Below are positions 1-64,000 of a stretch of DNA of 64,000 bases, in pieces (within the stretch, counting starts at the first letter, position 1; every line of letters starts with the position of its first letter). The notes under the pieces were generated by a model that had not been told where the DNA came from, made no database searches, and worked only from the letters and a program-made list of their open reading frames with translations. The DNA is taken from the NCBI GenBank assembly GCA_964538485.1, contig CAZIHJ010000004.1, forward strand, positions 5,836-69,835, in the 5' to 3' direction. Position numbers and translations under genes: made by a program. This DNA comes from an uncultured Chitinophagales bacterium. Its GTDB lineage: Bacteria; Bacteroidota; Ignavibacteria; UBA10030; UBA6906.

Positions 1-698
1 TTGATTGCCGGAGGCCGGAAGTGGGAAACGCCGAGCAACGTCAGCGCGAAGTTCGAGGCAGAGCCGTATCTCTTCACGAAGTCATCTCCATACCACGAGA
101 GAAGCTCGGAGAGATAGAGAGTGTGTGTCTCTTTCTCAAAGCGGTTCTTGCTGACATCGTTCAAGAATCTCTTTGCATTGTCCTGAAGCTGGTTGCCAAG
201 CTTCCCCCCAACGTACGCCTCTGACCTGAGCGGGGGACAACTCTTCGCCGCGCATACAAGTGCCATGTGAATGCGGGGTTCATCGAACTTCTTCCGGATT
301 ACCTCGTGCTCAATCTGGTTCAGACTGTACTTCGCTTCAGCAATGTCAATCCAGACAATATCCCAGGGCCCCTTCCCCCCCTGATGAATGTCCCGTATGC
401 TCTTGACCGGATAATGGTCGATGATTAACTGTATTGTGAAGGCGTTGTACGCATTGATCCAGAATGCGAGGCGCTCATCTTGGCTCTTGATCGAGGAGGG
501 ATCAACTCTGCGTAGAGATGCGAGATACTCTGCAAAGCGCCTGTCGGTTTGAATTGCAGAATAATCCACTGCTCCTTTGGCAACATGGTCACGGAGAACA
601 CTTGTAAACAATGAATGCGAGTTGTCATGCTGGGCATTACAGAGCGTGGCATACGCGAACAGCCAGGCAACAATCAGCAGACACTGCCTAGAACTCAT
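1..698 (-). CDS. DUF547 domain protein with N-terminal signal peptide; C-terminus lies outside the window
   Basis: Manual minus-strand translation from the ATG at 696-698 gives MSSRQCLLIVAWLFAYATLCNA followed by ...ERLAFWINAYNAFTIQLIIDHYP...SLNQIEHEVIRKKFDEPRIHMALVCAAKSCPPL..., the DUF547 (PF04784) signature. The frame stays open to nt 1. It is absent from the ORF track because there is no in-window stop. By my reading a C-tract near 372-381 makes frame continuity slightly uncertain. Confidence 0.5.
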   Translation of the reverse strand, partial: MSSRQCLLIVAWLFAYATLCNAQHDNSHSLFTSVLRDHVAKGAVDYSAIQTDRRFAEYLASLRRVDPSSIKSQDERLAFWINAYNAFTIQLIIDHYPVKSIRDIHQGGKGPWDIVWIDIAEAKYSLNQIEHEVIRKKFDEPRIHMALVCAAKSCPPLRSEAYVGGKLGNQLQDNAKRFLNDVSKNRFEKETHTLYLSELLSWYGDDFVKRYGSASNFALTLLGVSHFRPPAI

Positions 699-1542
699 AA
701 AACACTCCGCCCGCAAAAACGAAACCACCTGCAATGTTTCTTCCGTGTGTAGCGGTCGCGAAAGAAATGGAAATGCCAAAATGTTCAGAGGTCTTGTAGA
801 GAAGTTTCGGCACGATAGCAGTATATTCCTGGTTGTTTGTTGAAAGTCCGTACGCGGACGCCGCCACAGGTGTCGAGGGAATTGAAGAGGTCGATTCCTT
901 ACCTGAGAGGAGGAGAATGAAATACAAGCGGCTCTTGAAGAACCCGTACCCCAACTCCACATTGTAGAGCAGCTCATTTGAGAACCCGCTTCCACGAACG
1001 TTGTATGCGACGTCAGCAGCAATATAGGCGGGCAGCGGATAGAACGATTTCCCAAACAGGAGGACTGGCGCGACATTGAATTCTCCATCTCCGAGTATCA
1101 GACCGTCGGCGTTCTTACTGTCCCCTGACGGGAGGCCGAAACGCAACCCGAACGAAGCTGCATAGCCGTTGTCAAGAAACAGACTGTATCGTGCTGTCAT
1201 ATCTATGTCACCGAGGCCACTGTTCGTACGCTTGGAAGTCACAGGAGCAAAGGCAGATTGCATGGGAGAAACGGAGAGAAACTTGAAGGGGATCAATGCA
1301 GTCAAGGTAAGACGGTCGGTAACCCCAATTTCTCCGAATGCTTGCACAACATTATCCCGCACATCAGCGAATACCGGGGTTTTCTCTGCACGATCATCGT
1401 AGATTTTGTTGTAACCAATCGTACTGAATCCTAATTGCATGAACGCAGAGCCGGGCTTACGCGGCCAAGAACCCGCCAGGCATGTTTCTCCAAAGAAAAG
1501 ATGGGCCGCAAGGAGAACGACGAGCAGTCGGGAATAAATCAT
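688..1542 (-). CDS. Outer-membrane beta-barrel protein with signal peptide; paralog of 16304..17164
   Basis: ORF of 284 aa. N-terminal signal peptide MIYSRLLVVLLAAHLFFG, alternating amphipathic strands, C-terminal aromatic residue (..GVFYEF). Shares the motif L(I/L)xGDGEFN and overall similarity with the 16304..17164 product. Confidence 0.6.
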   Translation of the reverse strand: MIYSRLLVVLLAAHLFFGETCLAGSWPRKPGSAFMQLGFSTIGYNKIYDDRAEKTPVFADVRDNVVQAFGEIGVTDRLTLTALIPFKFLSVSPMQSAFAPVTSKRTNSGLGDIDMTARYSLFLDNGYAASFGLRFGLPSGDSKNADGLILGDGEFNVAPVLLFGKSFYPLPAYIAADVAYNVRGSGFSNELLYNVELGYGFFKSRLYFILLLSGKESTSSIPSTPVAASAYGLSTNNQEYTAIVPKLLYKTSEHFGISISFATATHGRNIAGGFVFAGGVFYEF

Positions 1543-1667
1543 TGATAGACCTTTTTGGTTCGGAAACAGTGCGACACGCTAAAGGACCAAAGTTCAAATA
1601 ACAAACAACATTCAAGAACCAAATAGCAAACAGTTCAAGGCCCTTGTAAAGGGCGCCGGGGTTTATT

Positions 1668-2381
1668 ATGTTGAAACCACACTATATCTTCCTCAGGGAA
1701 AGACGAGCCATGCCAGCATACAAACCCATTCCCCTGCAATTCACGAATTATGCACCCGAAGAGCAACAGCGTCGGGCCAAGCTGTTCTTCGATCTCTGCA
1801 ACAGGCGACGTACGGTGCGGGAATTCTCGGATAAACCTGTCCCGCAGGAACTCATCGATATACTCATCAGAACTGCTGGTACAGCGCCTTCCGGCGCCAA
1901 CAAGCAACCGTGGAAGTTTGTTGTTGTCGATGATCCTGAATTGAAACGACAAATTCGTGTTGCGGCCGAGGCCGAAGAAAAAGAGAGCTATGAGCACCGG
2001 ATGCCACAGTCGTGGCTGGACGATCTGGCCGAACTGGGGACCGATTGGCAGAAAGAGTTTCTGGAGGTAGCTCCATATCTGATCGTCGTCTTCCGCGAGA
2101 AGTACAGGCTCGAAGGAGGCGTCCAGAAGAAGAACTACTACGTGGATGAATCCATTGGTATAGCATGTGGTTTCCTTCTAGCAGCGATCCATAACTCCGG
2201 ACTTGCCTCGCTCACTCACACGCCAAGTCCGATGAATTTTCTGAGCGAGATCCTCAAGCGTCCGCCCAACGAATCGCCCTACCTTCTCATTCCCGTCGGG
2301 TATCCCAAAGAGGACGCAACCGTCCCCGACATCCAGCGAAAACCACTTCACGATATCATGTGTGTGAACACTTCCCGATAG
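1668..2381 (+). CDS. Nitroreductase family flavoprotein with an IYD/BluB-like N-terminal extension
   Basis: 237 aa. RRTVREFS...PSGANKQPWKFVVVDD...ELKRQI nitroreductase fold signature. An alternative start at MPAYK (1710) is possible. Confidence 0.8.
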   Translation: MLKPHYIFLRERRAMPAYKPIPLQFTNYAPEEQQRRAKLFFDLCNRRRTVREFSDKPVPQELIDILIRTAGTAPSGANKQPWKFVVVDDPELKRQIRVAAEAEEKESYEHRMPQSWLDDLAELGTDWQKEFLEVAPYLIVVFREKYRLEGGVQKKNYYVDESIGIACGFLLAAIHNSGLASLTHTPSPMNFLSEILKRPPNESPYLLIPVGYPKEDATVPDIQRKPLHDIMCVNTSR

Positions 2382-2412
2382 TCCATATCGTTTTCCAACC
2401 CGAGGCCGACGA

Positions 2413-3387
2413 TCATTTGATCACTGCTCCGCCGCAACTGCTTCCCGCCCCGGCAGTACAGCCGTAGCAATGCGAGCCGAAAACGATTCCACGCTTCAAG
2501 AGTTTATCAAAATCGAAGTTCCATATTGTGTCCGGCGCTCCATGATTCACCCGCCATTCAAGCATCTGGTTGAAATCACAATCGAATAACGTGCCGTCAT
2601 ACCCAACGCTGATCAGGTTTCTGCACATGACTCCTTCTGCGGCTGTCGGGTTGAATGCGTTTATCAGCTTCTCCATGTAGGACTCATACAACTCCGCCCG
2701 CTCAAGAAAATGCCTGAAACGGTTGATCGGCATGTTGGTAATGACGTACAGTCGATTGAAAACAATTGCATGCCGCTTCCACAATTCCTCTTTGAATTGT
2801 TTCTCAATTGCTCCCTGCTCAGGAGGAAGGTATGCGCCAACAGGATTGTACACCAGGTCAAGCAGGAGCCCACGTCCATCAGTCCCGTACCCAAGGGCGT
2901 TGAGTCTCCGCATGGACTCCAGGCTCTTGCCAAACACACCTTGTCCACGCTGTGCATCCGTCTCATGTTCCTGGAAATATGGCAAGGAAGAGATGACTTC
3001 ACACTGATGATCACGAAAGAACTCAGGAAGGTGCTCCATGTTTCTCCCGTTCACCGGATGGGGGTCCAACGTCACGGTGAGGTTGTGCCGAACCATCACG
3101 TGTCTGTCGAGGGCCCTTGCCTCTGTAACGAAGTACTCAAAATGGTCATTCAACTCGGGGGCTCCGCCGGTGATGTCCAGATTCCTGATCTGAGGATGCT
3201 GTCGAAGGATTTCCAGACAGCGATCAATGGTGGATCTGTCCATCATTTCCGTGCGCTTCGGGCCGGCATCAACATGACAATGCTTGCACGCCTGGTTGCA
3301 GAGCTTCCCGAGGTTTACCTGCAGTGTCTCAATGCCGAGTGGCTCCAGTGCCATGTTGGCCGCCGCGAGAGTCATTTCAAAGCTCAT
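2413..3387 (-). CDS. Radical SAM / Cys-rich domain protein, ArsS-like (TIGR04167-type)
   Basis: 324 aa. CNQACKHC radical-SAM CxxxCxxC motif near the N-terminus. C-terminal Cys-rich tail ...GSHCYGCTAGAGSSCGGAVIK typical of the ArsS/rSAM-Cys-rich family. No arsM neighbour. Confidence 0.75.
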   Translation of the reverse strand: MSFEMTLAAANMALEPLGIETLQVNLGKLCNQACKHCHVDAGPKRTEMMDRSTIDRCLEILRQHPQIRNLDITGGAPELNDHFEYFVTEARALDRHVMVRHNLTVTLDPHPVNGRNMEHLPEFFRDHQCEVISSLPYFQEHETDAQRGQGVFGKSLESMRRLNALGYGTDGRGLLLDLVYNPVGAYLPPEQGAIEKQFKEELWKRHAIVFNRLYVITNMPINRFRHFLERAELYESYMEKLINAFNPTAAEGVMCRNLISVGYDGTLFDCDFNQMLEWRVNHGAPDTIWNFDFDKLLKRGIVFGSHCYGCTAGAGSSCGGAVIK

Positions 3388-3460
3388 CGTTGATTCCCTT
3401 GCTACTCCGTACAGTGTTTATCAAATCTCAGCAGTCATCGGATTGCAGCCTCAACTATAT

Positions 3461-6433
3461 TCAACTGTTCTTCAGAACGTTCTGGAGTGTCGTGAGTAAC
3501 TTCTCTGATGTATACGGTTTTGAAATGTATTCTTTCACACAACCGGATATTCTCTTTGCAGTATTATGACTCCCTGTCATGCCGCTCGATGCGATGATCG
3601 TCACTGTGGGGTTCATCTTTTCCAGGGCACGTATTGTGGCCGAGCCATCCATGTAGGGCATCATCATGTCAGTGAGCACAACACTTATGTCATCGCCATG
3701 TTTCGCATACAGCGACAAAGCCTCAGTCCCGTCACTGGCGGTGATAGCCCGATAGCCATGTTCTTCAAGTGTTATCCTGGTCATCTCACGAATCGACGCT
3801 TCATCATCCACGATGAGAACGAGTTCCCCGTTCCCGTTGGATAGAATCCGCCTCTCCTCCTCATGTCGGTCTTCCAGTGCTTCGGCAGCTGGAAGGTAAA
3901 CGCGAAAGGCCGCACCCTTACCAATCTCACTCGACACCTCGACGAGTCCTCCATGTCCCTTCACGATGCCAGCCACAGTTGCAAGACCAAGGCCCGTCCC
4001 TTTACCAAATTCCTTTGTGGTAAAGAATGGTTCAAACACCCGTTCGATGACATCCGCCGGTATCCCTGATCCTGTGTCAGACACAATGATCGTTATGTAA
4101 CGACCGGGCTTCACATCCGGGCGCATTCGAGTGTAGTGTTCATCCAGAGTTGTATTTTCGCTCTTGATACTCAGGATACCTCCGTTTGGCATTGCATCAC
4201 GGGCGTTCACACAGAGGTTCAGGAGCACTTGATGAAGCTGTGTCGCATTAGCGACGACCTGCCAGAGCCCCCTGGAGATTCTTGTCTGCAATTGAATAGA
4301 CGGCGGAAATGTTCCCCGTACAATTTTCTCCACTTCTTTGATCAGGCGTCGTGGATCAAGAGTCGTCCGGCCACCCTCCGCACCGCGGGCAAATGTGAGC
4401 ACCTGATGAGCCATGTCTGCGCCACGTTTTGCGTTCGATTCAATCATCGTCAGCAAGTCATGCGTTCGATTATCCACCTGTTTCGAGAGGAGCGTCTCAA
4501 CCGCCAACATGATAGGAGTGAGCACGTTGTTAAGATCGTGGGCAACTCCGCCGGCCAAAGTTCCTATACTTTCGATCCGTTGGGCTCGCAGGAAGTTGAG
4601 TTCGAGTTGTTTTTTTTCTGTCACATCAGTGTTGATGGTGAGGATGGATCGCGGCTGTCCTTTCTCGTCACGGACAAGAGTCCACCTGCTCTGCACAATG
4701 ATGTCCCTTCCGTCCTTCGTCCTCTGTCGCAATTCGCCATTCCAATCACCCTTCGCCTTCAGAACCTTCATGGGCTCATTGATCTGTCCCCTTTCAGCCT
4801 CGTTGAAAAGCAGATCCGAGGTTTTTTTACCGATTACATGTCCGGCCTTCCATCCGTAGAGACGTTCAGCACCTTCATTCCAGAATAAAATGTTGTTCTC
4901 CATATCCCTGACGAGAATAGCATCGTGTGCTCTATTGAGCAATGTCGCCTGTTCCCTGATCTGGATCTCCGCTTGCTTGCGCTGAAGTTCCATTGCAGCA
5001 CGGGCGGCAAAAATACTCAAGATGGACTTTGCCCGTTCAACATTGGCGAGCGGCTTGTCATCAAGGATGCAGATGTGACCCAACGCGCGCCCTGAAGAAT
5101 CGAACAGGGGCACCCCCAAGTAGCACACGGCCCTCAATGCGACAAGGGCGGTCTCCTTGGGAAACATCTCTTGCACGTGGTCGCGGTAAAAGCACATCTT
5201 TCCTTCTTTTAGGACTGACTCGCATGTTGTCCCGACAACGTCATATTCAAAGTCCGGATCCCAATGATCACCAACCCACCAACCAAGTGAATGCACTCTG
5301 TCCGTGCTGTGGTTCATACATTCTGTCACAAGAGCATACCGGACGTTCAGTGCAGCTCCAAGATGCCGCGTGAGAGCCGGAAAAAATTCCTCTCCGGTAA
5401 CAGTCGCAGTACCTGCAACAAGACTATGCAACGCCTGCTCTTCCCGCTTCCGTTCCGTGATATCCGTAACGAATGCATACAGATATTTCGGCTGGCCGGA
5501 CGAATCTTTATACACATCGGTAAACAGTTCGACAGGAATGGTGCTTCCGTTCTTGCACCGGTATTCTTTTTCATATCGTACGGCCGGTCCGCCTGACAGT
5601 AGCTTCGCTACCTCGTGCGCATCAGACTCGTGCCAGCGTTCCGGCGTCAATTGTTGATATGTCAGCGCAAGCAGTTCTTCGCGTCTATAGCCAGTGAGCT
5701 TTTCGAAGGCGCTGTTGAAGCGGATCAGCTTCCCGTCGAGTTCCGTGACTGCGAGTGGCTGCGTTGTTTGTTCCACCATATCGTTGACGAAGCGAAGTTC
5801 ATCCGTTGTCCGTTCGAGAGCATCCACCGCGCGTTTACGCAAAAGCTCCATGGCAGCACGCGCTGCAAAGATGCCGAGAATTGACTTGGCCCGATCAGGA
5901 TCCGACAGCGGCTTGCCGTCTACTACATACAAATGACCCAGGGTTACCCCATCAGTGTCGAACAGCGGTGCGCCCAAATAACATGCAGCACCAAATGCCG
6001 GCAAGAACGTGTTCCCAAGGAAATGATCCTGAACATGATCCGGATAGAAACACATTCCTCCACTCTTCAGCACTTTCTCACAAGGAGTGTTCTCAGTAGC
6101 ATACTCAAGCCCACTATCCCATTGCCCGTCTTTCCATCTGGCCAGTTGGCGTACTTGCTCGAACTTCGCTCCCGTGCATTCTGTAACAACAGCCATGCGC
6201 ACCCCCAAAGCTACGGCAAGATGGCGCACGAGAGCGGGAAAAAATTCCTCACCGGTAACTGAGGCCGTCCCTGCAACGAGGTTCTGGAGGGCTTCGTCGA
6301 CACGGTGTAGTTCGCGTTGAGATGCTTCTTCTTCTGCCATGGAGTCTATCGTTTGGGACTGGGAGAGAATATCAACAGAGGCGTTTCTTGGTCCATCTCT
6401 CTTCTTCATAGATCCTCCGTATGAGGAACTCAC
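3461..6433 (-). CDS. Hybrid sensor histidine kinase/response regulator (GAF-PAS, GAF-PAS, HisKA, HATPase_c, REC)
   Basis: 990 aa. Two near-identical GAF blocks (GEEFFPAL(V/T)RHL...CYLG(A/V)PLFD...AKSIL(G/S)IFAARAAMEL). H-box HDLNNVLTPI. G-box DTGSGIP...GTGLGL. C-terminal receiver LVLIVDDEASIREM...D. All plus-strand ORFs in this span are antisense artefacts. Confidence 0.85.
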   Translation of the reverse strand: MSSSYGGSMKKRDGPRNASVDILSQSQTIDSMAEEEASQRELHRVDEALQNLVAGTASVTGEEFFPALVRHLAVALGVRMAVVTECTGAKFEQVRQLARWKDGQWDSGLEYATENTPCEKVLKSGGMCFYPDHVQDHFLGNTFLPAFGAACYLGAPLFDTDGVTLGHLYVVDGKPLSDPDRAKSILGIFAARAAMELLRKRAVDALERTTDELRFVNDMVEQTTQPLAVTELDGKLIRFNSAFEKLTGYRREELLALTYQQLTPERWHESDAHEVAKLLSGGPAVRYEKEYRCKNGSTIPVELFTDVYKDSSGQPKYLYAFVTDITERKREEQALHSLVAGTATVTGEEFFPALTRHLGAALNVRYALVTECMNHSTDRVHSLGWWVGDHWDPDFEYDVVGTTCESVLKEGKMCFYRDHVQEMFPKETALVALRAVCYLGVPLFDSSGRALGHICILDDKPLANVERAKSILSIFAARAAMELQRKQAEIQIREQATLLNRAHDAILVRDMENNILFWNEGAERLYGWKAGHVIGKKTSDLLFNEAERGQINEPMKVLKAKGDWNGELRQRTKDGRDIIVQSRWTLVRDEKGQPRSILTINTDVTEKKQLELNFLRAQRIESIGTLAGGVAHDLNNVLTPIMLAVETLLSKQVDNRTHDLLTMIESNAKRGADMAHQVLTFARGAEGGRTTLDPRRLIKEVEKIVRGTFPPSIQLQTRISRGLWQVVANATQLHQVLLNLCVNARDAMPNGGILSIKSENTTLDEHYTRMRPDVKPGRYITIIVSDTGSGIPADVIERVFEPFFTTKEFGKGTGLGLATVAGIVKGHGGLVEVSSEIGKGAAFRVYLPAAEALEDRHEEERRILSNGNGELVLIVDDEASIREMTRITLEEHGYRAITASDGTEALSLYAKHGDDISVVLTDMMMPYMDGSATIRALEKMNPTVTIIASSGMTGSHNTAKRISGCVKEYISKPYTSEKLLTTLQNVLKNS

Positions 6434-6662
6434 AGTCTGATGGTGAAAGGGTTGGGGATTGAATAGGACCGCATAGGAATTAGCTTACACAAATCCTACT
6501 TCCTTGTCAATATACTCAGGGACCCGAGGATTGATAGAAGACCGTTGTGTACGAGCTCTGTAGTCAGAGGATACAATTTGTTCTCCTTCCTCGTTCTTTT
6601 CCTCGTCAAAGTGCCATAGTGAATGGTTTCTTGCTAGATGGGGAGGACTGTTATCGAGCGCC

Positions 6663-8150
6663 CTACGCGGCAACGTTCCTTTGCCGTGAGGACATTGGCA
6701 GTTCAAACTTGAATCGAGTCCCTTTTCCAACCTGACTTTCGACAGTGATGGATTCGCCATGGACGTCGAGAATTTTCTTCACAATCGCCAGACCCAATCC
6801 TGCTCCGCCCGTCTTTCCGTTCGTTCGTGACTGATAGAATCTTTCAAATACAAAAGGCAGGTCGCTCGCCGGTATTCCAACACCTGTATCTTCAATGTAG
6901 ACCCTCACTCTGTCACCCTGGCGTTCCAGCACGATACGCACTTCTCCACCGGTATGCGTATGGACAACTGCGTTGTCAAGCAGATTTTGCAGCACGCGTT
7001 CGATGAGGCCAATGTCTGCCTCCACCATCGGCAAATTTTCCTGAAAACTGGACATGAGCTTCACTTGCTTTTTCTCAACAATGGGGGCAAACTTCTGAAT
7101 GAGGTCGTTTGCAAGTTCGGAAAGGGAAAATGGTTCGGCATGCAGTTGTGTTTGCCTCGCTTCGAGTTTAGAAAGCTCAAACAGGTCCTGCACAAGCCTG
7201 CTCAGTCGCTTGGTGCTGCTGAAGACAACCTCGAGGGAATTCCGGCGCTCTTCCGCGGTCAGGTTTGTGTCTTTCATGAGTACTGTTTCAAGGTAGCCCT
7301 GCATTGATGCAAGAGGAGTGCGCAGGTCATGGGAGACGTTGGCAATCAGCTCCCTGCGAAGCGTATCCGTGCGCTGCAGTTCTCCCACCTGTGTGGCAAG
7401 CGTCTCGGCCATAGAGTTGAATGCCCTGCCGAGATCATCCAGCTCGTCGTTTGACGTGATTGTCATCCGCTGAGAATAGTCCCCCTCTTTAAGGGCGAGA
7501 GCTGTGCGCGTTAACCGCCGCAACTTCTTCGTAACGAACCCAATCGCGACGAGGCCAATGACTCCTGCTGCAAAAAAACTAACGAGCACGCCTCGCACAG
7601 CCAAAGTCAGGATGTGGCTTTGTCGAATCCGATCGGCGACAGAGTCAAACTCCTCGCCGCGCAGAATGACGTAGACATATCCATCCGTCATTCCGTTCAA
7701 TAGTACCGGCGCTGCAGAGAAAACTTTGGGTGTGTGGATGTCGCGAGGATTATCTCCAAGGACGAGCTTCTTCCCATCCGAAGCCAGGAATTCATTGATT
7801 GGCTGAAGCGACACTGATGTGGCGGTCACTTTTTCCTTCGGAGCATCAAACGTGAGAATTGTTCCTTCCGCGTCAAGCAGGTACACCTCTACGCTCGGGT
7901 TGACGACCATGACATCATGAAACAACTTGGCCATTCCGTCAAGGTTCGGCTTTCCATCAACGAATGGGCGGATATCATCTACGATATGCCGGGCCAGAGA
8001 TGCGTTAATGCGCTGACTCGTCTCTGCAAAATACATCTCACTGGAAAACAGCGTCAGATAGGTGTATGCCCCCCCGACGAACAAGAGCAAAACCAGAAAA
8101 ACAGCAGACAGCTTCCAATACAAGCTTCGAAAGAACCCCCTGAACATCAC
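6663..8150 (-). CDS. Two-component sensor histidine kinase (TM, HAMP, HisKA, HATPase_c)
   Basis: 495 aa. N-terminal TM segment, second TM plus HAMP, H-box SHDLRTPLASMQGY, ATP-lid DTGVGIP..GLGLAI. A 4-nt overlap with the upstream response-regulator stop suggests an operon. Confidence 0.85.
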   Translation of the reverse strand: MMFRGFFRSLYWKLSAVFLVLLLFVGGAYTYLTLFSSEMYFAETSQRINASLARHIVDDIRPFVDGKPNLDGMAKLFHDVMVVNPSVEVYLLDAEGTILTFDAPKEKVTATSVSLQPINEFLASDGKKLVLGDNPRDIHTPKVFSAAPVLLNGMTDGYVYVILRGEEFDSVADRIRQSHILTLAVRGVLVSFFAAGVIGLVAIGFVTKKLRRLTRTALALKEGDYSQRMTITSNDELDDLGRAFNSMAETLATQVGELQRTDTLRRELIANVSHDLRTPLASMQGYLETVLMKDTNLTAEERRNSLEVVFSSTKRLSRLVQDLFELSKLEARQTQLHAEPFSLSELANDLIQKFAPIVEKKQVKLMSSFQENLPMVEADIGLIERVLQNLLDNAVVHTHTGGEVRIVLERQGDRVRVYIEDTGVGIPASDLPFVFERFYQSRTNGKTGGAGLGLAIVKKILDVHGESITVESQVGKGTRFKFELPMSSRQRNVAA

Positions 8151-8851
8151 TCCTCATCGGCAAATTTGTATCCCAGACCCCACACGGTGAGAATGTACTG
8201 GGGGTTTGCAGGATCTTGTTCAATCTTAGCTCGCAACCTGTTGATATGTGAGTTCACGGTGTGATCATAGCCATCGAACTTGTACCCCCACACAGTATCA
8301 AGAAGCCCCTGCCTTGAATAGGCCTTTCCAGGGTTCCTGGCAAACAAGGCAAGCAGATCAAATTCTTTTGCGGTCAGTTCAACCTTGCCACCTTTGCAAA
8401 GAACAGTGCGTTTCTCTAAATCAATTTTCAGATCTCGAAAGTGTATTTGCTTCTTCGCAATGCCCGAGACATCATCCTTTACTGCATCGACACGGCGAAA
8501 GATTGCTTTCACCCTCGCCAGTAGCTCCCGCACACTAAACGGCTTCGTGAGATAATCGTCCGCACCAAATTCCAGTCCGAGCACTTTGTCAAATTCCTCG
8601 GAACGCGATGTAAGCATGAGAATTGGAGTGTAATTCCTCTCCGATCGAAGCTCTTTGCAAATCTCAAGGCCGTCGATGCCTGGAAGCATAAGGTCAAGAA
8701 TGATGAGATCATAGTGATTCTTTAGTGCCTTCTGCAGCCCGGCCTCTCCATCATTGGCGACATCGCATTTGCATCCCAGATCAGTTATATGCATCTCGAC
8801 GAGTTTTGAAATGTCCCGGTCATCTTCAACAATGAGAACCTTTTGGTTCAT
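8147..8851 (-). CDS. OmpR-family response regulator (REC + winged-helix)
   Basis: Start chosen at MNQKVLIVEDDRDISK (ATG at 8849-8851). Receiver Asp pocket, and C-terminal trans_reg_C motif ...RLRAKIE...P..I.TVWGLGYKF. Confidence 0.85.
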   Translation of the reverse strand: MNQKVLIVEDDRDISKLVEMHITDLGCKCDVANDGEAGLQKALKNHYDLIILDLMLPGIDGLEICKELRSERNYTPILMLTSRSEEFDKVLGLEFGADDYLTKPFSVRELLARVKAIFRRVDAVKDDVSGIAKKQIHFRDLKIDLEKRTVLCKGGKVELTAKEFDLLALFARNPGKAYSRQGLLDTVWGYKFDGYDHTVNSHINRLRAKIEQDPANPQYILTVWGLGYKFADEE

Positions 8852-8964
8852 GGCTTGGAGGGTTCCTTTCGCCCTTGGGACGGTAACGGTTGGCTCTGAG
8901 AACATACGGAATCTCCTTGAGAATTTACACTGAAACAAAGTAACAGCCAAATATCACGAGATTA

Positions 8965-10038
8965 TCACGAAACCATGACAGTAGCATCCGCATCAATCAC
9001 TTCGGAGGATTGAGCACCCATTCTTCTCAGTGATCCCGGTTTATACACCCGCCACATCGAATCAGCGAAGTAGCGGCGCGAATCGAAGAGATGCTCGTAC
9101 ACTTCAAAGCCTGTCTCCCCTGCAAGTTGCTCGATCTCAGAAACGAGATATTTGTAGGAATATTCCGTGTGAATTGGCTCCCATGCCTCAAAATGAAACC
9201 ACCTCCCGATCTTTTCAACGAACACCGATTGCTTCTCGAGGCTCACGACATAACTCTCCATTCCACCGGAAAACACATCGTAGGTCCCGAAGTGGCGCCA
9301 TTTGCTCACATCGAAGTTTCCCCCGAGCTCCCGATTGATGCGATGAAGGAGGTTCAAATTAAAGTCCCGCGTTACTCCCTGAGAATCATTGTAAGCCCGG
9401 AGCAACATGTCGATGTCCTTCTTCAGATCAAAACCGATAAGAATCACATCATCATGATTGAGACAATTCCAGAGATTCCGCAAGAGGACGCAGTTTTCGG
9501 CATGCGTGAAATTCCCGATGGAAGAGCCCATAAAAAGAACGAGGTTCTTTCGTTTCGAACGATTGTTCAGCCATTTTAATCCGTTGAAATAGTCGGTGAC
9601 AAGTCCATTCGCCTGAAGAGCCGGGAACTGATTGTCGAGTGACGCTATGAGCGCTTGCATAGCACCCTCGGAGATATCAATAGGAACATATTGAAAGTCG
9701 AGCTTCTGCTCGATAAAGCAATTCAAGAGTGTTGTTGTTTTCCTGCTGAATCCAGCCCCAAGTTCCACGAGATTAAATGGCTGATCGTAATCGACGTAGT
9801 GCGCAATGGTAGAGCTGTTCCGTTGTATGATTTCCAGTTCGCAGCCGGTGGGATAGTATTCCGGCAATTCAGTGATCCTGGTGAAGAGCTCACTCCCCCG
9901 TTTGTCATAGAAATATTTGGAGGAGAGTTTTTTCTTCGGTGATGAAAGCCCTACCAGGACATCAAGGGCGAACGCATCTGTCTCGTTGAACGAGTCAGCG
10001 TAGTCGGTTTCGTGAAGAATCTTATACGTTGGTGGCAT
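8965..10038 (-). CDS. egtD: L-histidine N-alpha-methyltransferase (ergothioneine biosynthesis, EgtD)
   Basis: 357 aa. YFYDKRGSELFTRITELPEYYPTGCELEII matches the EgtD hallmark WFYDxxGSxLFxxIxxLPEYYPTRxExxIL, followed by the ELGAG SAM-binding motif. Confidence 0.8.
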   Translation of the reverse strand: MPPTYKILHETDYADSFNETDAFALDVLVGLSSPKKKLSSKYFYDKRGSELFTRITELPEYYPTGCELEIIQRNSSTIAHYVDYDQPFNLVELGAGFSRKTTTLLNCFIEQKLDFQYVPIDISEGAMQALIASLDNQFPALQANGLVTDYFNGLKWLNNRSKRKNLVLFMGSSIGNFTHAENCVLLRNLWNCLNHDDVILIGFDLKKDIDMLLRAYNDSQGVTRDFNLNLLHRINRELGGNFDVSKWRHFGTYDVFSGGMESYVVSLEKQSVFVEKIGRWFHFEAWEPIHTEYSYKYLVSEIEQLAGETGFEVYEHLFDSRRYFADSMWRVYKPGSLRRMGAQSSEVIDADATVMVS

Positions 10039-10050
10039 GGTTCCTCCGTT

Positions 10051-11370
10051 TCACATGGTGTCGGATGCAAGGCGAAATCCCGTGAACTGCCAGCGCTTAT
10101 CACACTGGAAGAAGTTGCGGTACGTTGGCCGGATGTGTGTCCGCGGAGTAGCGCACGATCCTCCACGCAGAGTCATCTGGTTGATCATGAACTTTCCATT
10201 ATATTCCCCGAGAGGTCCCTTCTCCTGCTGGTAGCCAGGGTATGGTAAGTAGGAACTGCCCGTCCATTCCCACACATCACCATACATTTGCGAAATTCCC
10301 GACGTATCAACTCCCGGGGCATGACCGAGAGGAACGGGATGAAAGTTCTGCATTTCGAGAAAGTTTCCGCACGAAGCCGATGTCTTTACTGATGCTGCAG
10401 CCTTCTCCCACTCAACCTCCGTTGGCAATCGTTTGTCCGCCCATCGGGCGTACGCCGATGCTTCGTAATAGCTCACATGACTCACCGGTTCATCCTTTTC
10501 TATTGAGCGAATGCCTGACATTGTAACGATCCGCCATTCTCCATCTTTCTTCTCCCAGTACAATGGAGCTTGCCATCCATCTTTCGTCACGATCTCCCAC
10601 CCGTCCGAAAGCCAGAGAAGGGGATTCTGATAACCGCCGTCATTCATGAACTCCAGGAAATCTCCGCAAGTCACCAGACGATCCATCAACCCGAAGTCAT
10701 TCACAAACGCTTTGTGCCGGGGCAACTCATTATCCCAGGCGAAGCCTTTGTTTCCTGCACCCATTTCAAAGATGCCTCCCTGAATACCAATGAATTTCAC
10801 AGGAGAGAGAAGAGGTTTGGTCATTTGGGGTCGGGTCTGCTTGTACACGGGACGAAGGGGATTCGATGCGAGTAAATGCTTGATATCGGTAACCAGAAGC
10901 TCTTGGTGCTGTTGCTCATGGTGGAGACCCAATTCAATCAGCGCAGAAACCTTTCGGTAATCATTTTCTCCGACAGATTGAATAAGCGAACGCGTTTGTT
11001 CGTTGATTGCAGTCCGGTAATCGTAGACGTCCTTAACGGTCGGCCGTGAGAGTGTTCCCCGAATGTCCCTGCTCCATCGCTCACCGAAGCTCTGATAGTA
11101 AGAGTTGAAAAGAACGTAGTAATGTTCGTTGTACGGTTGATAGGTTCGGGAGAACTGCTGCAGGATCACCCGTTCAAAGAACCAGGTGGTATGGGCGAGA
11201 TGCCATTTCGGTGGACTGACATCAGCCATGGACTGGATGACGTAGTCTTCCGTAACAAGCGGTTGACAAATTTCTTCTGTCACCCGCCGGACGCTGTCAA
11301 ATGCAGCCAGCAGATCGTGTCGTTCCATTGGAGCCCTCATGATTGGATGCTGATGAATTCGTGTCTGCAT
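10051..11370 (-). CDS. egtB: Ergothioneine biosynthesis sulfoxide synthase EgtB (DinB_2 + FGE-sulfatase domains)
   Basis: 439 aa. KWHLAHTTWFFE, HHEQQHQELL (DinB-like iron site), RLPTEVEWEKAA and LRGGSCATPRTHIRPTYRNF..FTGFRLA (FGE-sulfatase C-domain) align with Mycobacterium EgtB landmarks. Confidence 0.8.
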   Translation of the reverse strand: MQTRIHQHPIMRAPMERHDLLAAFDSVRRVTEEICQPLVTEDYVIQSMADVSPPKWHLAHTTWFFERVILQQFSRTYQPYNEHYYVLFNSYYQSFGERWSRDIRGTLSRPTVKDVYDYRTAINEQTRSLIQSVGENDYRKVSALIELGLHHEQQHQELLVTDIKHLLASNPLRPVYKQTRPQMTKPLLSPVKFIGIQGGIFEMGAGNKGFAWDNELPRHKAFVNDFGLMDRLVTCGDFLEFMNDGGYQNPLLWLSDGWEIVTKDGWQAPLYWEKKDGEWRIVTMSGIRSIEKDEPVSHVSYYEASAYARWADKRLPTEVEWEKAAASVKTSASCGNFLEMQNFHPVPLGHAPGVDTSGISQMYGDVWEWTGSSYLPYPGYQQEKGPLGEYNGKFMINQMTLRGGSCATPRTHIRPTYRNFFQCDKRWQFTGFRLASDTM

Positions 11371-11546
11371 GAATGTGCTGAAGAAGTATCACGAAAGTGT
11401 CAACGCCAGGTAAACCTGTGGTGATAATTCGATGAGCATCGACATAGATCTTTTATCCCGGATGGACCGTTTCGTGACCATCGGCAGGCATATTGTATTC
11501 CATCAACAATGAACGATCACTACCACCAGTTAGCAAGGAGGCGGGA

Positions 11547-11756
11547 ATGCGAGTACATGAGGTATTGTTTGATGATTTTTTTGCAAGAAGAATCCCCGAT
11601 GAAGGATTCACGCTTGAGGAAGTCTATGAGGAATACTTTGGATTGATCCACGAGAGGCAGGAGAATCGCCCTGAATTGCATGGGCACGTTGTAACAATGG
11701 ATGGAAACGTTGTTGTCCCGGAATTGCGACCGTCAGTCGCACCGTTCGCAGCATAA
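11547..11756 (+). CDS. Small acidic hypothetical protein (69 aa)
   Basis: ATG MRVHEVLFDDFF... preceded by a strong RBS AAGGAGG with 6-nt spacing. Sub-ORF of listed ORF 11493..11756. No recognised domain. Confidence 0.35.
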   Translation: MRVHEVLFDDFFARRIPDEGFTLEEVYEEYFGLIHERQENRPELHGHVVTMDGNVVVPELRPSVAPFAA

Positions 11757-11778
11757 CTTATCATCATTGGAGGTACCT

Positions 11779-11931
11779 ATGGACGCGTTTGACTATGATA
11801 CCATCGCCCCTGTCATTAACGATTACATCGGTGACGAACTCACATTCGAAGACTTGAAAAAGGGCTTCTCGGCATTCCTCGAAGACGAACGATCAGAGTC
11901 CATTGCATTGGTTGCGGTCGAAACCAGATGA
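11779..11931 (+). CDS. Small acidic hypothetical protein (50 aa), translationally coupled to the MIP channel gene
   Basis: MDAFDYDTIAPVINDYIGDELTFEDLKKGFSAFLEDERSESIALVAVETR. RBS GGAGGT 5 nt upstream. Its TGA overlaps the ATG of the next gene (ATGA at 11928-11931). Confidence 0.4.
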   Translation: MDAFDYDTIAPVINDYIGDELTFEDLKKGFSAFLEDERSESIALVAVETR

Positions 11932-12713
11932 ATGACGCTTTGCGAAAACACTGGCCCGAATATCTCATGGAAGCGGCAGAGCTCGGGATCTTCATGATCT
12001 CCGCAGCAACGGTCGGCGTCTTGTTGGGGCATCCGAATTCGATCATTCATCAATCACTGCCCGACCCATTCGTACGGCGTGTTCTGGGAGGATGTGCCAT
12101 GGGCATCACAGCGATCTGTCTTATCTACTCACCGTGGGGAAAACAGTCGGGTGCACATATGAATCCAGCTCTGACTCTGACATTTCTCCGACTCGGCAAA
12201 ATCAAACGGTTGGATGCTCTCTTCTATATTTTCGCCCAGTTTGCGGGTGGAGTTACAGGAGTCGTCGTTGCAAAGACATTTCTTGGAGCCAGTTTGGGTC
12301 ATCCGTCGGTGAACTATGTCGCTACACTGCCCGGACCATGGGGAAGTGGGGCCGCATTCGCTGGAGAGTTTGTCATTGCCTTTCTAATGATGTCAATGGT
12401 CCTCTGGGCATCCCACTCGGCAACTCTTTCACCCTACACAGGTCTATTTGCGGGCCTTCTCGTGGCGTTGTACATCACACTTGAAGATCCGCTCTCCGGT
12501 ATGAGCATGAACCCCGCGCGAACATTTGGTTCGGCTATCTCAGCAATGCGATGGGATGCGCTGTGGATTTACTTCACAGCCCCTCCTCTTGCGATGCTTT
12601 TGGCAGGGGAAATGTACATCAGGCGAAAGGGACAACTGGCGGTTGCTTGTGCCAAGTTCCATCATGAGAATGACAAGCGTTGCATCCATTGCGGCGCAAA
12701 CATGAACACGTGA
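11928..12713 (+). CDS. MIP family channel (aquaporin/aquaglyceroporin-like) with a Cys/His-rich C-terminal tail
   Basis: 261 aa. Two NPA boxes (SGAHMNPALT and GMSMNPART), six predicted TM segments. Tail CAKFHHENDKRCIHCGANMNT. Confidence 0.8.
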   Translation: MNDALRKHWPEYLMEAAELGIFMISAATVGVLLGHPNSIIHQSLPDPFVRRVLGGCAMGITAICLIYSPWGKQSGAHMNPALTLTFLRLGKIKRLDALFYIFAQFAGGVTGVVVAKTFLGASLGHPSVNYVATLPGPWGSGAAFAGEFVIAFLMMSMVLWASHSATLSPYTGLFAGLLVALYITLEDPLSGMSMNPARTFGSAISAMRWDALWIYFTAPPLAMLLAGEMYIRRKGQLAVACAKFHHENDKRCIHCGANMNT

Positions 12714-12755
12714 TTTGGAATCCAGTCCTTCAACCAACCATCAACGAGGTCTATC

Positions 12756-13607
12756 ATGAAACATGTGCTTTCTGCACTCTTACTATCGCTTATCTTTTCC
12801 AGCTTGAGCCATGCCCAGGTTATATCCAAGAAGACTCTGACGCTCGAGGGGGCCAAACGGGTCATTGGAGCAGCCGTGGAAGAAGCAAAGAGACTCAACG
12901 CACCCGGTGGGGCGATTGCGGTCGTAGATGATGGCGGCAATCTTATCGCGGTCGAACGTCTCGATGGCACATTTGCCGCGGGAGCTCTCATCTCGATCGG
13001 TAAGGCCCGCACATCCGCTCTCTTCAAAAGACCGACCAGTTTCTTCGAGGATGTCATCAAGAAGGGTCGGACGCCCATGGTCGCGTTGAATGATTTTACT
13101 CCACTGCAGGGCGGCGTTCCGATCGAAGTTGATGGACAAGTCGTCGGTGCAGTCGGCGTGAGCGGCGCATCAAGCGCTCAACAGGATGAAGAGCTTGCGC
13201 TTGCCGGAGTGAAGGCACTGCAAGGGGGAACGGGAGGCAACATGGACGTGAAGTATTTCAAGGGTAACTCTGTCGCCGAGGCATTTAAGAAAGGGATGCC
13301 CCTCGTTGAAAACGGTCAGTATAAAGTCCATGCGAGTCACCGTGATGGTCCCGGTATGGCCGAGGTGCATACGAGGGATACTGATATCATTTATGTGCAG
13401 GAAGGAAATGCGACCCTCGTCATCGGCGGGACAGTTGTGGATGGAAAGCAAATCGAAACAAATGAAATTCGTGGGGTGTCAATCGTGAATGGTGAGACCA
13501 GGGCCCTTGCGAAAGGCGATGTCGTCGTGGTGCCGAACGGGATTCCGCACTGGTTTAAAGAGGTGCGCGGACCGCTCAATTACTATGTCGTAAAGGTAAC
13601 CGAATAG
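12756..13607 (+). CDS. Exported GlcG/HbpS-like (DUF336) domain fused to a C-terminal cupin domain
   Basis: Signal peptide MKHVLSALLLSLIFSSLSHAQ. GlcG-like segment GGAIAVVDDGGNLIAVERLDG...VGAVGVSGASSAQQDEELA. C-terminal cupin-like beta-barrel ...IYVQEGNATLVIGG...GDVVVVPNGIPHWF. Confidence 0.7.
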   Translation: MKHVLSALLLSLIFSSLSHAQVISKKTLTLEGAKRVIGAAVEEAKRLNAPGGAIAVVDDGGNLIAVERLDGTFAAGALISIGKARTSALFKRPTSFFEDVIKKGRTPMVALNDFTPLQGGVPIEVDGQVVGAVGVSGASSAQQDEELALAGVKALQGGTGGNMDVKYFKGNSVAEAFKKGMPLVENGQYKVHASHRDGPGMAEVHTRDTDIIYVQEGNATLVIGGTVVDGKQIETNEIRGVSIVNGETRALAKGDVVVVPNGIPHWFKEVRGPLNYYVVKVTE

Positions 13608-13648
13608 AAGAAAACGACCAGAATCCACACTACATCAAGGAGAACGTC

Positions 13649-15340
13649 ATGAAATTGAAATACACATTACTACTGCCAATCCTTTCGGTTATTTGCATGG
13701 GTTCCTCAGCCCGTGTAAACGCCGAACTTCCTGCGGGTGCGGCTGCTGCAACGGTTGATCTCGCAACTGACGCGGGTGTTGCACTCGTGAAAGGTCAATG
13801 GAGATACAGTGAAACGAAGATCATCGAAACAGACTTTTGGGAGCCCGGACCGGATGGTCAACCGGGAACCACGCCGACGAAAACATACGACTACGCTCCG
13901 CACGCTGGTGGAGTGAACTTTGATGATTCACAATGGGAAATAGTACCTCCGACCTCACTCTCAAAGCGCAGAGGCAACGGCCGGCTCTTCTTCAACTGGT
14001 ATCGCATCGCGATCACCGTGCCGGAGAAGATCGATGATATGTCCGCGTCCGGTTCAACTGTAGTGTTCTCTACCTCGCTTGATGACTATGCCGAAATTTG
14101 GGTGGATGGGGAATTGAGCCGTTCCCTTGGACAGTCAGGTGGTTCCATCGTTGCGGGGTGGAATGCAGAGAATAAGCTTGTAATCGGTCGCAACGTAAGG
14201 CCCGGACAGGTGATTCAGCTTGCGGTCTTCGGCATCAATGGTCCGATCTCCAACCCCCCTGCGAATTACATTTACCTGCGATATGCAACGCTTGAGTTTC
14301 ATCCCGGCTCGTACGCTCCTGTTGCCCTGACTCCAACCGAAGTGAATGTTGAGGTGGATCGGCATGATCCCGCCATCAATGCAATCGTTTCACTCAATCC
14401 AAAGATATTCAAGTTGGCGGATGGGTTTCGGTTTACTGAGGGACCAATCTGGGTAAGAGACGGCAAGTATCTTCTCTTCAGCGATCCGAACAGTAACATC
14501 ATCTGGAAATACACAAGCGATGGCAAACTCTCCGTTTTCCGGGAGAAGAGTGGCTACGCAGGAGCGGATATTGGTGAATACGGTCAGCCCGGCTCCAACG
14601 GCATGACCGTGGATCCGCAGGGAAGACTGACAATCGACCAGCATGGGAACCATCAAATCATCCGGATTGAGAATGATGGCAACGAGACAGTCCTTGCGGA
14701 CAAGTATCAGGGCAAGCGACTCAATAGTCCAAACGACCTCGTTTATCGCTCCGATGGAACACTGTTCTTCACCGATCCTCCGTTCGGATTGCCGAAGGTC
14801 TTCGATGACCCGCGCAAAGAGTTGAGCTTCAGCGGGGTTTACTCGATCTACAAAAGAAAGCTCCAACTGCTGACAAGAGAATTCACCGGCCCGAATGGTA
14901 TTGCCCTTTCTCCTGACGAAAAGTATCTCTATGTCGGCAATTGGGATGAGAAGGCAAAAGTAGTAAAGCGATACGAAGTGAACGCGGACGGTACGGTGAA
15001 AAATGGGACGCTCTTCTACGATTTCACCAGCGCGCCCGGTGAAGATGCGATAGACGGTGTAAAAGTCGATCAACTCGGCAATGTCTACGTGTCGGGTCCG
15101 GGTGGGTTGTGGATAATCTCCGCACAGGGCAAGCATCTGGGGACAATCAAAGCGCCCAAGCATATCCACAATATGGCTTGGGGAGATGATGATGGAAAGA
15201 CATTGTACCTATGCGCACGTGGATCATTGTACCGGATGAGGCTGAGCGTCGCCGGAGCCGGATTAAACATTGGAGCCCCCGCATTGGGAAGCAACCAGGG
15301 AACTCACCAAACCGACCACGGGGAGATCTACAATAAATGA
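13649..15340 (+). CDS. Exported two-domain protein: N-terminal jelly-roll-like domain + SMP-30/gluconolactonase/LRE-like beta-propeller
   Basis: 563 aa with signal peptide. The C-terminal half (FRFTEGPIWVRDGKYLLFSDPNSNIIWKY...GKRLNSPNDLVYRSDGTLFFTDPPFGLP) is a paralog of 17177..18202. The antisense 259-aa ORF 14390..15169 is rejected. Confidence 0.75.
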   Translation: MKLKYTLLLPILSVICMGSSARVNAELPAGAAAATVDLATDAGVALVKGQWRYSETKIIETDFWEPGPDGQPGTTPTKTYDYAPHAGGVNFDDSQWEIVPPTSLSKRRGNGRLFFNWYRIAITVPEKIDDMSASGSTVVFSTSLDDYAEIWVDGELSRSLGQSGGSIVAGWNAENKLVIGRNVRPGQVIQLAVFGINGPISNPPANYIYLRYATLEFHPGSYAPVALTPTEVNVEVDRHDPAINAIVSLNPKIFKLADGFRFTEGPIWVRDGKYLLFSDPNSNIIWKYTSDGKLSVFREKSGYAGADIGEYGQPGSNGMTVDPQGRLTIDQHGNHQIIRIENDGNETVLADKYQGKRLNSPNDLVYRSDGTLFFTDPPFGLPKVFDDPRKELSFSGVYSIYKRKLQLLTREFTGPNGIALSPDEKYLYVGNWDEKAKVVKRYEVNADGTVKNGTLFYDFTSAPGEDAIDGVKVDQLGNVYVSGPGGLWIISAQGKHLGTIKAPKHIHNMAWGDDDGKTLYLCARGSLYRMRLSVAGAGLNIGAPALGSNQGTHQTDHGEIYNK

Positions 15341-16284
15341 AAGAGAATCTTATGAAGTGGCTCTACGCTCTCCCTTTCTTTCTCACAAGCTGCGTTGGGA
15401 CGGAATATATCGATGACCCGGTTTCACCCGAACAGGTTGCGTCGCGGGTAGTGATTTCTCCTTTGAATGCGGCGGTTCAGGTTGGATTCAGTTTGCAGTT
15501 GCATGCTGCGCTGGTAAATTCTGTTGGAGACAGCTCCTTACCTCAGGAAGTGCAATGGTCCAGCTCGAACACGACGGTGGCTACAGTCAATCCCGGCGGT
15601 CTTCTTGTTGGGTTGCAGCCGGGGCAAGTACGGATTTCAGCCCGGCATATTGATCTGGTGAGTTCGCCCGCGCTCGTCACGGTCGTTGCAGATCCAAATC
15701 AGGTTGCCCGGGTTGTCGTGTCGCCTCATGCTGTACAACGGAACATCGGTGGAATGCAGCAGTTCACCGCAACTGCATACAATTTGAGCGGCGATGTGCT
15801 GGCGGGAAGAATTCCGGCGTGGGCCAGTTCCAACACGTCAGCTGTCTCAATCAATTCGAACGGGCTTGCGACGGCTCTCACTGAGGGTGCAGCATCAATC
15901 AGTGCAGTCATTGACGGAATCGAAAGCGGGCCCTCTCTGTTTACCGTTGTCGATAATGTCGTAAGCCGGACGGGAACATTTGTCATGCGACCGGGTAGCG
16001 GTCACAACGTGCAGGGAACAGCAACTCTCAGCCGTCGAACAAACGGCAGCCTGGTTCTTGCGTTTGGATCAGACTTTGCCAGCGCAGGTGGGCCGGATGT
16101 CGAAGTATATCTTTCAACTACAAACTCCGTCGGGGCAAACAGCATCAGTGTAGGTAACCTCCAGAGGTTCTCGGGTGCCCAAAGCTACAATGTGCCTTCC
16201 GGAGTCCAGTTGAACAGTTATGATTGGGTCATCATTCACTGCGTGCCATTTAATATCACGTTCGGCTATGCACGCCTGCAGTAA
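15337..16284 (+). CDS. Lipoprotein with bacterial Ig-like (Big_2) repeats and a C-terminal DM13 domain
   Basis: Lipobox FFLTSC. Two Big_2-like repeats (...VQWSSSNTTVATVNPGGLLVGLQPGQVRISA... and ...PAWASSNTSAVSINSNGLATALTEGAASISA...). The C-terminal ~100 aa (GSGHNVQGTATLSRRTNGSLVLAFGSDFASAGGPDVEVYLS...) has the same architecture as the two repeats in 21994..22851. The ATGA overlap with the upstream gene suggests translational coupling. Confidence 0.65.
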   Translation: MKENLMKWLYALPFFLTSCVGTEYIDDPVSPEQVASRVVISPLNAAVQVGFSLQLHAALVNSVGDSSLPQEVQWSSSNTTVATVNPGGLLVGLQPGQVRISARHIDLVSSPALVTVVADPNQVARVVVSPHAVQRNIGGMQQFTATAYNLSGDVLAGRIPAWASSNTSAVSINSNGLATALTEGAASISAVIDGIESGPSLFTVVDNVVSRTGTFVMRPGSGHNVQGTATLSRRTNGSLVLAFGSDFASAGGPDVEVYLSTTNSVGANSISVGNLQRFSGAQSYNVPSGVQLNSYDWVIIHCVPFNITFGYARLQ

Positions 16285-16303
16285 AACTCAAATAGGGGCA
16301 CTC

Positions 16304-17164
16304 ATGTTCACAACCTTACTTCTCCGGACGGGCCTCATCGTCCTGCTCATCTCAGTTGCAACCGAGTCACTCACGGCCGGAGGCTGGACACTGCAAGAGG
16401 GGCGAGGATTCTACAAGCTTGGCTTTCAACTGATCAACGCCAGGGAATTCTACGAACCGAGTGGGAACAAGACTTCGATTACACCGCTTGGAGACTACAC
16501 GGTGAGTGTCTATGCGGAATATGGAGTAACGGATTGGGTTACGGGAACCGCCTACGTTCCGTTCTACAAGCGAAATACTCTGGACCGGGTGGTGGGTCGA
16601 CAGAGCGGCGTGACGTATTTTGAAGGCGACCAGACATCACACTTTGCCGATGTAACCTTGGGTGCGCGTATTGGCATTATTCGGCAGTCGCCCACAGTGC
16701 TGGCTCTCAGTGTGCAACTCGGGTTGCCATTGGGCAACTCGACGCAGCCCAACGGACTCCTCTCCGGCGATGGCGAGTTCAATCAACTCGTGTCAGTGGA
16801 GATTGGCCATTCACTCCATCCCCTGCCGATGTTTGCAACTGTTAATGCAGGTTTCAATAATCGGACACGCGGTTTCTCTGACGAGTTCAGCTACGGCGCA
16901 CAGGTTGGGTACACCTTTGAGCATCTGGTGACGCTCATTGCGCACTGTCACGGGGTGGAATCGCTGAACAATGGCTCAACAGATGTGACAGGAGGCGTGA
17001 GTGGTCTTTACGCGAACAACCAGAGGTTCCTGGGGTTTGGTCTGGAGTGCATGTACAAGCTCACAGAGGCCTATGGTATATCTCTCAGTGCCGCCACCGC
17101 AACTAGAGGAAGGAATGTCCTTTCAGCAATAAAGTATTCGATCGGCTTCTCTTTAAAAATATAG
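16304..17164 (+). CDS. Outer-membrane beta-barrel protein; paralog of 688..1542
   Basis: Start at MFTTLLLRTGLIVLLISVATESLTAGGW (ATG at 16304, after the upstream TAA at 16282-16284). Shares LLSGDGEFN and the overall strand pattern with the 688..1542 product. Confidence 0.6.
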   Translation: MFTTLLLRTGLIVLLISVATESLTAGGWTLQEGRGFYKLGFQLINAREFYEPSGNKTSITPLGDYTVSVYAEYGVTDWVTGTAYVPFYKRNTLDRVVGRQSGVTYFEGDQTSHFADVTLGARIGIIRQSPTVLALSVQLGLPLGNSTQPNGLLSGDGEFNQLVSVEIGHSLHPLPMFATVNAGFNNRTRGFSDEFSYGAQVGYTFEHLVTLIAHCHGVESLNNGSTDVTGGVSGLYANNQRFLGFGLECMYKLTEAYGISLSAATATRGRNVLSAIKYSIGFSLKI

Positions 17165-17176
17165 AGGAGAATCCTC

Positions 17177-18202
17177 ATGAACAGAAAGTCTTGGGGGGTT
17201 GTCATTGCATTTTTAATAGGTCTTTCGGTGCAACAGGTGATCCCGGGAAATAGTCGGAAGGATCCGGAATACCTTCCCCGCATCGTGCGACTCGACAAGC
17301 GTATTGACGCATTGGTTCCGCAGGGTGCGAAATTGGAGAAGGTCGCTGAAGGTTACACCTGGCTCGAAGGACCGGTTTGGAGTCGCAAGGGACGCTATCT
17401 TCTGTTCTCGGACATTCCGGCAAATTCGATATTTATGTGGAAGGAAAGCAAGGGCGTAAGCCTTTTCATGAAGCCGAGCGGCTATACTGGTTCGTCGAAA
17501 TTTGAAGGAAAAGAACCCGGGTCCAACGGACTCACATTCGATCTTGATGGGCGCCTCGTGATTTGCGAACATGGCGATCGCCGTATCACCCGTGTCGAAG
17601 CCAACGGTCTCAAGACTGTCCTCGCCGACCGATTTGATGGCAAGCGGCTCAATAGTCCGAACGACGTTGTGTTCATGTCCAACGGGGACATGTACTTCAC
17701 CGATCCTCCATTCGGACTTCCACAGGCATTTGATGACCCAGCGCGAGAGCTTGAGTTCTGCGGCGTATTCAGGCTTTCAACCGGGGGAACGCTCACCCTC
17801 CTCACAAAAGATATCAAAGCGCCAAACGGGTTGGCATTCTCGCCCGACGAGAAAAAACTCTACGTCACGGACGTAGATCCAAACCGGTCTGCATGGCTTG
17901 TCTATGATGTACAGACTGATGGCACGATTGCCAACGGCCGCATCTTCCACGATGCAACTGTATTCAGAAAGCGATGGCCGGGGGCTCCAGATGGAATAAA
18001 GGTCGACAGACAAGGAAACGTCTACGGTGCCGGGCCGGGCGGCGTTTACATCTTTGCTCCGGATGGAGTGCTTCTCGGCCTGTTCGAGACCGGTACGGCA
18101 ACATCTAACTGCTGTTGGGAAGAAGATGGCTCCGTCTTATATGTTACGGCGGGGACATCAGTGTTCCGCATAGTATTACACACGGGTCGGAATGGAGGTT
18201 GA
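17177..18202 (+). CDS. SMP-30/gluconolactonase/LRE family protein (exported)
   Basis: 341 aa with signal peptide. LEGPVWSRKGRYLLFSDIPANSIFMW...GKRLNSPNDVVFMSNGDMYFTDPPFGLP is a six-bladed propeller lactonase signature. Confidence 0.8.
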   Translation: MNRKSWGVVIAFLIGLSVQQVIPGNSRKDPEYLPRIVRLDKRIDALVPQGAKLEKVAEGYTWLEGPVWSRKGRYLLFSDIPANSIFMWKESKGVSLFMKPSGYTGSSKFEGKEPGSNGLTFDLDGRLVICEHGDRRITRVEANGLKTVLADRFDGKRLNSPNDVVFMSNGDMYFTDPPFGLPQAFDDPARELEFCGVFRLSTGGTLTLLTKDIKAPNGLAFSPDEKKLYVTDVDPNRSAWLVYDVQTDGTIANGRIFHDATVFRKRWPGAPDGIKVDRQGNVYGAGPGGVYIFAPDGVLLGLFETGTATSNCCWEEDGSVLYVTAGTSVFRIVLHTGRNGG

Positions 18203-18386
18203 GGATGTTACAAGAAACGGTGACGGGAAATGAGGCCAGCCGACGTTGCACACTTCGGCAGGCTTTTGGGCAGTTCAAAACATTCCACACCTTTGTGATG
18301 GTTCTGCAATCGTTACCGACTATCTTTGGTCAGCAGCGGACATCATTAGTCTATTAATCAACCACATGACAGGATGAACAAAACGC

Positions 18387-18968
18387 ATGAAGGGCAGGAT
18401 TTTGACGGCGACGATCGTTGCAGGAATCTTGTTAGTTGTTTTGACACAAGCATTTCCCCGGAATGGTCGAAACCGCGTAACGACATTGAATAGTTCGAAG
18501 GAAATGACATTGGAGACTGCAACATTTGGTGCGGGGTGTTTCTGGCACGTCGAAGATACATTCCGTCGGATTGAGGGTGTTGTAAGCACAGCCGTAGGTT
18601 TTGAGGGTGGAACTCTCCCCAACCCGACGTACAAGGACGTGTCCACAGATCTCACTGGCCATGCCGAGGTTGTACAGATCCAGTTTGACCCTGCAAAGGT
18701 ATCGTATCAGAAACTGCTGGAAGCATTTTTCGAGCTCCACGACCCGACCACGCTCAATCGTCAGGGTCCGGATATCGGAGTGCAGTATCGATCGGCTGTC
18801 TTCTACCATTCCCCTCACCAGAAGGCAAGTGCCGAGGCATTGAAGGCAAGGCTCGGTTCGAGCGGTCGTTACAAGCGGCCAATCGTCACCGAGATAGCAC
18901 CGGCCTCAACCTTTTGGAGAGCGGAGGAATATCACCAGCAGTACTACGAGAAACAACGCGGCCGATAA
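18387..18968 (+). CDS. msrA: Peptide-methionine (S)-S-oxide reductase MsrA, with N-terminal hydrophobic leader
   Basis: 193 aa. Active-site [12 protein letters not shown]. The roughly 45-aa N-terminal extension [23 protein letters not shown]... looks like a signal peptide or anchor. Confidence 0.85.
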
Positions 18969-18986
18969 CAGTAAGAGGAACACCAT

Positions 18987-19490
18987 ATGAAAACAGCAAT
19001 GCTTGGAATCGTGGTACTGGCCTGGGTAACAATGCTCAACGCCGCAGTCAAGAATCTTCTACTCTATTCTGCAGAGAAGAAAGGATTTGTCATGGCTGAA
19101 AAGATTGTGAAGGACGACCAGGAGTGGAAGAAGCAACTCACCCCCGTGCAGTTCGATGTGACGCGCAAGAAAGGAACCGAACGTGCGTTTACCGGTGAAT
19201 ACTGGAATCATCACGAGACCGGCGTCTACAAATGCATCTGTTGTGGAACGGATTTGTTCCGATCGGAAACGAAATACGAATCTGGAACTGGATGGCCGAG
19301 CTTTTATCGACCAATTGCAAAAGAGAACGTGAAGGAAGATACTGACAACAGTTTCTTCATGTCCCGCACGGAAATCTCGTGCGCCCGCTGCGATGCGCAT
19401 CTTGGCCACGTGTTCGATGATGGACCAAAGCCCACCGGACTACGATACTGCATGAACTCCGCTGCGTTGAAGTTCGAGAAGGGCAAATAG
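18987..19490 (+). CDS. msrB: Peptide-methionine (R)-S-oxide reductase MsrB (possible signal peptide)
   Basis: 167 aa. CICCGTDLF...[16 protein letters not shown] zinc and catalytic motifs. RBS AGAGGAA before the ATG at 18987. An alternative internal start MAEKIV (19092) would remove the leader. Confidence 0.85.
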
Positions 19491-19504
19491 CTTACGACGG
19501 CAGG

Positions 19505-19527
19505 GAGGCGAAGCTCAATCGCCTCCT
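19505..19527 (+). terminator. Putative rho-independent terminator after msrB
   Basis: GGAGGCGA-agctcaa-TCGCCTCC: perfect 8-bp stem with 7-nt loop, followed by a weakly T-rich tail (ttgctcgatttccc). Confidence 0.4.
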
Positions 19528-19653
19528 TGCTCGATTTCCCGGTCGCTCCGCTGTTTTGCCATCCCTGCTTGATACTCCCGTGACTTCGTTCCGCTATTTT
19601 GAATCAGTTTCATCGCAACCCCTTGGAATCGTACCGACTTAGAGGATTACTTC

Positions 19654-21018
19654 ATGAATGCATCATCGAAAGCCCGGGTACTCATTCTCGGCGGAGGATT
19701 TGGCGGCCTTTATGCAGCCCTGGAACTCGAGAAGACCATCGCCAGAGATCCGAATGTGGAGATCACGCTTATCAACAGGGAAAACTACATTCTCTTCACT
19801 CCAATGTTGCACGAAGTAGCTGCAAGCGACCTCGACATCACTCATATCGTCAATCCCATCCGCAAGCTTCTCAAACGTATTCGCTTTTTCCATGGCGAAG
19901 TTGAATCAATCGACCTGGTCGGGAAACGCGTTGTCGCCACCCACGGGAATGAACACCATGACCATGAACTCGAGTATGATCACCTCGTGATTGCGCTCGG
20001 ATCTGAAACCAACTTCCACAACCTCCCCGGCAAGGACAATGCCGTCACGATGAAGTCTCTTGGCGACGCCATACATTTGAGAAACCGCATTATCGAGAAC
20101 CTTGAAGCTGCTGATTTTGAGTGCTTCCCGGATATTCGTGAGCCCCTGTTGACCGTCGTCGTGGCAGGAGGAGGATTTGCCGGTGTTGAAACAATTGCTT
20201 CCGTCAACGATTTCATGCGTGAAGCGCTCAGATTCTACCCTCATCTCAACGAGAAGATGCTCCGACTTGTGCTTGTCCATTCCGGTATGGTCATTCTGCC
20301 TGAACTTGGAGACAAACTGGGGACGTACGCGCAACGGAAGCTTGCTCAACGCAACGTGGAGATTAGAACAAATGCGCGCGTGAAATCATTCACTCATTCA
20401 ATTGTCGAACTGAGCGATGGATCGACAATCAAGGCTGACACGCTTATATGGACGGCAGGAACGTCACCCTGCGCTCTCCTAGAAACACTCCCATGCACAA
20501 AAGACCATGGGCGAATTGTGGTCAATAAGTTCCTGGAAGTTGACGGATTCCCGGGAGTGTGGGCTCTCGGCGACTGCGCGCTTGTCTCCGATCCATACAC
20601 CGGAAAACCGTATCCTCCAACAGCCCAACATGCGTTGCGACAGGGGGAAGTCGTTGGACGGAACATCGTGGCCAGGGTCCGCGGGACTCAAAAGAGGCCG
20701 TTCACATTTAAGACAATTGGTGCACTTGCGACGATCGGGAGAAGAACCGGCGTCGCCCAGATCTTCGGGTTCAATTTCTCCGGTTTCATTGCCTGGTGGA
20801 TGTGGCGAACAATTTATCTGAGCAAACTTCCTCGCTTCGAAAAGAAGGTCCGGGTTGCGCTGGATTGGACGTTGGATCTTCTTTTCTCAAAAGACCTCGT
20901 GAAGTTCGAGACGGTCAGGGCAAGGGCCGTTTCCAGTCCACACGATCAAGGTGAAGACCACAGTGTGGCAACAAGACCTTCAAGATCGTCCGCAAGCCGT
21001 GCAACTGTCGAGGTGTAA
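19654..21018 (+). CDS. Type II NADH dehydrogenase / FAD-dependent pyridine nucleotide-disulfide oxidoreductase
   Basis: 454 aa. Two Rossmann dinucleotide motifs (VLILGGGFGGLYAA and TVVVAGGGFAGVE). NDH-2-like C-terminal membrane-anchoring helices. Confidence 0.75.
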   Translation: MNASSKARVLILGGGFGGLYAALELEKTIARDPNVEITLINRENYILFTPMLHEVAASDLDITHIVNPIRKLLKRIRFFHGEVESIDLVGKRVVATHGNEHHDHELEYDHLVIALGSETNFHNLPGKDNAVTMKSLGDAIHLRNRIIENLEAADFECFPDIREPLLTVVVAGGGFAGVETIASVNDFMREALRFYPHLNEKMLRLVLVHSGMVILPELGDKLGTYAQRKLAQRNVEIRTNARVKSFTHSIVELSDGSTIKADTLIWTAGTSPCALLETLPCTKDHGRIVVNKFLEVDGFPGVWALGDCALVSDPYTGKPYPPTAQHALRQGEVVGRNIVARVRGTQKRPFTFKTIGALATIGRRTGVAQIFGFNFSGFIAWWMWRTIYLSKLPRFEKKVRVALDWTLDLLFSKDLVKFETVRARAVSSPHDQGEDHSVATRPSRSSASRATVEV

Positions 21019-21156
21019 GGGGATAATGATTCTATCTCTTGACTACAGATTCGTGACAATTCGAACCTATCTTGTGTCCAGGTTTTGCAACACGGTTGCC
21101 TTTACACAATGTTGGCAACACAATTTACCAACCATCAAATCAATAGGAGGTTCAAT

Positions 21157-21885
21157 ATGGTTCGTCTTACATCCATCGTGGCGATCGTTACTTTGGCGCT
21201 GGGGCTCTCAATTGAGTCACAAGCGGCAAGCAAAGTTCGTTTCAAGGTCCGTTACGAGAATATTACCACGGGCGAGATTCTGAAAAGTTCAACCGGCAAG
21301 ACAGCTCCTCTTGCCGTGGCACCCGGACTTTGGGTTGTCGGCACCATCAACGCACCGATTTTCAAGACCGGCGAAAAGGAATGGGGTCATGGTCTGGAGT
21401 CGCTTGCAGAAGACGGTGATCCGTCAAAGCAGGCAGATTTCTGTAGGACCCACAAAGGTGTCGTGGCTGCGGGTGCATACAACACGCCAATGGGCGCCAC
21501 AATGCCCGGCCCGATCACTCCCGGCAATGCATTTGAGTTTACGTTCGAGGCTACTCAAGGGCAAAAACTGTTTCTCGCCAACATGTGGGGACAATCGAAC
21601 GACCTGTTCTACAGCACAAACGAGCTGGGCATAGATCTCTTCGATGCAAAGGACAGACCACTGAGCGGCGATATCACGAACAATCTATTCCTGTACGACG
21701 CAGGCACGGAAGTCAACGAAGAGCCCGGATTCGGTCCAAACCAGGGCCCGCGTCAAAGTGGCCCGAACACCGGAGTGGTTGAAAACGGTGTCGTCCGTCC
21801 GGTGTTGGACCCTTACGTGTATCCGACGGTCGCCGGAACGATCCGGGTGACCATTACCCCCGAGGCGTCTCTCGGGGCGAAGTAA
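21157..21885 (+). CDS. Exported spondin_N-like domain protein
   Basis: Start at MVRLTSIVAIVTLALGLSIESQAAS, with AGGAGG 6 nt upstream of the ATG at 21157. KVRFKVRYENITTGE...FEFTFEATQGQKLFLANMWGQSNDLFYS resembles the bacterial spondin_N (PF06468) beta-sandwich. Family assignment is from memory and tentative. Confidence 0.5.
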   Translation: MVRLTSIVAIVTLALGLSIESQAASKVRFKVRYENITTGEILKSSTGKTAPLAVAPGLWVVGTINAPIFKTGEKEWGHGLESLAEDGDPSKQADFCRTHKGVVAAGAYNTPMGATMPGPITPGNAFEFTFEATQGQKLFLANMWGQSNDLFYSTNELGIDLFDAKDRPLSGDITNNLFLYDAGTEVNEEPGFGPNQGPRQSGPNTGVVENGVVRPVLDPYVYPTVAGTIRVTITPEASLGAK

Positions 21886-21890
21886 CACCG

Positions 21891-21953
21891 GTTTGTTAGC
21901 TAACAAACTATCAGGAGTCGGAGTTTGAAGGTGGGCGGCTCTGGCTCCTGATA
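21891..21953. promoter_or_regulatory. Two consecutive inverted repeats (perfect 18-nt palindrome, then 9-bp stem) downstream of the spondin-like gene
   Basis: GTTTGTTAGCTAACAAAC (21891-21908) is a perfect palindrome. It is immediately followed by TATCAGGAG...(27 nt)...CTCCTGATA (21909-21953). No T-run follows. Lies between the spondin-like gene and the DM13 gene. Confidence 0.4.
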
Positions 21954-21993
21954 ACAAACAAAACATTCAAATATGAAATGGAGGATATACAAC

Positions 21994-22851
21994 ATGAGCA
22001 GGAAATCATTATTGATCGTTCTCGGATTGGTTGTCGCTTCAATCGGCTGGTATGCCTTTCGTCCCGAACGACTCTTCATCAACGAAGAAGTGAACGAAAG
22101 CTTCCCGGCAGTGGGGGTACAGAACTCGAACATGCCTGAACCGCTTTCGTATGGCATGTTCCGTGGAGTCGCACACGATGCACGCGGCACGGCAACAATC
22201 TACAAGCTTGCGGATGGCAAGCGCGTTCTTCGGTTCACGGATTTCGAGACATCAAATGGCCCCGACCTTAACGTGTACCTGGTCGCGGCAGAGGATGCCA
22301 GGGACAACGAGACGGTAACAAAGACCGGCTTCATTCAGCTTGGGTCAATCAAGGGTAACAAGGGAGATCAGAACTACGATGTTCCAGCCGACATTGACCT
22401 CAACAAGTACAAAGCTGTCACCATTTGGTGCCGACGGTTCGGAGTGAATTTCGCCACGGCTCCTTTGATGGTAAAGAACGCAGAGCCTGTTGTTGTCTCC
22501 CAAGGCAACTTTCACGGGGTCTCCCACGAGACAAGGGGCACGGCATCAATCTACAAATTGGCAGATGGCAAAAAGGTGCTCCGTTTGACCGGGTTCGAGA
22601 CTTCCAATGGTCCTGATGTGCAAGTATATCTCGGATACGCGCAGGATGCGAACGACGATGAGACTGTGACACGGGCCGGTTTCTACCACCTCGCAGCTCT
22701 CAAAGGAAACAAGGGCGACCAGAACTATGAGATTCCCGGAGCCGTGGAGCTTGGCAAGGTGAAATCTGTGACCGTTTGGTGCAAACGGTTCGGGAAGAAC
22801 TTCGGCACTGCCCCGCTGACCTCGACATCTCAGAAGCTGGCGTCCATGTAG
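21994..22851 (+). CDS. Exported protein with two tandem DM13 domains
   Basis: Start at MSRKSLLIVLGLVVASIGWYAF, with GGAGGA 8 nt upstream. Two ~105-aa repeats (F(R/H)GV(A/S)H(D/E)(A/T)RGTA(T/S)IYKLADGK(R/K)VLR(F/L)T(D/G)FETSNGPD(L/V)(N/Q)VYL...GNKGDQNY(D/E)(V/I)P...WC(R/K)RFG(V/K)NF(A/G)TAPL) match the DM13 architecture. Confidence 0.65.
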   Translation: MSRKSLLIVLGLVVASIGWYAFRPERLFINEEVNESFPAVGVQNSNMPEPLSYGMFRGVAHDARGTATIYKLADGKRVLRFTDFETSNGPDLNVYLVAAEDARDNETVTKTGFIQLGSIKGNKGDQNYDVPADIDLNKYKAVTIWCRRFGVNFATAPLMVKNAEPVVVSQGNFHGVSHETRGTASIYKLADGKKVLRLTGFETSNGPDVQVYLGYAQDANDDETVTRAGFYHLAALKGNKGDQNYEIPGAVELGKVKSVTVWCKRFGKNFGTAPLTSTSQKLASM

Positions 22852-22933
22852 CAGGAACCCACAACGAGGACAAAGACAGTAGTAGTACCTCCATATGGGA
22901 ACCTGTCTAGCCCTTGGACGGCGGGGATGCAAC

Positions 22934-22972
22934 CAGCCGCAGATTCAAGCAATCTGCGGCTTTGGCTTTCTT
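22934..22972 (+). terminator. Rho-independent terminator after the DM13 gene
   Basis: AGCCGCAGAT-tcaagca-ATCTGCGGCT perfect 10-bp stem, then TTGGCTTTCTTC. Confidence 0.55.
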
Positions 22973-23081
22973 CAATATCTGAGGTATGCCGCTTTGAGAT
23001 GTTTTATTCTCCCATGACCATTTCGTGACTTTTGTTGGCCACATTGTCGACACTTCATTTTTATACTATCTGGAGATTGAC

Positions 23082-24692
23082 ATGAACAACCACTACGACG
23101 TCATCATCATCGGGACAGGTGCGGGCGGAGGAACACTGGCATACGCATTGGCCTCAAGCGGAAAGAAGATCCTCCTCATCGAGCGTGGTGGCTACGTGCC
23201 ACGGGAAAAGGATAATTGGAGTACAAAGGCTGTCAACCAGGATGCGCGGTATAATACGAAGGAAACCTGGCGCGACAAGGATGGCAGGACGCTGCATCCA
23301 CACACGAATTACTACGTCGGTGGAAACACCAAGTTCTATGGCGCGGCGTTGTTTCGTTTGCGTGAAGAGGATTTTGGAGAAGTGAAGCACCATGGTGGCG
23401 TCTCCCCCTCCTGGCCAATTCCCTACAAAGAAATGGAGCCGTACTACACGCAAGCTGAAGAGCTGTATCATGTACATGGTGAACGCGGGGTTGACCCTAC
23501 AGACCCCTGGGCGAGTGCACCCTATCCGTACGCGGCAGTGAGTCACGAACCCCGAATGCAACAGCTTAGTGATGACTGGAAGAAGCTCGGACTCAACCCG
23601 TTTCACGTACCTCTCGGTATCATGCTTGATGAGAAGAATACGCAGAAGAGTCCTTGCATTCGCTGTAACACATGCGATGGCCATCCGTGTTTGATCTACG
23701 CCAAATCCGACGCACAGGTTCTCTGTGTCGATCCGGCCCTGCAATATCAGAATGTTACGTTGCTGACCAATGCACTCGTGAAGAAGCTCGAGACAAACGA
23801 CTCGGGTACCGAAGTAACCAGTGTTGTGGTGGAAATCGCCGGGATGACCTCAAAGTATTCGGGCGACATCGTTGTGTCCTCTGCCGGTGCAATCAATTCT
23901 GCAGCATTGCTTCTGCGCTCTGCAAACACCAAGCACCCTTACGGTCTGGCTAATGGTTCAGGCGTCGTTGGACGATACTACATGGGACATGTCAACTCAG
24001 TATTGATGGCTATTGCGAAGTGTCCAAACCCTACAATTTTTCAGAAAACTCTGGCTCTTAACGATTTCTATTTTGGGTCGAACGAGTGGCAGCACCCGAT
24101 GGGGCATATTTCGTTCGTTGGTAAACTGGACAAGGACACTCTAAAAGCAGGTGCACCGGCAATTGCTCCTGGATTCGTGCTCGAAACAATGGCTGAGCAC
24201 TCGCTCGACTTCTGGCTGACGTCAGAGGACTTGCCTGATCCGAATAATCGTGTGTCTCTTGATCGTGAGGGGAACATCGTTCTGACTTACACACCGAATA
24301 ATGAAGAAGGCCATAAGCGTCTTACGGCCAAGCTGAAAGAAATTATGAAGCAACAGAGAGCCTGCCCGGTTCATGGAAACGAATGTCACCAGGGATTATT
24401 TGCCCGCAATCTCTACGCCGGTCAGCGCATTCCGTTGGCCGGAGTCGCACACCAGAACGGCACGATCCGTTTCGGTAATGATCCGAAAACATCAGCTCTC
24501 GACCCGAACTGCAAAGCGCACGAATTGGACAACCTCTACGTCGTGGATGCGAGTTTCTTTCCATCGAGTGGGGCCGTGAACCCGGCACTCACGATCATGG
24601 CGAACGCGTTGCGGGTGGCGGAGCATTTGAAGGAACGGATGGGTGTGCGTGAGGCATCGAGGAAGCCTGAGCCCGCAACAGTGATGGCCTGA
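23082..24692 (+). CDS. GMC family oxidoreductase
   Basis: Start at MNNHYDVIIIGTGAGGGTLAYALA (FAD Rossmann). C-terminal GMC_oxred_C region ...HELDNLYVVDASFFPSSGAVNPALTIMANALRVAEH. The antisense 196-aa ORF is rejected. Confidence 0.8.
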   Translation: MNNHYDVIIIGTGAGGGTLAYALASSGKKILLIERGGYVPREKDNWSTKAVNQDARYNTKETWRDKDGRTLHPHTNYYVGGNTKFYGAALFRLREEDFGEVKHHGGVSPSWPIPYKEMEPYYTQAEELYHVHGERGVDPTDPWASAPYPYAAVSHEPRMQQLSDDWKKLGLNPFHVPLGIMLDEKNTQKSPCIRCNTCDGHPCLIYAKSDAQVLCVDPALQYQNVTLLTNALVKKLETNDSGTEVTSVVVEIAGMTSKYSGDIVVSSAGAINSAALLLRSANTKHPYGLANGSGVVGRYYMGHVNSVLMAIAKCPNPTIFQKTLALNDFYFGSNEWQHPMGHISFVGKLDKDTLKAGAPAIAPGFVLETMAEHSLDFWLTSEDLPDPNNRVSLDREGNIVLTYTPNNEEGHKRLTAKLKEIMKQQRACPVHGNECHQGLFARNLYAGQRIPLAGVAHQNGTIRFGNDPKTSALDPNCKAHELDNLYVVDASFFPSSGAVNPALTIMANALRVAEHLKERMGVREASRKPEPATVMA

Positions 24693-24749
24693 CGAATCAC
24701 AGGACGGATCGCCGCCCGCCTGACCGGACGGGGAGGAATCGTCCCATGC

Positions 24750-25343
24750 ATGAATTCCAAGAAGAACAAGCCCATGGAAACAACAAGATCTCTCTTCATC
24801 CCCGTTATTCTTGGCACGCCACGCCAGGGACGAATGAGTGAGCATGTGGCAACGCTCCTCATCTCCGAGGTCGCCAAATTTCCGGGCGTGGAGACCGAAT
24901 TGATCGACGTGAGGAATATACCATTGACCGTGAACGGAGCAGGTGAGGACATCAAGGATCCTCAATTCTCTGCCCAGTGCAATCGAGCCGATGCGTTCAT
25001 CATCATCGCACCAGAGTACAACCACGGCTATCCCGGATTGCTGAAGCACGTCCTCGATACGAATCTGAAAGAATATATCCACAAGGCAGTCGGTATCGTC
25101 GGGGTGTCGGCGGGACCATTTGGAGGCACGCGTGTTGTGCAAAACCTTCTGCCGGTCATGCGAGAGCTTGGCTTGGTGACGATCTTTTGGGATGGCAACT
25201 TTTCCCAGGTGCAGAAGGCATTCGACGCATCCGGAAAGCTCCTCGATCAGGCATATCCGCGACGGCTGGAGAAGTTCATCAAGGAGTTGATCTGGATGGG
25301 AACAGTGTTGCGGTACGGGCGGGAGACTGTATCAATCCAGTAG
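24750..25343 (+). CDS. NADPH-dependent FMN reductase family (flavodoxin-like fold)
   Basis: 197 aa. LFIPVILGTPRQGRMSEHVATLL...FIIIAPEYNHGYPGLLKHVLD is the NADPH-dependent FMN reductase (PF03358) pattern. Confidence 0.7.
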   Translation: MNSKKNKPMETTRSLFIPVILGTPRQGRMSEHVATLLISEVAKFPGVETELIDVRNIPLTVNGAGEDIKDPQFSAQCNRADAFIIIAPEYNHGYPGLLKHVLDTNLKEYIHKAVGIVGVSAGPFGGTRVVQNLLPVMRELGLVTIFWDGNFSQVQKAFDASGKLLDQAYPRRLEKFIKELIWMGTVLRYGRETVSIQ

Positions 25344-25405
25344 GAAAGAAAACCACAGAGACCTGCCTGCCGAACGGCAGGTACAAAGACAGAGAACAAG
25401 ATGTC

Positions 25406-25594
25406 ATGAAGACTCACAGACCGAAAATGAAATGCCCTGACTGCGGCATCGATATGAACCAACACGCCGAGAAAATCGACTACACTGCAGCCCCGCGTGA
25501 TCCACAATCGGTTGATCCTGTCCTCGGAGGAGTTATCGAAGAATTCCACTCCTGCCCGAAATGCGGCGGCAGTGCTTCACGAAGAGGAAACTGA
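25406..25594 (+). CDS. Small zinc-ribbon protein (62 aa)
   Basis: MKTHRPKMKCPDCGIDMNQHAEKID...FHSCPKCGGSASRRGN contains two CPxCG knuckles. Sub-ORF of listed ORF 24977..25594. Weak RBS. Confidence 0.35.
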   Translation: MKTHRPKMKCPDCGIDMNQHAEKIDYTAAPRDPQSVDPVLGGVIEEFHSCPKCGGSASRRGN

Positions 25595-25596
25595 CT

Positions 25597-25896
25597 GTGA
25601 TCGCCACAAAAACTGAAGCAGTAGATCTGCTTACACAGCTTTTCCGGGAGACCGGCAGTGCACACCACAAAGCGTTCTCTGCAACCAATGGCGATGACCC
25701 CGAGTGGGCTATCTGGTACGCGAAATTCCTGCAGCCGAAGTTGAACGTTCTGTTTTCCACCCAATATACCAAAAGTCAGATCTTGCATCTGCTCCTCCAA
25801 GCGGAAAGGAACCGGTCCGCCATTACACCAAACCCGGGTTGGCCGGAGTTCTATGCCCGGCTGTTTATCAAAGAACTCGATTCTTCCCACAAATAG
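25597..25896 (+). CDS. Hypothetical protein (~100 aa), GTG start
   Basis: GTG at 25597 immediately after the preceding TGA: VIATKTEAVDLLTQLFRETGSAHHKAFSATNGDDPEWAIWYAKFL... No family assigned. Confidence 0.35.
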   Translation: MIATKTEAVDLLTQLFRETGSAHHKAFSATNGDDPEWAIWYAKFLQPKLNVLFSTQYTKSQILHLLLQAERNRSAITPNPGWPEFYARLFIKELDSSHK

Positions 25897-25989
25897 TCTC
25901 TGCTACCAAATCCTCCATTGCCACGACATTGTTTTGTGAGAACTATCGGTTATCTTCCTCGGAACACCATCACTAGACGGAGAAACGAA

Positions 25990-27000
25990 ATGCAAAGATC
26001 CATTCTTCACCGTTTCATCATCCTGATTTCACTCGTCCTGGTCTTTGGGCAGGTGTCCGCGCAAGCCGTCATTGAGGTTGACGCCATTGGCATGACAGTG
26101 AGCGATATGGACCGGGCTATTGACTTCTACTCTAAGGTGTTGACATTTGAGAGAGTATCCGATGTGGAAGTTTGGGGAGATCAGTACGAGCACCTTCAGG
26201 GACTCTTCGGTCTGCGTATGCGTGTCGTTCGAATGCGTCTCGCTGACGAAACCATCGAGCTGACGGAGTATCTTGCACCCAAGGGACGCCCCTTCCCGAT
26301 TGATACCAAGAGCAACGATCACTGGTTCCAGCATATTGCCATCGTCGTCAGTGATATGGACAAAGCATACGCGCGGCTCCGGGAGTTCAAAGTACAGCAT
26401 GCTTCCTCCGGGCCTCAGCGAATACCTGATTGGAACAAAGGAGCGGCAGGCATTAAGGCATTTTATTTCAGGGATCCTGATGGGCACTATCTCGAAGTCA
26501 TCCACTTCCCTTCCGGGAAAGGCGATCCGAAGTGGCAGGATGCCAACGGCAAGCTCTTCCTCGGCATTGACCACACGGCCATTGTCATTGCCAGCACAGA
26601 CGAGAGCCTGAAGTTTTATCGGGATGAGCTTGGATTGAAAGTCGCAGGCGAAAGCGAGAACTATGGAACTGAACAGGAACACTTGAACAACGTCTTCGGC
26701 GCTCGACTTCTTATCACCGGGTTGCGCGCAGCCCGGGGCCCGGGAATCGAGTTCCTTGAATATCTCACACCAAGCGGCGGTCGCCCTACACCGGAAGATA
26801 TCAAGTCCAGCGACATTGCCCACTGGCAAACACGATTGGTTGTAAAAGACATGAACAGCGCATGGTCTGCAGTTCGTAAATCAAACGGGACGCTCGTCTC
26901 ACCCGGCCCGGTTGGCTTTCCTGAGTCGAGGCTCGGGTTCTCACAGGGGTTGCTAGTGCGCGATCCCGACGGTCACGCAATGCTGTTAACTCAACCATAA
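25990..27000 (+). CDS. Exported protein with two VOC (glyoxalase/bleomycin-resistance/dioxygenase) domains
   Basis: Start at MQRSILHRFIILISLVLVFGQVSAQA (GGAG RBS). Two repeats of the VOC beta-alpha-beta-beta-beta module (..IGMTVSDMDRAIDFY.. and ..IDHTAIVIASTDESLKFY..). The antisense 266-aa ORF 26029..26829 is rejected. Confidence 0.7.
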   Translation: MQRSILHRFIILISLVLVFGQVSAQAVIEVDAIGMTVSDMDRAIDFYSKVLTFERVSDVEVWGDQYEHLQGLFGLRMRVVRMRLADETIELTEYLAPKGRPFPIDTKSNDHWFQHIAIVVSDMDKAYARLREFKVQHASSGPQRIPDWNKGAAGIKAFYFRDPDGHYLEVIHFPSGKGDPKWQDANGKLFLGIDHTAIVIASTDESLKFYRDELGLKVAGESENYGTEQEHLNNVFGARLLITGLRAARGPGIEFLEYLTPSGGRPTPEDIKSSDIAHWQTRLVVKDMNSAWSAVRKSNGTLVSPGPVGFPESRLGFSQGLLVRDPDGHAMLLTQP

Positions 27001-27025
27001 CACAACCTACTTCAAGGATCGAATT

Positions 27026-27496
27026 ATGCTGACTTCAAAGACTGTTGCAGGATTTCTCCTTACGGCGGTATTCATGTTTTCCAATGTCATGCCGGACGCT
27101 ACGGCGTCCGCAGGCATTGATCCGGTGAACAAGGGTGAGGATGGAGAAGCAATACACGGCTACGACGCTGTTGCATACTTTACTGAAGGCAAGCCTGTTC
27201 GCGGAGATGAAGCCTATGCACACGAGTGGATGGGCGCCACGTGGTATTTCTCAAGCGATGCAAACAAGGTATTGTTCATCAAAGAGCCGAACAAGTACAC
27301 GCCGCAGTACGGCGGCTATTGTGCGTATGCAGTCGGCAACAACTATACAGCGAATGGCGATCCGATTGCCTGGTCCATTGTTGACAACAAACTCTATCTC
27401 AACTACAACAAGAAAGTCAGAGAGATGTGGTCGAAGGACAAGTCTGACCTCATCAGGAAGGGAGATGCCAATTGGCCGGGGTTGCTCAAGAGATGA
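27026..27496 (+). CDS. YHS domain protein (exported)
   Basis: 156 aa with signal peptide. HGYDAVAYFTEGKPVRG...YGGYCAYAVGNNYTANGDP fits the YHS (PF04945) pattern. Confidence 0.7.
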   Translation: MLTSKTVAGFLLTAVFMFSNVMPDATASAGIDPVNKGEDGEAIHGYDAVAYFTEGKPVRGDEAYAHEWMGATWYFSSDANKVLFIKEPNKYTPQYGGYCAYAVGNNYTANGDPIAWSIVDNKLYLNYNKKVREMWSKDKSDLIRKGDANWPGLLKR

Positions 27497-29106
27497 TCGG
27501 CCTGGAGAAAAGTCACAGCCCGATGCTGGATACTCACCATACCTCCGAGAAACCGGCATGTCCACTCTGCGGTGAACGTGTCCGAGCTTTGATAAATGAT
27601 CACCCGGGCGTTGAAGGAACCAGTGCATGTGCGCGGTGCGTCGATCATTTGGATGCATCCACATTTGTGCGAAGCGGCCATATCCCGCCAGCCTTGCTTG
27701 CCAGAATCAGCAACAACCCGCTTGTGCTTCCGACGCCCCTCCGGTTGAACGCGAACCCGGACTATACCGGCAAGGGAATATCAATATGTCTCATCGACAG
27801 CGGTTTCTATCCTCACCCCGATCTCATTCAACCATTCAACAGGATCGCATGCTCGGTCGATATCGCCGCGGGCCAAAGCACCCATGACGACAGATGGCAC
27901 GGCACGATGACGTCGGTTGTCTGTGCGGGAAATGGGTTTCTCTCTCAAGGACTCTACAGCGGGATCGCGTCTGAAGCACAGCTCGTTCTGCTGAACGTCA
28001 AGGATGAGAACGGGATCGCGGGTGTAAACATAGCCAAGGCGATTCGATGGGCAATCGAGAACAGGGAGAATTACAACATCCGCATCATCAACCTTTCCGT
28101 TACCGATGATGAACCAACATCCTACAAACAGAGCGAAGTGGATCAGGCCGCAGAGGATGCCGTCAAGGTCGGAATTGTTGTCGTTGCCGCAGTGGGGAAC
28201 GATCCAACGCAGCCCGTGAAGCCGCCCGCGAACTCGCCGGGCGTCATCGCAATAGGCGGGGTTGATGACCACAACACACTCGGCATGACCGCTCCCTCGA
28301 TCTATCACTCTACATTCGGGGTAACCGTCGATCAGTTTCTGAAACCTGAGCTGATCGCTCCGAGCATCTGGCTTGCTGCACCAATCCTTCCGATGACGGG
28401 AGAGCATCGCGAAGCGAGTGCACTTTATAGCATTGTTCAGGCCGAAGACCGCCATCTGAAGAGCATTCTGGCGAAGAACATTGAGAATGCAAACGTTCCT
28501 GCGTCCTTGCTCCAGGAAGAGTCGCTTGAAACAATCCGGACGATTGTAAGGAGTCGGTTGGCTGATTTGAAGTATATCTCAGCTGACTACATGCATGCCG
28601 ACGGCACATCCTTCGCAGCGCCGATCGTCTGTGCAATCATCGCCCAGATGCTTGAGGCGAATCCACATTTGACTCCTGCGGCAATCAGGAATATTCTTCT
28701 AACGACGGCGAAGAAACTGAATCATGTTCCTGTTGAGCGACAAGGGCACGGCGTGATTGATGCCAGGGCTGCCGTAACGGCCAGTCTCGCAGAGAGAAAC
28801 ACCATGCATTACGACTACCCAAGCACCCCTGTCATCAATGCTCTCGTTCAAAAGATCACATTCTACTACCATGATGATTCAGCATACAGCATTGCCCTCG
28901 TTGGTTCGTTTAACAATTGGACCACGACGTTACTCCTCACACGAAACGGCACTGGTATCTGGAAGGTGGAGATCCCAATGCTTCCCAAGGGGACGTATTT
29001 GTACAAATTCCTTGTCAATAATAGAGTATGGGTTGATGACCCGGAGAATCTGTACCGCGAACCGGACGGGTTCAATGGATTGAACAGCAGATTCACTATA
29101 GAATGA
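27493..29106 (+). CDS. S8 subtilisin-like serine peptidase with N-terminal Cys4 zinc-ribbon-like motif and C-terminal CBM48/AMPK-beta glycogen-binding domain; no signal peptide
   Basis: First ATG MIGLEK overlaps the upstream stop (ATGA). Catalytic triad blocks ICLIDSGF (Asp), HGTMTSVVCAGNG (His) and GTSFAAPIVCAIIAQ (Ser). N-terminal CPLCGERV...CARCVD. C-terminal ITFYYHDDSAYSIALVGSFNNWT...GIWKVEIPMLPKGTYLYKFLVNNRVWVDDPEN matches the AMPK1_CBM signature. Confidence 0.75.
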   Translation: MIGLEKSHSPMLDTHHTSEKPACPLCGERVRALINDHPGVEGTSACARCVDHLDASTFVRSGHIPPALLARISNNPLVLPTPLRLNANPDYTGKGISICLIDSGFYPHPDLIQPFNRIACSVDIAAGQSTHDDRWHGTMTSVVCAGNGFLSQGLYSGIASEAQLVLLNVKDENGIAGVNIAKAIRWAIENRENYNIRIINLSVTDDEPTSYKQSEVDQAAEDAVKVGIVVVAAVGNDPTQPVKPPANSPGVIAIGGVDDHNTLGMTAPSIYHSTFGVTVDQFLKPELIAPSIWLAAPILPMTGEHREASALYSIVQAEDRHLKSILAKNIENANVPASLLQEESLETIRTIVRSRLADLKYISADYMHADGTSFAAPIVCAIIAQMLEANPHLTPAAIRNILLTTAKKLNHVPVERQGHGVIDARAAVTASLAERNTMHYDYPSTPVINALVQKITFYYHDDSAYSIALVGSFNNWTTTLLLTRNGTGIWKVEIPMLPKGTYLYKFLVNNRVWVDDPENLYREPDGFNGLNSRFTIE

Positions 29107-29130
29107 AGTGGTGAACTCGGGAGAATGAGA

Positions 29131-29700
29131 ATGATCAAGTCAGTAATATTTAGTCTTGAAGGAGCACTTGTAAGAACTGAGGACCTGAAGTCGTTGGATG
29201 AAGAGCTAATTGAGACTCTCAACGTTCCTGAACGATATGCATGTCCTTACAGCATCGGGTTGTTGGCATATGCGAAGCGCGAGGACTTCCGCGTTGGGAT
29301 CACTACGATATCAGATCGTCGTCAGGCGTGCTGTGTACTCGAAGCTCTTGGATTGGAGAATACATTCGATGTCATAGCAACGTGTGAGGATGTTGTAGAA
29401 GGGGGGTCTGATCCCGGGATCTACGCCCGTATCGGTCATGACCTTGGAGTAAAGCCTGAGGAATCGCTCGTTATTGAAGGCTCGGTCCATGGAATTAAAG
29501 CGGCACTGAAGACCGGCATGCCATGCATCGCCAAAACCTCGAACATCACCAGGCAGGCCATCCATGAAAGTGGGCTGATCGAAAAGCAGTGGATTATCGA
29601 TGATCCGGCCCTGCTGATAACCGTTGCCCGACAGCGGATAGCCGAAGCCAGATTGTCCGATCTTGTTCTCCGGTTTTCGATCCGTTCAGCCTCGACGTGA
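29131..29700 (+). CDS. HAD-superfamily-like protein with degenerate catalytic motifs
   Basis: Start at MIKSVIFSLEGALV (GGAGA RBS). Motif I reads FSLEG instead of DxDGT. Motif IV reads IEGSVHGIKAALKTGM instead of GDSxxD. Rossmannoid HAD fold otherwise. Confidence 0.55.
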   Translation: MIKSVIFSLEGALVRTEDLKSLDEELIETLNVPERYACPYSIGLLAYAKREDFRVGITTISDRRQACCVLEALGLENTFDVIATCEDVVEGGSDPGIYARIGHDLGVKPEESLVIEGSVHGIKAALKTGMPCIAKTSNITRQAIHESGLIEKQWIIDDPALLITVARQRIAEARLSDLVLRFSIRSAST

Positions 29701-29774
29701 CCAAAACGTGATACTCCCCTGAGCATCAGAGGACCGTTGAGTGCTACCTTTACACCACACTATTTGGAGTTTCT

Positions 29775-32456
29775 ATGAATGCTGAAAAGAAGCGCGTCCT
29801 TGAGGTCCGACATCATTCAACTCCCTGGAAGAAATGGGGTCCCTACCTCACCGAGCGTCAATGGGGTACAGTTCGCGAAGACTACAGTCCCGGCGGAACT
29901 GCGTGGGAACACGTTTCTCATGATGCGGCGCGGAGCAAAGCATATCGTTGGGGCGAAGAAGGCATTGCCGGGATCTCCGATGACAATCAGCATCTCTGTT
30001 TCTCCATTGCACTTTGGAACGGTCGCGACCCCATCCTCAAAGAACGTCTCTTCGGACTGACGGGGAACGAAGGCAATCATGGTGAGGACGTGAAGGAAAT
30101 CTACTACTACCTCGATAGCACCCCCACTCACTCATACATGAAAATGCTCTACAAGTACCCTCAGGCAGCGTTCCCTTACTCACGCCTTGTGGAAGAAAAC
30201 CGGAAGCGCGGCAAGGATGAGCCCGAGTTCGAGCTTGTTGACACCGGGATTTTTGATGATGATCGTTATTTCGATGTCTTCGTTGAATACGCCAAGACAT
30301 CGCCCGAAGACCTGCTTGCAAGAATCACTATCGTTAATCGCGGACCAGATGAAGCATCCTTGAATGTTCTCCCTCAAGTATGGCTGCGAAACACGTGGTC
30401 ACCCGGTTTGGAGAAATCCAAACCAGTCATGTTTGCAATCGACGAGAATACCATTCAGATTGAGCATCATGGCAAACAACAGTGGGTCTACTTTGAAGGT
30501 GTGGAACAATTACTCTTCTGTGAGAACGAAACAAATTTGCAACGCCTCTACGGCGTGAACGGAACGACGGGTTTCTTTAAGGACGGTATCAACGATTACG
30601 TTGTGAATGGAGCGACAACTGCGGTCAATCCCGGGCAACGGGGAACGAAAGCAGCAGCGAACTACATGATCAGCATACCCCCTGGCGGATCGGTCTCCCT
30701 TCGGATTCGCATCTGCGACGCAATGACCGGGAACCCATTTGTTGGATTCGACAAGTTGTTCGCGACGAGGCAGAAGGAAGCTGATGAATTCTATGACGAG
30801 CTCCAATCGGGCATGACGAGCGTCGATGCAAAGAACGTCCAGCGACAAGCATTTGCCGGGATGCTCTGGTCGAAGCAATACTACTACTATGATATCCCAC
30901 AGTGGTTAAATGGAGATCCCGGTCAACCTCCCCCACCCGCGAACCGAAAGAGCGGCCGCAACAGTGACTGGCTTCATCTCAACAATGCCGACATCATTTC
31001 GATGCCCGACAAGTGGGAGTATCCGTGGTATGCCGCGTGGGACCTCGCGTTTCACACAATCCCGTTGGCGATGGTCGACCCTGACTTTGCAAAGGATCAG
31101 CTTGTCCTCCTGACAAAGGAGTGGTATATGCACCCCAACGGGCAACTCCCTGCATACGAATGGGCGTTCGGGGATGTGAATCCGCCTGTTCATGCGTGGG
31201 CGACGTGGCGTGTGTATAAAATTGATCAGAAAATGAATGACGGCAGGGGTGATGCCGATTTCCTTGAGAGAGTCTTCCACAAGCTTCTCCTCAACTTCAC
31301 CTGGTGGGTCAACCGCAAAGACACAGAAGGGCACAACATCTTCCAGGGTGGCTTCCTGGGATTGGATAATATTGGAGTGTTTGATCGAAGCGCGCCGCTC
31401 CCCACGGGCGGGCACATCGAACAAGCGGATGGTACAAGCTGGATGGCGATGTACTCACTCAATCTCATGCGTATCTCCCTTGAGCTCGCCACAACCAAAC
31501 CGATCTATCAGGATATGGCCACAAAGTTTTTTGAGCACTTTATGTACATTGCTGGTGCCATGGCAAACGTCGGCGGCAGTGGGATCGATCTTTGGGATAA
31601 GGAAGACGAATTCTTCTACGATGTTCTGCATCTGCCCAATGGAGAACGGACACCTCTCAAAGTGAGATCCATGGTGGGACTGATTCCATTTTACGCGGTT
31701 GAAACCCTTGAACCGGAATTACTGGAGAAGGTGCCGGAATTCAAGAGGCATATGGAGTGGTTTCTGAACTACCGTCCCGACCTTGCAAACCTTGTTTCCC
31801 GATGGAATGAACCAGGCATGGGCGAGCGACGATTACTATCGTTGCTGCGTGGTCATCGCATGAAGAAGTTGCTCACGCGGATGCTCGATGAAACCGAGTT
31901 TCTGTCGGACTATGGTGTGAGGGCTCTCTCGAGATATCACAAAGATCACCCGTATGAATTCCATGTCAACGGAAACACGTTTACGGTGAACTACACGCCT
32001 GCGGAATCCAATACGGGATTGTTCGGGGGCAACTCCAACTGGCGGGGACCAATCTGGTTTCCTGTGAACTTCCTTCTGATCGAGTCACTGCAAAAGTTCC
32101 ATCACTACTACGGGGACGATTTTAAGATTGAATGTCCGACGGGCTCCGGCAAGTACTTGACAATCAATGACGTGGCTGACGAGCTTTCAAAGCGGCTAAC
32201 GAGAACATTCCTGCTTGACAGTGATGGAAAGCGGCCGGCATTGGGCTATAGTAAAAAGATGCAAACTGACCCCCACTTCCGGGACTACCTGCTCTTCCAC
32301 GAGTATTTCGACGGGGATTCCGGAAGAGGCGTTGGTGCGTCCCATCAAACCGGTTGGACGGGTGTAGTTGCAAAGTTGTTGCAGCCTCGCACAAAAGAAG
32401 TCCGCCAAGAATCCAAAGCTGAAACCAAGACATTCACGAAGGAGATTACTGTATGA
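29775..32456 (+). CDS. GH63-family glycoside hydrolase (MGH1-like glucosidase / mannosyl- or glucosyl-glycerate hydrolase-like)
   Basis: 893 aa. (alpha/alpha)6 barrel region with [30 protein letters not shown], typical of bacterial GH63. The overall length fits the ~890-aa bacterial glucosidase family. Confidence 0.65.
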
Positions 32457-33604
32457 AAGCAATCTGCGTCATTCCCGGAAGACCAAATTCAGTCCATTTA
32501 AGAGATGTCCCAAAACCCAATGTTATAGACATTCCCAACGGCCGGGGTGTATTGGTGAAAATTCTGCGTGTCGGCGTCGATGGAACGGACAAAGAAATCA
32601 ATGCCGCGGAATACGGGGCCGCACCTCCGGGTGACGAATACCTTACTCTCGGGCACGAATCATTTGGAGTTGTTGAAGAGGTCGGAGAAAATGTGACCGA
32701 ATTCAAGCGAGGCGATTACGTCGTTGCTACGGTCCGTCGTCCCGGTGGATCATTCTATGACACGATCGGCACGTATGACATGACCACTGACGATACCTAC
32801 TACGAGCGTGGAATCAACCTCCGCCACGGCTATCTGGCGGAGTACTACGTCGACGATCCCGAGTACATCGTGAAAGTACCAAAGGGATTGAAAGACATCG
32901 GCGTGTTGCTCGAACCGATGAGCGTTGCAGAGAAGGGAATCATTCAGGCCTATGAAATTCAACGTCGTCTCAAAGTGTGGAGACCAAAAAAGGCGGCGGT
33001 GATGGGTGCCGGAACACTGGGCCTGCTGGCGACCATGATTCTCCGGTTGCGCGGACTGGAGGTTGTCACATTCGGCCGGAAGCCTGCCCCGTATCTCAAC
33101 TCTTCTTTAGCTGAAGAACTCGGGGGACGCTACGTTTCAACGGTAGGCTTGAGTATCAAGGATGCCTCAGAAATGTATGGCCCTTTCGACATCATCTTTG
33201 AAGGCACGGGGAGTTCCGCTGTGGTATTTGAGGCCGCACAGGCTCTCGCCAAGAACGGTGTGTTGATCCTTGCCAGCATCACCGGCGCCGGAAAAAAGCT
33301 TGAGATTCCCGCCGACAAGATCAACCTTGACTTCGTCCTTGGAAACAAAGTCATGTTCGGAACAGTCAATGCCAACAGGGAGTATTTCGAAGCAGGTGCG
33401 AAGGACCTGGCGCAATGCAATGCGGAGTTCCCGGGTTTTGCGCGGAAGTTGCTCACCCACCCGGTGCAGGGCCTCGACAACTTCCAGAAAATGATGAACC
33501 TGCTGACGACCGAAAAGAATGCGATCAAAGTATATGTTGAGGTTGCCTCTGATGTACAGGCAAACGAACACACTGAATATCAAATGGAGATGGCCGTCAA
33601 CTGA
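32453..33604 (+). CDS. Glucose 1-dehydrogenase, archaeal-type MDR (zinc-dependent alcohol dehydrogenase superfamily)
   Basis: 383 aa. [22 protein letters not shown]...[13 protein letters not shown]...[25 protein letters not shown] aligns with Sulfolobus/Thermoplasma glucose dehydrogenase landmarks (WWYDDPKYLVKIPK). 4-nt overlap with the upstream gene. Confidence 0.7.
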
Positions 33605-33632
33605 TTCTCTTATCCGACTATTGAGAGCGCAA

Positions 33633-35696
33633 ATGAAAATCTCATTCGACAAATCCGTAACACAGAACTTTGAAGAGGCAATTCGTCGTGAGTGGCTGGA
33701 GACCAACGGACTCGGCGGCTGGGCAAGCTCAACGATTTCCGGGGCACACTCAAGACGATATCATGGTCTTCTCGTGGCTGCAACCAAGCCCCCTGTCGGT
33801 CGCATGGTGATGCTCTCAAAACTGGATGAGACGATTGAGATCGATGGGAAACGCTATGACCTGAGTACGAATCGTTATCCGGGTGTGGTCCATCCCAGAG
33901 GGTTTGAGTTCCTTCAGACATTTGAGAAGGATATCTTCCCTCAGTTCGAGTTCGAAGCCGGCAGGGTTTACGTTCGAAAAACAATCGTAGCAATCAATGG
34001 AGAAAATACAACCGTAATCCTGTATGAGGTGTTGGAAGCTCCTACCGGGTTCACACTTGAGCTTCAGCCCTTCATGGCCCCCCGTGATTATCACAGCATG
34101 TCCCATGCAAATGACGCAATCCACCGGAGTGCAGAGTTTCACAATGGGATCTTTCGAGTAAGGGCATATGACGGCGTGCCGGAGCTGTTCATTAGCGTCC
34201 CGGGCGCGGCGTTTGAATCAGCGCCGGCCTGGTACAACAATTTCGAGTATGGGGCTGAACAATATCGCGGTCTTGATTTCACTGAAGACTTGTTCACGCA
34301 TGGAGTCTTCAAGCGAACGCTGCGCAAGGGTGACACATTAGGAGTGATCGTCTCCATTGATCCGGTCGAAGGACGGGACGCATTTCAACTTGTCCGTTTT
34401 GAGCAGCAGCGACGTATGAAGTTGCTCGATGCTCTTCCGGAACGGGATCACTTCACGGAAACACTTGCCCTGGCCGCCGATCAGTTCATCGTACAGCGGG
34501 GAGAAGATCTCCAGACTCTCATCGCAGGGTATCATTGGTTCTCCGATTGGGGGCGCGACACGATGATTGCCCTTCCCGGAATTTGTCTCGTGACAGGAAG
34601 GTACGGCGAGGCAAAGAAAATTCTCCGGGCATTTGCGCAGAGCGTCAGTCAGGGTATGCTGCCAAATCGCTTCCCCGATGCTGGCGAGCAGCCTGAGTAC
34701 AACACGGTCGATGCTACGCTTTGGTTCTTCGTCGCGATCTACAAGTACCTACAGTATACCAACGATGAAATAGTGGTGCGAAATGAGCTCATGCCGGTGC
34801 TGCGGGACATCATACGCTGGCACGATCACGGAACGCGATACAACATTCATGTCGATACCGATGGTTTGCTCCACGCTGGCGAGCCAGGAGTTCAGCTTAC
34901 ATGGATGGACGCCAAGGTAGGAAATTGGGTTGTAACACCAAGACAAGGAAAGGCCGTCGAGATCAACGCTCTGTGGTATAACGCCATTGCCATTTATGCG
35001 CACCTTGCTGATCGCCTTCGTCTTCCGGATGAGGGGTTTGAGGAACGCTCGGCCAATGTGAAGATCGCATTCCAGCGAACATTCTGGAACGAAAAGGTTG
35101 GCGGGTTGTATGACTTCGTCGACGGCGAATACCGCGACGATGCCATACGGCCAAATCAAATTTTTGCACTCTCTCTCCCATTCCCATTGTTGGCAGGTGG
35201 ACGCGCAGAGAGCATCCTGAACCTTGTTGCTGACAAGCTTTATACGCCTGTGGGCCTACGTAGCCTCTCCCCAGACCATCCGGCATACCGCCTTCACTAT
35301 GGTGGAGATCAACTTATGCGGGATAGTGCCTATCATCAGGGAACCGTATGGAGTTGGCTGCTTGGACCGTATGTGAGCTCAATGGTAAGCGTTAGAGGGG
35401 AGAAAGCAAGAGAGGAGGCGGAAAGAATACTTAAAGGAATTGCTCCTCATTTTTCAGAAGCTGGTATTGGGACAATATCAGAGATTTTCGATGCAACTCA
35501 GCCGCATGCTCCACGAGGGTGTATCGCCCAGGCTTGGAGTGTGGGAGAGATCTTGAGAGCATACATTGAGGATTGTTTTGGAGCAATTCCAGGGAATTCC
35601 ACAACCTCCGCAGACATCAAGGTCGATTCGAGCCAGGATTATGATTCGACCAAACCCGCAACGGGGAATCAAATACTCTCGCTCCAACCCGGCTAG
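33633..35696 (+). CDS. Glycogen debranching enzyme-like protein (GDE N-terminal domain + amylo-alpha-1,6-glucosidase (alpha/alpha)6 barrel)
   Basis: Start at MKISFDKSVTQNFEEAIRREWLETNGLGGWASSTISGAHSRRYHGLL (GDE_N). C-terminal HWFSDWGRDTMIALPGI...GMLPNRFPD is the GDE_C/amylo-1,6-glucosidase signature. Confidence 0.8.
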   Translation: MKISFDKSVTQNFEEAIRREWLETNGLGGWASSTISGAHSRRYHGLLVAATKPPVGRMVMLSKLDETIEIDGKRYDLSTNRYPGVVHPRGFEFLQTFEKDIFPQFEFEAGRVYVRKTIVAINGENTTVILYEVLEAPTGFTLELQPFMAPRDYHSMSHANDAIHRSAEFHNGIFRVRAYDGVPELFISVPGAAFESAPAWYNNFEYGAEQYRGLDFTEDLFTHGVFKRTLRKGDTLGVIVSIDPVEGRDAFQLVRFEQQRRMKLLDALPERDHFTETLALAADQFIVQRGEDLQTLIAGYHWFSDWGRDTMIALPGICLVTGRYGEAKKILRAFAQSVSQGMLPNRFPDAGEQPEYNTVDATLWFFVAIYKYLQYTNDEIVVRNELMPVLRDIIRWHDHGTRYNIHVDTDGLLHAGEPGVQLTWMDAKVGNWVVTPRQGKAVEINALWYNAIAIYAHLADRLRLPDEGFEERSANVKIAFQRTFWNEKVGGLYDFVDGEYRDDAIRPNQIFALSLPFPLLAGGRAESILNLVADKLYTPVGLRSLSPDHPAYRLHYGGDQLMRDSAYHQGTVWSWLLGPYVSSMVSVRGEKAREEAERILKGIAPHFSEAGIGTISEIFDATQPHAPRGCIAQAWSVGEILRAYIEDCFGAIPGNSTTSADIKVDSSQDYDSTKPATGNQILSLQPG

Positions 35697-35772
35697 CCGG
35701 CAAATTCGAATACGCGATGAAGTTGCGCAAAGTGGTCGGGAGAAGTCCCCGCTACAAGTTCTAAAGAAGAAA

Positions 35773-35811
35773 CCCTCACTGGTGAAAGCTGGTGAGGGTT
35801 TTGTTTTTTTT
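35773..35811 (+). terminator. Rho-independent terminator; copy 1 of a repeated 26-nt hairpin element
   Basis: CCCTCACTGGTGAAAGCTGGTGAGGG followed by TTTTGTTTTTTTTT. A near-identical hairpin occurs at 38269..38294. Confidence 0.7.
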
Positions 35812-35938
35812 GCTTGGTTATATTCCACCAAAACTGCTGATCTACTGGTTCCTCTGCGGATAATTGTAGCCTCTTTTATGGAATCACCTTACTGATTTCC
35901 CCCACTCTAGTTTCATATAAAAATACCGCAAGAAGCCC

Positions 35939-35980
35939 TTGACTTCGACGTGTTAATACATTATACTTTGTGATACAAAG
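35939..35980 (+). promoter_or_regulatory. Near-consensus sigma-70 promoter (TTGACT-N17-TATACT) overlapped by the palindrome CTTTGTGATACAAAG
   Basis: TTGACT at 35939-35944, 17-nt spacer, TATACT at 35962-35967. Perfect 6-bp-arm inverted repeat CTTTGT-gat-ACAAAG at 35966-35980 and a second half-site-like CTTTGT at 35983. The ATG of the membrane-protein gene is at 36010. Confidence 0.5.
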
Positions 35981-36009
35981 TGCTTTGTAACATAACCAAA
36001 GGACGCAGC

Positions 36010-36591
36010 ATGACTAACGCCAGTGAGGATCTTTCCGAGATTCGGTCCATGATGGAGAAGTCAACCCGGGTTTTATCCCTCAGCGGCCTGGCAGGAATTG
36101 CTATCGGCTGTTATGCATTCGCAGGATTCCTTTTTGCCCAGTATATCATCACCCGTTTGCCGAAAAATGAAATACTGCGCTATTTGCTTGGCGATGCGAT
36201 TATCGTGTTGGTTGGCGCGATTGTACTTGTTGTGTATTTCTCAAGCCGGATGGCAAAACAGAAGGGCCTTCCAATTTGGAATGCCACAACGAAACAACTT
36301 GTGGGTGAGCTTGCTTTGCCCCTAGCTGCAGGGGGAGTGTTTTGTGTCTCGCTCCTTGTTCACGAAGCATACACCTCCCTTCCTTCCGTGATGCTCATTT
36401 TTTACGGCCTCGCCCTATTCGCCGCCAGCAAGTACACAATCAAAGAAGTGCGCTTCCTCGGGTTGACTCAACTGGCGATTGGTGTCGCAGCGGCATTTGT
36501 CAACTCCCAGGGATTGAACCTCTGGGGCCTTGGCTTTGGTATCGTGCATATTCTGTTCGGCGTTCGTATCTATCTTGCCTATGAGCGATGA
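36010..36591 (+). CDS. Polytopic membrane protein (4 predicted TM), hypothetical
   Basis: Start at MTNASEDLSEIRSMMEK (AAAGGA RBS). Four hydrophobic helices. Stop overlaps the start of the next gene (ATGA). Confidence 0.55.
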   Translation: MTNASEDLSEIRSMMEKSTRVLSLSGLAGIAIGCYAFAGFLFAQYIITRLPKNEILRYLLGDAIIVLVGAIVLVVYFSSRMAKQKGLPIWNATTKQLVGELALPLAAGGVFCVSLLVHEAYTSLPSVMLIFYGLALFAASKYTIKEVRFLGLTQLAIGVAAAFVNSQGLNLWGLGFGIVHILFGVRIYLAYER

Positions 36592-36887
36592 GCAATCCGA
36601 TCGCAAATCTCAACAAGGTGTTCGAGAGCAGAGTCCGGCTCGGCCTCATGTCTGCCCTCGCAGTAAACGATGCACTTGACTTCAATTCCCTGAAGGAACT
36701 GCTCGGCACTACTGACGGCAATCTGGCTTCACATGCCGGTGCCCTCGAAGAAGAAGGTTACATCAAAGTTAGAAAGTCCTTTGTCGGAAAAAAAACCCGG
36801 ACAACCTATTCCATTACTGTTGCAGGGCAACAAGCATTCGGCGAGCATATCGATGCGCTTGTGCATCTTATCAGTATCTCACGATAA
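36588..36887 (+). CDS. Small winged-helix transcriptional regulator (PadR/MarR-like fold)
   Basis: 99 aa. ...FNSLKELLGTTDGNLASHAGALEEEGYIKVRKSFVGKKTRTTYSITVAGQQAF... has the wHTH pattern: recognition helix, then beta-hairpin wing with conserved G and basic residues. Confidence 0.6.
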   Translation: MSNPIANLNKVFESRVRLGLMSALAVNDALDFNSLKELLGTTDGNLASHAGALEEEGYIKVRKSFVGKKTRTTYSITVAGQQAFGEHIDALVHLISISR

Positions 36888-36916
36888 CTCAAACACTATT
36901 CTCTGGAGGGGATGTT

Positions 36917-38251
36917 ATGAATGACGGCTGGCTGAAACGCTCGGTGATGTTACGCATGATCATCATTGGATGCCTGACAATTGCAATGCTCGTACCATCT
37001 GTTCTGGTTATGGAACTCGTTTCTGATCGTGAGCAAACACGCGACAAGACAACGGCCGATGTGAGCGAAAAATGGGGAGAGGATCAAACTCTTGCAGGGC
37101 CAATATTGACCGTGCCGTTCAAACGCATGATACGGACTGAAGACGGAAATACACGATTCGTTATTGAACATGCGCAACTGCTACCGGAGAATGTGACATT
37201 TGCAGCAACTGCATCTCCGGAGGTACGGTACAGAGGCATTTATCAAGTGGTCCTGTACAATGCTGTGGTAAATATGCAGGCAACATTCTCACTGGAAGGT
37301 CTTGCCGGAATGAACATTGGTGAGGAGGATGTTCTGTGGGACGAGGCCTCTGCGGCCATTGGTATCAGCGATCTGAAGGGGGTGAAGGAAGCGGTCACAG
37401 TCCAATGGGGCGGCAAAGAGCTTACGGCTGAACCGGGTGTCGGTGCCTGCGATGCATTCCGGTCAGGGATCAACGTCAAACCGACAGTATCGGCAGGGTC
37501 AAAGCAGTACACATTTGCCGCCAGCCTCAATCTTAATGGAAGCAATGAATTGCAATTCGTTCCTACAGGAAAAAAAACACACGTGACCCTGACATCAACA
37601 TGGGAGTCACCAAGTTTCATCGGCCGGTTTCTGCCTGATAAACGGACAGTGCGGGAAGACGGATTCAGTGCGGAGTGGAATGTGTTGCATCTGAACCGAA
37701 ACTTCCCACAACAATGGATCAGCGAACGACAATCAAACGAGAACGCCAGGGTCGAGATCAACCCGTTCTCTTTCGGGGTAAAACTGATCTCGCCCAATGA
37801 CCAGTATCAACAGACAATGCGATCTGCGAAATATGCCATTATGTTCATCGCACTGACGTTTCTCGCCTTCTTCCTGACGGAGGTGCTCAACAAGAAAGTA
37901 GCCCATCCTGTCCAATATGCGCTCATAGGATTTGCCCTCGTGCTGTTCTACTGTCTGCTCCTTTCACTCTCCGAACACATGGCGTTCGCGACTGCCTATG
38001 TGATTTCCAGTGTGGCAATCATTCTCCTGGTTGCAGGGTACGCTCGCAGTGTCTTTGGCAGCTACAGCTTTGCAGCCACAGTTTCCTCTCTCCTTGCGCT
38101 GCTCTACACATTCTTGTTTGTCATTCTGCAGGAAGCGGACTATGCGTTGCTGGTTGGCAGCATCGGCTTATTTGCCGTTCTGGCACTTGTAATGTACTTA
38201 ACGAGAAAGATCGACTGGTACATGATTGGCAAGTCAGAGGATGTTGCGTAG
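36917..38251 (+). CDS. creD: Cell envelope integrity inner-membrane protein CreD
   Basis: 444 aa. TLTSTWESPSFIGRFLPDKRTVREDGFSAEWNV and PNDQYQQTMRSAKYAIMFIALTFLAFFLTEVL align with E. coli CreD (TLTSNWPHPSFLGDFLPAKR...; PADQYQLTDRATKYAILLIALTFMAFF...). Confidence 0.75.
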   Translation: MNDGWLKRSVMLRMIIIGCLTIAMLVPSVLVMELVSDREQTRDKTTADVSEKWGEDQTLAGPILTVPFKRMIRTEDGNTRFVIEHAQLLPENVTFAATASPEVRYRGIYQVVLYNAVVNMQATFSLEGLAGMNIGEEDVLWDEASAAIGISDLKGVKEAVTVQWGGKELTAEPGVGACDAFRSGINVKPTVSAGSKQYTFAASLNLNGSNELQFVPTGKKTHVTLTSTWESPSFIGRFLPDKRTVREDGFSAEWNVLHLNRNFPQQWISERQSNENARVEINPFSFGVKLISPNDQYQQTMRSAKYAIMFIALTFLAFFLTEVLNKKVAHPVQYALIGFALVLFYCLLLSLSEHMAFATAYVISSVAIILLVAGYARSVFGSYSFAATVSSLLALLYTFLFVILQEADYALLVGSIGLFAVLALVMYLTRKIDWYMIGKSEDVA

Positions 38252-38268
38252 TGTTCGGGTGAATAAGA

Positions 38269-38294
38269 CCCTCACCGGTGAAAGCTGGTGAGGG
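38269..38294. repeat. Copy 2 of the 26-nt hairpin element (CCCTCACCGGTGAAAGCTGGTGAGGG), between convergent creD and the S9 peptidase gene
   Basis: Differs from copy 1 (35773-35798) at one position (C vs T). The inner palindrome TCACCGGTGA is perfect. No T-run on either strand. Confidence 0.6.
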
Positions 38295-38361
38295 CCTTGC
38301 CTTTGTCACCCTTCGCGAAAACCGTCCGGTGATTCCCTTCACCCTGATGTGGGCTCGTGAG

Positions 38362-40452
38362 TTACTGCAGGAAACGAGCGGTATTTACCTCCAAATGCTT
38401 TCGGATGAACGCTTTGAGTTGAGGGGACGCCGGCGTGAGCCCCCCGGCGAAATGACGATCGGCAGCACTTTCGAGCAGGAACACCCAGGCTTCATCCCCC
38501 AGAGGGTCCACAGGTGTGTGGCCTGCGTCGGAGTCGATTAGAAGGACAACCTCCTTGCCGTTGCGTGTCGCCTCGGCGGCATAATGAGCGACGCTCTTGA
38601 CGGGCGTGCGATCATCATTCGCACCAGCCCAGAGATAAACCGGCGTGCGCATCTTTGACACCCAAGCCAGGGGGGATTCGCGTCGCATCTTTTTCCGCCA
38701 CGTTGAATCCGCGAACGGCAGGCCGTGCTGCGGGAAGCTGAGCGCCACGGGGGGACCGTTGCCACGCATCGACTCGCTTTCGTTGTCGACCTGCCACTGC
38801 TTCGCCCATCCATAATCTGTCGGGGGCGCACCCGCAAACGCGAAGCGGAATCGCTCCGGATAGTGGCTCACTGCCAGCAGGCTCAAATAGCCTCCGAATG
38901 AATGACCGGCAACGGCTTGCAGGTTGCGGTCGCTGATGCCATTTGTCAGGAGGAAATCAAGGCCGTCGATTACATCCGAGAGTACGCGACCATTTCCGAC
39001 GTCGCCGTTTGCCGCACGCTGATACCGAAGTCCGTAGCCGGTCGAGGCGCGGAAATTCGGGAGGAATACCACGTATCCGCGATTCGCCAACAACTGGAAG
39101 CGCGGATCGTAATTATCATAGAGCCGGGAAAATGGCCCGCCATGCAACCATGCGATCAGCGGGGCCTTTTCAAGTGGGGTTCCATGCGGCAGATAGACAT
39201 AGCCGTGGAGGATCATGCCATCGCGCGCGCGCCAACTCACGGGTTGGGCTGAGGTTAAATGATGCGGCGAAGGCATCGCCACCTTTGCGTCGTCCTGAAC
39301 AAACAGCGGTTGCAACCTGTCGCCTCCCGGTTCATACAGAAAGTGACGGGTCAACGGCCAGTTGGATTGCTCTGCCTTCACCAGCCAGGTACGGCCATCA
39401 TTCGCGTGCATTAACTCCAGATTGGCATCGGGAAGATGTCGTTGCAATGCGGTGAGGTGTGACTTCATGCTTTCGCTGTTGCCATACCAACGGCGCTTAT
39501 CACCATAATAGGCAATGGCCTGCCAATCTGCATTGGCATCATTCCATATCAGGTCCCCGGCATCGGCGATTCCGGCAGGATCACGATGCACTATCTTCCA
39601 TTGTGCCGTACCGGCTTGCCAGCGCTGCAGCACCATCTTGTCTTCACCACGGTGCGAAAGCATCCAGAGCAGATCGGCGTGCCCACCGTATCCGAGGAGT
39701 TCGAAGAACTCTATACCACTGAAGCGAGCCAGTTCGCTCACACCATCTTTGGTGTAACGCCGGATGACTGTATCGTAGTCCGGTCCATCGAAGGCCGCGG
39801 CAAAGGCAAGAGATCCATCCGTGCTCAACAATACTTTGCGCAGTGGCAAAGCGGCCTCGTGCATTAATCGGGTCTTGCCTGAATCATTAACGAGCAGATA
39901 ACGGTAACGCAGCATCTGATTCTTTTCAATCCGCTCGGCCACAATCGCATAGACCGGTGCATGCGCATCCACGCCGAAAAAGCTTTGCCGTCGGGAACGG
40001 TCCCATTTCAGTATGCGTTTCGCCTTACCCGTTGCCGGTGCAATAACGGCAAGGCCCTGCTCATCGGCCATCCATATCCTGTTTCCATCGCCAGACCATC
40101 TGTGTTCTGAGTTGCGCACATCGACAAGGAGGCGAACTCGCGTTCCATCCGCTACTTCCTGCAGCCACAAATCCGCACCCTGTTCGTTGCGTTTTAGAAA
40201 GGAGAGATAACGGCCATCCGGCGACAACTGCACGCTACCGATCACGGGGTGCTGCAGCAGCGCAGCACGAGCAATCACCGGTGGTTTCGTTTTGTTGACC
40301 GCCAGTTGAGCGGATTTCCGCAATGCGATACGCGCTGATTCAACTTGTCCGCCTGCCAGGCAATGCCTACCCAAAAACAGGGCCAGCAATGCGCACACTA
40401 TGATAGAAATGCTCCTGACTTGCCCTCCGTATTTGACTCCCATGGGGTTCAC
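38362..40452 (-). CDS. S9 family serine peptidase (prolyl oligopeptidase/dipeptidyl aminopeptidase-like), exported
   Basis: 696 aa. Signal-like N-terminus, beta-propeller N-domain, catalytic Ser in GHSFGGYLSL, C-terminal Asp/His. Start overlaps the upstream permease stop (ATGA). Confidence 0.8.
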   Translation of the reverse strand: MNPMGVKYGGQVRSISIIVCALLALFLGRHCLAGGQVESARIALRKSAQLAVNKTKPPVIARAALLQHPVIGSVQLSPDGRYLSFLKRNEQGADLWLQEVADGTRVRLLVDVRNSEHRWSGDGNRIWMADEQGLAVIAPATGKAKRILKWDRSRRQSFFGVDAHAPVYAIVAERIEKNQMLRYRYLLVNDSGKTRLMHEAALPLRKVLLSTDGSLAFAAAFDGPDYDTVIRRYTKDGVSELARFSGIEFFELLGYGGHADLLWMLSHRGEDKMVLQRWQAGTAQWKIVHRDPAGIADAGDLIWNDANADWQAIAYYGDKRRWYGNSESMKSHLTALQRHLPDANLELMHANDGRTWLVKAEQSNWPLTRHFLYEPGGDRLQPLFVQDDAKVAMPSPHHLTSAQPVSWRARDGMILHGYVYLPHGTPLEKAPLIAWLHGGPFSRLYDNYDPRFQLLANRGYVVFLPNFRASTGYGLRYQRAANGDVGNGRVLSDVIDGLDFLLTNGISDRNLQAVAGHSFGGYLSLLAVSHYPERFRFAFAGAPPTDYGWAKQWQVDNESESMRGNGPPVALSFPQHGLPFADSTWRKKMRRESPLAWVSKMRTPVYLWAGANDDRTPVKSVAHYAAEATRNGKEVVLLIDSDAGHTPVDPLGDEAWVFLLESAADRHFAGGLTPASPQLKAFIRKHLEVNTARFLQ

Positions 40453-42266
40453 TTATGCGTAGCGCGGGGCTCAAGACACACAAGGCTGAGAAACGCGGGA
40501 AGGCCAAGCACCAAACAACTCGCCAGCCACAAGCGCCTGCGCGCCGGATTGACCGGCACTCCACGCAACCACCAGTGGCCCAGTGCAAACGAGAGAAGCA
40601 TCAATCCCGCTGCCACCGGATAGAACACCGGCACCACGGGTAACGGTGCGAGTTGTGGTGGCTGCGTCAGCCCTTTATCGAGTGCGGTCTCGGGCCACCT
40701 AGCCAGGAGGTATAATACCGGCGAGAGCCACCACGACGCTCTCGGAACCAGTGGTGCATCCCCGATACTGATGCTGACATTGCTGATATTTCTGACTTCA
40801 CCCACCACAGTTGACGTGCCACTCTCATTGATATGCACGACTTGCTGCCATTGCTCGGCCAGGCTTTCGAAACCATCGAGCTCCCCCGGCGTGAAATAGA
40901 AGACCGAAACCAACCAGCCGTCCAGCAGCTCAACAATGCTCACCGACGGCACTTCCCTCTCTTCGATGGCCAATGGAAGCTGCCAGTCGAGCTGCAAAGG
41001 AGCGAACTTCGAAGCCGCCCGCCTGTCTTCCCGGTAGGCGAGCAGACGCTGATTCGTCAGTACCAGGGTGCGATCGAGAGCGCGCACGGGGTGGCTGACG
41101 AACCATTCGCCGCGTGGCAGATGAAGGAGTTCATGCTGGCGTTGGGTTTCGTCGTCGATTGCAAAGAGCACCCCGGAGCTCATACTGAAGATGGGGATTT
41201 GGGTGAACGCGTGCTGATCACCTGCGCCGTTTGCGCCCCACCATCCGCGATCATCGCCGGTCTTCAGGTCGCGCCCGTGAAACATCATCCGGTCGTGGCT
41301 GAACGTCCAATCGATCCCGCGCTTTGCATCCCACCACCGTCCGCGCAGATTGGAGATCTGGTTTCGCACCGGGAATTGCCCGAGGTCGGGCTGCAGATCA
41401 GCAACTTCCAGCAATGGTATTTGCTCACGCCATTCGGCAGCCCGCGGATCCTTACTCGCCCCGAGCCCCCGAATAAAACCATTCTGGCTAAACGAACGCG
41501 CCGACGCAGCCGCATTCTCATCCGTTGCCAAAACGGTCACCGCCGGGTAGTTGTTCTCCGCCATGAGTTCCACAACACTGACGGCCACTTTGCTCAGATG
41601 GAACACGATCAGGAAAAACACCAGTTGCAGCGGCAACACGGTGAGCAGCAGCACGCTGGATTGTGCGATCGGTGAGGATCGATCGGCACGGAAGCTATGC
41701 ATTGCAACCCAGGTAAGCCAAGCAAGGGAGACGAATACCGGCAAGAGTAACGACCACACCGAGGCGAGATGCATCGCCAACAGAAACGGCACAACCAAAA
41801 GGGCAACCGTGAGTCTGTTCCAGCTGACGCTGGCATGGGCCCCGGCGAGCCAGGCCATCATCGTGAACGCCAGCATATGGAACAGCGCGACGTAATGACG
41901 AATGTCGACCACATGCGTCGTGAACAGATCGGTCGCAAGTACGAACATCAGCAAAGGCAGGAAGATGGCCACGGTCAGCATGGCAAGAGCCGATAAGGCC
42001 AACGCGGCAAAAATCCGTGGCGGTGCCAATGGACGATGAATAAGCCATAACCACTGGCTGGGCTTGCGATAGCTCCCCACCTGCACCAGAGCCAGCATGA
42101 GGCCTATCAGCATGGAGATTACCAGCATCATACCCTGGTCGTCGACCGGCATTTGGAGCACATTGGTGATGCGTGACAGAAAAAGCAACATAAGCCCATT
42201 GCAGGCCGTAACGATCAACATGGCCCGGCGGAAACGGCGCCACTCCGAGAAGAAGAGGTCTTTCAT
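40449..42266 (-). CDS. Polytopic membrane protein: ABC-2-type permease-like N-terminal TM bundle plus ~300-aa extracytoplasmic domain and C-terminal TM helices
   Basis: 605 aa. Six N-terminal hydrophobic helices, large hydrophilic middle (residues ~230-530), two C-terminal helices. Sits between an ABC ATPase and the S9 peptidase with 4-nt overlaps on both sides. The antisense 280-aa ORF 40833..41675 is rejected. Confidence 0.6.
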   Translation of the reverse strand: MKDLFFSEWRRFRRAMLIVTACNGLMLLFLSRITNVLQMPVDDQGMMLVISMLIGLMLALVQVGSYRKPSQWLWLIHRPLAPPRIFAALALSALAMLTVAIFLPLLMFVLATDLFTTHVVDIRHYVALFHMLAFTMMAWLAGAHASVSWNRLTVALLVVPFLLAMHLASVWSLLLPVFVSLAWLTWVAMHSFRADRSSPIAQSSVLLLTVLPLQLVFFLIVFHLSKVAVSVVELMAENNYPAVTVLATDENAAASARSFSQNGFIRGLGASKDPRAAEWREQIPLLEVADLQPDLGQFPVRNQISNLRGRWWDAKRGIDWTFSHDRMMFHGRDLKTGDDRGWWGANGAGDQHAFTQIPIFSMSSGVLFAIDDETQRQHELLHLPRGEWFVSHPVRALDRTLVLTNQRLLAYREDRRAASKFAPLQLDWQLPLAIEEREVPSVSIVELLDGWLVSVFYFTPGELDGFESLAEQWQQVVHINESGTSTVVGEVRNISNVSISIGDAPLVPRASWWLSPVLYLLARWPETALDKGLTQPPQLAPLPVVPVFYPVAAGLMLLSFALGHWWLRGVPVNPARRRLWLASCLVLGLPAFLSLVCLEPRATHK

Positions 42267-43243
42267 CTCATTCCCCTCCCCTCTTCTGGCACCGGTGTTG
42301 CGTGACCGCGGGCCAGGAAGGCATTCACGGCCCGGTCCAGATTTGCCGTACCCCGATTGAGCCTGCGGGCACCCTGCCGCTCGAGCAACACCCCGAAGGC
42401 ATCCTCTTGGTCGAGCACCACAAAGTGGAATAAGCCGTCAATGCGCTGGCACTGTAACACACCGGGGAGTGTGTCAAGTCCGGGTACGGCGGATGGGAAA
42501 TCGGCGATCCACAACTGCACCCGCTCGCAGAATTCGTCTGGCGGCGACATGTGCATCAGCCGGCCCTGCTCAAGGATGATCAGGTTGTCGGCGAGCCTCT
42601 CGATCTCCTCCATCTGATGGGAACAATAGATGATCGTGGTATCGGTGTTTTCCACCGAAGCGAGGACCGTCTCAAGAAAGGCACGTTTGGCCACGACATC
42701 CAGCCCGAGCGTCGGCTCGTCGAGAATCAGCAACTCCGGTTCCTGGGCGAGTGCCATCGCAAGGTTCACACCGGCACGCTCGCCGCGAGAGAGTTCGGCA
42801 ATCCGCTGCCCGGACTGTACATGGAAATGGCCGATGACGCCCCGGTAGCGCTCATCATTCCATTGCGGGTACTGGTGGCGTTGCATCGACACGACTTCGC
42901 CGACACGCAACCAGGAAGGAACGCTGTGTTCCTCGTTGACGAAGCCGATACGTGCACGCTCGTTTTCGGTGAGCGCAGCGCAATCGTGTCCGAGGATCCT
43001 TGCCCTTCCACCGGTGGGCGACTGAAAGCCAAGAAGCACGCGGAATAATGAGGTCTTGCCGGCGCCGTTGGCACCAACGATGGCATGAATCCGGCCGCGC
43101 GGAATGCGTAGAGTCAGTTGGTTCAACGCCCTTTTGCGTCCGTAGTACAGGTCGAGTCGGTCGGTCTCGATCACATAGTCTGATACTTCAGGAGCTGATG
43201 ATACCGCGCTTTTCGGAAGCGCGTAAAGATTGGGGATAGACAT
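42263..43243 (-). CDS. ABC transporter ATP-binding protein
   Basis: Start at MSIPNLYAL (AGGAAC RBS). Walker A GANGAGKTS, signature LSRGERAGV, Walker B LLILDEPT. The ORF upstream of 43243 in the same frame is an N-terminal over-extension. Confidence 0.85.
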   Translation of the reverse strand: MSIPNLYALPKSAVSSAPEVSDYVIETDRLDLYYGRKRALNQLTLRIPRGRIHAIVGANGAGKTSLFRVLLGFQSPTGGRARILGHDCAALTENERARIGFVNEEHSVPSWLRVGEVVSMQRHQYPQWNDERYRGVIGHFHVQSGQRIAELSRGERAGVNLAMALAQEPELLILDEPTLGLDVVAKRAFLETVLASVENTDTTIIYCSHQMEEIERLADNLIILEQGRLMHMSPPDEFCERVQLWIADFPSAVPGLDTLPGVLQCQRIDGLFHFVVLDQEDAFGVLLERQGARRLNRGTANLDRAVNAFLARGHATPVPEEGRGMR

Positions 43244-43251
43244 AGTGTTCC

Positions 43252-43662
43252 TTATGCGGATCGTTTGGCAAGATACGGAGCCAAGGTGTCGCTCACCTGT
43301 TCGAGAACATGTTCGCACGGGAAGTCCAGCCCGACTACTTCGGCAACGAAGGCCTCCACAGCGAGCGCCAAGCGCCGTTCTCTTTCGGCCTGCGAAAAGC
43401 GTTGGCGCGGCGCGGCCACGAATAATCCCAGACTCTGGCGAGCATCCAGCCAACCTTCATTGGTCAGTTCGGCATAAGCATTGGCCACGGTTTTCGGGTT
43501 AATCGTCAGTTGCAGTGCAAGCCCGCGAATAGTGGGCAGCTGTGAGCCCACAGGCAGCTCGCCGCTTGCAATCTGCAAACGAATACCGTCGGTGATTTGG
43601 CGAGTGATCGGGCGCGGGTCGATCGGGCTGATCTGTAGAAAAACTGGGACTGTGCGAGACAT
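43252..43662 (-). CDS. GntR family transcriptional regulator, YtrA-like short subfamily
   Basis: 136 aa. N-terminal wHTH ...ITDGIRLQIASGELPVGSQLPTIRGLALQLTINPKTVANAYAEL. Short C-terminal effector region typical of the YtrA subfamily that controls ABC exporters. Confidence 0.85.
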   Translation of the reverse strand: MSRTVPVFLQISPIDPRPITRQITDGIRLQIASGELPVGSQLPTIRGLALQLTINPKTVANAYAELTNEGWLDARQSLGLFVAAPRQRFSQAERERRLALAVEAFVAEVVGLDFPCEHVLEQVSDTLAPYLAKRSA

Positions 43663-43670
43663 CGGGTTTC

Positions 43671-43712
43671 CTTGTACCTATTGTACCGGTTATGATGGTA
43701 CAAATGGTACGG
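43671..43712. promoter_or_regulatory. Extended dyad-symmetric operator immediately upstream of the GntR gene start
   Basis: cTTGTACCtaTTGTACCggttatgatGGTACAAatGGTACgg has nested inverted repeats with two GTAC half-sites per arm, in the GT-N-AC style of GntR/YtrA operators. Lies 9-50 nt upstream of the GntR ATG (43662), in the 310-bp divergent region shared with the 43974 outer-membrane protein gene. Confidence 0.6.
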
Positions 43713-43973
43713 AAGATGATCATGAATGTCAAGAAGGATCATTGACGGTTTGCGTTTGACGGACCCTCACGCAAGGAGATGTCCTCCCAGCCTCGGTTGC
43801 AGACTCCGCCGGATCATTGCTTGCATTTTTCTGGCTCATTCTGTAATTTCGTCCGGAATTTTATACTATTTGGATTCAATGTATTCTCCATACAGTTCAT
43901 TGCCGGCTCATCCCTTCCGACTTCACCAGTCCACTAACCCACTATTCAAAAACCAAAACGAAAGGAGCTCCAC

Positions 43974-44648
43974 ATGAGCTCACGCATGATGATCCTTTTG
44001 CTTTGCTTCTTTTTTGTGGCCGCCCCCTCACTGGTGTTTGCCCAGGATGAAGAGCCCTGCGACTGGGGTTATTTATTCAGTTGGCAGCCCAACTTCGATG
44101 TTAGCAAGTATTATGTGGGGAGCGTATACAACAGCGCGAACACCAAACTTCCACTCGTGGGAATCGGGGCAGAACGATATCTTTCTAAAAACTGGGGCGT
44201 GCAGCTTGGTCTGAATTTCGGGTTGGACAATTCCAGCCAGGATGATACCACGAGGACAGTGGACAACAATGCGCTTGATCTCGGATTGAAGATCGGGGCG
44301 AACTACTACTTCCAGGGGAAAGACAAGACAATCGCACCTTACGTTGGCGGATGGGCAAGCTATTCTCTCTATAACGAGACACTGACAGACAAACCTGTTA
44401 CTGGGACTGAATTCAAGAGAGAGTACTCCGCAAGCACGATCGGAATTGGCGTTACGGGAGGAGCATACTGGCAACCATGGGATGATACCGATCTTGATTT
44501 TGGTTTTTATTACAATCTCGGGGTGATGATCACGCCATCGAGTACGCTTAAGATCACCTCAGGCGGACAGACCTCTGAGACAGAAGGGCCCAGCAGAATA
44601 ACAGCAGGCGATTGTGGGGGCGGGATCAACCTACGGTTGAGCTTCTAA
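43974..44648 (+). CDS. Outer-membrane beta-barrel protein (OmpA-like/opacity-type porin fold)
   Basis: 224 aa. Signal peptide MSSRMMILLLCFFFVAAPSLVFAQ, alternating strands, C-terminal F (..INLRLSF). Confidence 0.6.
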   Translation: MSSRMMILLLCFFFVAAPSLVFAQDEEPCDWGYLFSWQPNFDVSKYYVGSVYNSANTKLPLVGIGAERYLSKNWGVQLGLNFGLDNSSQDDTTRTVDNNALDLGLKIGANYYFQGKDKTIAPYVGGWASYSLYNETLTDKPVTGTEFKREYSASTIGIGVTGGAYWQPWDDTDLDFGFYYNLGVMITPSSTLKITSGGQTSETEGPSRITAGDCGGGINLRLSF

Positions 44649-44678
44649 AAAAGGAAATATTGACGAGCACACACTTGG

Positions 44679-44761
44679 GTCCACGAAGAACACACCGAGA
44701 GCTCGCGCGAATGTCCCGCCCGAATTAACCTTGAGTGTCCTTCGTGGACTGTTGTTTTTTT
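44679..44761 (+). terminator. Terminator-like structure with a long structured loop
   Basis: GTCCACGAAGAACAC (44679-44693) pairs with GTGTCCTTCGTGGAC (44735-44749) with one mismatch. The 41-nt loop contains the GAGCTCGCGCG mini-palindrome. Followed by TGTTGTTTTTTTT. Confidence 0.45.
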
Positions 44762-45053
44762 AATGCTCTTCGACTCCCCTCAGCACATGATATCTTGATT
44801 ATTATGTTGTAGCAGCCCACGACTTTATTCGTGAGACGCGGAAACAAAGCCAGCCGCACAAGAACCTGCGTCGCTGGTTTGTCTCTTCTCATTGATCTCC
44901 ACTATTATCGTAGGAATCTCTCCACCACCTCAACATTCTCGATTATGGTTCCATAAAATCTAGCAACAAATGTCGAATCAGTCCGTATTTTATCCTCACA
45001 TTACGTGGTCACATTTCAACTCTCAGGTACTACTACACGAGGCCAAAACAGAA

Positions 45054-45608
45054 ATGAAGAAGTTCGTAGCAGCGACTGCCGTGGTTATTACAGTCTTTGC
45101 CGGCACAATCCGCGGATACTCACAGCATTGGTCGCTCGGAGGGAATACGGGTTTGTCTGTGCTTGGTGGGTCTCCCGGTTTTCAGCTGACTCCAACGGCA
45201 GAAATGCTCATCAATCGAAATATCAGCATCGGATCCGAGTTCAGTATCAATACGCAGTATGGCGCGCCGCTGATATGGTATCCGTATTTCAAGTACTATT
45301 TCAGTATTCACGGATCACAAGTGCGGCCGTTTGCCAGTGCCGGACCTGTACTGGCATTGAACGTCCCAAATGGCCCCTGTTTTGGATTTCTCTTTGGCGG
45401 GGGATTCAAAGTTCCTGTTGCACGGAGATTGTATTTTGCTCCAAATGTACTCCTCGGTCCGGTCTTCAATTATGCGGGGGGCGCTTTCCCCTTCATCCTC
45501 CGGGGATATTACTGGGGATTTGAAACGTATGGTTTGTCGACTTACAAGATCCCCAGTGTGACAGTATTTGCATTCTCCTTGAGGGGAGGCATTCACTACG
45601 AGATATGA
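45054..45608 (+). CDS. Outer-membrane beta-barrel protein
   Basis: Start at MKKFVAATAVVITVFAGTIRGYSQ (signal peptide). 8-10 amphipathic beta strands. Confidence 0.55.
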   Translation: MKKFVAATAVVITVFAGTIRGYSQHWSLGGNTGLSVLGGSPGFQLTPTAEMLINRNISIGSEFSINTQYGAPLIWYPYFKYYFSIHGSQVRPFASAGPVLALNVPNGPCFGFLFGGGFKVPVARRLYFAPNVLLGPVFNYAGGAFPFILRGYYWGFETYGLSTYKIPSVTVFAFSLRGGIHYEI

Positions 45609-45637
45609 ACATTCTGAATCGCACCCCTCGACATGGC

Positions 45638-45662
45638 GACGGCAGGTAAAGTACCTGCCGTC
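45638..45662. terminator. Bidirectional hairpin terminator between convergent genes
   Basis: GACGGCAGGT-aaagt-ACCTGCCGTC, perfect 10-bp stem. Lies between the outer-membrane protein gene (+, ends 45608) and the DUF2911 gene (-, ends 45690). Confidence 0.55.
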
Positions 45663-45689
45663 TGTGTGGTCTTGTTGCCGTGGCTGGTG

Positions 45690-46550
45690 CTACTTCATCG
45701 TTTTCCATTCAGCGATGGAGTCGTCGTTGAACTTGACGTACTGCGCGTTGCCGGCTTTTTGTGCGCGGGATTTGCTTGCTTCTGCCGACGTGATGGCTCC
45801 GGAGTAGTCTTTGAGTCCGGCCTGGATTTGTGACTTTAACCGCCATACCCAGAAGGCGTTGTCGCTCAGTTCGAGAGACTTGTTCACCCACTCAAGTGCT
45901 GTCTTCAGGTCCTTCCCAGCCGAGAAATAATACGACGCTGATTGGAAATACATGTTCGCTACCTCGCCGTATGGGTTTGCCGTGGCCTCCTTGATTGAAG
46001 CCATCACCTTGGTATCAACGTCGAACTCCATCCGGAACTTGACGGCGGTGTTCTCCCACGCCAGCTCGAGGTTGGCGGTACTCGCCGTAATGTCAGAGAC
46101 GTTAATGGTGAATGTCTCCACGGTAATCGGGAGACGCGAGGGCTTTACCTTGAATGTCGCCTGGTCTTCACTTTCGATTCGCTCCGGCTGGCCGGTGGTT
46201 TTCTTGTTGATGACGATCGTCCATTCATTCTCTCCGGGAATGGTGTAGAGAGAGTATTTGCCTGCAGGGACGTCGTGTCCTTCAAGCTTCACCGCATCAC
46301 TGAACGAAATCGTGGTCGGATCGTTCGCCCCGGTTCGCCATACCTGTCCGTAGGGAACGAGCCCGCCGAAAATCTTCCTCCCTTTCATTCCCGGCCTGGA
46401 GTATGAAACCGCAACGTCCATAATGCCGACTTTCTGCTCAATCTTCGCTTTCGGGCTCGGTTGGGGTGTCTCCAACTGTGATTTTGCATCTGGCACAACA
46501 AGTGAAAGTACTAATGCAATCACGAACCATCGTACCGAGGATCTGATCAT
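45690..46550 (-). CDS. DUF2911 domain protein, exported
   Basis: 286 aa with signal peptide. VWRTGANDPTTISFSDAVKLEGHDVPAGKYSLYTIPGENEWTIVINK is typical of DUF2911 (PF11138). Confidence 0.65.
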   Translation of the reverse strand: MIRSSVRWFVIALVLSLVVPDAKSQLETPQPSPKAKIEQKVGIMDVAVSYSRPGMKGRKIFGGLVPYGQVWRTGANDPTTISFSDAVKLEGHDVPAGKYSLYTIPGENEWTIVINKKTTGQPERIESEDQATFKVKPSRLPITVETFTINVSDITASTANLELAWENTAVKFRMEFDVDTKVMASIKEATANPYGEVANMYFQSASYYFSAGKDLKTALEWVNKSLELSDNAFWVWRLKSQIQAGLKDYSGAITSAEASKSRAQKAGNAQYVKFNDDSIAEWKTMK

Positions 46551-46618
46551 ATCTATTTCTCCTTTGTATATGTGATAGTGAAATGTGATGTCGTTCAGGC
46601 CGCGGGTTTCCGAAATAG

Positions 46619-47680
46619 TTACAAGGATGGCTGCTGTTGCGTTAGGCAGTGAAGTGTACCGAATCCCCAGACGAGGTCAACGGCATGAATGCCAATCACG
46701 GGACGGTCGGTGATCAATTCTGAAAGGATGCCTAACGCTGTCCGGTCGTTCAGATCGTTGAATGTCGGCACAAGCACAGCAGCATTGGTGATATAGAAAT
46801 TCGCGTAGCTCGCCGGAAGTCGGACACCGTCGAACACCAGCGGTGCAGGCATCGGCAGTTTCACCACTTCCGGTCGCGATCCATGCTCCAACCGCACATC
46901 TTGAAGACGGTCCTGGTTTTCCTTCAAGACTGTGTAATTCACGTCCACGGAATTCTTCTCGTCACAGATGACAATTGTTGTAGGATTTATGAATCGGGCG
47001 AGATCGTCAATATGGCCGTGGGTGTCATCGCCGGCAATCCCTTTGCCAAGCCAGAGAATGTTGGTAACACCGAGCGAATCGCGTAGCATTTGCTCTGTTT
47101 CAATCCGGCTGAGCCCGGGATTGCGTACCTGCGTCTTCTGATCAAGAAGGCATTCTTCTGTTGTCAGCAAAGAACCGCGTCCATTCACATCAATAGCGCC
47201 CCCTTCAAGGACAAACGACTTCCCGTGCCATCGCGGTTCAAACAACCGGAGGCCGAGTGCCTTTGCAGCACGCGCATGAATCTTCGCATCCTTCTTATGA
47301 TTGGCGTATTTCGCCCAGCCGACAAATCCGAAGTCATTGATTGCCACTTCATGTGCACTCCGGACAAACATCGGACCAAAGTCACGTGTCCATCCCCTGT
47401 CCGTCGGGAAACGAAAGAACTCCACACGGGAAATGTCAACGCCTACCTTTGACAAGATACGTTGTGCCGATCGCTCGTGCTCCTTTGACTCCACAATGAT
47501 GCGGGCCTTTTCGCCCGGAATAAGTGCACGTACAATCTCGCCGTAGACCCACGGGATTGGTGTGAATTTCCCCGGCCAATCGTTTTTATTGTGCGGCCAA
47601 CCGAACCATGTCGCTTCGTGGTGTTCCCACTCCGCGGGCATGTGGAAACCAAGAGATGCGGGTGTTGCGTTACTGGGCAC
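46619..47680 (-). CDS. aguA: Agmatine deiminase
   Basis: 353 aa. MPAEWEHHEATWFGWPHN start motif (alternative start at 47641). Porphyranase-type PAD fold with conserved C-terminal Cys (GTLHCLTQQ). Confidence 0.8.
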   Translation of the reverse strand: MPSNATPASLGFHMPAEWEHHEATWFGWPHNKNDWPGKFTPIPWVYGEIVRALIPGEKARIIVESKEHERSAQRILSKVGVDISRVEFFRFPTDRGWTRDFGPMFVRSAHEVAINDFGFVGWAKYANHKKDAKIHARAAKALGLRLFEPRWHGKSFVLEGGAIDVNGRGSLLTTEECLLDQKTQVRNPGLSRIETEQMLRDSLGVTNILWLGKGIAGDDTHGHIDDLARFINPTTIVICDEKNSVDVNYTVLKENQDRLQDVRLEHGSRPEVVKLPMPAPLVFDGVRLPASYANFYITNAAVLVPTFNDLNDRTALGILSELITDRPVIGIHAVDLVWGFGTLHCLTQQQPSL

Positions 47681-48609
47681 TATTGCTTCGGACTCCAGGG
47701 TTCGTCGTTCAGAAAGCGGCGGGTGATATCTCCGTACGCATCGATGCGCCGGTCGCGCAGGAATGGCCAGTTGCGGCGAATCTCTTCCATGTGGGCCGTA
47801 TCTACTTCGGCAAGAAGGATTTCCTCCTTATCGGTGGATGCCTCGGCGAGGATCACTCCTTGCGGGTCGGCTATGAATGACGATCCCCAGAACTCGATAC
47901 CGGGGCCGCCCTCCTTCGGTATTTCATGACCTGTGCGATTTGCGGCGGCGACGTACACTCCGTTGGCAATCGCATGTCCTCGCTGCACTGTCCGCCATGC
48001 CTCACGCTGCGCCACACCGTATTGGGTTTTTTCATGAGGATGCCACCCTATCGCCGTCGGATAGAACAACACGTCGGCCCCATTAAGTGCAGTCAGTCTT
48101 GCTCCCTCCGGATACCATTGGTCCCAGCAAATCAACGTGCCAATGCGGCCAACAGATGTGTCCACGGCCTTGAAACCAAGGTCTCCTGGAGTGAAGTAGA
48201 ATTTCTCATAGTATGACGGATCGTCCGGGATATGCATCTTTCGGTAGAATCCCGCAATCGCTCCATCAGTATTGATAATGGCGGCACTGTTATGATACAC
48301 CCCCACTGCACGTTTTTCAAAGACCGGAGCAATCACTACAACTCCCAACAACCGTGCTGCTGTTGCCAGTGCCTCCGTACTCGGACCGGGTACAGGTTCA
48401 GCGAGATCAAAGTGTGCTGAGTCTTCACGCTGGCAGAAATATTGCGATCGAAACAACTCCGGCAAGCAAATGACCTTCGCCCCTTTCTTCGCGGCAGCGC
48501 GCACCTTCTCAACAGCGCGACGCAAGTTGTCTGCAGGATCTGGAGTAACAGACATCTGAATAAGACCGATTGTGTAACGACGGGGATGCTGAAGAGTGGT
48601 CACGGGCAC
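47680..48609 (-). CDS. aguB: N-carbamoylputrescine amidase (carbon-nitrogen hydrolase family)
   Basis: 309 aa. IGLIQMSV...ICLPELF...catalytic Cys in TLICWDQWYPE. Glu/Lys/Cys triad context typical of N-carbamoylputrescine amidohydrolase. Confidence 0.8.
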   Translation of the reverse strand: MPVTTLQHPRRYTIGLIQMSVTPDPADNLRRAVEKVRAAAKKGAKVICLPELFRSQYFCQREDSAHFDLAEPVPGPSTEALATAARLLGVVVIAPVFEKRAVGVYHNSAAIINTDGAIAGFYRKMHIPDDPSYYEKFYFTPGDLGFKAVDTSVGRIGTLICWDQWYPEGARLTALNGADVLFYPTAIGWHPHEKTQYGVAQREAWRTVQRGHAIANGVYVAAANRTGHEIPKEGGPGIEFWGSSFIADPQGVILAEASTDKEEILLAEVDTAHMEEIRRNWPFLRDRRIDAYGDITRRFLNDEPWSPKQ

Positions 48610-48673
48610 GATTGATTGTCAATGAAAGGCATTGGCAGAATATACCTACGCAGTTTCTGAAAAGCAAGGCAGT

Positions 48674-50746
48674 TCATCGTACGCGTCCATTCCCTGATGT
48701 AAAGTATTCGTGAATTGCATATTGCGATCTGATACTTCTCTGCGTGTCACGCTGTTTGAACTGATCGTCTGCCGCAGCGTTAACGAGACGGGACTTCACA
48801 TTGTCCGAAAGTTGAATATCAATAACCGACCGAATTTGCTTCTGTAGCCGCTGATTGTAAATGGGAAAAGCAACCTCAATCCGCTGACTCAAATTCCGCC
48901 GCATCCAATCTGCCGAAGAAAGATAATACCGGGGATTTCCTCCGTTGTGGAAAATGAACACGCGTGCATGCTCGAGGTATCGATCAACGATGCTAACGAC
49001 TTCAATATTCTCACTCAATCCTTTTTTTGCGGGAATCAGGCAGCAGATCCCCCGGACGATGAGTTGTATGCGTACTCCTTCAGTACTTGCGTCGTACAAC
49101 TTCTCGATCATCTCACGATCTTCAAGACTGTTCATTTTTGCGATAATCGACGCCGGCTCGCCGTTACGGGCATTCTTTATTTCCCTGTCAATGAGTTTCG
49201 AAAGACTCTTGCGCAAAGTGAAAGGCGCAACAAGCAGATGTTCGAAGGTACCGTGCCGTGCTTTCCTCGACAGAATGTCAAAGACCAGTGTCACTTCATC
49301 GGTCAGCCTGGGATCGGCGGTCAACAGGCCAAAATCCGTGTACATGCGTGCTGCCTGTTCATTGAAGTTACCGGTACTGAGGTATGCAAGCCGGGTTGTT
49401 ATACCTGCCGATTCCATTGTCACAAGGCATAGCTTGGCGTGTACTTTAAGCCCGGGAAAACTGTAAAACACCATTGCACCTGCTTTTTCCAGTTCCTCCG
49501 CCCAATAGAGATTCGATTCTTCATCGAACCGCGCTTTCAGCTCCACAAACACCACTACTTCCTTGCCGTTCCGTACCGCCCGAAGCAATTGTTCAACCAC
49601 CCGGGACTTTCTGGCAACACGGTAGAGCGTTATTTTGATGGATGAGACCCTGTGATCATCAGCGGCATCAGCAAGGAACTGGATAACTGAATCGTATGAA
49701 TGTGACGGATAGTAAAGCAGAATATCCTGTTCCGCAATTTCCTCGAGCAACCGTGTTCCGGGCGGTACACAATGTATCGGCTCCAGAGACTCATAAGTAA
49801 GCTGCGGGGCTTTGGGATTGGGAAACGAGAACAGATCACTGAAATTATGATACCGGGCTCCCTCAATCATGTCATCGTCTTCCAGAGAATACTGCTTCTG
49901 CAACAACTTTCTGATATGTGCAGGCATACTCGCATCATACAGAAATCGGCTCGGTAGTCCGGTGCTCCGCTTCTGCAATGCTTTCTTGATTTTTTGTACG
50001 AGGTCTCCCGAGAACTCATCATCAATATATAACTCTGCGTCGCGTGTCATCTTGATAGCATACGCACCAAGGACGTCATGGTTTGGGAAAACATAAGACA
50101 GGTTTAATCTGATAAGGTCGTCAAGGAACATGATGTCATGTCCGCCTTCGGAACCCGGAAGTTCAATAAATCTGGGGTGAACATGCGTGGGAACATGGAG
50201 TATGGCGTACTGATAGTCAGGTTTTGACGAAGGGGCGTCTGTGCCCCTACGCAACAGCTCAACACAGAGGTACAGGCGTTTATTCTCAAGAAATACGGGC
50301 TCTTTGTCGCGCCGGAGAAACGATGGCTCCAGATGCAATAACACAGTCTCCAGGAAGAAGCTTTTTGCATAACTAAGAGCCCGTTCGTCGAGCATATCCT
50401 GTCCGACCAGCCGGATTCCCTCTCGCTCCAGATCCCCGATAATCCGATTTCTGAAGATCTCTCCGAATTCCTCCTGCTGGCGGGTAACAGTCTTGTTAAT
50501 TTGTTTGAGGAGTTTTATGGGATCGAAATCCAGTTGCCTTGCTTTCTTCTTTTTGAGTGCCAACAAGGCCCGAACAGAAGCAACCCGCACACGGAAAAAC
50601 TCGTCCAGATTGGAGGAGAATATTGCGAGGAATTTGATGCGCTCGAACAACGGAACAGTAGGATCGGAGGCCTCCTGCAACACGCGGTGGTTGAACGAAA
50701 GCCAGCTGAGTTCGCGGTTGTTGAATTGCGACTTGGAATCACTCAT
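48674..50746 (-). CDS. ppk1: Polyphosphate kinase 1
   Basis: Start at MSDSKSQFNNRELSWLSFNHRVLQEA (E. coli PPK has NKELSWLSFNERVLQEA). Two PLD-like C-terminal domains. Confidence 0.9.
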   Translation of the reverse strand: MSDSKSQFNNRELSWLSFNHRVLQEASDPTVPLFERIKFLAIFSSNLDEFFRVRVASVRALLALKKKKARQLDFDPIKLLKQINKTVTRQQEEFGEIFRNRIIGDLEREGIRLVGQDMLDERALSYAKSFFLETVLLHLEPSFLRRDKEPVFLENKRLYLCVELLRRGTDAPSSKPDYQYAILHVPTHVHPRFIELPGSEGGHDIMFLDDLIRLNLSYVFPNHDVLGAYAIKMTRDAELYIDDEFSGDLVQKIKKALQKRSTGLPSRFLYDASMPAHIRKLLQKQYSLEDDDMIEGARYHNFSDLFSFPNPKAPQLTYESLEPIHCVPPGTRLLEEIAEQDILLYYPSHSYDSVIQFLADAADDHRVSSIKITLYRVARKSRVVEQLLRAVRNGKEVVVFVELKARFDEESNLYWAEELEKAGAMVFYSFPGLKVHAKLCLVTMESAGITTRLAYLSTGNFNEQAARMYTDFGLLTADPRLTDEVTLVFDILSRKARHGTFEHLLVAPFTLRKSLSKLIDREIKNARNGEPASIIAKMNSLEDREMIEKLYDASTEGVRIQLIVRGICCLIPAKKGLSENIEVVSIVDRYLEHARVFIFHNGGNPRYYLSSADWMRRNLSQRIEVAFPIYNQRLQKQIRSVIDIQLSDNVKSRLVNAAADDQFKQRDTQRSIRSQYAIHEYFTSGNGRVR

Positions 50747-50836
50747 ATGAACAGGGATCAGAAATGCGCGGTACTGTATTGAAGATGATAAACACTTGGC
50801 AGAGAGCAACAAATGCTATCGGTTGATTGCCGTCGA

Positions 50837-52219
50837 CTACTCATCGCCCGTCAAGATCATCAATCCGGGAGCATTGAATTTCACCCAATACGCCTTCCCC
50901 GGTTCGATCGTGGGCACGGAAACAATCCCGCTGGAATATCCATAGAATGGTGAAGAACGAATACCGGGAGGTGTTGTGACAACATCGCCTGTGTCAACAG
51001 AAGCTGAGATCGATCCAATAATATTCCATCCGGCGACTACCGGTATGGAGTCAGCAAGAATGGGATCTCCAATAATAGGGTTGATTCCTGCTGATCCAAA
51101 TTTTGCCCAATAACCCTCGCCGTTTTGCAGTCGGGTTTGGGGCACATATCCACTGGCAGGATTGAATGAGAAAGCCGTACTTGAGGCGGCTCCGGGATAT
51201 AACTGATGCAATGAATCATCAGCATTGAGCACAGGATGCGAGATCATATTCCACCCATTTTGCAGCGACACGGAAATGGTGAAGTTGACAGAGAATGTCC
51301 TTGTGGAGCTGTAAGGTCCCCAACTGCTTGGGCCGATCCCCGCACGCACTCTCCACCAGTATGTTTGTTGATGCTGCAATCCGTTCATCACTGTCATTGT
51401 ATCTGTCAATGTGGAATCGACGGCTGGAGCGTTAAATAGTGAATCTGTTGAGACCTCCAGCCAGTACGCGTTCATGCCGGCGACTTGGCGCCAGACAAAC
51501 TGGACTGAATTCGATGTGATCACATCTGCGTTAACCGGAATAACAAGGAGCGGTTGAGCGATCATCGGAGTGGTGGTGAAACTCCTTGTCTCCGAGAAAG
51601 CGCTCGAGAGCGGGCTCCCGATCGAACGGACACGCCAGAAATACTCTGTAGAATATGCCAACGGGTTGGTCTGAAATGTCGTATCAACAATGCCGACTTC
51701 ATCAACAACAAGAGAAGAAAACAGAGTATCCAGACACACCTGGAGATGGTAGGATGTTGCTCCGGAGGAAGTCAGCCACCGAAGCAGTGCCGACAATGGA
51801 ATTCCTGTTGCGTTATCTGCGGGAGCAACAAGGGATGGTTGTTCAGCGGGAACAGTCGCGAGAACTCCGTAGGAATAATGAACAGGTCCGCCCAAATCAA
51901 TCTGTCTCAGCCGATAGTACCAGACCCCGGGAGCCGCGTTCGAATCTGTGAACGCATAGTTGTGAGGAGTGCTGGTTGTGCCGTTTCCAGGGATGAACGT
52001 TCCGGGGAGAGTTTGATAATTTGCCTGAGAATTTGCAGAACGCTGAATCTCAAATCCGAAATTCGTGATCTCAGTCAGCGTCGTCCAGTTGAGATGAACG
52101 AGGGTGTGATTAACCGGAGTCGCGGAGAAACTGGAGAGATTGATTGTCGCCGAAGCAGTCACCGGGAGATGCAACAGCAAAAGAATCACCAGAGAACATC
52201 TCATGAAAGGAACTCGCAT
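50837..52219 (-). CDS. Secreted protein with two FN3-like domains and a C-terminal ~120-aa tandem-repeat domain shared with two other proteins in the window
   Basis: Start at MRVPFMRCSLVILLLLHLPVTASA. FN3-like (...GATSYHLQVCLDTLFSSLVVDE...YFWRVRS...). C-terminal GWNMISHPV...GEGYWAKF...AGWNIIGSIS...GKAYWVKFNAPGLMIL. Confidence 0.6.
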   Translation of the reverse strand: MRVPFMRCSLVILLLLHLPVTASATINLSSFSATPVNHTLVHLNWTTLTEITNFGFEIQRSANSQANYQTLPGTFIPGNGTTSTPHNYAFTDSNAAPGVWYYRLRQIDLGGPVHYSYGVLATVPAEQPSLVAPADNATGIPLSALLRWLTSSGATSYHLQVCLDTLFSSLVVDEVGIVDTTFQTNPLAYSTEYFWRVRSIGSPLSSAFSETRSFTTTPMIAQPLLVIPVNADVITSNSVQFVWRQVAGMNAYWLEVSTDSLFNAPAVDSTLTDTMTVMNGLQHQQTYWWRVRAGIGPSSWGPYSSTRTFSVNFTISVSLQNGWNMISHPVLNADDSLHQLYPGAASSTAFSFNPASGYVPQTRLQNGEGYWAKFGSAGINPIIGDPILADSIPVVAGWNIIGSISASVDTGDVVTTPPGIRSSPFYGYSSGIVSVPTIEPGKAYWVKFNAPGLMILTGDE

Positions 52220-52235
52220 GCAGTACTCCAGAGGG

Positions 52236-53510
52236 CTATTTCCTCTTGACGAACACGTAGATTTCCATTCCCGGGACCACCACATCAGTCTGCAGACCAT
52301 TCCATCGCCTTAGCTGATCAACTGTAACGTCGTACTTCTTGGCAATGGTATTGATCGATTCAGCGCGTTTGACGGTATGGACGGTCAGTTCTCCTTCGTC
52401 CACTATGGGACTTTGCGCTTGTTGCGTTGCTCGTCGCGTACTACGCCGCTGCCTGCCTGTACTTGTTGATGGCTGTTGTGTCCCTGTCTGTGGCGGTGAA
52501 ACCGTTTGACGTTGTGGCGTTGTGGTTGTTTGTCCTGGTCGTTGCTGCGGCGTCACCGGAGGGCGACCGGTAGCCACCGGCGGGGTGGTGATCGGTTGTG
52601 GAATTACCTGAGGGGCGGGCGTAAGACGCTCGACGAGACGATCCAATCCTCTCACGAGATTCGGTTTGACAACAACAACGGTTGATGAAGTTGAGGTCTT
52701 CAGAAGGTAGTTGGTATCTGCGGGTGCGAGGGAATAAAGTTCCATTTTTGTCCCCCGTGCGCCCATCACCTCCAGCTCGTACTTTGGTCTGGTTTTGATG
52801 ATCATGGGTGTATCGATAAAAGCTTCTGCCTGAAGTCTGGTAAGAGAGGCAATCGTCTGGGCGACGACATCGTGGGGAATGCGTGTCGTGCGTGAGACCC
52901 ATTCGCTTCCCTCTCTCCTCAGTTCGAATCTTCTTGAACCGCTCGCGAGAGAAAAAGCTGAAATGGAATCGGCGGAGGTTGTATAGACAAGCCGTTGTCT
53001 CCAATCACGAAGCTCCCAATTCAGAATGGAAGGCGTCAAACCCTGGGCAAGATACACTGTATCGGACAGCGGCGTACGAACAAACGCACTACCGGGCGTC
53101 GGAGCCGCCTTACCGACTATGACGGCGATGCTCTTTCCTTCATCATTCACGAATGCGACGTTTGTACCCTGGTCATCAACCTCAAATACACGCTGCTTGT
53201 CGGGATTGGATGACACCAGGCCCGTAAGCCGGAATGCAGCGATACCCTCTTGCAACAATCGCACCTTTCCCGGATCTGCCGAAGCAAATAACGGTTCAGT
53301 GATCTTCCACTCGCCTCGTACTTTTTCCAGTCTCACAAACCCCTGCACGCGACTGATGTCAATGCGGACAATTCTCGCCGGATCCAACACGTATTGTGTG
53401 GTCGGTACTCTGTAGGTAGTGTCTTCCACTGCCTCCGGACCTTGAAGGAAATATGCCACGGCCAGGAGGACGAGCAGAACAACAAGAAGGATAAGATTTG
53501 ATCGTTTCAT
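52236..53510 (-). CDS. DUF4340-like membrane-anchored protein with Pro/Thr/Gln-rich linker and C-terminal LysM domain
   Basis: Start at MKRSNLILLVVLLVLLAVAYFL (TM anchor). Position and architecture match the DUF4340 partner of GldG-type ABC systems. C-terminal LysM HTVKRAESINTIAKKYDVTVDQLRRWNGLQTDVVVPGMEIYV. Confidence 0.6.
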   Translation of the reverse strand: MKRSNLILLVVLLVLLAVAYFLQGPEAVEDTTYRVPTTQYVLDPARIVRIDISRVQGFVRLEKVRGEWKITEPLFASADPGKVRLLQEGIAAFRLTGLVSSNPDKQRVFEVDDQGTNVAFVNDEGKSIAVIVGKAAPTPGSAFVRTPLSDTVYLAQGLTPSILNWELRDWRQRLVYTTSADSISAFSLASGSRRFELRREGSEWVSRTTRIPHDVVAQTIASLTRLQAEAFIDTPMIIKTRPKYELEVMGARGTKMELYSLAPADTNYLLKTSTSSTVVVVKPNLVRGLDRLVERLTPAPQVIPQPITTPPVATGRPPVTPQQRPGQTTTTPQRQTVSPPQTGTQQPSTSTGRQRRSTRRATQQAQSPIVDEGELTVHTVKRAESINTIAKKYDVTVDQLRRWNGLQTDVVVPGMEIYVFVKRK

Positions 53511-53518
53511 GGTTGCAT

Positions 53519-55828
53519 TCAAAAACTGTGTTTGTGCCGGCGACGCCGTGCGGCCTTGACCAACATCCATAACATTCCTCCGGCGATGACCACGCCCGGG
53601 GGTCCAATGAAGCTGAAGTACTTTGCAAAACTCTTTGTCTCTTCAGACACTTCTTCCAGCGGATGGGGGGCAACATCCCGCGATCGCACAGCAGTGAGAA
53701 CGGTATCCCCAACAATCCAATCGACAAGATTCACCGCAAACGCAACGTTGTCATAGTCTTGGACATGCTCATCAAGCACAAAATCCCCATCAGCCACCAC
53801 ACACAGTCGCGTAGGCTTGCTCCGAGGAATAAACTGGCCGGCCGTCATGCGTCCAACAAGATCGCGTAACGATGGATCACGAATGTCGGCAAAAGCGCTT
53901 CTAAAACTTCCTTCGAGTACCGCACCGAGCGGAATGCTTGTCTCGGAAAAATCGGCCGGAGACACCGTTGCACGCGGAGAAATGCTGACGCTATCAGCCG
54001 GGTAACGGCGGGAGAGTGTTGACGAAGTAACAACAACATGGTCCGTGACTCCACGAATACTTGCCAGCCGCATATCCAGAGAACTGACAAACGGAAACTT
54101 CACAGGGCCTGTGTTTCTCAGTAAGTCCCTATCACGCGCAAAGTCGGCCGCGACCGGATAAAATGGATACAGCACCTCGGATGCGTATGTATGCTGTTCA
54201 ATTCCCTCGCGAAACAGAAATGGCGCGCATCGACCATCCGCGACAATGTCTTTGCGGATGATCCACCCGTAGACGTCGAACATGTCATCCAGGTTGACAT
54301 CCATTGTACGGGCATATTTCATTTCCCCGTCAGGCACGACACTATTCATAAAAAAGGCCACCCTGCCACCACGCATAATATACTGATCAAGTTGGACCTT
54401 TTCGGTGTCGCTGAACCTTCGACCGGGGGCAATAACTAATATTGCCGCATACTGTTCGGGAGTAATGGCCCCGTCGCCGAGTTGTACAGGTGCAACAACA
54501 TGCTGACGTGCGAGTGCAGCGAGAAAAGTCGTCATGCGGTCGGCTCCTGCTCCTCCGCTATTTCCCAGAACTCCAATGGTCTGGGGCTCCAATGTTGTGA
54601 TCTTCTTAAGACTGCCGGTTATTTCATATTCCAATCGTTCGAGAGACTGCACAACGGGAAGTCTTTCGACTTTATCCGCGTACGAAAACGCCAATCCGGC
54701 GTATGCCTTCGTACTCTGATACCGATTGTTCTTGATCACCTTCACCTGTACTGGTGTAATGCCTTCCCGCAACGCTTCCTGTTCTTCGCCCGGACCGCCG
54801 AGCGGATTGATGAACTTGTAATGGAATCTGCCGTTTGAGTATGCGCGGAATTCTTCCAGCAACTGTTGGACGCTACGCCTATGATTATGGTACGGCGGGG
54901 GAAGCTCCGGGCTGAAATACGCACGAACAAGAAATGTATCATCAAGGGATGCGAGGAATTTCTTCGTGACATCAGATAAGGTATAGGCCTTGTTCTCGGT
55001 CATGTCCAATCGGACAAAATTTCTCACTGATAGCAGATTGACAAACACCAGTATTCCGATAATAATGCCCGCACGCATGAACCGTTGCCCGAGACGGAAA
55101 TCCTTCCAGCGCCACAAACTCTGTCCGGTTTCCTGAGTCGCACTCACCGTAGCAAGAAGGACGAACAGGACAATAAGTGAGAGATAGTAAATGATGTCCC
55201 GTGAGTCTACAACGCCGCGCGCAAGACCTGAAAAATGGTGCCCGATTCCCAAATATTCGACTGTGGAAACAAGTCCAAGAGGCACGTACGCCAACACTTT
55301 GTCCAATGCAAAGAGCATGAATCCAATAACGAAGCCAAGAATTAATGCGACGATCTGGTTGTCACTCAAGCTTGACCCGAAGATCCCCGCGGCAACGAAA
55401 ACTCCGCCCAGCAACACAAGGCCAAGATAGCCACCAACCAGCGCTCCGGTATCGAGATCACCGAGGGAACCAACCGTGACCACATAGAGCAACGTCGGTA
55501 CCAGAGCACAGCAGATCAGTACCCAGGCAGCAAGGAACTTTCCCACAACAATTTGACCTATGGCAATGGGCTTCGTTTTGATAACTTCGAATGTCCCCGC
55601 CCTCTTTTCCTCGGCGATGAGTCGCATCGTTATGGCCGGCGCAAATACCAGGAGCAACATCGGGGCAATCTCAAAAAATGTCGACAGCGAGGCCACGTTT
55701 GCAAGGAAGAGATTTGCCGAGACATACGCTCCCCCCAGGAACAGGAATATGACAATAAAAATATATGCAAGGCTCGAATCGAAATACGAGCGAAGCTCCT
55801 TTCGCAATATGACGCCGATGTTTCTCAC
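53519..55828 (-). CDS. ABC-2 type permease (GldF-like) fused to a GldG-like auxiliary domain
   Basis: GTG start at 55828 (VRNIGVILRKELRSYF...) directly after the upstream ATPase stop. ~270-aa 6-TM ABC-2 permease, then a ~530-aa GldG-like periplasmic domain and a C-terminal TM. Confidence 0.65.
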   Translation of the reverse strand: MRNIGVILRKELRSYFDSSLAYIFIVIFLFLGGAYVSANLFLANVASLSTFFEIAPMLLLVFAPAITMRLIAEEKRAGTFEVIKTKPIAIGQIVVGKFLAAWVLICCALVPTLLYVVTVGSLGDLDTGALVGGYLGLVLLGGVFVAAGIFGSSLSDNQIVALILGFVIGFMLFALDKVLAYVPLGLVSTVEYLGIGHHFSGLARGVVDSRDIIYYLSLIVLFVLLATVSATQETGQSLWRWKDFRLGQRFMRAGIIIGILVFVNLLSVRNFVRLDMTENKAYTLSDVTKKFLASLDDTFLVRAYFSPELPPPYHNHRRSVQQLLEEFRAYSNGRFHYKFINPLGGPGEEQEALREGITPVQVKVIKNNRYQSTKAYAGLAFSYADKVERLPVVQSLERLEYEITGSLKKITTLEPQTIGVLGNSGGAGADRMTTFLAALARQHVVAPVQLGDGAITPEQYAAILVIAPGRRFSDTEKVQLDQYIMRGGRVAFFMNSVVPDGEMKYARTMDVNLDDMFDVYGWIIRKDIVADGRCAPFLFREGIEQHTYASEVLYPFYPVAADFARDRDLLRNTGPVKFPFVSSLDMRLASIRGVTDHVVVTSSTLSRRYPADSVSISPRATVSPADFSETSIPLGAVLEGSFRSAFADIRDPSLRDLVGRMTAGQFIPRSKPTRLCVVADGDFVLDEHVQDYDNVAFAVNLVDWIVGDTVLTAVRSRDVAPHPLEEVSEETKSFAKYFSFIGPPGVVIAGGMLWMLVKAARRRRHKHSF

Positions 55829-56790
55829 TGACTGGTTTGTCCCGTGGTGATACGATGAAAGATATCCTCGATTTGAACCCGGCCGCGGTGGAGATGGACA
55901 AGCACCCAACCTTCCTGCACACATAATGCAAACAGTTGCCGGCGCATGTTCCCTTCCCGGCGTGACTCCACATAGAACCCCTTTGTGCGTTCCCCCTCTT
56001 CGTGTTGTGAAAGCGGGGAAACAAGCACGACACCGTCCAACGCCCGCATCAACCGTTCCGCGTTCTCGGTGTCATAACCATCCGGAAGGTCGATCCCGAC
56101 AAAGAACTTCTGCATACCCTCAAACTGCAACGAGAGATCTCCGATTGCTGAATCCGCGAGCTTCTTGCCATGATCAATAATGATCACTCTATCACACACG
56201 GCCTGCACCTCCGAAAGAGTGTGCGTGGAAAGAATGACTGTTTTTTCCTTGCCAACCTGCCGGATGTGCTGGCGGAATTCAAGAATCTGATTTGGATCAA
56301 GTCCATTTGTTGGTTCATCGAGAATCAACACCTGCGGGAGATGGAGCATCGCCTGAGCAAGCCCGACACGCTGGCGATACCCTTTGGAGAGCTTGCCAAT
56401 CTCCACATGCTTCACCGTTTGGAGGTCAAATGCCTCCACCACGGCCTTGATACGACGCGGGATGATCTTTCCCGGTACCTCCTGGAGTCGCGCAATGAAT
56501 TCCAGATACTCGATAACATCCATATCCGGATAAAGCGGGTTGTCTTCCGGCAGATACCCGATCAATTTTCGCACCTCGTACGGATCCTTCTGGACATCCT
56601 TGCCGTGAACTTCCACCGAACCACTCGACGGGGAGAGAAATCCGGTGATCATGCGGGCAACTGTGGTCTTCCCCGCCCCGTTCGGTCCGAGCAATCCTAC
56701 GATTTCTCCCGGTTGCACCTTGAATGAGAGGTTCTCGACCGCTTTGGTGGTGCCGTAATATTTCGTAAGTGATGTGACAACAACAGACAT
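55825..56790 (-). CDS. ABC transporter ATP-binding protein (GldA-like)
   Basis: 321 aa. Walker A GPNGAGKTT, signature LSKGYRQRVGLA, Walker B LILDEPTNGLD. Confidence 0.85.
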   Translation of the reverse strand: MSVVVTSLTKYYGTTKAVENLSFKVQPGEIVGLLGPNGAGKTTVARMITGFLSPSSGSVEVHGKDVQKDPYEVRKLIGYLPEDNPLYPDMDVIEYLEFIARLQEVPGKIIPRRIKAVVEAFDLQTVKHVEIGKLSKGYRQRVGLAQAMLHLPQVLILDEPTNGLDPNQILEFRQHIRQVGKEKTVILSTHTLSEVQAVCDRVIIIDHGKKLADSAIGDLSLQFEGMQKFFVGIDLPDGYDTENAERLMRALDGVVLVSPLSQHEEGERTKGFYVESRREGNMRRQLFALCVQEGWVLVHLHRGRVQIEDIFHRITTGQTSQ

Positions 56791-56797
56791 ATCTTGG

Positions 56798-58171
56798 CTA
56801 CCTCACACGAACAAATTCAATACGCCGGTTCTGCTGCCGGCCTTCATCCGTATCATTTGGTGCAATCGGTCGGACAAAACCGAATCCCTTCGTTCCAATC
56901 CTGTTGGCGTCCACTCCGCGCGCAACCAACCATTCCTTCACGGAGTTTGCCCTCGCTTGTGACAGCTTGAGATTGTACGAGGCCTTGCCAATATTATCCG
57001 TGTGGCCGTGAATTTCCACCTCAATACCCGGATTGTCTACCAATGTCCCCATCGCCTGCATCAAGATTGGCTCGGATTCGGGCTTAATCCGGGCACTGTT
57101 GAACTCGAACACTACGCCCTCGAGGACAATTGCCTTCCCGATTTCCACTTCCAGCGTCTGTTTCTTCGCGACGTCATCCTCGGCATTTAGCGGATTCGTT
57201 CCGCGGCGCACTTCCACACCGTCTTCGACTGTTCCGGCATCGGTGTCAATATTCAGCGGATCTGTCTTGTACGTCAGGACTTCATCACCGTCACTCAAAC
57301 TGTCTCCATCGGTATCCGGCCGCAACGGATTGGTACGATGCGTGAGCACTTCCGCTCCGTCGGTCAGCCTGTCCCCGTCTGTATCAGGATTCAATGGATC
57401 TGTGCCATGCACCTTCACTTCATCCCCATCGGTCAGACCATCCCCATCGGTATCAGGATTCAATGGATCCGTCTTGTAGCGGCGGACTTCTTCACCATCG
57501 GTCAAACGATCACCATCAGTATCGGGATTATGTGGATCGGTCCGGATCTTTCTCTCTTCTTTGGTAAGCAATCCGTCCTTGTCCGGATCAGTATCCTCAT
57601 CCTCTCCAACGACAAGTACGCCGATAAGAAAATTCCAGTACCCCGATTTACTCTCGGAATCCAGTCCGGTTATTCCTTTTACAAAAATATTATTATAGCC
57701 CGCATTGAGATCCACCGCAACACGATTGTCCACCATGAATTGTGCCCCGACACCAAGGGGAACAAATCCGGCCCGCCCGCTTTCTTTCACCACGGATCCA
57801 TTTGCCGGTCGCCGTTCCTGGTCATAGTACATTACACCGGCACCGACATAGAGGTATGGACTCCATCGGGAGGTCACCAGGGGTGAGAACACGAGTCGAT
57901 AATCGGCGGGAATCACCTGCGTCTTGAATCTCTTTGCCTTTAATTCGCCGAACTCGATGCCAATTTCACCACGCAACCGCGGTGCCAGCGGGTGCCGCAG
58001 AAACGCGCGGGCGTCATATCCACTTCCGCTCTGTGATGCTTCAGAGTTGCTGAGGATTCCTCCGACTTTCACCCCGACGTTCAGACCATCGTCGCGGAAC
58101 TGTGCTGATACTTCAGGAACCAATCCTATCCAGCATACGCACACCGTAATCAGCAATACCTGTAAACGCAT
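56798..58171 (-). CDS. OmpA family protein with N-terminal beta-barrel and thrombospondin type 3 (calcium-binding) repeats
   Basis: Start at MRLQVLLITVCVCWIGLVPEVSAQ (ATG at 58169-58171). Eight DxDxDGxxDxxE/D repeats (DTDGDGLTDGDEV...). C-terminal OmpA domain (...IEVEIHGHTDNIGKASYNLKLSQARANSV...RRIEFVRV). Confidence 0.8.
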   Translation of the reverse strand: MRLQVLLITVCVCWIGLVPEVSAQFRDDGLNVGVKVGGILSNSEASQSGSGYDARAFLRHPLAPRLRGEIGIEFGELKAKRFKTQVIPADYRLVFSPLVTSRWSPYLYVGAGVMYYDQERRPANGSVVKESGRAGFVPLGVGAQFMVDNRVAVDLNAGYNNIFVKGITGLDSESKSGYWNFLIGVLVVGEDEDTDPDKDGLLTKEERKIRTDPHNPDTDGDRLTDGEEVRRYKTDPLNPDTDGDGLTDGDEVKVHGTDPLNPDTDGDRLTDGAEVLTHRTNPLRPDTDGDSLSDGDEVLTYKTDPLNIDTDAGTVEDGVEVRRGTNPLNAEDDVAKKQTLEVEIGKAIVLEGVVFEFNSARIKPESEPILMQAMGTLVDNPGIEVEIHGHTDNIGKASYNLKLSQARANSVKEWLVARGVDANRIGTKGFGFVRPIAPNDTDEGRQQNRRIEFVRVR

Positions 58172-58518
58172 GACTCGCGTTTTCCTTTCTCGAAGGGTTT
58201 GAAACACTACATTTCCAAAGCTCTGGTCTCCTGATTCGTTACCCATCGGCCAATCCGGCACAACGGCTTGGGGCAACCAAGAAACACGTTTTGGGGAATA
58301 ATTGGGATTCAGGACACTCTCGCCCATACTCGGATTAACAGCACACGAACCCCCCGGAACAGGAGATTTCATGCCAATAATTCTTCTATGATATTGCGAG
58401 AATAAAGAACCTGAGAGGGGAAAAGCTACGGTGTAAGGTGTTGAAAAGTTTCTTGGAAATCAAGTCCTCTTTCTAACTCGATCGGGCCCTATGAACGAGG
58501 AAATCATCCCTAACAAAA

Positions 58519-61500
58519 CTACCTCAACAACAGCATTTTCCTTGATTCCGAGAGGGTAATCCCGACCCCTCCATCCGGAACAAGGTCTAACCTATAGAAG
58601 TAGAGGCCACTGGCAACGGCATTGTTGTTATCATTTGTGCCATCCCATTCAACCGTGTATGTGCCCTTGGAAACCTCCCGCTTCACCAGCGTCCTGATTA
58701 AGCGGCCAAGAATGTCATACACACGGAGTGTTGCGTTTCCATCGATGGGAATTCCATACCGGACGGTTGTAACCGGATTGAATGGGTTGGGATAGTTCTG
58801 ATCAAGCGAAAAAGCAATCGGGCTGTCTTCAATGCCCTGAAGTCGCAACGAGATCGACTGCGGATACTCCACAAGGACCTCACCCTCGTGCAGGAGCGAG
58901 ATCACCCGATTGCCAACAACGAGCCACGCCGCCATAGGGTGTTCTTGTTCCCCCCACCGTAATGAAATTGGAAACGTAGCGGCGGAAATTTTCAACGTAG
59001 TTTCTTTGTGATCCGCACCAGCAAATTCCATCATCGTGTTCGATTCATAACGTATATCAAATGCGCCATCAGGGGGTAATGGTGGAAGCTCGTACGATTC
59101 AGAGGTGAAACGCCCCTCCGGGTTGCGCCCGTACAACAGTGATTGGGTTCGACCTTCTGCATCTTCCAGAATAAGAGAATTCGCCGCTGGTGGAGAAGCC
59201 GGTCCCGGTCGCGATGCGGGTCCCGATGATTGGTTTGCGAAAAGAACACCACTCTGTGATATCTTCACCCAATATCCCAAGGCCGGCTTCAAACTATCCG
59301 TCGCATAGTAGCTTCCGCCATACCCAAAGAATGACGTCCGAATAATACTGTCCGGTGATGAAGAAACACTGGCCACGCTCACGGGAACCGAGAGGGAACC
59401 TATCAGATTCCACCCGGCAGTGACAGCAATAGTGTCCGCAGAATAGGGATAGCCGGTGAAATTAAGCACAGGGTTCGTGAGTTTTGTCCAGTATCCTCTG
59501 CCATTACTCAATGTATCGCTTCTGAAATACTGATTCTGAAAACTATAGCTGAAAGGAATGATATAGGGACAAAGGACATTTACGGGAAGTGAATACAGCC
59601 GCCAGCTTGAGCCAAGATTTGCCTGAATACGGATAGCTCCCCCCGTTCCGGTTCCCGTACCCGAGAGATTCATCGAATCGACCGAAGTAATACCGTTATG
59701 CGTAAAGTAAACTTTCCCGGAGGCGAGACCCGGATTCAGAGGTGCATATATCACAGCCAATTTGAAACTGTCATTGGCATTGACGCTAAACGTGGGAGGG
59801 ACAACGGTGTAGTTTGCATTGTTGGTCACTGCCGTAACATTCAGGGCATTCACCTGTGCAAGATTTCGCACAATAACCGTGTCAACAAGCCGACATCCAA
59901 CTGCGATCGATCCGAAGGTGAGCATGTTACTGTTTGTGCCGAAACGCGGGGCTTCATATTTTATGACACTGTATACCGATCCGTCTTCTGTTTCCGAATA
60001 CCCTGCAACATAAACATTGCCGAGGGCATCAACGACGATCCCCTGCGGTTCGTCATTCAATTGCGCCGGATCATCATAGCGGGTAACCCATTGTTGCACT
60101 CCGGCAGGACTGTATCGGACCGTCGCATAGTCATAGCCAGACTTGAACAAGAAACTGTACCCGGTGACATAGACGTTTCCTTTGGAATCGAGGGCAACAT
60201 CGGCACCTATATCATCGTCATTTTCACCACTATTGTAACGGACGTTCCATTGCTGGACGCCGGAGGAATTGTACTTTATTGTAAGGAAATCGTATCCCAT
60301 GCCGGTGGCCTGGCTTCCCCCGGTCACGAACACGTTGCTTGATGCGTCAAGCTTCAGCATGGTTGGAACATCACTGGCATTTCCGGATCCTGAATAACGC
60401 ACAGCCCATTGCTGGACGCCGCTGCTGTTGTATCGAATTGTAGCGTAGTCAAATCCGGTTCCGATTCCCTCACTCGCCCCGGTTACAAACACGTTGTTGG
60501 TCGCATCCACCGCGATGGCGTATGCTTGATCCACACCATTCGCCGGCCCGCTATAACGCGAAACCCATTGTTGAGTCCCCGACGTATTATACTTCACCGT
60601 TGCAAAGTCAGATGTTCCCCCCGCCCCAACACTCGTACCAGTAACATACACATTTCCCCCTGCATCAAGCGCCAAATCCAAAGCGTTGTCAGTGGAATCA
60701 CCGGGTCCGTTATAAGAACCAGCCCATAATTGCGTTCCCGTGGTTTGATACTTGATCGTCAGGAAATCATTGCCACTGGCCGGGTCGAACCTGGCCCCGG
60801 TAACGTAGACATTGCCTGATCCGTCGACAGCGATGTCAGTTCCTTGATCGATCGCGCTCCCCCCACTTGCATATCTCACTGCCCAGATCTGGGCTCCATT
60901 CACATTGTATTTGACAGTTGCGATATCATAGCCCGTTGACACTCCGAAACTCGTTCCAGTCACATACGCATTGCCAAAGTTATCGATAACAATTGCCGAA
61001 ACGAAATCCTCAGCGTCACCAGTACCATTATAACGGGCGACCCACTGTGGAACGCCGGCAGAATTATACTTGACTGTCGCATAGTCACTCTGACTTTTTT
61101 GGTCGAAACTTGTTCCCGTGACATAAATATTCCCCGACGGATCGAGTGCCACCGCCGCTGCTTCATCGGCTGAGTTCCCCGGGCCATTATAACGTGTTGC
61201 CCACTGCTGCACTCCAACCGAACTGTATTTTACCGTAGCAATGTCTTCGTCGGTCACCAAACCATAGCTTGTCCCAGCCACGTATACATTTCCGAATCCG
61301 TCTACTGTCACCGCCGCTCCTGCATCATAGTCGGTGATATCCCCAGTGTAGCGTGCAACCCATGATTGCAGACCGAGAGAATTGTATTTCACGGTCGCAT
61401 AATCTTCAAATGTTCCTGAACCCGTGCTTGATCCCGTGACATAGACATTGCCTCCCGCATCGACAAATACCGACGCAGCGGCATCAAACGAGCTTCCCGG

Positions 61501-62868
61501 ACCATCATATGTGGCCACCCACCGGATCCCGCCGCTACTACTGTACTTGACGGTCAGGTAATCATCCCCCGAAAGCAGTGCGTAACTCGTTCCTGTGATG
61601 TACACGTTGCGAGACCCGTCGATGGTGATTGCGGCGGGAAGTTCATCGGATTCTTCCGGGGAATTATATCGCACAGACCAATCGGTTCCTCCGAATGCAT
61701 CGTACTTTATCGTTGCATAGTCTGCGTCGAAGTTGGTGTTATAGCTCGCTCCCGTCACATAGGTGTTTCCCCCAACATCGACTGTCATCGCAGCAACAGC
61801 ATCATAGTCGTTTCCCGGGCCGTCATATCGCCTGACCCACACCTGGCTTCCAAGAAAGCTGTACTTGATGGTAACAAAATCCTCGAGAGTCTCTTCACCA
61901 TAGCTCGTACCACTCACATACACGCTTCCCGAAATATCAATCCCCAGTCCTGCGGGAATATCAAGGTCATTCACTCCCCCGTCATACCGTCCATACCAGA
62001 GTTCAGTCCCCGCCGCATTGTACTTGATGGTGACAATATCGGCATCCGTAAGAACTCCGTAGCTGGTTCCCGTAACATGCACATTACCGGCATTGTCCAC
62101 TTTGAGGCCAAGACCGGCATCGTAGTCATTTGCCGGACCGTCATACCGTGCTACCCATTGCCCAACGCCACTTGCACTGTACTTTATGGTAAGAACATCC
62201 TCATCGGTATCAATTCCAAAACTGGAACCGGTCACGTAGACATTCCCGGAAGCATCAACAACAATCGCGTTCGCTCCATCATAATCATTTCCAGGGCCGT
62301 TATATGAGGCAATCCATTGCTGGACCCCGGCACTATTGTACTTGATTGTTACTGCGTCATAGCCGCTGAAAATCCCAGTTGTGTAGCCCGCGACGTAGAC
62401 ATTGCCGCTGGCATCAAGCGTAATAGCTGAAGCGGCATCAAGCGATGGCGCCAAACCGGATGAATAGTGTACCACCCACGCCGCAAGAACCGAGTCAACG
62501 ATGGATTCCGAAATTCCCGCAGCACGCGCAGCATCGCGGTCTATCGCAGGACGCTTGTTGATGAGGTGGGACCATGGCTTGCCTCTCTCTGGACCATGTC
62601 TCTCGTTGAGCTTGTCGCGTCGCACCAGAGCTTGCATCGCAGCAGGCAGTTGACCGCGTTTCCACTTTTCTTCGAATCGCCTTCCCTGTTGTTGCTTTTC
62701 AGGGCCAAGGGGGGTAACGCGCGGAGCTCTGCTGGATCGCTCTGCTTCAGTCCGGCTCCCACCTGCATGCAACACACTTACTGCAGTGTTGGCCATCAGA
62801 CAAAGAGTCACAAGCACATACCCCATCGACCGGCACCCGGAGTTGGCCCATGACGTCCTTGGTTTCAT
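58519..62868 (-). CDS. Large secreted SBBP beta-propeller-repeat protein with T9SS C-terminal sorting domain
   Basis: Start chosen at MKPRTSWANSGCRSMGYVLVTLCLMANTAVSVLHAGG (avoids overlap with the downstream gene). More than 20 SBBP-type repeats (D(A/G)SGNVYVTG(T/S)S...D(Y/F)(A/L)T(V/I)KY...G...W). The shared tandem-repeat domain is at about nt 59307-59682. Extreme C-terminus NYPNPFNPVTTVRYGIP...LRVYDILGRLIRTL...GLYFYRL is a T9SS type-A CTD. Confidence 0.8.
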   Translation of the reverse strand: MKPRTSWANSGCRSMGYVLVTLCLMANTAVSVLHAGGSRTEAERSSRAPRVTPLGPEKQQQGRRFEEKWKRGQLPAAMQALVRRDKLNERHGPERGKPWSHLINKRPAIDRDAARAAGISESIVDSVLAAWVVHYSSGLAPSLDAASAITLDASGNVYVAGYTTGIFSGYDAVTIKYNSAGVQQWIASYNGPGNDYDGANAIVVDASGNVYVTGSSFGIDTDEDVLTIKYSASGVGQWVARYDGPANDYDAGLGLKVDNAGNVHVTGTSYGVLTDADIVTIKYNAAGTELWYGRYDGGVNDLDIPAGLGIDISGSVYVSGTSYGEETLEDFVTIKYSFLGSQVWVRRYDGPGNDYDAVAAMTVDVGGNTYVTGASYNTNFDADYATIKYDAFGGTDWSVRYNSPEESDELPAAITIDGSRNVYITGTSYALLSGDDYLTVKYSSSGGIRWVATYDGPGSSFDAAASVFVDAGGNVYVTGSSTGSGTFEDYATVKYNSLGLQSWVARYTGDITDYDAGAAVTVDGFGNVYVAGTSYGLVTDEDIATVKYSSVGVQQWATRYNGPGNSADEAAAVALDPSGNIYVTGTSFDQKSQSDYATVKYNSAGVPQWVARYNGTGDAEDFVSAIVIDNFGNAYVTGTSFGVSTGYDIATVKYNVNGAQIWAVRYASGGSAIDQGTDIAVDGSGNVYVTGARFDPASGNDFLTIKYQTTGTQLWAGSYNGPGDSTDNALDLALDAGGNVYVTGTSVGAGGTSDFATVKYNTSGTQQWVSRYSGPANGVDQAYAIAVDATNNVFVTGASEGIGTGFDYATIRYNSSGVQQWAVRYSGSGNASDVPTMLKLDASSNVFVTGGSQATGMGYDFLTIKYNSSGVQQWNVRYNSGENDDDIGADVALDSKGNVYVTGYSFLFKSGYDYATVRYSPAGVQQWVTRYDDPAQLNDEPQGIVVDALGNVYVAGYSETEDGSVYSVIKYEAPRFGTNSNMLTFGSIAVGCRLVDTVIVRNLAQVNALNVTAVTNNANYTVVPPTFSVNANDSFKLAVIYAPLNPGLASGKVYFTHNGITSVDSMNLSGTGTGTGGAIRIQANLGSSWRLYSLPVNVLCPYIIPFSYSFQNQYFRSDTLSNGRGYWTKLTNPVLNFTGYPYSADTIAVTAGWNLIGSLSVPVSVASVSSSPDSIIRTSFFGYGGSYYATDSLKPALGYWVKISQSGVLFANQSSGPASRPGPASPPAANSLILEDAEGRTQSLLYGRNPEGRFTSESYELPPLPPDGAFDIRYESNTMMEFAGADHKETTLKISAATFPISLRWGEQEHPMAAWLVVGNRVISLLHEGEVLVEYPQSISLRLQGIEDSPIAFSLDQNYPNPFNPVTTVRYGIPIDGNATLRVYDILGRLIRTLVKREVSKGTYTVEWDGTNDNNNAVASGLYFYRLDLVPDGGVGITLSESRKMLLLR

Positions 62869-62899
62869 CCCATTCATCCTCATCACCATCATCCTGTAC

Positions 62900-64000
62900 C
62901 TATTTCGAAATCCTGTTGTGGCGGTCCGGTGGCCGTATGAGAGAATCATGATCTCCCTGCAATCGATTGCGCCTGGAGGAAACGGGAGACGGAAGAATCA
63001 GGACCCCGTTCTGACTGACTTTCACCCAATACCCTCGTGCAGGGACGAGCGTGTCCGCCGCCACATACCCGGCATCATATTCAAGATAAGATGACACCAC
63101 AATGCCTGCAGGAACCTGGACAATAGAACTTGTGTCAACGGGCTCCGTAAGAGTGCCAATGAGATTCCACCCGGTAAAAACAGCAAGAGTATCACTTTGC
63201 ACAGCATGGCCGACAATGCTTACCTGTTGCAATGAATCAAACTTCAGCCAGTATCCGGCACCGATAGTGAGGGTGTCCTGGGGCTCGTATCCCACTCCAT
63301 TCACAAATGCATATGCGAGGGACGAAGAGGACGGGAAAATGCTGCTCTTCCTGGCATCGCTCACATTCAGCGGAAGACTCACAAGATTCCATGATTCCTG
63401 CACCGTGTATTGCCCTGTCAGTTCCTCCATGGTGAGAAAATTCCAAAGGGTGGAGTATGCACTGACGCCTGCAAAGCTCCTTGCCCGCACACGCCAGTAG
63501 TGCTTTGTCTGTTCCTGGAGTGCGGCAACCTGACGGGAAGTGGTTGTCAACACCGAATCGTTGACAACGAGGGTGGTAAACAAGGAATCTGTTGCCACCT
63601 GCAGGTGATATGATGTTGCCCCAGCCGAAGAGTTCCATGAGATGGTCGGTGTGAGAGGCTGGTGGATGGCTCCATCAGCAGGAGCGATGGGTACGGGAAC
63701 TGGCGGTGGGGCGGTTGTGGTGTAGCCAAGCACTCGAATATCATCCACATAAAACCCGTCCCGCTCTTCACCGCCATCTGCCGACAATCGAAACCGTATC
63801 TTCACAGATTGCCCCGCGTAGGGTGTAAGGTCAACAAACGCAGGCATCCATGTTACTCCGGGGCTGTAACTATCATAACCCCACGTTCCTGTTGTTTGCT
63901 TGCCACCACTTCTTCCTGAACCAGGATGTGCAAGTGTCGGCCTCAGGTTCACCCAGGTTGACCCTGAATTGGTACTGATTTCTACTGTTGCAAAATCCCA
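62900..64000 (-). CDS. Secreted protein (N-terminus beyond window) with FN3-like domain and the shared C-terminal tandem-repeat domain
   Basis: Frame is open from nt 64000; the listed ORF start at 63952 is only an internal GTG. Contains ...GFYVDDIRVLGY, an FN3-like domain (GATSYHLQVATDSLF...HYWRVRARS), then ESWNLVSLPLNV...GAGYWLKF...TGWNLIGTL...ARGYWVKVSQNGVLIL. Confidence 0.6.
   Translation of the reverse strand, partial: WDFATVEISTNSGSTWVNLRPTLAHPGSGRSGGKQTTGTWGYDSYSPGVTWMPAFVDLTPYAGQSVKIRFRLSADGGEERDGFYVDDIRVLGYTTTAPPPVPVPIAPADGAIHQPLTPTISWNSSAGATSYHLQVATDSLFTTLVVNDSVLTTTSRQVAALQEQTKHYWRVRARSFAGVSAYSTLWNFLTMEELTGQYTVQESWNLVSLPLNVSDARKSSIFPSSSSLAYAFVNGVGYEPQDTLTIGAGYWLKFDSLQQVSIVGHAVQSDTLAVFTGWNLIGTLTEPVDTSSIVQVPAGIVVSSYLEYDAGYVAADTLVPARGYWVKVSQNGVLILPSPVSSRRNRLQGDHDSLIRPPDRHNRISK

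What the first reader, a model, noticed from the sequence alone, without database searches (positions are those of the whole stretch)
8965..11370. Stand-alone egtB-egtD ergothioneine operon without egtA/egtC in a T9SS-bearing (FCB-group-like) genome
Both hallmark enzymes are clearly recognisable (EgtD: YFYDKRGSELFTRITELPEYYP; EgtB: DinB_2 + FGE-sulfatase domains), 13 nt apart on the same strand. No gamma-glutamylcysteine ligase (EgtA) or amidohydrolase (EgtC) lies within tens of kb. From established knowledge, two-gene clusters use a type II EgtB that takes cysteine directly (Chloracidobacterium thermophilum paradigm). The cluster sits about 7 kb from exported MsrA/MsrB and a redox-protein island, suggesting a coordinated antioxidant locus. 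Ergothioneine production is sparsely documented in this part of the bacterial tree.
Basis: partly seen in the sequence, partly recalled or inferred. Interest (0 to 1): 0.5.

Follow-up and report, generated by a model that had tools for sequence, protein, structure and literature searches.

The report
Two-gene ergothioneine operon with linked regulator
The window carries an ordinary two-gene set for making the antioxidant ergothioneine (a cysteine-using EgtB plus the histidine methyltransferase EgtD); the only new point is that a neighbouring sensor-regulator pair and a shared DNA motif suggest it is switched on together with nearby oxidative-damage repair genes.

Summary
egtB (10051..11328, minus strand; the open frame runs to 11370) and egtD (8965..10038) lie 12 nt apart. 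Both score above NCBI's curated equivalog cut-offs.

EgtB is type II. It is 55% identical to the solved Chloracidobacterium thermophilum enzyme (E 1e-142, against 1e-37 for the mycobacterial type I enzyme). It carries every defined residue of the published EgtB-II signature, including the Tyr-Tyr pair that type I lacks. EgtD keeps the histidine-binding residues.

No egtA, egtC or egtE-like gene lies in the 64 kb. The rest of the genome could not be checked.

This is the commonest EgtB subfamily (16,304 NCBI sequences). egtD sat beside egtB in 64 of 80 unrelated genomes, several of them in the FCB group. The core finding is therefore routine.

One addition is new. In about nine related uncultured Bacteroidota-like contigs, egtBD is followed by an OmpR-type response regulator and a histidine kinase. 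A direct repeat, [G/T]TGAY-N6-GTGAY (11-bp period), lies 44-70 nt (about 190 nt in one locus) upstream of egtB, the regulator, msrA and ndh2, and nowhere else in those loci.

The parts
10051..11328 (-). egtB, type II (cysteine-dependent) hercynine sulfoxide synthase, 425 aa. The ORF extends to 11370, but Met15 at 11328 is the likely start.
   Evidence: TIGR03440 558 bits against a cut-off of 360. DinB_2 plus FGE-sulfatase domains. 54.9% identity to CthEgtB, with the full EgtB-II composite motif. P0001 is 100% identical and 425 aa long.
8965..10038 (-). egtD, L-histidine N-alpha-methyltransferase (makes hercynine), 357 aa.
   Evidence: TIGR03438 306.8 bits against a cut-off of 290.9. Methyltransf_33 at E 5e-99. 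34.8% identity to M. smegmatis EgtD, with Y39, F47, Y56, N166, Y206, T213, E282 and S284 conserved.
10039..10050 (-). 12-nt egtB-egtD spacer with a GGAGG ribosome-binding site, implying the two genes are transcribed and translated as a unit.
   Evidence: Sequence read directly.
11388..11403 (-). Direct-repeat motif TTGACACTTTCGTGAT, 59 nt upstream of the egtB ATG. Predicted binding site of the response regulator.
   Evidence: Exact pattern match. Highest PWM score in the window, 33.3. Present at the same position in all 9 related lineages.
8953..8968 (-). Direct-repeat motif GTGATAATCTCGTGAT. It overlaps the egtD stop codon and ends 47 nt upstream of the regulator's ATG. Predicted autoregulatory site.
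   Evidence: The same motif precedes the regulator gene in L081, L086, L088, L089 and L092, and in degenerate form in L090.
8147..8905 (-). OmpR/PhoB-family response regulator, 252 aa. Start is the ATG at 8905, preceded by AAGGAG.
   Evidence: Response_reg plus Trans_reg_C domains. No NCBIfam equivalog is passed; the best partial matches are YycF and MtrA. Orthologues of 76-85% identity lie next to egtD in L081, L086 and L087; in L088 the orthologue is separated from egtD by an inverted PAS-kinase gene.
6663..8150 (-). Membrane histidine kinase (HAMP-HisKA-HATPase). It overlaps the regulator gene by 4 nt.
   Evidence: Orthologues of 48-66% identity in relatives.
19569..19584 (+). Same motif (TTGATACTCCCGTGAC), 69 nt upstream of the ndh2 ATG at 19654.
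   Evidence: An identical site lies at the equivalent place in L084.
23014..23029 (+). Near-consensus motif (ATGACCATTTCGTGAC), 53 nt upstream of the GMC-oxidoreductase ATG at 23083.
   Evidence: PWM score 21.7. Sequence and start codon read.
11463..11478 (+). Weaker copy (TGGACCGTTTCGTGAC) that faces the divergent operon of small ORFs, MIP channel and HbpS-like gene.
   Evidence: PWM score 13.3. Lies in a block conserved in relatives.
18387..19490 (+). msrA and msrB (methionine sulfoxide reductases with N-terminal hydrophobic segments), neighbours in the conserved redox island.
   Evidence: TIGR00401 204 bits and TIGR00357 212 bits. msrA carries the motif upstream in L084, L085 and L089, but not in the window.
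11547..13607 (+). Divergently transcribed conserved genes: 69-aa and 50-aa orphan ORFs, a MIP channel (11928..12713) and an exported HbpS-like/cupin protein (12756..13607).
   Evidence: Pfam matches. Synteny in L081, L084, L086, L088, L089, L090 and L092.

Best explanation
The two genes form a minimal aerobic ergothioneine pathway of the type II kind.

1. EgtD trimethylates L-histidine with three S-adenosylmethionine molecules to give hercynine.
2. The type II non-haem-iron sulfoxide synthase EgtB uses O2 to join free L-cysteine (not gamma-glutamylcysteine) to C2 of the imidazole ring. The product is hercynylcysteine sulfoxide.
3. A PLP-dependent C-S lyase encoded elsewhere in the genome releases ergothioneine. 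Because cysteine is used directly, EgtA and EgtC are not needed.

What is shown: family membership and active-site signatures. What is inferred: substrate use, the final product and the identity of the lyase.

A second, weaker layer concerns regulation. In this uncultured Bacteroidota-like lineage the pair is probably the first part of an egtB-egtD-regulator-kinase unit. The OmpR/PhoB-type regulator is predicted to bind an 11-bp-period direct repeat, [G/T]TGAY-N6-GTGAY. Through it, the regulator would control egtBD, its own gene, ndh2, a GMC oxidoreductase and, in relatives, msrAB. That would make ergothioneine synthesis one output of a redox-stress two-component regulon. This layer is inference from comparative genomics. 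I put it at about 0.5; the confidence given below is for the enzyme assignment.
For: Enzymes:
- EgtB passes TIGR03440 (558 against 360) and EgtD passes TIGR03438 (307 against 291).
- The best solved relatives are C. thermophilum EgtB entries 6qki, 6o6l and 8qf6 at E 1e-142. The type I M. thermoresistibile entry 4x8b scores 1e-37 and aligns only to the C-terminal part.
- The window protein has S38, H43, H46, Y77, Y78, R87, R90, H137, Q140, H141, Y376, N405, F406 and F407. These are identical to CthEgtB S54, H59, H62, Y93, Y94, R103, R106, H153, Q156, H157, Y385, N414, F415 and F416. Together they form the published EgtB-II motif xSHHYYRRHQHxYNFFx (PMC11030361).
- The same residues are invariant in 23 relatives.
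- The histidine-binding residues of EgtD are conserved (their roles come from PMC8593015).
- Type II enzymes use cysteine, and two-gene egtBD sets in Methylobacterium make ergothioneine (PMC11993508).
- No egtA, egtC or egtE is in the window.
- egtD is adjacent to egtB in 64 of 80 diverse genomes.

Regulon:
- No terminator-like site was found between egtD and the regulator gene, and the regulator and kinase genes overlap.
- The egtBD-regulator-kinase order is conserved in L081, L086, L087, L089, L090, L091 and L092.
- The motif occurs 5 times in the window against 1.33 expected.
- PWM hits of 14 or more fall only before the regulator gene, egtB, ndh2 and the GMC gene.
- In relatives, all 16 exact hits lie upstream of egtB, the regulator gene, msrA or ndh2. 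This includes four loci fetched after the pattern was fixed: 7 hits there, none elsewhere in 58 kb.
- Background is 0.11 hits per 10 kb in 1.3 Mb of unrelated egtB loci.
- In L088 the motif stays with the regulator gene although that gene is separated from egtD.
- L082 and L083, which lack the regulator nearby, lack the motif.
Against: - No biochemistry. Cysteine use and ergothioneine as the end product are inferred by homology (55% identity to the characterised enzyme).
- No C-S lyase gene is nearby, and the rest of the genome is unseen, so the last step is unassigned.
- EgtD clears its equivalog cut-off by only 16 bits. Thr163 is Ser and Met252 is Ser.
- For the regulon, the motif was defined after the fact from two site types. 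Shared ancestry inflates its conservation upstream of egtB.
- In the window itself, msrA has no site.
- Nothing shows that this particular regulator binds the motif.
- One exact match in the window lies inside a gene (46003..46018). Another lies before an unrelated glycosidase gene (29697..29712).
Confidence: 0.85

Rival explanations
1. The pair works as a classical type I (mycobacterial) pathway. EgtB would take gamma-glutamylcysteine, and egtA and egtC would be encoded elsewhere in the genome.
For: The rest of the genome was not available. The genome-contig scan did not return this genome. Exact-protein look-ups found no contig.
Against: The type I signature xSDH--RRHQHYYNWDR is not met. The window has His where type I has Asp, the Tyr-Tyr insertion where type I has a gap, and Phe-Phe where type I has Trp-Asp. 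The E-value to the type I structure is 100 orders of magnitude weaker than to type II. None of the 12 related loci with gene tables shows a Glu-Cys ligase or an amidotransferase nearby.
Confidence: 0.03
2. The sulfoxide-synthase homologue makes a different thio- or seleno-histidine, either selenoneine (SenA-like) or ovothiol (OvoA-like), rather than ergothioneine.
For: SenA is the second-best NCBIfam hit at 351 bits, and OvsA and SenA structures appear among the PDB hits.
Against: SenA scores 351 against a cut-off of 420, and OvoA 133 against 400. The SenA motif xNEH--HRH... and the OvoA motif are not met. No selenosugar genes (senB or senC types) and no OvoA methyltransferase domain are in the window. 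The adjacent EgtD supplies hercynine, the EgtB substrate.
Confidence: 0.02
3. The enzymes are as annotated, but the neighbouring two-component system is unrelated. On this view the shared motif is bound by another factor encoded elsewhere, or is a lineage-specific promoter element. The egt, msr and ndh2 clustering would be inherited gene order without co-regulation.
For: Synteny is limited to one lineage. MsrAB lies near egtB in only 1 of 80 distant genomes. The regulator and kinase pass no specific equivalog. The window's msrA lacks a site. The motif was defined after the fact. The first half-site before egtB reads TTGACA, like a sigma-70 -35 box.
Against: The motif is a direct repeat with an 11-bp period, the usual geometry for OmpR/PhoB-family regulators (general knowledge). 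It sits in front of the regulator's own gene in six lineages and follows that gene when it is relocated in L088. It is absent where the regulator is absent, in L082 and L083. It recurs before non-homologous genes at a similar distance of 44-70 nt in all but one case (L085 msrA, about 190 nt) and always in the gene's orientation.
Confidence: 0.4
4. The pathway stops early. Hercynine or hercynylcysteine sulfoxide would be the end product, for example as a compatible solute, because no dedicated C-S lyase exists.
For: No class-V aminotransferase or EgtE-like gene is in the window or in the gene tables of relatives.
Against: Two-gene egtBD organisms such as Methylobacterium do accumulate ergothioneine. 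Yeast given only a fungal methyltransferase/sulfoxide-synthase gene (A. fumigatus egtA), with no Egt2 or EgtE, still produced some ergothioneine, which the review attributes to an inherent host activity or an abiotic reaction (PMC11993508). Keeping an O2-dependent sulfoxide synthase only to make an intermediate is unlikely.
Confidence: 0.05

Closest known systems
Type II EgtB / EgtD two-gene ergothioneine pathway (Chloracidobacterium thermophilum EgtB, PDB 6QKI/6O6L; Methylobacterium egtBD)
   Same: The two-domain DinB_2 plus FGE-sulfatase enzyme, the three-His iron site, the Tyr93/Tyr94 pair, Arg103/Arg106, the C-terminal Y..NFF residues, an adjacent egtD, and the absence of egtA and egtC. 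Identity to CthEgtB is 55% end to end.
   Different: The host is a different phylum, an uncultured FCB-group or Bacteroidota-like MAG. Tyr replaces Phe at Cth position 375, and this Tyr is nearly invariant in this subgroup. EgtD has a C-terminal tail of about 35 aa beyond the mycobacterial enzyme. Substrate use is untested here.
Mycobacterial egtABCDE cluster (type I EgtB, M. thermoresistibile 4X8B)
   Same: The same overall chemistry (hercynine plus a thiol plus O2 gives a sulfoxide), the same fold and iron ligands, and the same EgtD family.
   Different: Type I uses gamma-glutamylcysteine, needs EgtA and EgtC, and has its catalytic Tyr377 in the C-terminal domain. The window protein fails the type I motif, and egtA, egtC and egtE are absent from the window.
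OmpR/PhoB-family two-component regulons with 11-bp-period direct-repeat boxes (PhoB Pho box, WalR TGTWAH-N5-TGTWAH; from general knowledge)
   Same: A receiver plus winged-helix regulator, a HAMP/HisKA kinase with an overlapping gene, a tandem hexamer-like repeat with 11-bp spacing placed just upstream of target genes, and a site in front of the regulator's own gene.
   Different: The half-site sequence (TTTC)GTGAYAC is different. No curated regulator or kinase equivalog is passed. The signal is unknown. The targets (egtBD, msrAB, ndh2) are not those of any described system I could find.
HbpS-SenS-SenR redox three-component system of Streptomyces (PMC4991794)
   Same: An exported HbpS-like (DUF336) protein is encoded near a kinase and regulator pair and near oxidative-stress genes.
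   Different: Similarity to HbpS is weak (E 1.5e-8; EfgA and GlcG-like proteins score better). Here the domain is fused to a cupin. The gene lies on the opposite strand. This is a lead only, and no membership is claimed.

Membership tests
EgtB, type II (EgtB-II subfamily of non-haem-iron sulfoxide synthases) | N-terminal DinB_2 domain plus C-terminal FGE-sulfatase domain, scoring above the TIGR03440 trusted cut-off | tested here: met
   PF12867 and PF03781. TIGR03440 558.3 bits against 360.
EgtB, type II (EgtB-II subfamily of non-haem-iron sulfoxide synthases) | Three-His iron site (Cth H62, H153, H157) | tested here: met
   H46, H137 and H141 in the 425-aa numbering. Invariant in 23 relatives.
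EgtB, type II (EgtB-II subfamily of non-haem-iron sulfoxide synthases) | Composite motif xSHHYYRRHQHxYNFFx, including the catalytic Tyr-Tyr pair on the lid loop that type I lacks | tested here: met
   S38, H43, H46, Y77, Y78, R87, R90, H137, Q140, H141, Y376, N405, F406 and F407. Motif definition from PMC11030361. The placement of the two 'x' and Y positions near residue 376 rests on my own alignment.
EgtB, type II (EgtB-II subfamily of non-haem-iron sulfoxide synthases) | Uses free L-cysteine rather than gamma-glutamylcysteine as sulfur donor | not testable with these tools
   Needs an enzyme assay. Inferred from 55% identity to CthEgtB and from the motif.
EgtB, type I (mycobacterial) | Composite motif xSDH--RRHQHYYNWDR | tested here: not met
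   His replaces Asp, the YY insertion is present, and Phe-Phe replaces Trp-Asp.
EgtB, type I (mycobacterial) | Co-encoded egtA (Glu-Cys ligase) and egtC (amidohydrolase) | tested here: not met
   No such Pfam family in any sizeable ORF of the 64 kb. The whole genome was not available.
EgtD (histidine N-alpha-methyltransferase) | Methyltransf_33 fold, scoring above the TIGR03438 cut-off | tested here: met
   PF10017 at E 5e-99. TIGR03438 306.8 bits against 290.9, a margin of only 16 bits.
EgtD (histidine N-alpha-methyltransferase) | Histidine-binding residues Tyr39, Phe47, Tyr56, Asn166, Tyr206, Thr213, Glu282 and Ser284 (M. smegmatis/M. tuberculosis numbering) | tested here: met
   All eight are conserved. 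Thr163 is Ser and Met252 is Ser. Residue roles from PMC8593015.
SenA (selenoneine synthase) | NF041186 above its cut-off, the motif xNEH--HRHxHYYN(F/Y)(F/Y)R, and neighbouring senB/senC | tested here: not met
   351.4 bits against 420. Motif mismatch. No such neighbours.
OvoA (ovothiol synthase) | TIGR04344 above its cut-off and a C-terminal methyltransferase domain | tested here: not met
   132.7 bits against 400. Only two domains present.
OmpR/PhoB-type two-component regulon (proposed control of egtBD) | Receiver plus Trans_reg_C regulator with a cognate HisKA kinase in one operon | tested here: met
   The two genes overlap by 4 nt.
OmpR/PhoB-type two-component regulon (proposed control of egtBD) | Tandem direct-repeat site upstream of target genes and of the regulator's own gene, conserved across relatives | tested here: met
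   All 16 exact hits in relatives lie before egtB, the regulator gene, msrA or ndh2.
OmpR/PhoB-type two-component regulon (proposed control of egtBD) | The regulator physically binds the site and changes transcription | not testable with these tools
   Needs EMSA or footprinting, or reporter assays.

The most novel reading that the evidence does not exclude
In one uncultured Bacteroidota-like lineage, ergothioneine synthesis is a direct transcriptional output of a dedicated, autoregulated two-component system. The regulator is at 8147..8905 and the kinase at 6663..8150. The system acts through the box [G/T]TGAY-N6-GTGAY. Its regulon would join egtBD with methionine sulfoxide reductases, NDH-2, a GMC oxidoreductase and possibly a MIP channel and HbpS-like operon. 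In sister genomes an EgtUV-like importer sits beside egtBD, though no box was found upstream of it. This would be the first signal-transduction pathway shown to control bacterial ergothioneine biosynthesis genes outside the WhiB3/PknD control known in mycobacteria.
Probability: 0.45. Interest if true: 0.5.

Novelty: new member of a known kind. Interest (0 to 1): 0.3.

Why it matters
The gene pair adds nothing new to ergothioneine enzymology. Type II EgtB plus EgtD is the most abundant form in sequence databases, and standard pipelines annotate it automatically.

Two modest points remain.

- It is further genomic evidence that FCB-group bacteria, for which measurements of ergothioneine are nearly absent, have the aerobic pathway.
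- The linked regulator, kinase and recurring upstream box give a concrete, cheaply testable hypothesis for how a non-actinobacterial organism switches ergothioneine synthesis on together with periplasmic methionine-sulfoxide repair and respiration genes. Regulation of ergothioneine synthesis is known mainly from Mycobacterium tuberculosis (WhiB3, PknD; PMC5790434).

Tried and rejected
- Exact-protein look-ups for the window's EgtB, as the 439-aa ORF and as the 425-aa P0001, found no contig. The source genome could therefore not be inspected for egtA, egtC or egtE.
That was useful for the distribution and for egtD adjacency, but not for the host genome.
- Cluster look-ups gave no organism names. 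Taxonomy rests on Ppk1 hits and a T9SS sorting domain.
- No riboswitch or other Rfam family was found in 6000..20000.
- The sigma-70 promoter and terminator scans were at background level and uninformative.
- The 9-mer GTCACGAAA alone is not enriched in the window: 23 matches against 19.8 expected. Only the two-half-site pattern is enriched.
- The HbpS-SenS-SenR analogy was considered. Similarity to HbpS is weak and generic DUF336 proteins score better, so it is kept only as a lead.
- SenA, OvoA and type I EgtB assignments were rejected on scores and motifs.
- The Naowarojna 2019 CthEgtB structure paper was not held by the library. Residue definitions were taken from PMC11030361 and PMC10696552 instead.
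- No structure prediction was run. It was unnecessary at 55% identity to a solved structure.
Full report
**1. Is it there?**

Yes. Two minus-strand ORFs occupy 10051..11370 (439 aa) and 8965..10038 (357 aa). The stop codon of the first and the ATG of the second are separated by 12 nt (aacGGAGGaacc), not 13.

The identical database protein is 425 aa long (P0001, 100% identity, one NCBI contig of 79,020 bp). Relatives share a conserved GAGG-N5-ATGGAACGA start. The real egtB start is therefore most likely Met15, at 11328.

EgtB scores 558.3 bits on TIGR03440 (cut-off 360). EgtD scores 306.8 bits on TIGR03438 (cut-off 290.9). Pfam gives DinB_2 plus FGE-sulfatase for EgtB and Methyltransf_33 for EgtD.

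**2. Which EgtB?**

The solved C. thermophilum enzyme (6QKI, 6O6L, 8QF6) matches end to end at E 1e-142. The type I M. thermoresistibile enzyme (4X8B) matches only the C-terminal part, at 1e-37.

A published classification reduces these enzymes to 17 positions (PMC11030361):

| Subfamily | Composite motif | NCBI sequences |
|---|---|---|
| EgtB-II | xSHHYYRRHQHxYNFFx | 16,304 |
| EgtB-I | xSDH--RRHQHYYNWDR | 12,211 |
| SenA | xNEH--HRHxHYYN(F/Y)(F/Y)R | 1,514 |

I aligned the window protein to CthEgtB (54.9% identity). It has S38, H43, H46, Y77, Y78, R87, R90, H137, Q140, H141, Y376, N405, F406 and F407. These match Cth S54, H59, H62, Y93, Y94, R103, R106, H153, Q156, H157, Y385, N414, F415 and F416. 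All are invariant in 23 relatives of 59-88% identity.

The Tyr-Tyr pair is the catalytic feature of the Cth enzyme. It sits on the lid loop that closes the small cysteine pocket (PMC10696552). The type I, SenA and OvoA signatures are not met, and their HMM scores fall below cut-off (SenA 351 against 420; OvoA 133 against 400).

Type II enzymes use cysteine directly, and Methylobacterium egtBD sets make ergothioneine without EgtC (PMC11993508). Cysteine use here is an inference from homology, not a measurement.

**3. EgtD.**

It is 34.8% identical to M. smegmatis EgtD. Tyr39, Phe47, Tyr56, Asn166, Tyr206, Thr213, Glu282 and Ser284 are conserved. Thr163 is Ser and Met252 is Ser. The roles of these residues in histidine binding are described in PMC8593015.

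**4. What is missing.**

I scanned every sizeable ORF of the window against Pfam. None is a Glu-Cys ligase, a class-II amidotransferase or a class-V aminotransferase.

The last step must be done by a lyase encoded elsewhere. The rest of the genome could not be reached.

**5. How unusual is it?**

Not very. EgtB-II is the largest subfamily. The literature already notes that most EgtB homologues are co-encoded with or fused to EgtD (PMC8433421).

In 80 genomes from many phyla that carry an EgtB of 47-56% identity, egtD lay next to egtB in 64. The list includes Hymenobacter, Roseivirga, Saprospiraceae, Cyclobacteriaceae, Balneolaceae, Rhodothermales, Ignavibacteriales and Kapaibacterium. The FCB group is therefore well represented genomically.

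Experimental reports for this part of the tree are indeed sparse. Salinibacter ruber is the one listed in PMC11993508.

The window's host is an uncultured FCB-group bacterium. Its Ppk1 best named hits are 'Bacteroidota bacterium' MAGs (67%, 59%) and Ignavibacteriae (53-56%). A 1476-aa protein carries a T9SS type A sorting domain above cut-off.

**6. Surroundings.**

- Downstream on the same strand lie an OmpR/PhoB-type response regulator (8147..8905; ATG preceded by AAGGAG, 59 nt after egtD), a HAMP histidine kinase that overlaps it by 4 nt (6663..8150), and a PAS hybrid kinase.
- No terminator-like site separates egtD from the regulator gene.
- Divergently transcribed from egtB are two small orphan ORFs, a MIP channel, an exported HbpS-like/cupin protein, SGL and DM13 proteins, msrA, msrB, ndh2 and a GMC oxidoreductase.
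- This arrangement recurs in related contigs with EgtB identity of 71-87%: L081, L084, L086/L087, L088, L089, L090/L091 and L092.
- It does not recur in L082 and L083, nor in the 80 distant genomes.

**7. A shared upstream box.**

Aligning the egtB upstream regions of relatives showed a conserved GTTGACACTTTCGTGATAC. The egtD-regulator spacer holds TTTCGTGATAATCTCGTGATA. Both are direct repeats with an 11-bp period: [G/T]TGAY-N6-GTGAY.

In the window:
- The pattern occurs 5 times against 1.33 expected. One of 100 shuffles reached 5.
- A weight matrix built from the sites scores 14 or more at only four places: before the regulator gene, before egtB, before ndh2 (19569..19584) and before the GMC oxidoreductase (23014..29; its real start is 23083).
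- All four lie within 8-24 kb, and none lies in the other 40 kb.
- A weaker copy faces the divergent operon (11463..11478).

In relatives:
- Every exact match lies upstream of egtB, the regulator gene, msrA or ndh2, in the gene's orientation, 44-70 nt (about 190 nt before msrA in L085) from the start codon.
- Four loci fetched after the pattern was fixed gave 7 hits, all at the predicted places, and none elsewhere in 58 kb.
- Background in 1.3 Mb of unrelated egtB loci is 0.11 per 10 kb, against 1.5 per 10 kb in the syntenic relatives.
- In L088 the regulator is separated from egtD by an inverted gene, and the box stays with the regulator.
- L082 and L083 lack both the regulator and the box.

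Tandem sites with an 11-bp period, including one in front of the regulator's own gene, are the usual pattern for OmpR/PhoB-family regulators (general knowledge). I therefore think it more likely than not that this two-component system controls egtBD together with ndh2, the GMC oxidoreductase and, in relatives, msrAB.

Caveats:
- The pattern was derived after the fact.
- Conservation upstream of egtB partly reflects shared ancestry.
- The window's own msrA has no site.
- Binding is untested.
- The signal sensed by the kinase is unknown.

A literature search found no two-component control of egt genes. Known regulation is by WhiB3 and PknD in M. tuberculosis.

**8. Verdict.**

The core is a routine new member of a very common, well-characterised kind.

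This amounts to a predicted regulon of moderate interest. Overall interest is 0.3.

Noticed in passing
window 2413..3387 (-), with 1668..2381 (+): An arsenosugar-biosynthesis radical-SAM protein ArsS passes its equivalog cut-off (TIGR04167 424.8 against 300). It sits next to a nitroreductase-family gene. No arsM was seen nearby.
   Followed up: no
L083 4555..6872; L085 5460..7777; L089 7418..9882; L090 7571..9878: In several close relatives an ABC ATPase and a fused permease/OpuAC-type binding protein lie immediately upstream of egtB, on the same strand. This is the architecture of the EgtUV ergothioneine importer. These genomes may therefore both import and make ergothioneine. The window lacks this pair.
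   Followed up: partly
window 11547..11756 (+) and 11779..11931 (+): Two small acidic ORFs (69 and 50 aa) match no Pfam or NCBIfam family. They are conserved (52-74% identity) ahead of the MIP channel gene in all syntenic relatives.
   Followed up: partly
window 12756..13607 (+): An exported protein fuses an HbpS-like (DUF336) domain to a cupin. It is conserved next to the MIP channel. Similarity to the Streptomyces redox sensor HbpS is weak (E 1.5e-8), and the formaldehyde sensor EfgA scores better.
   Followed up: partly
window 58519..62949 (-): A 1476-aa SBBP beta-propeller-repeat protein with a C-terminal T9SS type A sorting domain (TIGR04183 26.1 against 23). It supports an FCB-group host.
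   Followed up: partly
window 38000..44000: G+C rises to 0.56-0.58, against about 0.51 elsewhere. The stretch holds an S9 peptidase, a 605-aa protein with no family match and an ABC ATPase. It may be acquired DNA.
   Followed up: no
window 13649..18202 and 21085..22851: A run of genes for apparently exported proteins: SGL/gluconolactonase-like (two copies), Big_2-DM13, a double-DM13 'electron transfer' protein and a spondin-domain protein. They are interleaved with msrAB and ndh2. Their function is unclear, and the block is conserved in relatives.
   Followed up: no
window 29697..29712 (+) and 46003..46018 (-): Two further exact matches to the direct-repeat pattern lie outside the redox island. 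One is before a GH63-like glycosidase gene and one is inside a DUF2911 gene. Both score below 14 on the weight matrix, so they are probably chance matches.
   Followed up: partly
window 46619..50812 (-): An agmatine deiminase and N-carbamoylputrescine amidase pair (putrescine synthesis) lies next to ppk1. Ordinary housekeeping genes.
   Followed up: no

Follow-up and report, generated by a model that had tools for sequence, protein, structure and literature searches.

A run of exported proteins in an uncultured Chitinophagales genome is the upstream half of a widespread gene cluster around a DM13 protein, with a probable role in stress defence

The question raised by the window (the whole stretch of 64,000 nucleotides that was analysed) is why genes for exported proteins lie one after another at 12756-22851. 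In the sequence-only reading, the interval was taken as a cell-envelope oxidative-damage repair or redox-relay module of eleven consecutive same-strand genes, with almost all of the products predicted to be exported or envelope-associated. We count ten plus-strand ORFs in the interval, g1 to g10, and nine of the ten products, all except the type II NADH dehydrogenase (NDH-2), indeed have a hydrophobic signal or anchor at the N-terminus according to a crude hydropathy test, a heuristic on which the export calls throughout are based. The domain assignments (GlcG/HbpS-cupin, SGL, DM13, barrel, MsrA/MsrB and NDH-2) are all borne out by Pfam/NCBIfam, homologues and an AF2 model. The GC content is flat across the gene run, 0.51-0.53, and thus the run is not a compositional island; the same-strand run spans 11547 to 38251.

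The first gene, g1 (12756-13607, +), encodes an exported HbpS-like (GlcG/DUF336) domain (PF03928, 5.7e-32) fused to a cupin, with the nearest solved proteins being EfgA (6bws, 3.5e-13) and HbpS (3fpv, 1.5e-8). The exported product of g2 (13649-15340, +) has an N-terminal domain of about 230 aa with no family call and then a six-bladed lactonase-type SGL propeller (PF08450, 1.9e-35), this C-terminal domain being a paralogue, at 45% identity, of g5 (17177-18202, +), an exported gluconolactonase-type SGL propeller (PF08450, 9.9e-43) that matches the exported gluconolactonase 3dr2 at 1.6e-44. The ATGA overlap noted earlier at 15337 is seen at 15337-15340, where g2 meets g3 (15337-16284, +), a predicted lipoprotein (lipobox LTSC) with two Big_2 domains and one DM13 domain (5.4e-17), which is clade-specific since its true orthologues are found only in the closest relatives, loci L001, L002 and L006. 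Next to it, g4 (16304-17164, +) encodes a clade-specific outer-membrane beta-barrel channel of the COG4313/Phenol_MetA_deg type; the longest ORF opens at 16220, and the later start at 16304 is backed by homologues of 283-289 aa. The AF2 model of g4 (pLDDT 91) is an all-beta barrel nearest to the COG4313 channel 4rl8 (Pput2725 of Pseudomonas putida), the top Foldseek match, and to FapF, with a barrel size equal to that of the former. By contrast with the COG4313 channels, g4 itself is below the Pfam threshold and has no Pfam match, with PF13557 matched by 13 of 45 g4 homologues, and it occurs in the cluster only within the window's clade; a paralogue of 34% identity lies at 688-1542 (-). After g5 come MsrA (g6, 18387-18968, +) with an N-terminal anchor, MsrB (g7, 18987-19490, +) with a signal peptide, NDH-2 (g8, 19654-21018, +; Pyr_redox_2 at 6.2e-48 and NDH2_C at 5.9e-11) and an exported spondin-domain protein (g9, 21157-21885, +), for which the spondin_N call is upheld by the NCBIfam model NF038123 'spondin domain' (3.3e-33, 115.5 bits versus a cut-off of 40) but not by Pfam, which gives no match even at E<=10.

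The last gene of the interval, g10 (21994-22851, +), encodes a membrane-anchored protein with two periplasmic DM13 domains (8.9e-51), the AF2 model of which (pLDDT 86.5) consists of a TM helix and two beta-sandwiches nearest to Cu,Zn-SOD folds. The resemblance to Cu,Zn SODs (SodC, YojM and the Cu-only SOD5) is remote, with 8-12% identity at Foldseek E>1e-3, and the histidines that act as ligands in SOD are not kept. As a single His and a single Cys are all that is invariant in each DM13 domain, the metal site of the SODs is not preserved, and the modelled likeness is one of fold only.

The conservation survey was anchored on g10 and covers 85 non-redundant loci from many phyla and metagenome assemblies, where counts out of 53 refer to the species-representative loci with a length of 12 kb or more. 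Across the 85 loci the gene set is kept together around the DM13 gene, with its order permuted between phyla, and the conservation of the neighbourhood across relatives is far above chance, so the random juxtaposition against which the sequence-only reading had cautioned is not what is found. The cluster has a wide distribution, with carriers in Acidobacteriota, Gemmatimonadota, Planctomycetota and further phyla, mostly in soil lineages. In L001, L002 and L006 most of the run is kept with Msr missing, L002 being also without the second SGL, and relatives with 57-61% DM13 identity retain DM13-NDH2-GMC-VOC-GDE-GH63. GMC (39/53) and VOC (36/53) are near-obligate neighbours of DM13, with GMC immediately 3' of DM13 in 32 of 54 loci and VOC immediately 3' of GMC in 43 of 46. 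The core consists of DM13-GMC-VOC together with MIP (29/53), HbpS-cupin (19/53), SGL (22/53, and immediately 3' of HbpS-cupin in 19 of 24 loci), spondin (20/53), NDH-2 (17/53), GH63 (33/53), GluDH (24/53) and GDE (24/53). The conserved unit extends over about 11.5-35.7 kb (about 24 kb) and half of the core lies outside the 10-kb interval proposed before; the interval 12756-22851 makes up the upstream half of this larger cluster, the half that mostly faces the envelope. The lipoprotein with Big_2 and DM13 domains and the barrel channel of the outer membrane are confined to the window's clade and are lineage-specific additions rather than core members. It is noted that the literature searches gave no published description of the cluster, in agreement with the earlier remark that the set fits no characterised pathway.

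In the downstream half, the GMC flavoprotein (23082-24692, +), which has a Cys-rich loop CIRCNTCDGHPC and no signal peptide, is followed by an NADPH-dependent FMN reductase (24750-25343, +), a conserved 62-aa zinc-ribbon protein (25406-25594, +), an exported tandem-VOC protein of the glyoxalase/dioxygenase fold (25990-27000, +), an exported protein with a YHS domain (27026-27496, +; YHS in 5 loci), an S8 peptidase with CBM48 (27472-29106, +; S8 in 11 loci), a HAD hydrolase (29125-29700, +; HAD in none of the survey loci) and the cytoplasmic enzymes, namely a GH63/MGH1-like hydrolase (29775-32456, +), a Zn-dependent glucose dehydrogenase (GluDH; 32453-33604, +) and a GDE_N/GDE_C amylo-1,6-glucosidase-type protein (33519-35696, +). 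The compartments are conserved among the loci, with export signals on DM13, VOC (Sec-type, 37 of 40), SGL and HbpS-cupin, and none on GMC (0 of 43), GH63, GluDH, NDH-2, FMN reductase and GDE. As the lactonases are periplasmic and the glucose dehydrogenase is cytoplasmic, a simple glucose-to-lactone-to-gluconate chain would be split across compartments.

Upstream of g1 lie two small ORFs, sORF1 (11547-11756, +; 69 aa) and sORF2 (11779-11931, +; 50 aa), which have no Pfam match and are codon-wise conserved in L001 and L006, and a MIP-family channel, aquaporin or aquaglyceroporin (11928-12713, +; PF00230 at 2.7e-28), with which sORF2 shares an ATGA overlap. Divergent from the cluster are the genes of ergothioneine synthesis, egtB (10051-11370, -; DinB_2 and FGE-sulfatase), of which the position is the same in L001 and L006, and egtD (8965-10038, -; Methyltransf_33 at 5e-99), and beyond them Pfam identifies an OmpR-type response regulator (8147-8950, -; the true start is probably downstream) and a HAMP/HisKA histidine kinase (6663-8150, -) with two predicted TM segments.

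The units are linked by an upstream motif, TCGTGAY-N10-YAYNTTG, which has six sites in the window, five of them as direct matches versus 0.37 expected (none of 100 shuffles reached 5) and the sixth, at egtB, by the PWM. The copy TCGTGACCATCGGCAGGCATATTG at 11472-11495 (+) is 5' of the sORF1-sORF2-MIP-g1... unit, which ends with SGL, and the orthologous site is kept in L001 and L006; the other copies are just 5' of the two-component system (8936-8959, -), abutting the annotated egtB start (11371-11394, -), 5' of NDH-2 (19578-19601, +), 5' of the spondin-like gene (21051-21074, +; orthologous copies in L001 and L002) and 5' of GMC (23023-23046, +; orthologous copies in L001, L002 and L006). In L006, which was outside the matrix training, the top five matrix matches are all 5' of cluster genes. 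Other clades are without this motif, and it is unlike the one of the Pyrinomonadaceae; 27 of the 85 loci have a promoter-like motif, TGTAAGGA-N14-CGACYAA, 5' of DM13. The basis on which the cluster units may be taken as co-regulated is these motifs and the synteny.

In other lineages a candidate regulator is encoded in the cluster itself. An ECF sigma factor (Sigma70_r2 and r4_2) is present in 39 loci and in 35 of the 53 long ones, and in 21 of the 39 it is adjoined by an ORF of 65-138 codons with the ZAS motif C-x26/27-H-x3-C-x2-C and no TM segment; the Pyrinomonadaceae loci have CMD/AhpD-like proteins as well as fusions of CMD with ECF. The window has no ECF sigma and no ZAS protein. Redox sensing does not follow from a ZAS motif, and among solved pairs the nearest, SigW-RsiW, is under proteolytic control. 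In SigR-RsrA of Streptomyces coelicolor and SigH-RshA of Mycobacterium tuberculosis, an ECF sigma likewise lies beside a small TM-less C...H-x3-C-x2-C anti-sigma, as in most carriers. The SigR/SigH regulons include msrA/msrB, flavin/quinone reductases and the synthesis of low-molecular-weight thiols, and the cluster correspondingly has msr, egtBD, FMN reductase and NDH-2 among its associated genes. The systems differ in that the cluster is in other phyla, its sigma is nearer to SigW/RpoE and its anti-sigma to the N-terminal domain of RsiW, the pair is absent from the window, and the SigR/SigH regulons are not known to include the cluster core of DM13, GMC, VOC, SGL, HbpS-cupin, spondin, GH63 and GDE. 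The three-component oxidative-stress sensor HbpS-SenS-SenR of Streptomyces reticuli likewise has a secreted PF03928 protein near a kinase/regulator pair, and the pair in the window is preceded by the cluster's own motif; by contrast, g1 is a cupin fusion closer to EfgA, the kinase has two predicted TM segments, and in other phyla ECF/ZAS is present. As regards an oxidative theme, we observe that egtBD carries the upstream motif of the cluster units and that the sensors EfgA and HbpS are relatives of the HbpS-like domain.

We consider, from sequence comparison and with a probability of roughly 0.55, that the region of about 11.5-35.7 kb is a co-regulated stress-defence cluster with the interval as its upstream half, the stress being probably oxidative or thiol. 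Based on this reading, a stress signal, most likely an oxidant or a thiol-reactive compound, would release the sigma factor; in the window's lineage this role may fall to the neighbouring two-component system or to a regulator encoded elsewhere. In the cytoplasm, glucose would then be freed by GH63 and GDE from stored glucans or glycoside solutes, the glucose dehydrogenase would convert glucose to NAD(P)H without ATP cost, FMN reductase and NDH-2 would pass the electrons to flavin and quinone, and ergothioneine would be made. In the envelope, the aquaporin, lactonases, HbpS-cupin, spondin, DM13 and VOC would handle reactive small molecules and damaged proteins, with MsrA/MsrB also taking part in the window's genome.

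A counterpoint to the stress reading is that the large share of sugar enzymes suits a catabolic or an osmotic role equally. An osmotic or desiccation-rewetting response, which overlaps the stress-defence reading and does not exclude it, is a possible alternative at perhaps half its weight: the aquaporin would carry the water flux, GH63 and GDE (GH15 elsewhere) would clear glycoside compatible solutes and glucans as the cells rehydrate, the oxidoreductases would burn the freed glucose, and the antioxidant genes would meet the accompanying oxidative burst. The frequencies of MIP, GH63 and GDE given above are consistent with it, as are the accessory genes of some loci, among them a GH15 glucoamylase/trehalase-like protein, a TMEM175-like channel and a mannose-1-P guanylyltransferase-like gene between GH63 and GluDH, and the carriers being mainly the soil lineages Pyrinomonadaceae, Terriglobales and Gemmatimonadales. 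However, the cluster is without solute-synthesis genes or mechanosensitive channels, and oxidants rather than osmolarity are indicated by the type of regulator, an ECF with a soluble ZAS, and by the recruitment of msr and CMD/AhpD.

Rather unlikely is the catabolism of an alpha-glucoside or sugar lactone as a nutrient, which would enter via the outer-membrane channel and MIP, be hydrolysed by GH63/GDE and oxidised by GMC/GluDH, and have its lactone ring opened by SGL. Besides the sugar enzymes GluDH, GH63 and GDE and the nearness of SGL to an exported gluconolactonase, it is favoured by the homology of GMC to sugar dehydrogenases, as GMC aligns over its full length with the FAD-glucose dehydrogenase alpha subunit of Burkholderia cepacia (6a2u, 2e-32), its best solved relatives also including the large subunit of fructose dehydrogenase (FDH, Gluconobacter); the sugar dehydrogenase 7w2j is likewise a homologue. 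In those enzymes, too, a small gene is immediately 5', and their Cys loop, with which the Cys-rich loop of GMC aligns, houses a 3Fe-4S cluster. By contrast, the gene 5' of GMC is DM13, with a plain membrane anchor, there is no cytochrome c subunit or Tat-signal small subunit in the cluster, and the Cys spacing of GMC is CxxCxxCxxxxC. Furthermore, the cluster is without a kinase, aldolase or dehydratase, a sugar ABC/PTS transporter or a LacI/GntR-type regulator, catabolic regulation by soluble ZAS/ECF pairs is atypical, the outer-membrane channel is limited to the window's clade, and HbpS-cupin, spondin, DM13, VOC, NDH-2, FMN reductase, egtBD and Msr would be left with no role.

Of the repair or relay module proposed before, the oxidative-stress theme is indirectly supported by ECF/ZAS elsewhere, the motif shared with egtBD and the recruitment of msr, and the repair and the relay are not supported. 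Electrons passing from NDH-2 via DM13 to exported MsrA and MsrB in a dedicated envelope methionine-sulfoxide repair system would fit the export signals of both Msr proteins, the absence of a Trx, DsbD or CcdA partner within the window, the membrane-anchored DM13 proteins with one invariant Cys per domain, and the loci L009, with msrA directly 5' of ECF-ZAS-DM13, and L021, with msrB directly 3' of DM13. Nevertheless we regard it as improbable. The repair reading rests on the Msr pair (18387-19490), which is an insertion peculiar to the genome of the window, absent from L001, L002, L006 and at least 82 of the 85 loci, and which thus cannot be the cluster's reason for existing; in L001 and L006, NDH-2 is directly 3' of the SGL gene with no Msr between, and the motif scan of the window gives no copy 5' of MsrA/MsrB. 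Moreover, MsrA of L009 lacks a signal peptide, for DM13 neither a CxxC, haem or flavin motif nor a solved relative was found, and in the NDH-2 family quinone is reduced at the cytoplasmic face. Neisseria PilB (Trx-MsrA-MsrB with DsbD) and E. coli MsrPQ likewise have Msr with export signals, but the window has no fused Trx, DsbD, CcdA or MsrQ-like haem protein, and its pair is a recent insertion. Finally, a chance juxtaposition of unrelated exported proteins, for which it may be said that no characterised pathway connects them, is rejected as refuted by the conservation data, with the same families together in dozens of species of many phyla in shuffled order and with upstream motifs in common.

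We also note two stable hairpins in the g9-g10 spacer (21891-21953, +; -30.7 kcal/mol, z = -4.35) and, 3' of g10, a terminator-like hairpin (22935-22961, +) with an 11-bp stem and then a T-rich tail.

The interval at 12756-22851 (+) contains ten plus-strand ORFs (g1 to g10 in order) rather than the eleven same-strand genes counted in the sequence-only reading, and the ATGA overlap that was pointed out at 15337 is present in the sequence. The DM13, SMP-30, GlcG/HbpS, MsrA/MsrB and NDH-2 assignments made there are upheld by Pfam and NCBIfam profile scans. The product of g1 is an HbpS-like/GlcG domain fused to a cupin (PF03928, 110.9 bits, cut-off 25), with the HbpS-like domain being closer to the formaldehyde sensor EfgA than to HbpS. 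The SGL (PF08450) propellers of g2 and g5 are 45% identical, with g2 (123 bits, cut-off 26.3) carrying, N-terminal to the propeller, a further domain of some 230 residues without a family match and with g5 (147 bits, cut-off 26.3) having as its closest solved relative an exported gluconolactonase of Xanthomonas (3dr2, 1.6e-44). Two Big_2 domains and one DM13 domain (PF10517, 62.8 bits, cut-off 25) make up g3, which has a lipobox, and two DM13 domains (PF10517, 171.4 bits, cut-off 25) make up g10. MsrA (g6; TIGR00401, 204.4 bits, cut-off 108.1) shows the GCFW catalytic motif, MsrB (g7; TIGR00357, 211.9 bits, cut-off 113.05) shows two CxxC pairs and RYCMNS, and the type II NADH dehydrogenase (g8; Pyr_redox_2 164 and NDH2_C 42.8 bits, both over the cut-off) shows both dinucleotide-binding motifs, GGGFGG and AGGGFAG. 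The spondin_N call for g9 holds with NCBIfam NF038123 (115.5 bits, cut-off 40) but not with Pfam PF06468, which gives no match at E<=10. PDB sequence searches with DM13 and with spondin returned no match.

The remaining product, that of g4, is predicted to be an outer-membrane barrel. It has itself no Pfam match and PF13557 is matched by 13 of its 45 homologues; its AlphaFold (AF2) model is an all-beta barrel (pLDDT 91, pTM 0.83), which in structure most closely resembles the COG4313 channel 4rl8 (top match) and FapF. Alignment of the homologues shifts the start codons of g4, g9 and g10 to 16304, 21157 and 21994, respectively. A simple hydropathy test assigns a hydrophobic signal or anchor at the N-terminus to nine of the ten products, in agreement with the export claimed for almost all of them. 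The GC content is flat across the interval, which is thus not a compositional island.

The same-strand (+) run reaches well beyond the interval, from 11547 to 38251. Upstream are two small conserved ORFs and a MIP channel gene, with egtB and egtD (ergothioneine synthesis; 8965-11370, -) being divergent from the MIP side and followed on the same strand by the genes of an OmpR-type response regulator and a histidine kinase (6663-8950, -). Downstream there are, in order, the genes of a GMC flavoprotein, an FMN reductase, a zinc-ribbon protein, an exported tandem-VOC protein, a YHS protein, an S8 peptidase with CBM48, a HAD hydrolase, a GH63/MGH1-like hydrolase, a Zn-dependent glucose dehydrogenase (GluDH) and a GDE-type glucosidase. 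Since the conserved set described below extends past the interval, the interval is not a stand-alone module but the first half of a larger conserved cluster (about 11.5-35.7 kb) plus lineage-specific inserts.

The double-DM13 protein family is very large, comprising over 7,500 clusters at E<1e-5. In contigs with DM13 relatives of 68-83% identity most of the arrangement is kept, from EgtB and MIP through GMC and beyond, and MsrA/MsrB are absent; the second SGL gene directly precedes NDH-2 in L001 and L006, two of the three closest relatives, and the third, L002, is without the second SGL too. In relatives at 57-61% identity only DM13-NDH2-GMC-VOC-GDE-GH63 is retained. When species-representative genomes were scanned with the DM13 alignment, 80 loci were returned, from Acidobacteriota (Terriglobales, Pyrinomonadaceae and others), Gemmatimonadota, Planctomycetota, Verrucomicrobiota, Binatia, Dadabacteria, Ignavibacteria, Desulfobacterota and others. 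By tblastn of every window protein against all loci, tallied over the 53 loci of at least 12 kb (the long loci), GMC is present in 39, VOC in 36, GH63 in 33, MIP in 29, GluDH and GDE in 24 each, the long SGL in 22, spondin in 20, HbpS-cupin in 19, NDH-2 in 17 and FMN reductase in 14, with MsrB being present in two, MsrA in one, and the outer-membrane barrel and EgtB in none. True Big_2-DM13 orthologues are confined to L001, L002 and the third close relative, L006, none of which belongs to the 53. The gene-neighbourhood conservation that had been called for is therefore present across many phyla, with the gene set remaining together and its order varying between phyla. VOC comes directly after GMC in 43/46 loci, and GMC directly after DM13 in 32/54 loci. 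Single-linkage clustering of the locus ORFs merged DM13 with spondin, so the "DM13" labels of that de novo clustering include spondin genes, whereas the tblastn matrix keeps both apart; a kinship between spondin and DM13 is ruled out, as BLASTP finds no similarity.

The de novo clustering of all locus ORFs also gave an ECF sigma factor family (Sigma70_r2 plus r4_2) in 39 loci, which either comes first in the cluster or immediately precedes DM13; with CMD-domain fusions included, 35 of the 53 long loci have an ECF sigma factor. It is adjoined in 21 of the 39 loci by an ORF of 65-138 codons with no membrane segment and with the zinc anti-sigma (ZAS) signature C-x26/27-H-x3-C-x2-C. By contrast with these related loci and with the SigR-RsrA type, the 64-kb window has no ECF gene with an adjacent H-x3-C-x2-C anti-sigma gene, and its six-frame translation gives no HMM match to the ECF, ZAS, CMD-ECF and CMD families. 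The size of the soluble ZAS protein, which is RsrA-like, is compatible with redox sensing. However, the closest solved pair by sequence is SigW for the sigma factor and the N-terminal domain of RsiW for the anti-sigma, and that pair is not redox-regulated, so that the ZAS motif alone is no proof of redox sensing. In Pyrinomonadaceae-type loci a promoter-like dyad, TGTAAGGA-N14-CGACYAA, stands upstream of DM13 (27/85 loci) and in some of them also upstream of MIP and GH63; its one match in the window, on the wrong strand and inside a gene, is at chance level. It is noted that a number of Pyrinomonadaceae-type loci (L036, L040, L051-L054, L057, L059, L066, L079 and others) have a second, divergent sigma factor, in which an N-terminal CMD/AhpD-like domain is fused to the ECF core and which is adjoined by a stand-alone CMD protein; in the same loci GH63 and GluDH flank a mannose-1-P guanylyltransferase-like gene. 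In an Acidobacteriaceae locus (L015), a small ORF at 7677-7985, directly upstream of the ECF sigma gene, appears by eye to be STAS-like (anti-sigma-antagonist type), which hints at partner switching besides the ZAS protein.

The window has a motif of its own. TCGTGAY-N10-YAYNTTG occurs five times against 0.37 expected, a number reached in none of 100 shuffles, and the copies lie upstream of the sORF1/MIP unit (sORF1 being the first of the small ORFs), NDH-2, spondin, GMC and, on the other strand, the response regulator; a sixth, found by a matrix scan, abuts egtB, so that copies stand 5' of both egtB and the response regulator. No copy is upstream of msrA and msrB. The matrix was built from four window sites, two of L001 and one of L002 and is for this reason partly circular for these three, in which orthologous sites are found upstream of sORF1, GMC, EgtB, VOC and spondin (L001) and of spondin, GMC, FMN reductase, VOC and Big_2-DM13 (L002). 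L006 was outside the matrix building, and its five best matrix matches are all upstream of cluster genes, at the orthologous sites of sORF1, GMC, Big_2-DM13, EgtB and DM13. There is good evidence here for a shared promoter or operator, by which egtBD and the two-component system would be linked to the cluster in this clade. A sigma-70 promoter scan of the window gave matches at shuffle level, and a TGGTG...AACT dyad upstream of GMC was rejected, being coding sequence of the DM13 C-terminus.

Several observations together point to a stress regulon, probably of oxidative or thiol flavour: the genes stay together although their order is shuffled, ECF/ZAS genes are their neighbours, the motif is shared with egtBD, msr genes have repeatedly and independently been recruited beside ECF-DM13, and CMD/AhpD-like proteins occur in other loci. 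As to the msr genes, in L009 msrA immediately precedes ECF-ZAS-DM13, in L021 msrB is the next gene after DM13, and the window has an exported pair. Export-type N-termini are found on VOC (37/40), SGL (22/28) and HbpS-cupin (18/21) and never on GMC (0/43), GH63, GluDH, NDH-2, FMN reductase and GDE. The cytoplasmic half would comprise GH63, GDE, glucose dehydrogenase, FMN reductase and NDH-2, converting stored glucans or glycoside solutes via glucose to NAD(P)H independently of ATP, with outlets to flavin and quinone, and the envelope half would comprise the aquaporin, the predicted lactonases, HbpS-cupin, spondin, DM13 and VOC. Our tentative proposal, to which we give a probability of about one in four, is that DM13-GMC-VOC with its satellites (MIP, HbpS-cupin, SGL, spondin, NDH-2, GH63, GluDH and GDE) is a stress regulon not described before, which abundant soil phyla share by horizontal transfer and which is driven by the ECF sigma factor and the soluble ZAS protein. 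In it DM13, a SOD-fold domain, would be the primary extracytoplasmic effector; its partners would be an Fe-S flavoprotein in the cytoplasm and a VOC enzyme in the periplasm, and the target a reactive species derived from oxygen or sugar. An osmotic or rewetting response, which can coexist with the stress regulon, would account for much of this evidence too. A purely catabolic pathway fits this evidence poorly. The oxidative-damage repair or redox relay of the sequence-only reading, being built on Msr, is contradicted by the close relatives that have no MsrA/MsrB; the pair is a recent passenger and not the reason for the existence of the cluster.

The GMC flavoprotein belongs to a huge family, and its 75-79% identity across phyla implies an unusually strong constraint. 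Over its whole length it can be aligned with two catalytic subunits, those of Burkholderia FAD-glucose dehydrogenase (FAD-GDH) and Gluconobacter fructose dehydrogenase (FDH), and in the alignment its CxxCxxCxxxxC segment falls in the same loop as in 6a2u_B, a loop that in FAD-GDH and FDH carries a 3Fe-4S cluster, so GMC may also have an Fe-S cluster. The likeness to these three-subunit dehydrogenases is in the catalytic subunit with its Cys-rich loop; by contrast, neither the Tat-signal small subunit nor the cytochrome c subunit is found in the window or related loci. DM13 as a partner carrying GMC as a Tat hitchhiker was rejected, because its N-terminus reads MSKR and not RR and the VOC signal peptides are Sec-type. 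Nor does DM13 appear as the electron-transfer module partnered with DOMON that had been suggested: no DOMON or cytochrome domain is present in the scanned window ORFs, and no redox cofactor motif is among the invariant DM13 residues. The PDB sequence search with VOC gave weak ChaP-type matches only. The likeness to HbpS-SenS-SenR, g1 being HbpS-like, lies in co-location, with the kinase gene about 4 kb away on the opposite strand, and in a shared upstream motif.

In a literature search of incomplete coverage, we found no description of the function of bacterial DM13, of the cluster or of its link to an ECF sigma factor, which agrees with the earlier statement that the gene set corresponds to no characterised pathway. 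In kind the cluster would be an ECF-type stress regulon, and its content is new. In soil, Acidobacteriota, Gemmatimonadota and their neighbours rank with the most abundant bacteria, and to our knowledge their stress physiology is almost unstudied. For them the cluster is a candidate general or oxidative stress regulon, and it offers a concrete entry point through its named type of regulator, its candidate promoter and its fixed three-protein core (DM13, GMC and VOC); for bacterial DM13 domains it gives the first testable partners and a context.

Finally, we note some minor features. An Rfam scan of the window matched no family. The small ORFs upstream of the MIP channel gene, sORF1 (11547-11756, +; 69 aa) and sORF2 (11779-11931, +; 50 aa), are acidic, match no family and are conserved codon-wise in L001 and L006, with sORF2 overlapping the MIP start (ATGA). 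A short exported protein (about 130 aa) whose C-terminus has a DM13-like "IWC" strand, absent from the window, is seen between MIP and HbpS-cupin in L002, L006, L021 and L046 (e.g. L046 592-1005). The spondin-DM13 spacer (21891-21953, +) has a perfect 18-nt palindrome and a hairpin with a 15-bp stem (-30.7 kcal/mol, z = -4.35) with no T-tract after it, and could be an RNA stabiliser, attenuator or operator; a good terminator-like hairpin is located 3' of g10. The zinc-ribbon protein after FMN reductase (25406-25594, +; 62 aa, two CxxC pairs) is kept at the same position in about 19 loci from several phyla, and L001, L002 and L048 also share another ORF, of about 96 aa (25561-25896), with the window. 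A terminator-like hairpin downstream of GDE is followed by a four-TM protein with no family match (35980-36591, +), an ORF that is winged-helix-like by eye (about 36592-36900, +) and CreD (36917-38251, +), none of these co-occurring with DM13 in other loci. Beyond the two-component genes are a PAS/GAF hybrid histidine kinase (3461-6433, -), which comes after a radical-SAM/DUF3641 gene (2413-3387, -), a nitroreductase (1668-2381, +) and a paralogue of the g4 barrel (688-1542, -; 34% identical). At 46619-50812 (-), unrelated to the cluster, an agmatine deiminase and a carbon-nitrogen hydrolase, the latter read as N-carbamoylputrescine amidase (putrescine synthesis), adjoin polyphosphate kinase.

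Follow-up and report, generated by a model that had tools for sequence, protein, structure and literature searches.

Thiol-based methionine sulfoxide reductases (Msr) acting outside the cytoplasm have been described as fusion proteins of a few pathogens, single-domain MsrA and MsrB being mostly cytoplasmic (PMC8945050, PMC13488963). The periplasmic MsrAB of Haemophilus influenzae is accompanied by an operon-encoded extracellular redoxin (Trxe) and by CcdA (PMC9404787; review PMC13488963). The msrA-msrB locus studied here, which lies in a 64-kb stretch of genomic DNA (the window), resembles that system in its apparently Sec-exported, thiol-based enzymes devoid of a fused thioredoxin domain, in the relay that we propose for it, with an exported protein of the redoxin family and a CcdA-type membrane protein as separate components, and in a probable induction by oxidant or chlorine stress through an envelope-sensing regulator. 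It differs in that MsrA and MsrB are separate polypeptides with one leader apiece, both of the 1-Cys type, in that the operon carries neither redoxin nor CcdA genes (a redoxin is present in the operons of two relatives, loci L086 and L089), and in the candidate regulator, a two-component system where H. influenzae has an ECF sigma factor. PilB of Neisseria, a Trx-MsrA-MsrB lipoprotein fed by DsbD, likewise places Msr activities outside the cytoplasm and receives DsbD-family electrons across the inner membrane via a TlpA/DsbE-like thioredoxin fold, a route that may also operate in the organism of the window; however, its three domains are fused, whereas no such fusion exists in the window, and redoxin-MsrB fusions were seen only in L049 and L078 (Pyrinomonadaceae). 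MsrAB2 of Streptococcus pneumoniae, which works with Etrx1/Etrx2 and CcdA1/CcdA2 (PMC3914529), is another extracytoplasmic Msr; it is tethered to the membrane, and its reduction is the task of distinct thioredoxin-fold proteins on the cell surface, recharged by CcdA. That host is Gram-positive, its MsrAB is fused and its thioredoxins are lipoproteins. A first-pass annotation of this DNA had assumed that exported Msr enzymes normally need a dedicated reductant such as a fused Trx domain or MsrPQ, a premise that proved too narrow, separate unfused thioredoxin-like proteins with CcdA being documented (PMC9404787, PMC3914529).

The closest precedent for the arrangement that we propose would be Blr7043 of Bradyrhizobium japonicum, a single-domain Msr with a predicted signal peptide, for which an unlinked pair of the EcfF regulon, Bll1026/Bll1027, was predicted to provide the reductants (PMC3420878). 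These are an anchored periplasmic thioredoxin and a membrane protein with a DsbD core, co-regulated with the Msr by an oxidant-responsive envelope regulator. Blr7043 belongs to another phylum, its regulator is an ECF sigma/anti-sigma pair, and its reductant genes have been identified, whereas none was found in the window. MsrPQ of E. coli, with HprSR, and YedY1-MrpX of Azospira (PMC4436054) share with the arrangement proposed here a periplasmic module for methionine sulfoxide reduction and, close to it, the genes of an envelope regulator that senses oxidants; L086, L088 and L089 also encode a secreted, Met-rich protein that recalls MrpX. However, MsrP is a quinol-fed molybdoenzyme and not a thiol enzyme, and the window contains neither a Met-rich protein nor MsrPQ (a sulfite-oxidase-family molybdoenzyme with its membrane haem b partner). 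Among solved structures, the best relatives of the window MsrB were that of Methanothermobacter (2k8d, E=2e-56) and human MsrB3 (6q9v/6qa0, E=7e-50), both of which possess two CxxC zinc motifs and a Thr or Ser at the usual resolving-Cys position. The former shares the N-terminal hairpin of our protein but is cytoplasmic and has no leader, and the latter is eukaryotic; MsrB3A reaches the ER, which is an oxidising compartment, by means of a signal peptide.

Both open reading frames were found where the first-pass annotation had placed them, and together the two genes probably mend oxidised proteins outside the cytoplasm. The first one, msrA (18387-18968, + strand), is predicted to encode an exported 1-Cys peptide-methionine (S)-S-oxide reductase of 193 aa, of which residues 44-191 matched PF01625 (E=8.5e-63; 211.6 bits, cut-off 23.7) and which scored 204.4 bits with TIGR00401 (cut-off 108.1). 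The product of msrB (18987-19490, + strand), 167 aa long, appears to be an exported 1-Cys, zinc-binding peptide-methionine (R)-S-oxide reductase; its residues 51-164 matched PF01641 (E=5.7e-55; 184.7 bits) and TIGR00357 gave 211.9 bits (cut-off 113). Pfam and TIGRFAM-type profiles detected the Msr domains alone in both proteins, with no thioredoxin-fold domain as in PilB, in agreement with the earlier claim that no thioredoxin domain is fused to either enzyme. The genes are separated by 18 nt, and a Shine-Dalgarno-like AAGAGGA (18973-18979, + strand) was read directly in the sequence 7 nt 5' of the msrB ATG; we take msrA and msrB to constitute a two-gene operon. A scan for sigma-70 promoters and terminators between 17900 and 19900 gave nothing above shuffle expectation.

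MsrA contains a single cysteine, Cys51 (codon 18537-18539), located in the active-site motif GCFWH, and Y82, E94, Y134 and other invariant columns were kept in an alignment of 43 sequences. Judging from the closest cytoplasmic homologs, the resolving Cys should be in the C-terminal tail: a cysteine was present in the last 12 residues of 62 out of 72 cytoplasmic homologs vs none of the 40 leader-bearing MsrAs, all of which have GCFWH instead of GCFWG. Since Cys51 is the only cysteine and a C-terminal resolving Cys is absent, MsrA was assigned to the 1-Cys forms and falls outside the 2-Cys/3-Cys, thioredoxin-recycled subclass. The resolving cysteine at the C-terminus, retained by the cytoplasmic relatives, has been lost in the exported MsrA clade. 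In MsrB, the zinc motifs are the CxxC pairs Cys83/86 and Cys132/135, and the catalytic Cys155 (codon 19449-19451) lies in RYCMNS, an instance of RYCxNS. Instead of the GCGWPSF typical of the 2-Cys subclass the protein has SGTGWPSF, with Thr at the resolving-Cys position, as was the case in 119 out of 120 homologs. On these motifs both enzymes are classed as 1-Cys forms, a mechanistic assignment that constitutes a practical result for this window.

The N-terminus of MsrB was predicted to be a Sec-type signal peptide (residues 1-19, 18987-19043, + strand) with an n/h/c layout, consisting of MK, 15 residues and NA-A (the hyphen marking the cleavage site). The heuristics used for Sec export and SPase I cleavage call for a basic n-region, an uncharged h-region, classically of 7-15 residues, and small residues at -3 and -1, all of which were found in this leader (LNA-A). 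An equivalent leader was present in all of the best 120 MsrB homologs, ending mostly in LNA-G or AGA-G, and an AXA-like site was found in 113 out of 117; in MsrB orthologs from other phyla, Tat (twin-arginine) or lipobox leaders take the place of the Sec-type one. A crude heuristic, applied to ORFs with uncertain starts, assigned some export leader to 66 of the 77 MsrBs in the loci fetched for comparison and to about 84 of 150 cluster representatives. A lipoprotein reading of the MsrB leader was rejected, the lipobox-like Cys of some homologs being a Trp in the window and the position being occupied by W, Y, C or L in different members of the clade. When dN/dS was calculated for the leaders, segments of about 20 codons in which synonymous changes had reached saturation in all comparisons except with the closest relative, the sole usable value was 0.17, for the MsrB signal peptide against L081.

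The leader of MsrA (residues 1-22, 18387-18452, + strand) could be a Sec signal peptide or an N-in signal anchor. It starts with MKGR, followed by 19-20 uncharged residues that end in TQA-F, and a 20-residue linker then leads to the domain. The extension of about 45 aa noted in the first-pass annotation does exist, its length up to the Pfam domain being 43 residues. A leader of similar length and character was present in 40 of the best 120 MsrA matches; its hydrophobicity was kept across these 40 homologs, its sequence was not, and an AXA-like site could be recognised in all 40 under a permissive rule (TQA-F in the window, SFA-G in many homologs). The AlphaFold2 model of MsrA showed a helix at residues 3-21, whose orientation is not readable from the model, and disorder at residues 22-42. 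The linker (residues 23-43, 18453-18515, + strand) harbours a basic motif with the consensus GGKRA[ST]TLN that was kept across the leader-bearing MsrA clade and was missing in cytoplasmic homologs; pLDDT values in the linker were below 50, and the KRASTL-type motif was modelled as disordered, with no role suggested by the model. The conservation of the leaders across homologs takes the observation beyond chance, and both products look extracytoplasmic. Their retention in 40 MsrA and in the best 120 MsrB homologs upholds the earlier description of hydrophobic N-termini on both proteins, and the sequence features and the comparative evidence argue for the periplasmic location then proposed; export of both enzymes is probable.

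A direct-repeat box, TGAYACYTTYGTGAY, was found upstream of msrA, ndh, egtB, a GMC oxidoreductase gene and a response-regulator gene. The copy preceding msrA (CCACACCTTTGTGAT, 18285-18299, + strand), a putative response-regulator site 88 nt 5' of the msrA start, is the weakest of the five, with 2 mismatches to TGAYACYTTYGTGAY, and a box occupies the equivalent msrA-upstream position in L081, L082, L086, L088 and L089. The copy upstream of the response-regulator gene (TGATAATCTCGTGAT, 8953-8967, - strand) has a third GTGA repeat 11 nt further upstream, and relatives have equivalent boxes 5' of their own regulator genes. Upstream of egtB lies a perfect box (TGACACTTTCGTGAT, 11388-11402, - strand) with equivalents in L082 and L083. 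Another one (TGATACTCCCGTGAC, 19570-19584, + strand), identical in L081 and with equivalents in L082 and L083, is situated 70 nt 5' of the NDH-2 gene (19654-21018), and the fifth (TGACCATTTCGTGAC, 23015-23029, + strand) precedes the GMC oxidoreductase gene, whose probable start is 23079. Five matches were thus observed in the window vs 1.75 expected, and all five were sense-oriented and 18-102 nt 5' of gene starts, three of these starts having been adjusted by judgement, an arrangement with a chance probability of about 6e-7.

The candidate regulator of these genes is encoded in the same window. A sensor histidine kinase (6663-8150, - strand), in which Pfam and hydropathy delineate a periplasmic loop of about 145 aa between two TM segments, followed by HAMP, HisKA and HATPase_c, is adjacent to an OmpR-family response regulator recognised by Pfam (8147-8950, - strand), whose start is probably the ATG at 8851 (MNQKVLIVEDD). 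Orthologs of both divergently adjoin msrA in L086-L089; the kinase is 47% identical to the one so placed in L086, and the response regulator 64-68% identical to the regulators so placed in that locus. The NCBIfam matches of the regulator and the kinase were generic for the OmpR family and did not single out HprRS, CusRS or CpxRA. The shared box points to one two-component regulon, and the system would be expected to regulate msrAB. Such a regulon, testable as a two-component system plus its box, would explain the gene neighbourhood.

As for the reductant, genes for Trx, redoxin, DsbD or CcdA were not found in the 64 kb by Pfam searches on ORFs of at least 150 aa, a WCxxC scan or tblastn with the L086 redoxin, nor were redoxin or CcdA-type reductant genes found within 10 kb of msrAB in the closest relatives (L081-L083). 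A CxxCH scan for c-type cytochromes, an indirect sign of a CcdA pathway, returned no convincing candidate in the window. In L082 and L083 an Oxidored_molyb and cytochrome b561 pair is inserted beside msrB, behind the same regulator box. Operon-encoded reducing relays of the H. influenzae or S. pneumoniae type, missing from the 64-kb window, were encountered in L086, L089 and about 10 further loci. In the first two, a TlpA-like redoxin with a signal peptide is the third gene of the msrA-msrB operon, that of L086 bearing the motif FWTFACSNC, and in the others a DsbD_TM, Redoxin and Thioredoxin_10 fusion (CcdA-redoxin, DipZ-like) lies directly 5' of a Tat-MsrB. With no reductant gene in the window, the reductant of this organism can be proposed by analogy and not from a gene of its own.

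Two other readings of the leaders were considered. According to one of them, the leaders do not export: MsrA would be anchored N-out/C-in, facing the cytoplasm, MsrB would be translated from an internal start, and both would depend on cytoplasmic thioredoxin, a situation for which the absence of a periplasmic reductant gene from the window speaks but which we consider unlikely. Lys/Arg residues are more abundant after the MsrA hydrophobic segment (3-4 within 15 residues, mean 3.3) than before it (1-2, mean 1.3), which is unusual for Sec substrates and makes the topology formally ambiguous; however, the MsrB leaders, which are clearly exported, have the same charge pattern, so this positive-inside test does not discriminate, and the uncharged run of the MsrA leaders (median, 16 residues) is on the short side for a helix lodged stably in the membrane. 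As to MsrB, an AAGGA is located 6 nt 5' of the internal ATG 19092, and for this reason the RBS argument alone cannot settle the start, which is settled by conservation. At the protein level, residues 1-35 of MsrB are conserved across 120 homologs, and residues 25-40 lie within the solved fold. The hairpin that follows the signal peptide (19050-19106, + strand; conserved stretch KLKLYSxEKKGYVM), within which ATG 19092 falls, is kept in all of the best 120 matches, and because the alignment with 2k8d, a solved cytoplasmic MsrB, begins at query residue 25, the hairpin is part of the folded domain and initiation at 19092 would truncate the fold. The upstream start, 18987, is therefore taken as the correct one; the first-pass annotation had chosen it as RBS-supported, and the choice was right although the RBS is not what decides it. 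With this, the window gains a firm msrB start codon. Moreover, the Tat and lipobox signals of the orthologs have no cytoplasmic role, the exported MsrA clade is devoid of the resolving cysteine kept by its cytoplasmic, thioredoxin-dependent relatives, and in L086 msrA shares an operon with an MsrB and a redoxin that both have signal peptides. It is quite unlikely, too, that each gene yields an exported and a cytoplasmic form through alternative initiation at MsrA Met40 and MsrB Met36. Met40 coincides exactly with the start of the cytoplasmic homologs, but a Met occupies this position in only about half of the clade and the AAGGA before it ends 1 nt from the ATG; Met36 is conserved and preceded by AAGGA, but that AAGGA is a by-product of conserved Lys-Lys-Gly codons, and a protein begun at Met36 would be short of half the conserved hairpin. 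Cytoplasmic forms without a resolving Cys would, in addition, differ from their typical cytoplasmic relatives.

The electron supply could also be of an unusual kind, as the first-pass annotation had suggested from the adjacent DM13 and NDH-2 genes. In the window and in L081-L083, which do not have the operon redoxin of the more distant relatives, Msr regeneration would then proceed without a thioredoxin fold, through the secreted DM13 proteins and the NDH-2/quinone pool or through ergothioneine made by EgtBD, whose gene egtB has the perfect box. Small thiols are in principle accepted by 1-Cys Msr enzymes, ndh and egtB are behind the same box as msrA, no redoxin or CcdA gene accompanies msrAB in this group, and NDH-2, DM13, GMC oxidoreductase and FMN reductase are syntenic with msrAB in L081-L083. 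If true, an ergothioneine or DM13/NDH-2 donor would be a periplasmic Msr reducing route without precedent, but we regard it as very unlikely. DM13 and NDH-2 adjoin msrAB in those nearest relatives only and are gone from L084-L089, although the leader-bearing pair persists in L085-L089; common descent leads one to expect synteny between closely related genomes, and co-regulation accounts for the adjacency equally well. Indeed, the position of ndh beside msrA is explained, with no link to electron transfer, by the regulator box that both genes share. The DM13 proteins have no CxxC and one conserved Cys per domain, and a literature search for ergothioneine in Msr regeneration found no link. Finally, relatives carry standard reductants, such as the conventional exported redoxin in the operons of L086 and L089, and since they rely on an ordinary exported thioredoxin-like helper, an exotic electron supply need not be assumed. 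The adjacency thus lends no support to the unusual route formerly suggested.

We therefore favour, as a reasonably probable explanation, that msrA-msrB is an operon for the repair of methionine sulfoxide outside the cytoplasm, fed by an exported redoxin and controlled by a two-component system. In the host, a diderm bacterium related to Ignavibacteriota, MsrB would be exported by Sec and its signal peptide cleaved after about residue 19, and MsrA would be exported as well, being either released or tethered by its leader to the outer face of the inner membrane. The single catalytic cysteine of each enzyme would attack the sulfoxide and become a sulfenic acid, and neither 1-Cys enzyme should be able to form an intramolecular disulfide. 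The sulfenic acid may be reduced directly by an exported TlpA/ResA-like redoxin, itself recharged by a CcdA/DsbD-family membrane protein with electrons from cytoplasmic thioredoxin, the genes for both being presumably unlinked in this lineage and located outside the window. Expression would be governed by the periplasm-sensing two-component system (6663-8950) acting via the direct-repeat box, and the presence of the same box before egtBD (ergothioneine synthesis), the NDH-2 gene and the GMC oxidoreductase gene is suggestive of an envelope and oxidant-stress regulon.

The exported msrAB pair adds to an already known type of system. Its broader distribution represents a useful correction of emphasis and not a new principle: the sequences compared suggest that unfused, leader-bearing 1-Cys MsrA and MsrB are common in environmental bacteria of the Ignavibacteriota, Acidobacteriota, Bacteroidota, Geobacteraceae, Gemmatimonadota and Proteobacteria, in many cases with linkage to a TlpA-like or DipZ-like reductant.

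The gene msrA (18387-18968, plus strand) encodes a protein of 193 aa with a PF01625 match over residues 44-191 (E = 8.5e-63) and a TIGR00401 score of 204 bits (MsrA cut-off, 108 bits). It is followed after 18 nt, on the same strand, by msrB (18987-19490), which encodes 167 aa (PF01641, residues 51-164, E = 5.7e-55; TIGR00357, 212 bits against an MsrB cut-off of 113 bits). The first-pass annotation had assigned N-terminal hydrophobic leaders to both products, and the ortholog comparison it proposed bore this out: the leader-bearing architecture was kept in 40 of the 120 best MsrA matches, the others being 156-aa proteins devoid of it, and a classical signal peptide, usually ending LNA-G or AGA-G, was found in all 120 best MsrB matches. 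The 40 leader-bearing MsrAs share a Met, two residues, a Lys/Arg, an uncharged run of about 16 residues and a small-x-small site, after which come a conserved G-G-K-R-A-(S/T)-T-L motif and a linker of about 10 residues. In the window this basic motif (clade consensus GGKRA[ST]TLN) spans 18462-18491 (plus strand; MsrA residues 26-35); it is conserved clade-wide behind the leader, absent from cytoplasmic MsrA homologs and disordered in the AlphaFold2 model of MsrA, which shows a helix at residues 3-21, disorder from 22 to 42 and the folded domain from residue 43 (mean pLDDT 78.9). The charge bias downstream of the hydrophobic segment is unusual, and MsrB leaders show the same bias. As judged from these predictions, the MsrA leader would be either a cleaved signal peptide or an N-in anchor, and export of MsrA is probable.

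The case for MsrB is stronger. Directly behind the signal peptide, its 120 best matches conserve a segment, KLKLYSxEKKGYVMxEKVVK, that belongs to the fold, since the alignment with PDB 2k8d, the solved structure of the cytoplasmic Methanothermobacter MsrB, starts at window MsrB residue 25. A start at the internal in-frame ATG at 19092 (Met36) would halve a structural hairpin, and we therefore keep the upstream start (18987). The ribosome-binding site that had been invoked in its favour does exist (AAGAGGA, 7 nt upstream of the ATG), but a second AAGGA lies 6 nt upstream of the internal ATG (19081-19094), so that this argument alone cannot decide the start. The internal AAGGA probably arises from the conserved Lys-Lys-Gly codons, and some low-level initiation at Met36 is conceivable. 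In Acidobacteriota the leader of the same MsrB is of the twin-arginine type, and in Geobacteraceae and Bacteroidota it is a lipobox leader. With a crude classifier, export leaders were detected on 66 of the 77 MsrBs of the fetched homologous loci, and on about 84 of the best 150 cluster representatives from 1.84 billion proteins. Such swapping of Sec, Tat and lipobox signals among homologs is strong evidence that MsrB works outside the cytoplasm, and we regard its export as highly likely.

Both enzymes are, by their cysteine content, 1-Cys forms. Cys51 is the only cysteine of the window MsrA, and all 40 leader-bearing MsrAs carry GCFWH and end in YYEKQRG, without a C-terminal Cys; among 72 close cytoplasmic homologs, GCFWG is found in 67 and a C-terminal Cys, in ASC(H/P)I, in 62. 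The window MsrB contains two CxxC zinc motifs and the catalytic Cys155, and its SGTGWPSF motif places a Thr at the resolving-Cys position of 2-Cys MsrBs, as in 119 of 120 homologs. Loss of spare cysteines would be expected for proteins of an oxidising compartment. Lacking a resolving Cys, each enzyme must have its post-catalysis sulfenic acid reduced directly by an external thiol.

Which protein supplies that thiol was the subject of two readings. The first-pass annotation, noting the adjacent DM13 proteins and NDH-2, had proposed an unusual electron route. The neighbourhood is indeed conserved in three loci of relatives (L081-L083, 75-88% MsrB identity), which keep most of the island, each with some genes missing or inserted, in a common order: kinase, regulator, egtD and egtB on one strand, then aquaporin, HbpS-like/cupin, lactonase, msrA, msrB, NDH-2, spondin-like, DM13, GMC oxidoreductase and FMN reductase. 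In the window, genes for a secreted spondin-domain protein (NF038123; 21085-21885, plus strand) and a membrane-anchored double-DM13 protein (21973-22851, plus strand) form a pair, which is conserved in L081 and L083, and a third DM13 protein with Big_2 domains and a lipobox is encoded at 15337-16284 (plus strand). None of the window DM13 and spondin proteins has a CxxC motif. The nearest genomes by MsrB are Ignavibacteriota MAGs (69-72% identity), and the loci L085-L089 (69-72% where measured) contain the same leader-bearing pair without DM13 and NDH-2. The adjacency thus does not hold across relatives, and a shared upstream box, described below, accounts for ndh as a co-regulated gene; NDH-2 is most simply read as a co-regulated neighbour of msrAB, not a demonstrated electron donor.

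A conventional reductant is, given export, the reading we hold with good confidence, namely the standard relay from cytoplasmic thioredoxin through CcdA/DsbD and a TlpA-like redoxin to Msr. The search for dsbD/ccdA and thioredoxin-like genes suggested earlier gave no candidate in the window: Pfam on all ORFs of at least 150 aa revealed no thioredoxin, redoxin, AhpC-TSA, DsbD or CcdA family, a six-frame scan of ORFs of at least 90 codons no WCxxC motif, and tblastn no homolog of a relative's redoxin. That redoxin is encoded in L086 (=L002, Ignavibacteriota), in an msrA-msrB-redoxin operon with overlapping stops and starts, an arrangement also found in L089; it has 188 aa, a signal peptide, an FWTFACSNC motif and AhpC-TSA, Redoxin and Thioredoxin_8 matches. 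Its homologs (40-54% identity) are encoded right beside exported msrB in a further dozen or so loci, and in about 10 of these the redoxin forms the periplasmic portion of a larger protein (about 580 aa) that has six TM segments at its N-terminus and contains an SPCILP motif. These apparent CcdA-redoxin fusions (L016, 8084-9817; L018, L021, L034, L039, L056, L060, L069, L074 and L075), from Acidobacteriota, Gemmatimonadales and Steroidobacteraceae, are encoded just upstream of an MsrB with a Tat signal, and in some loci a leader-bearing MsrA is also present there. Two of them, L016 and L060, were scanned with Pfam: the L016 protein matched DsbD_TM, Redoxin and Thioredoxin_10, which we take to be the domain order of Mycobacterium DipZ, and the L060 protein matched both redoxin-type domains and not DsbD_TM, its membrane part being assigned by hydropathy and the shared motif. 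In two loci, L049 and L078, redoxin and MsrB form a single fused protein. The standard relay has therefore been repeatedly linked to this MsrB subfamily. In H. influenzae, MsrAB relies on CcdA and on a redoxin that its operon encodes as a separate protein (PMC9404787). A precedent for unlinked Msr and reductant genes comes from B. japonicum: there the Msr Blr7043, which has a predicted signal peptide, shares its regulation with a distantly encoded anchored thioredoxin and with a DsbD-core protein (PMC3420878).

Common to the regions upstream of msrA is GTGATACTTTCGTGA, a direct repeat of GTGA whose 11-bp period fits the expectation for OmpR-type regulators. Scanning the window with the degenerate pattern TGAYACYTTYGTGAY, allowing up to 2 mismatches, gave five matches against 1.75 expected; 5 of 100 shuffles also gave at least five. 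The matches precede the regulator gene (8953-8967, minus), egtB (11388-11402, minus; a perfect match), msrA (18285-18299, plus), ndh (19570-19584, plus) and the GMC oxidoreductase gene (23015-23029, plus). Each has the sense orientation and lies 18-102 nt before a gene start, three of these starts being set by judgement; as only 5.7% of strand-specific positions qualify, the chance of all five doing so is about 6e-7. In relatives, boxes precede the regulator gene, egtB, msrA, ndh and an FMN reductase gene, and in L086-L089 orthologous regulator (64-68% identity) and kinase genes divergently adjoin msrA. The five boxed operons (regulator gene, egtBD, msrAB, ndh and GMC oxidoreductase gene) look like the putative regulon of the OmpR-family two-component system encoded at 6663-8950 (minus). 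The kinase has two TM segments flanking a loop of about 145 aa, indicating that it senses the periplasm. L082 and L083 carry tandem boxes before an operon inserted between msrB and ndh (10538-12651, minus), encoding a sulfite-oxidase-family molybdoenzyme, cytochrome b561 and a 91-aa ORF; its predicted products make it an MsrPQ-like module that has joined the same putative regulon. Both egtD (8965-10038, minus) and egtB (10051-11370, minus), whose position behind the regulator box is kept in L082 and L083, exceed NCBIfam equivalog cut-offs, revealing ergothioneine biosynthesis genes in an Ignavibacteriota-like bacterium. An aquaporin-family channel (11928-12713, plus) and a secreted HbpS-like/cupin protein (12756-13607, plus), syntenic in L081-L083, head the island and may be linked to peroxide handling. 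The simplest reading of the island is one oxidant or envelope-stress regulon.

We propose a mechanism that, taken as a whole chain from sensing to redoxin recycling, is somewhat favoured. An envelope oxidant signal would activate the kinase and regulator, which would induce msrA-msrB; MsrB would be exported by Sec and cleaved, and MsrA exported or tethered, each reducing its own stereoisomer of methionine sulfoxide on envelope proteins. An exported TlpA-like redoxin would then reduce Cys-SOH directly and be recharged by a CcdA/DsbD-family protein, both presumably encoded elsewhere in the genome, outside the window. The pair would thus work like the H. influenzae, S. pneumoniae and Neisseria systems and the predicted B. 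japonicum system, but differs in comprising two unfused single-domain enzymes with separate leaders, in the 1-Cys form of both, in its putative two-component control and, in this lineage, in having no linked reductant gene. Two reviews describe the thiol Msrs of the periplasm as fusions found in a few pathogens (PMC8945050, PMC13488963); the principle is already known, and it is the spread of unfused exported Msrs that has been under-appreciated.

The window has a G+C content of 52% and encodes, at 58519-62949 (minus strand), a beta-propeller-repeat protein of 1476 aa. Its C-terminal tail shows a weak similarity, short of the Pfam cut-offs (E about 1e-3), to the type IX secretion sorting domains Por_Secre_tail and CHU_C; were this similarity genuine, it would agree with the window coming from the FCB group. 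In L086 (11214-11798), L089 (7155-7739) and L088 (7182-7799), the gene after msrA-msrB(-redoxin) encodes a secreted, Met-rich (11-15%) protein of about 200 aa with GMGMKHD-type repeats, which has no Pfam match and no homolog in the window. These Met-rich proteins resemble the MrpX oxidant sink of Azospira, Met/His-rich copper binding being the alternative.
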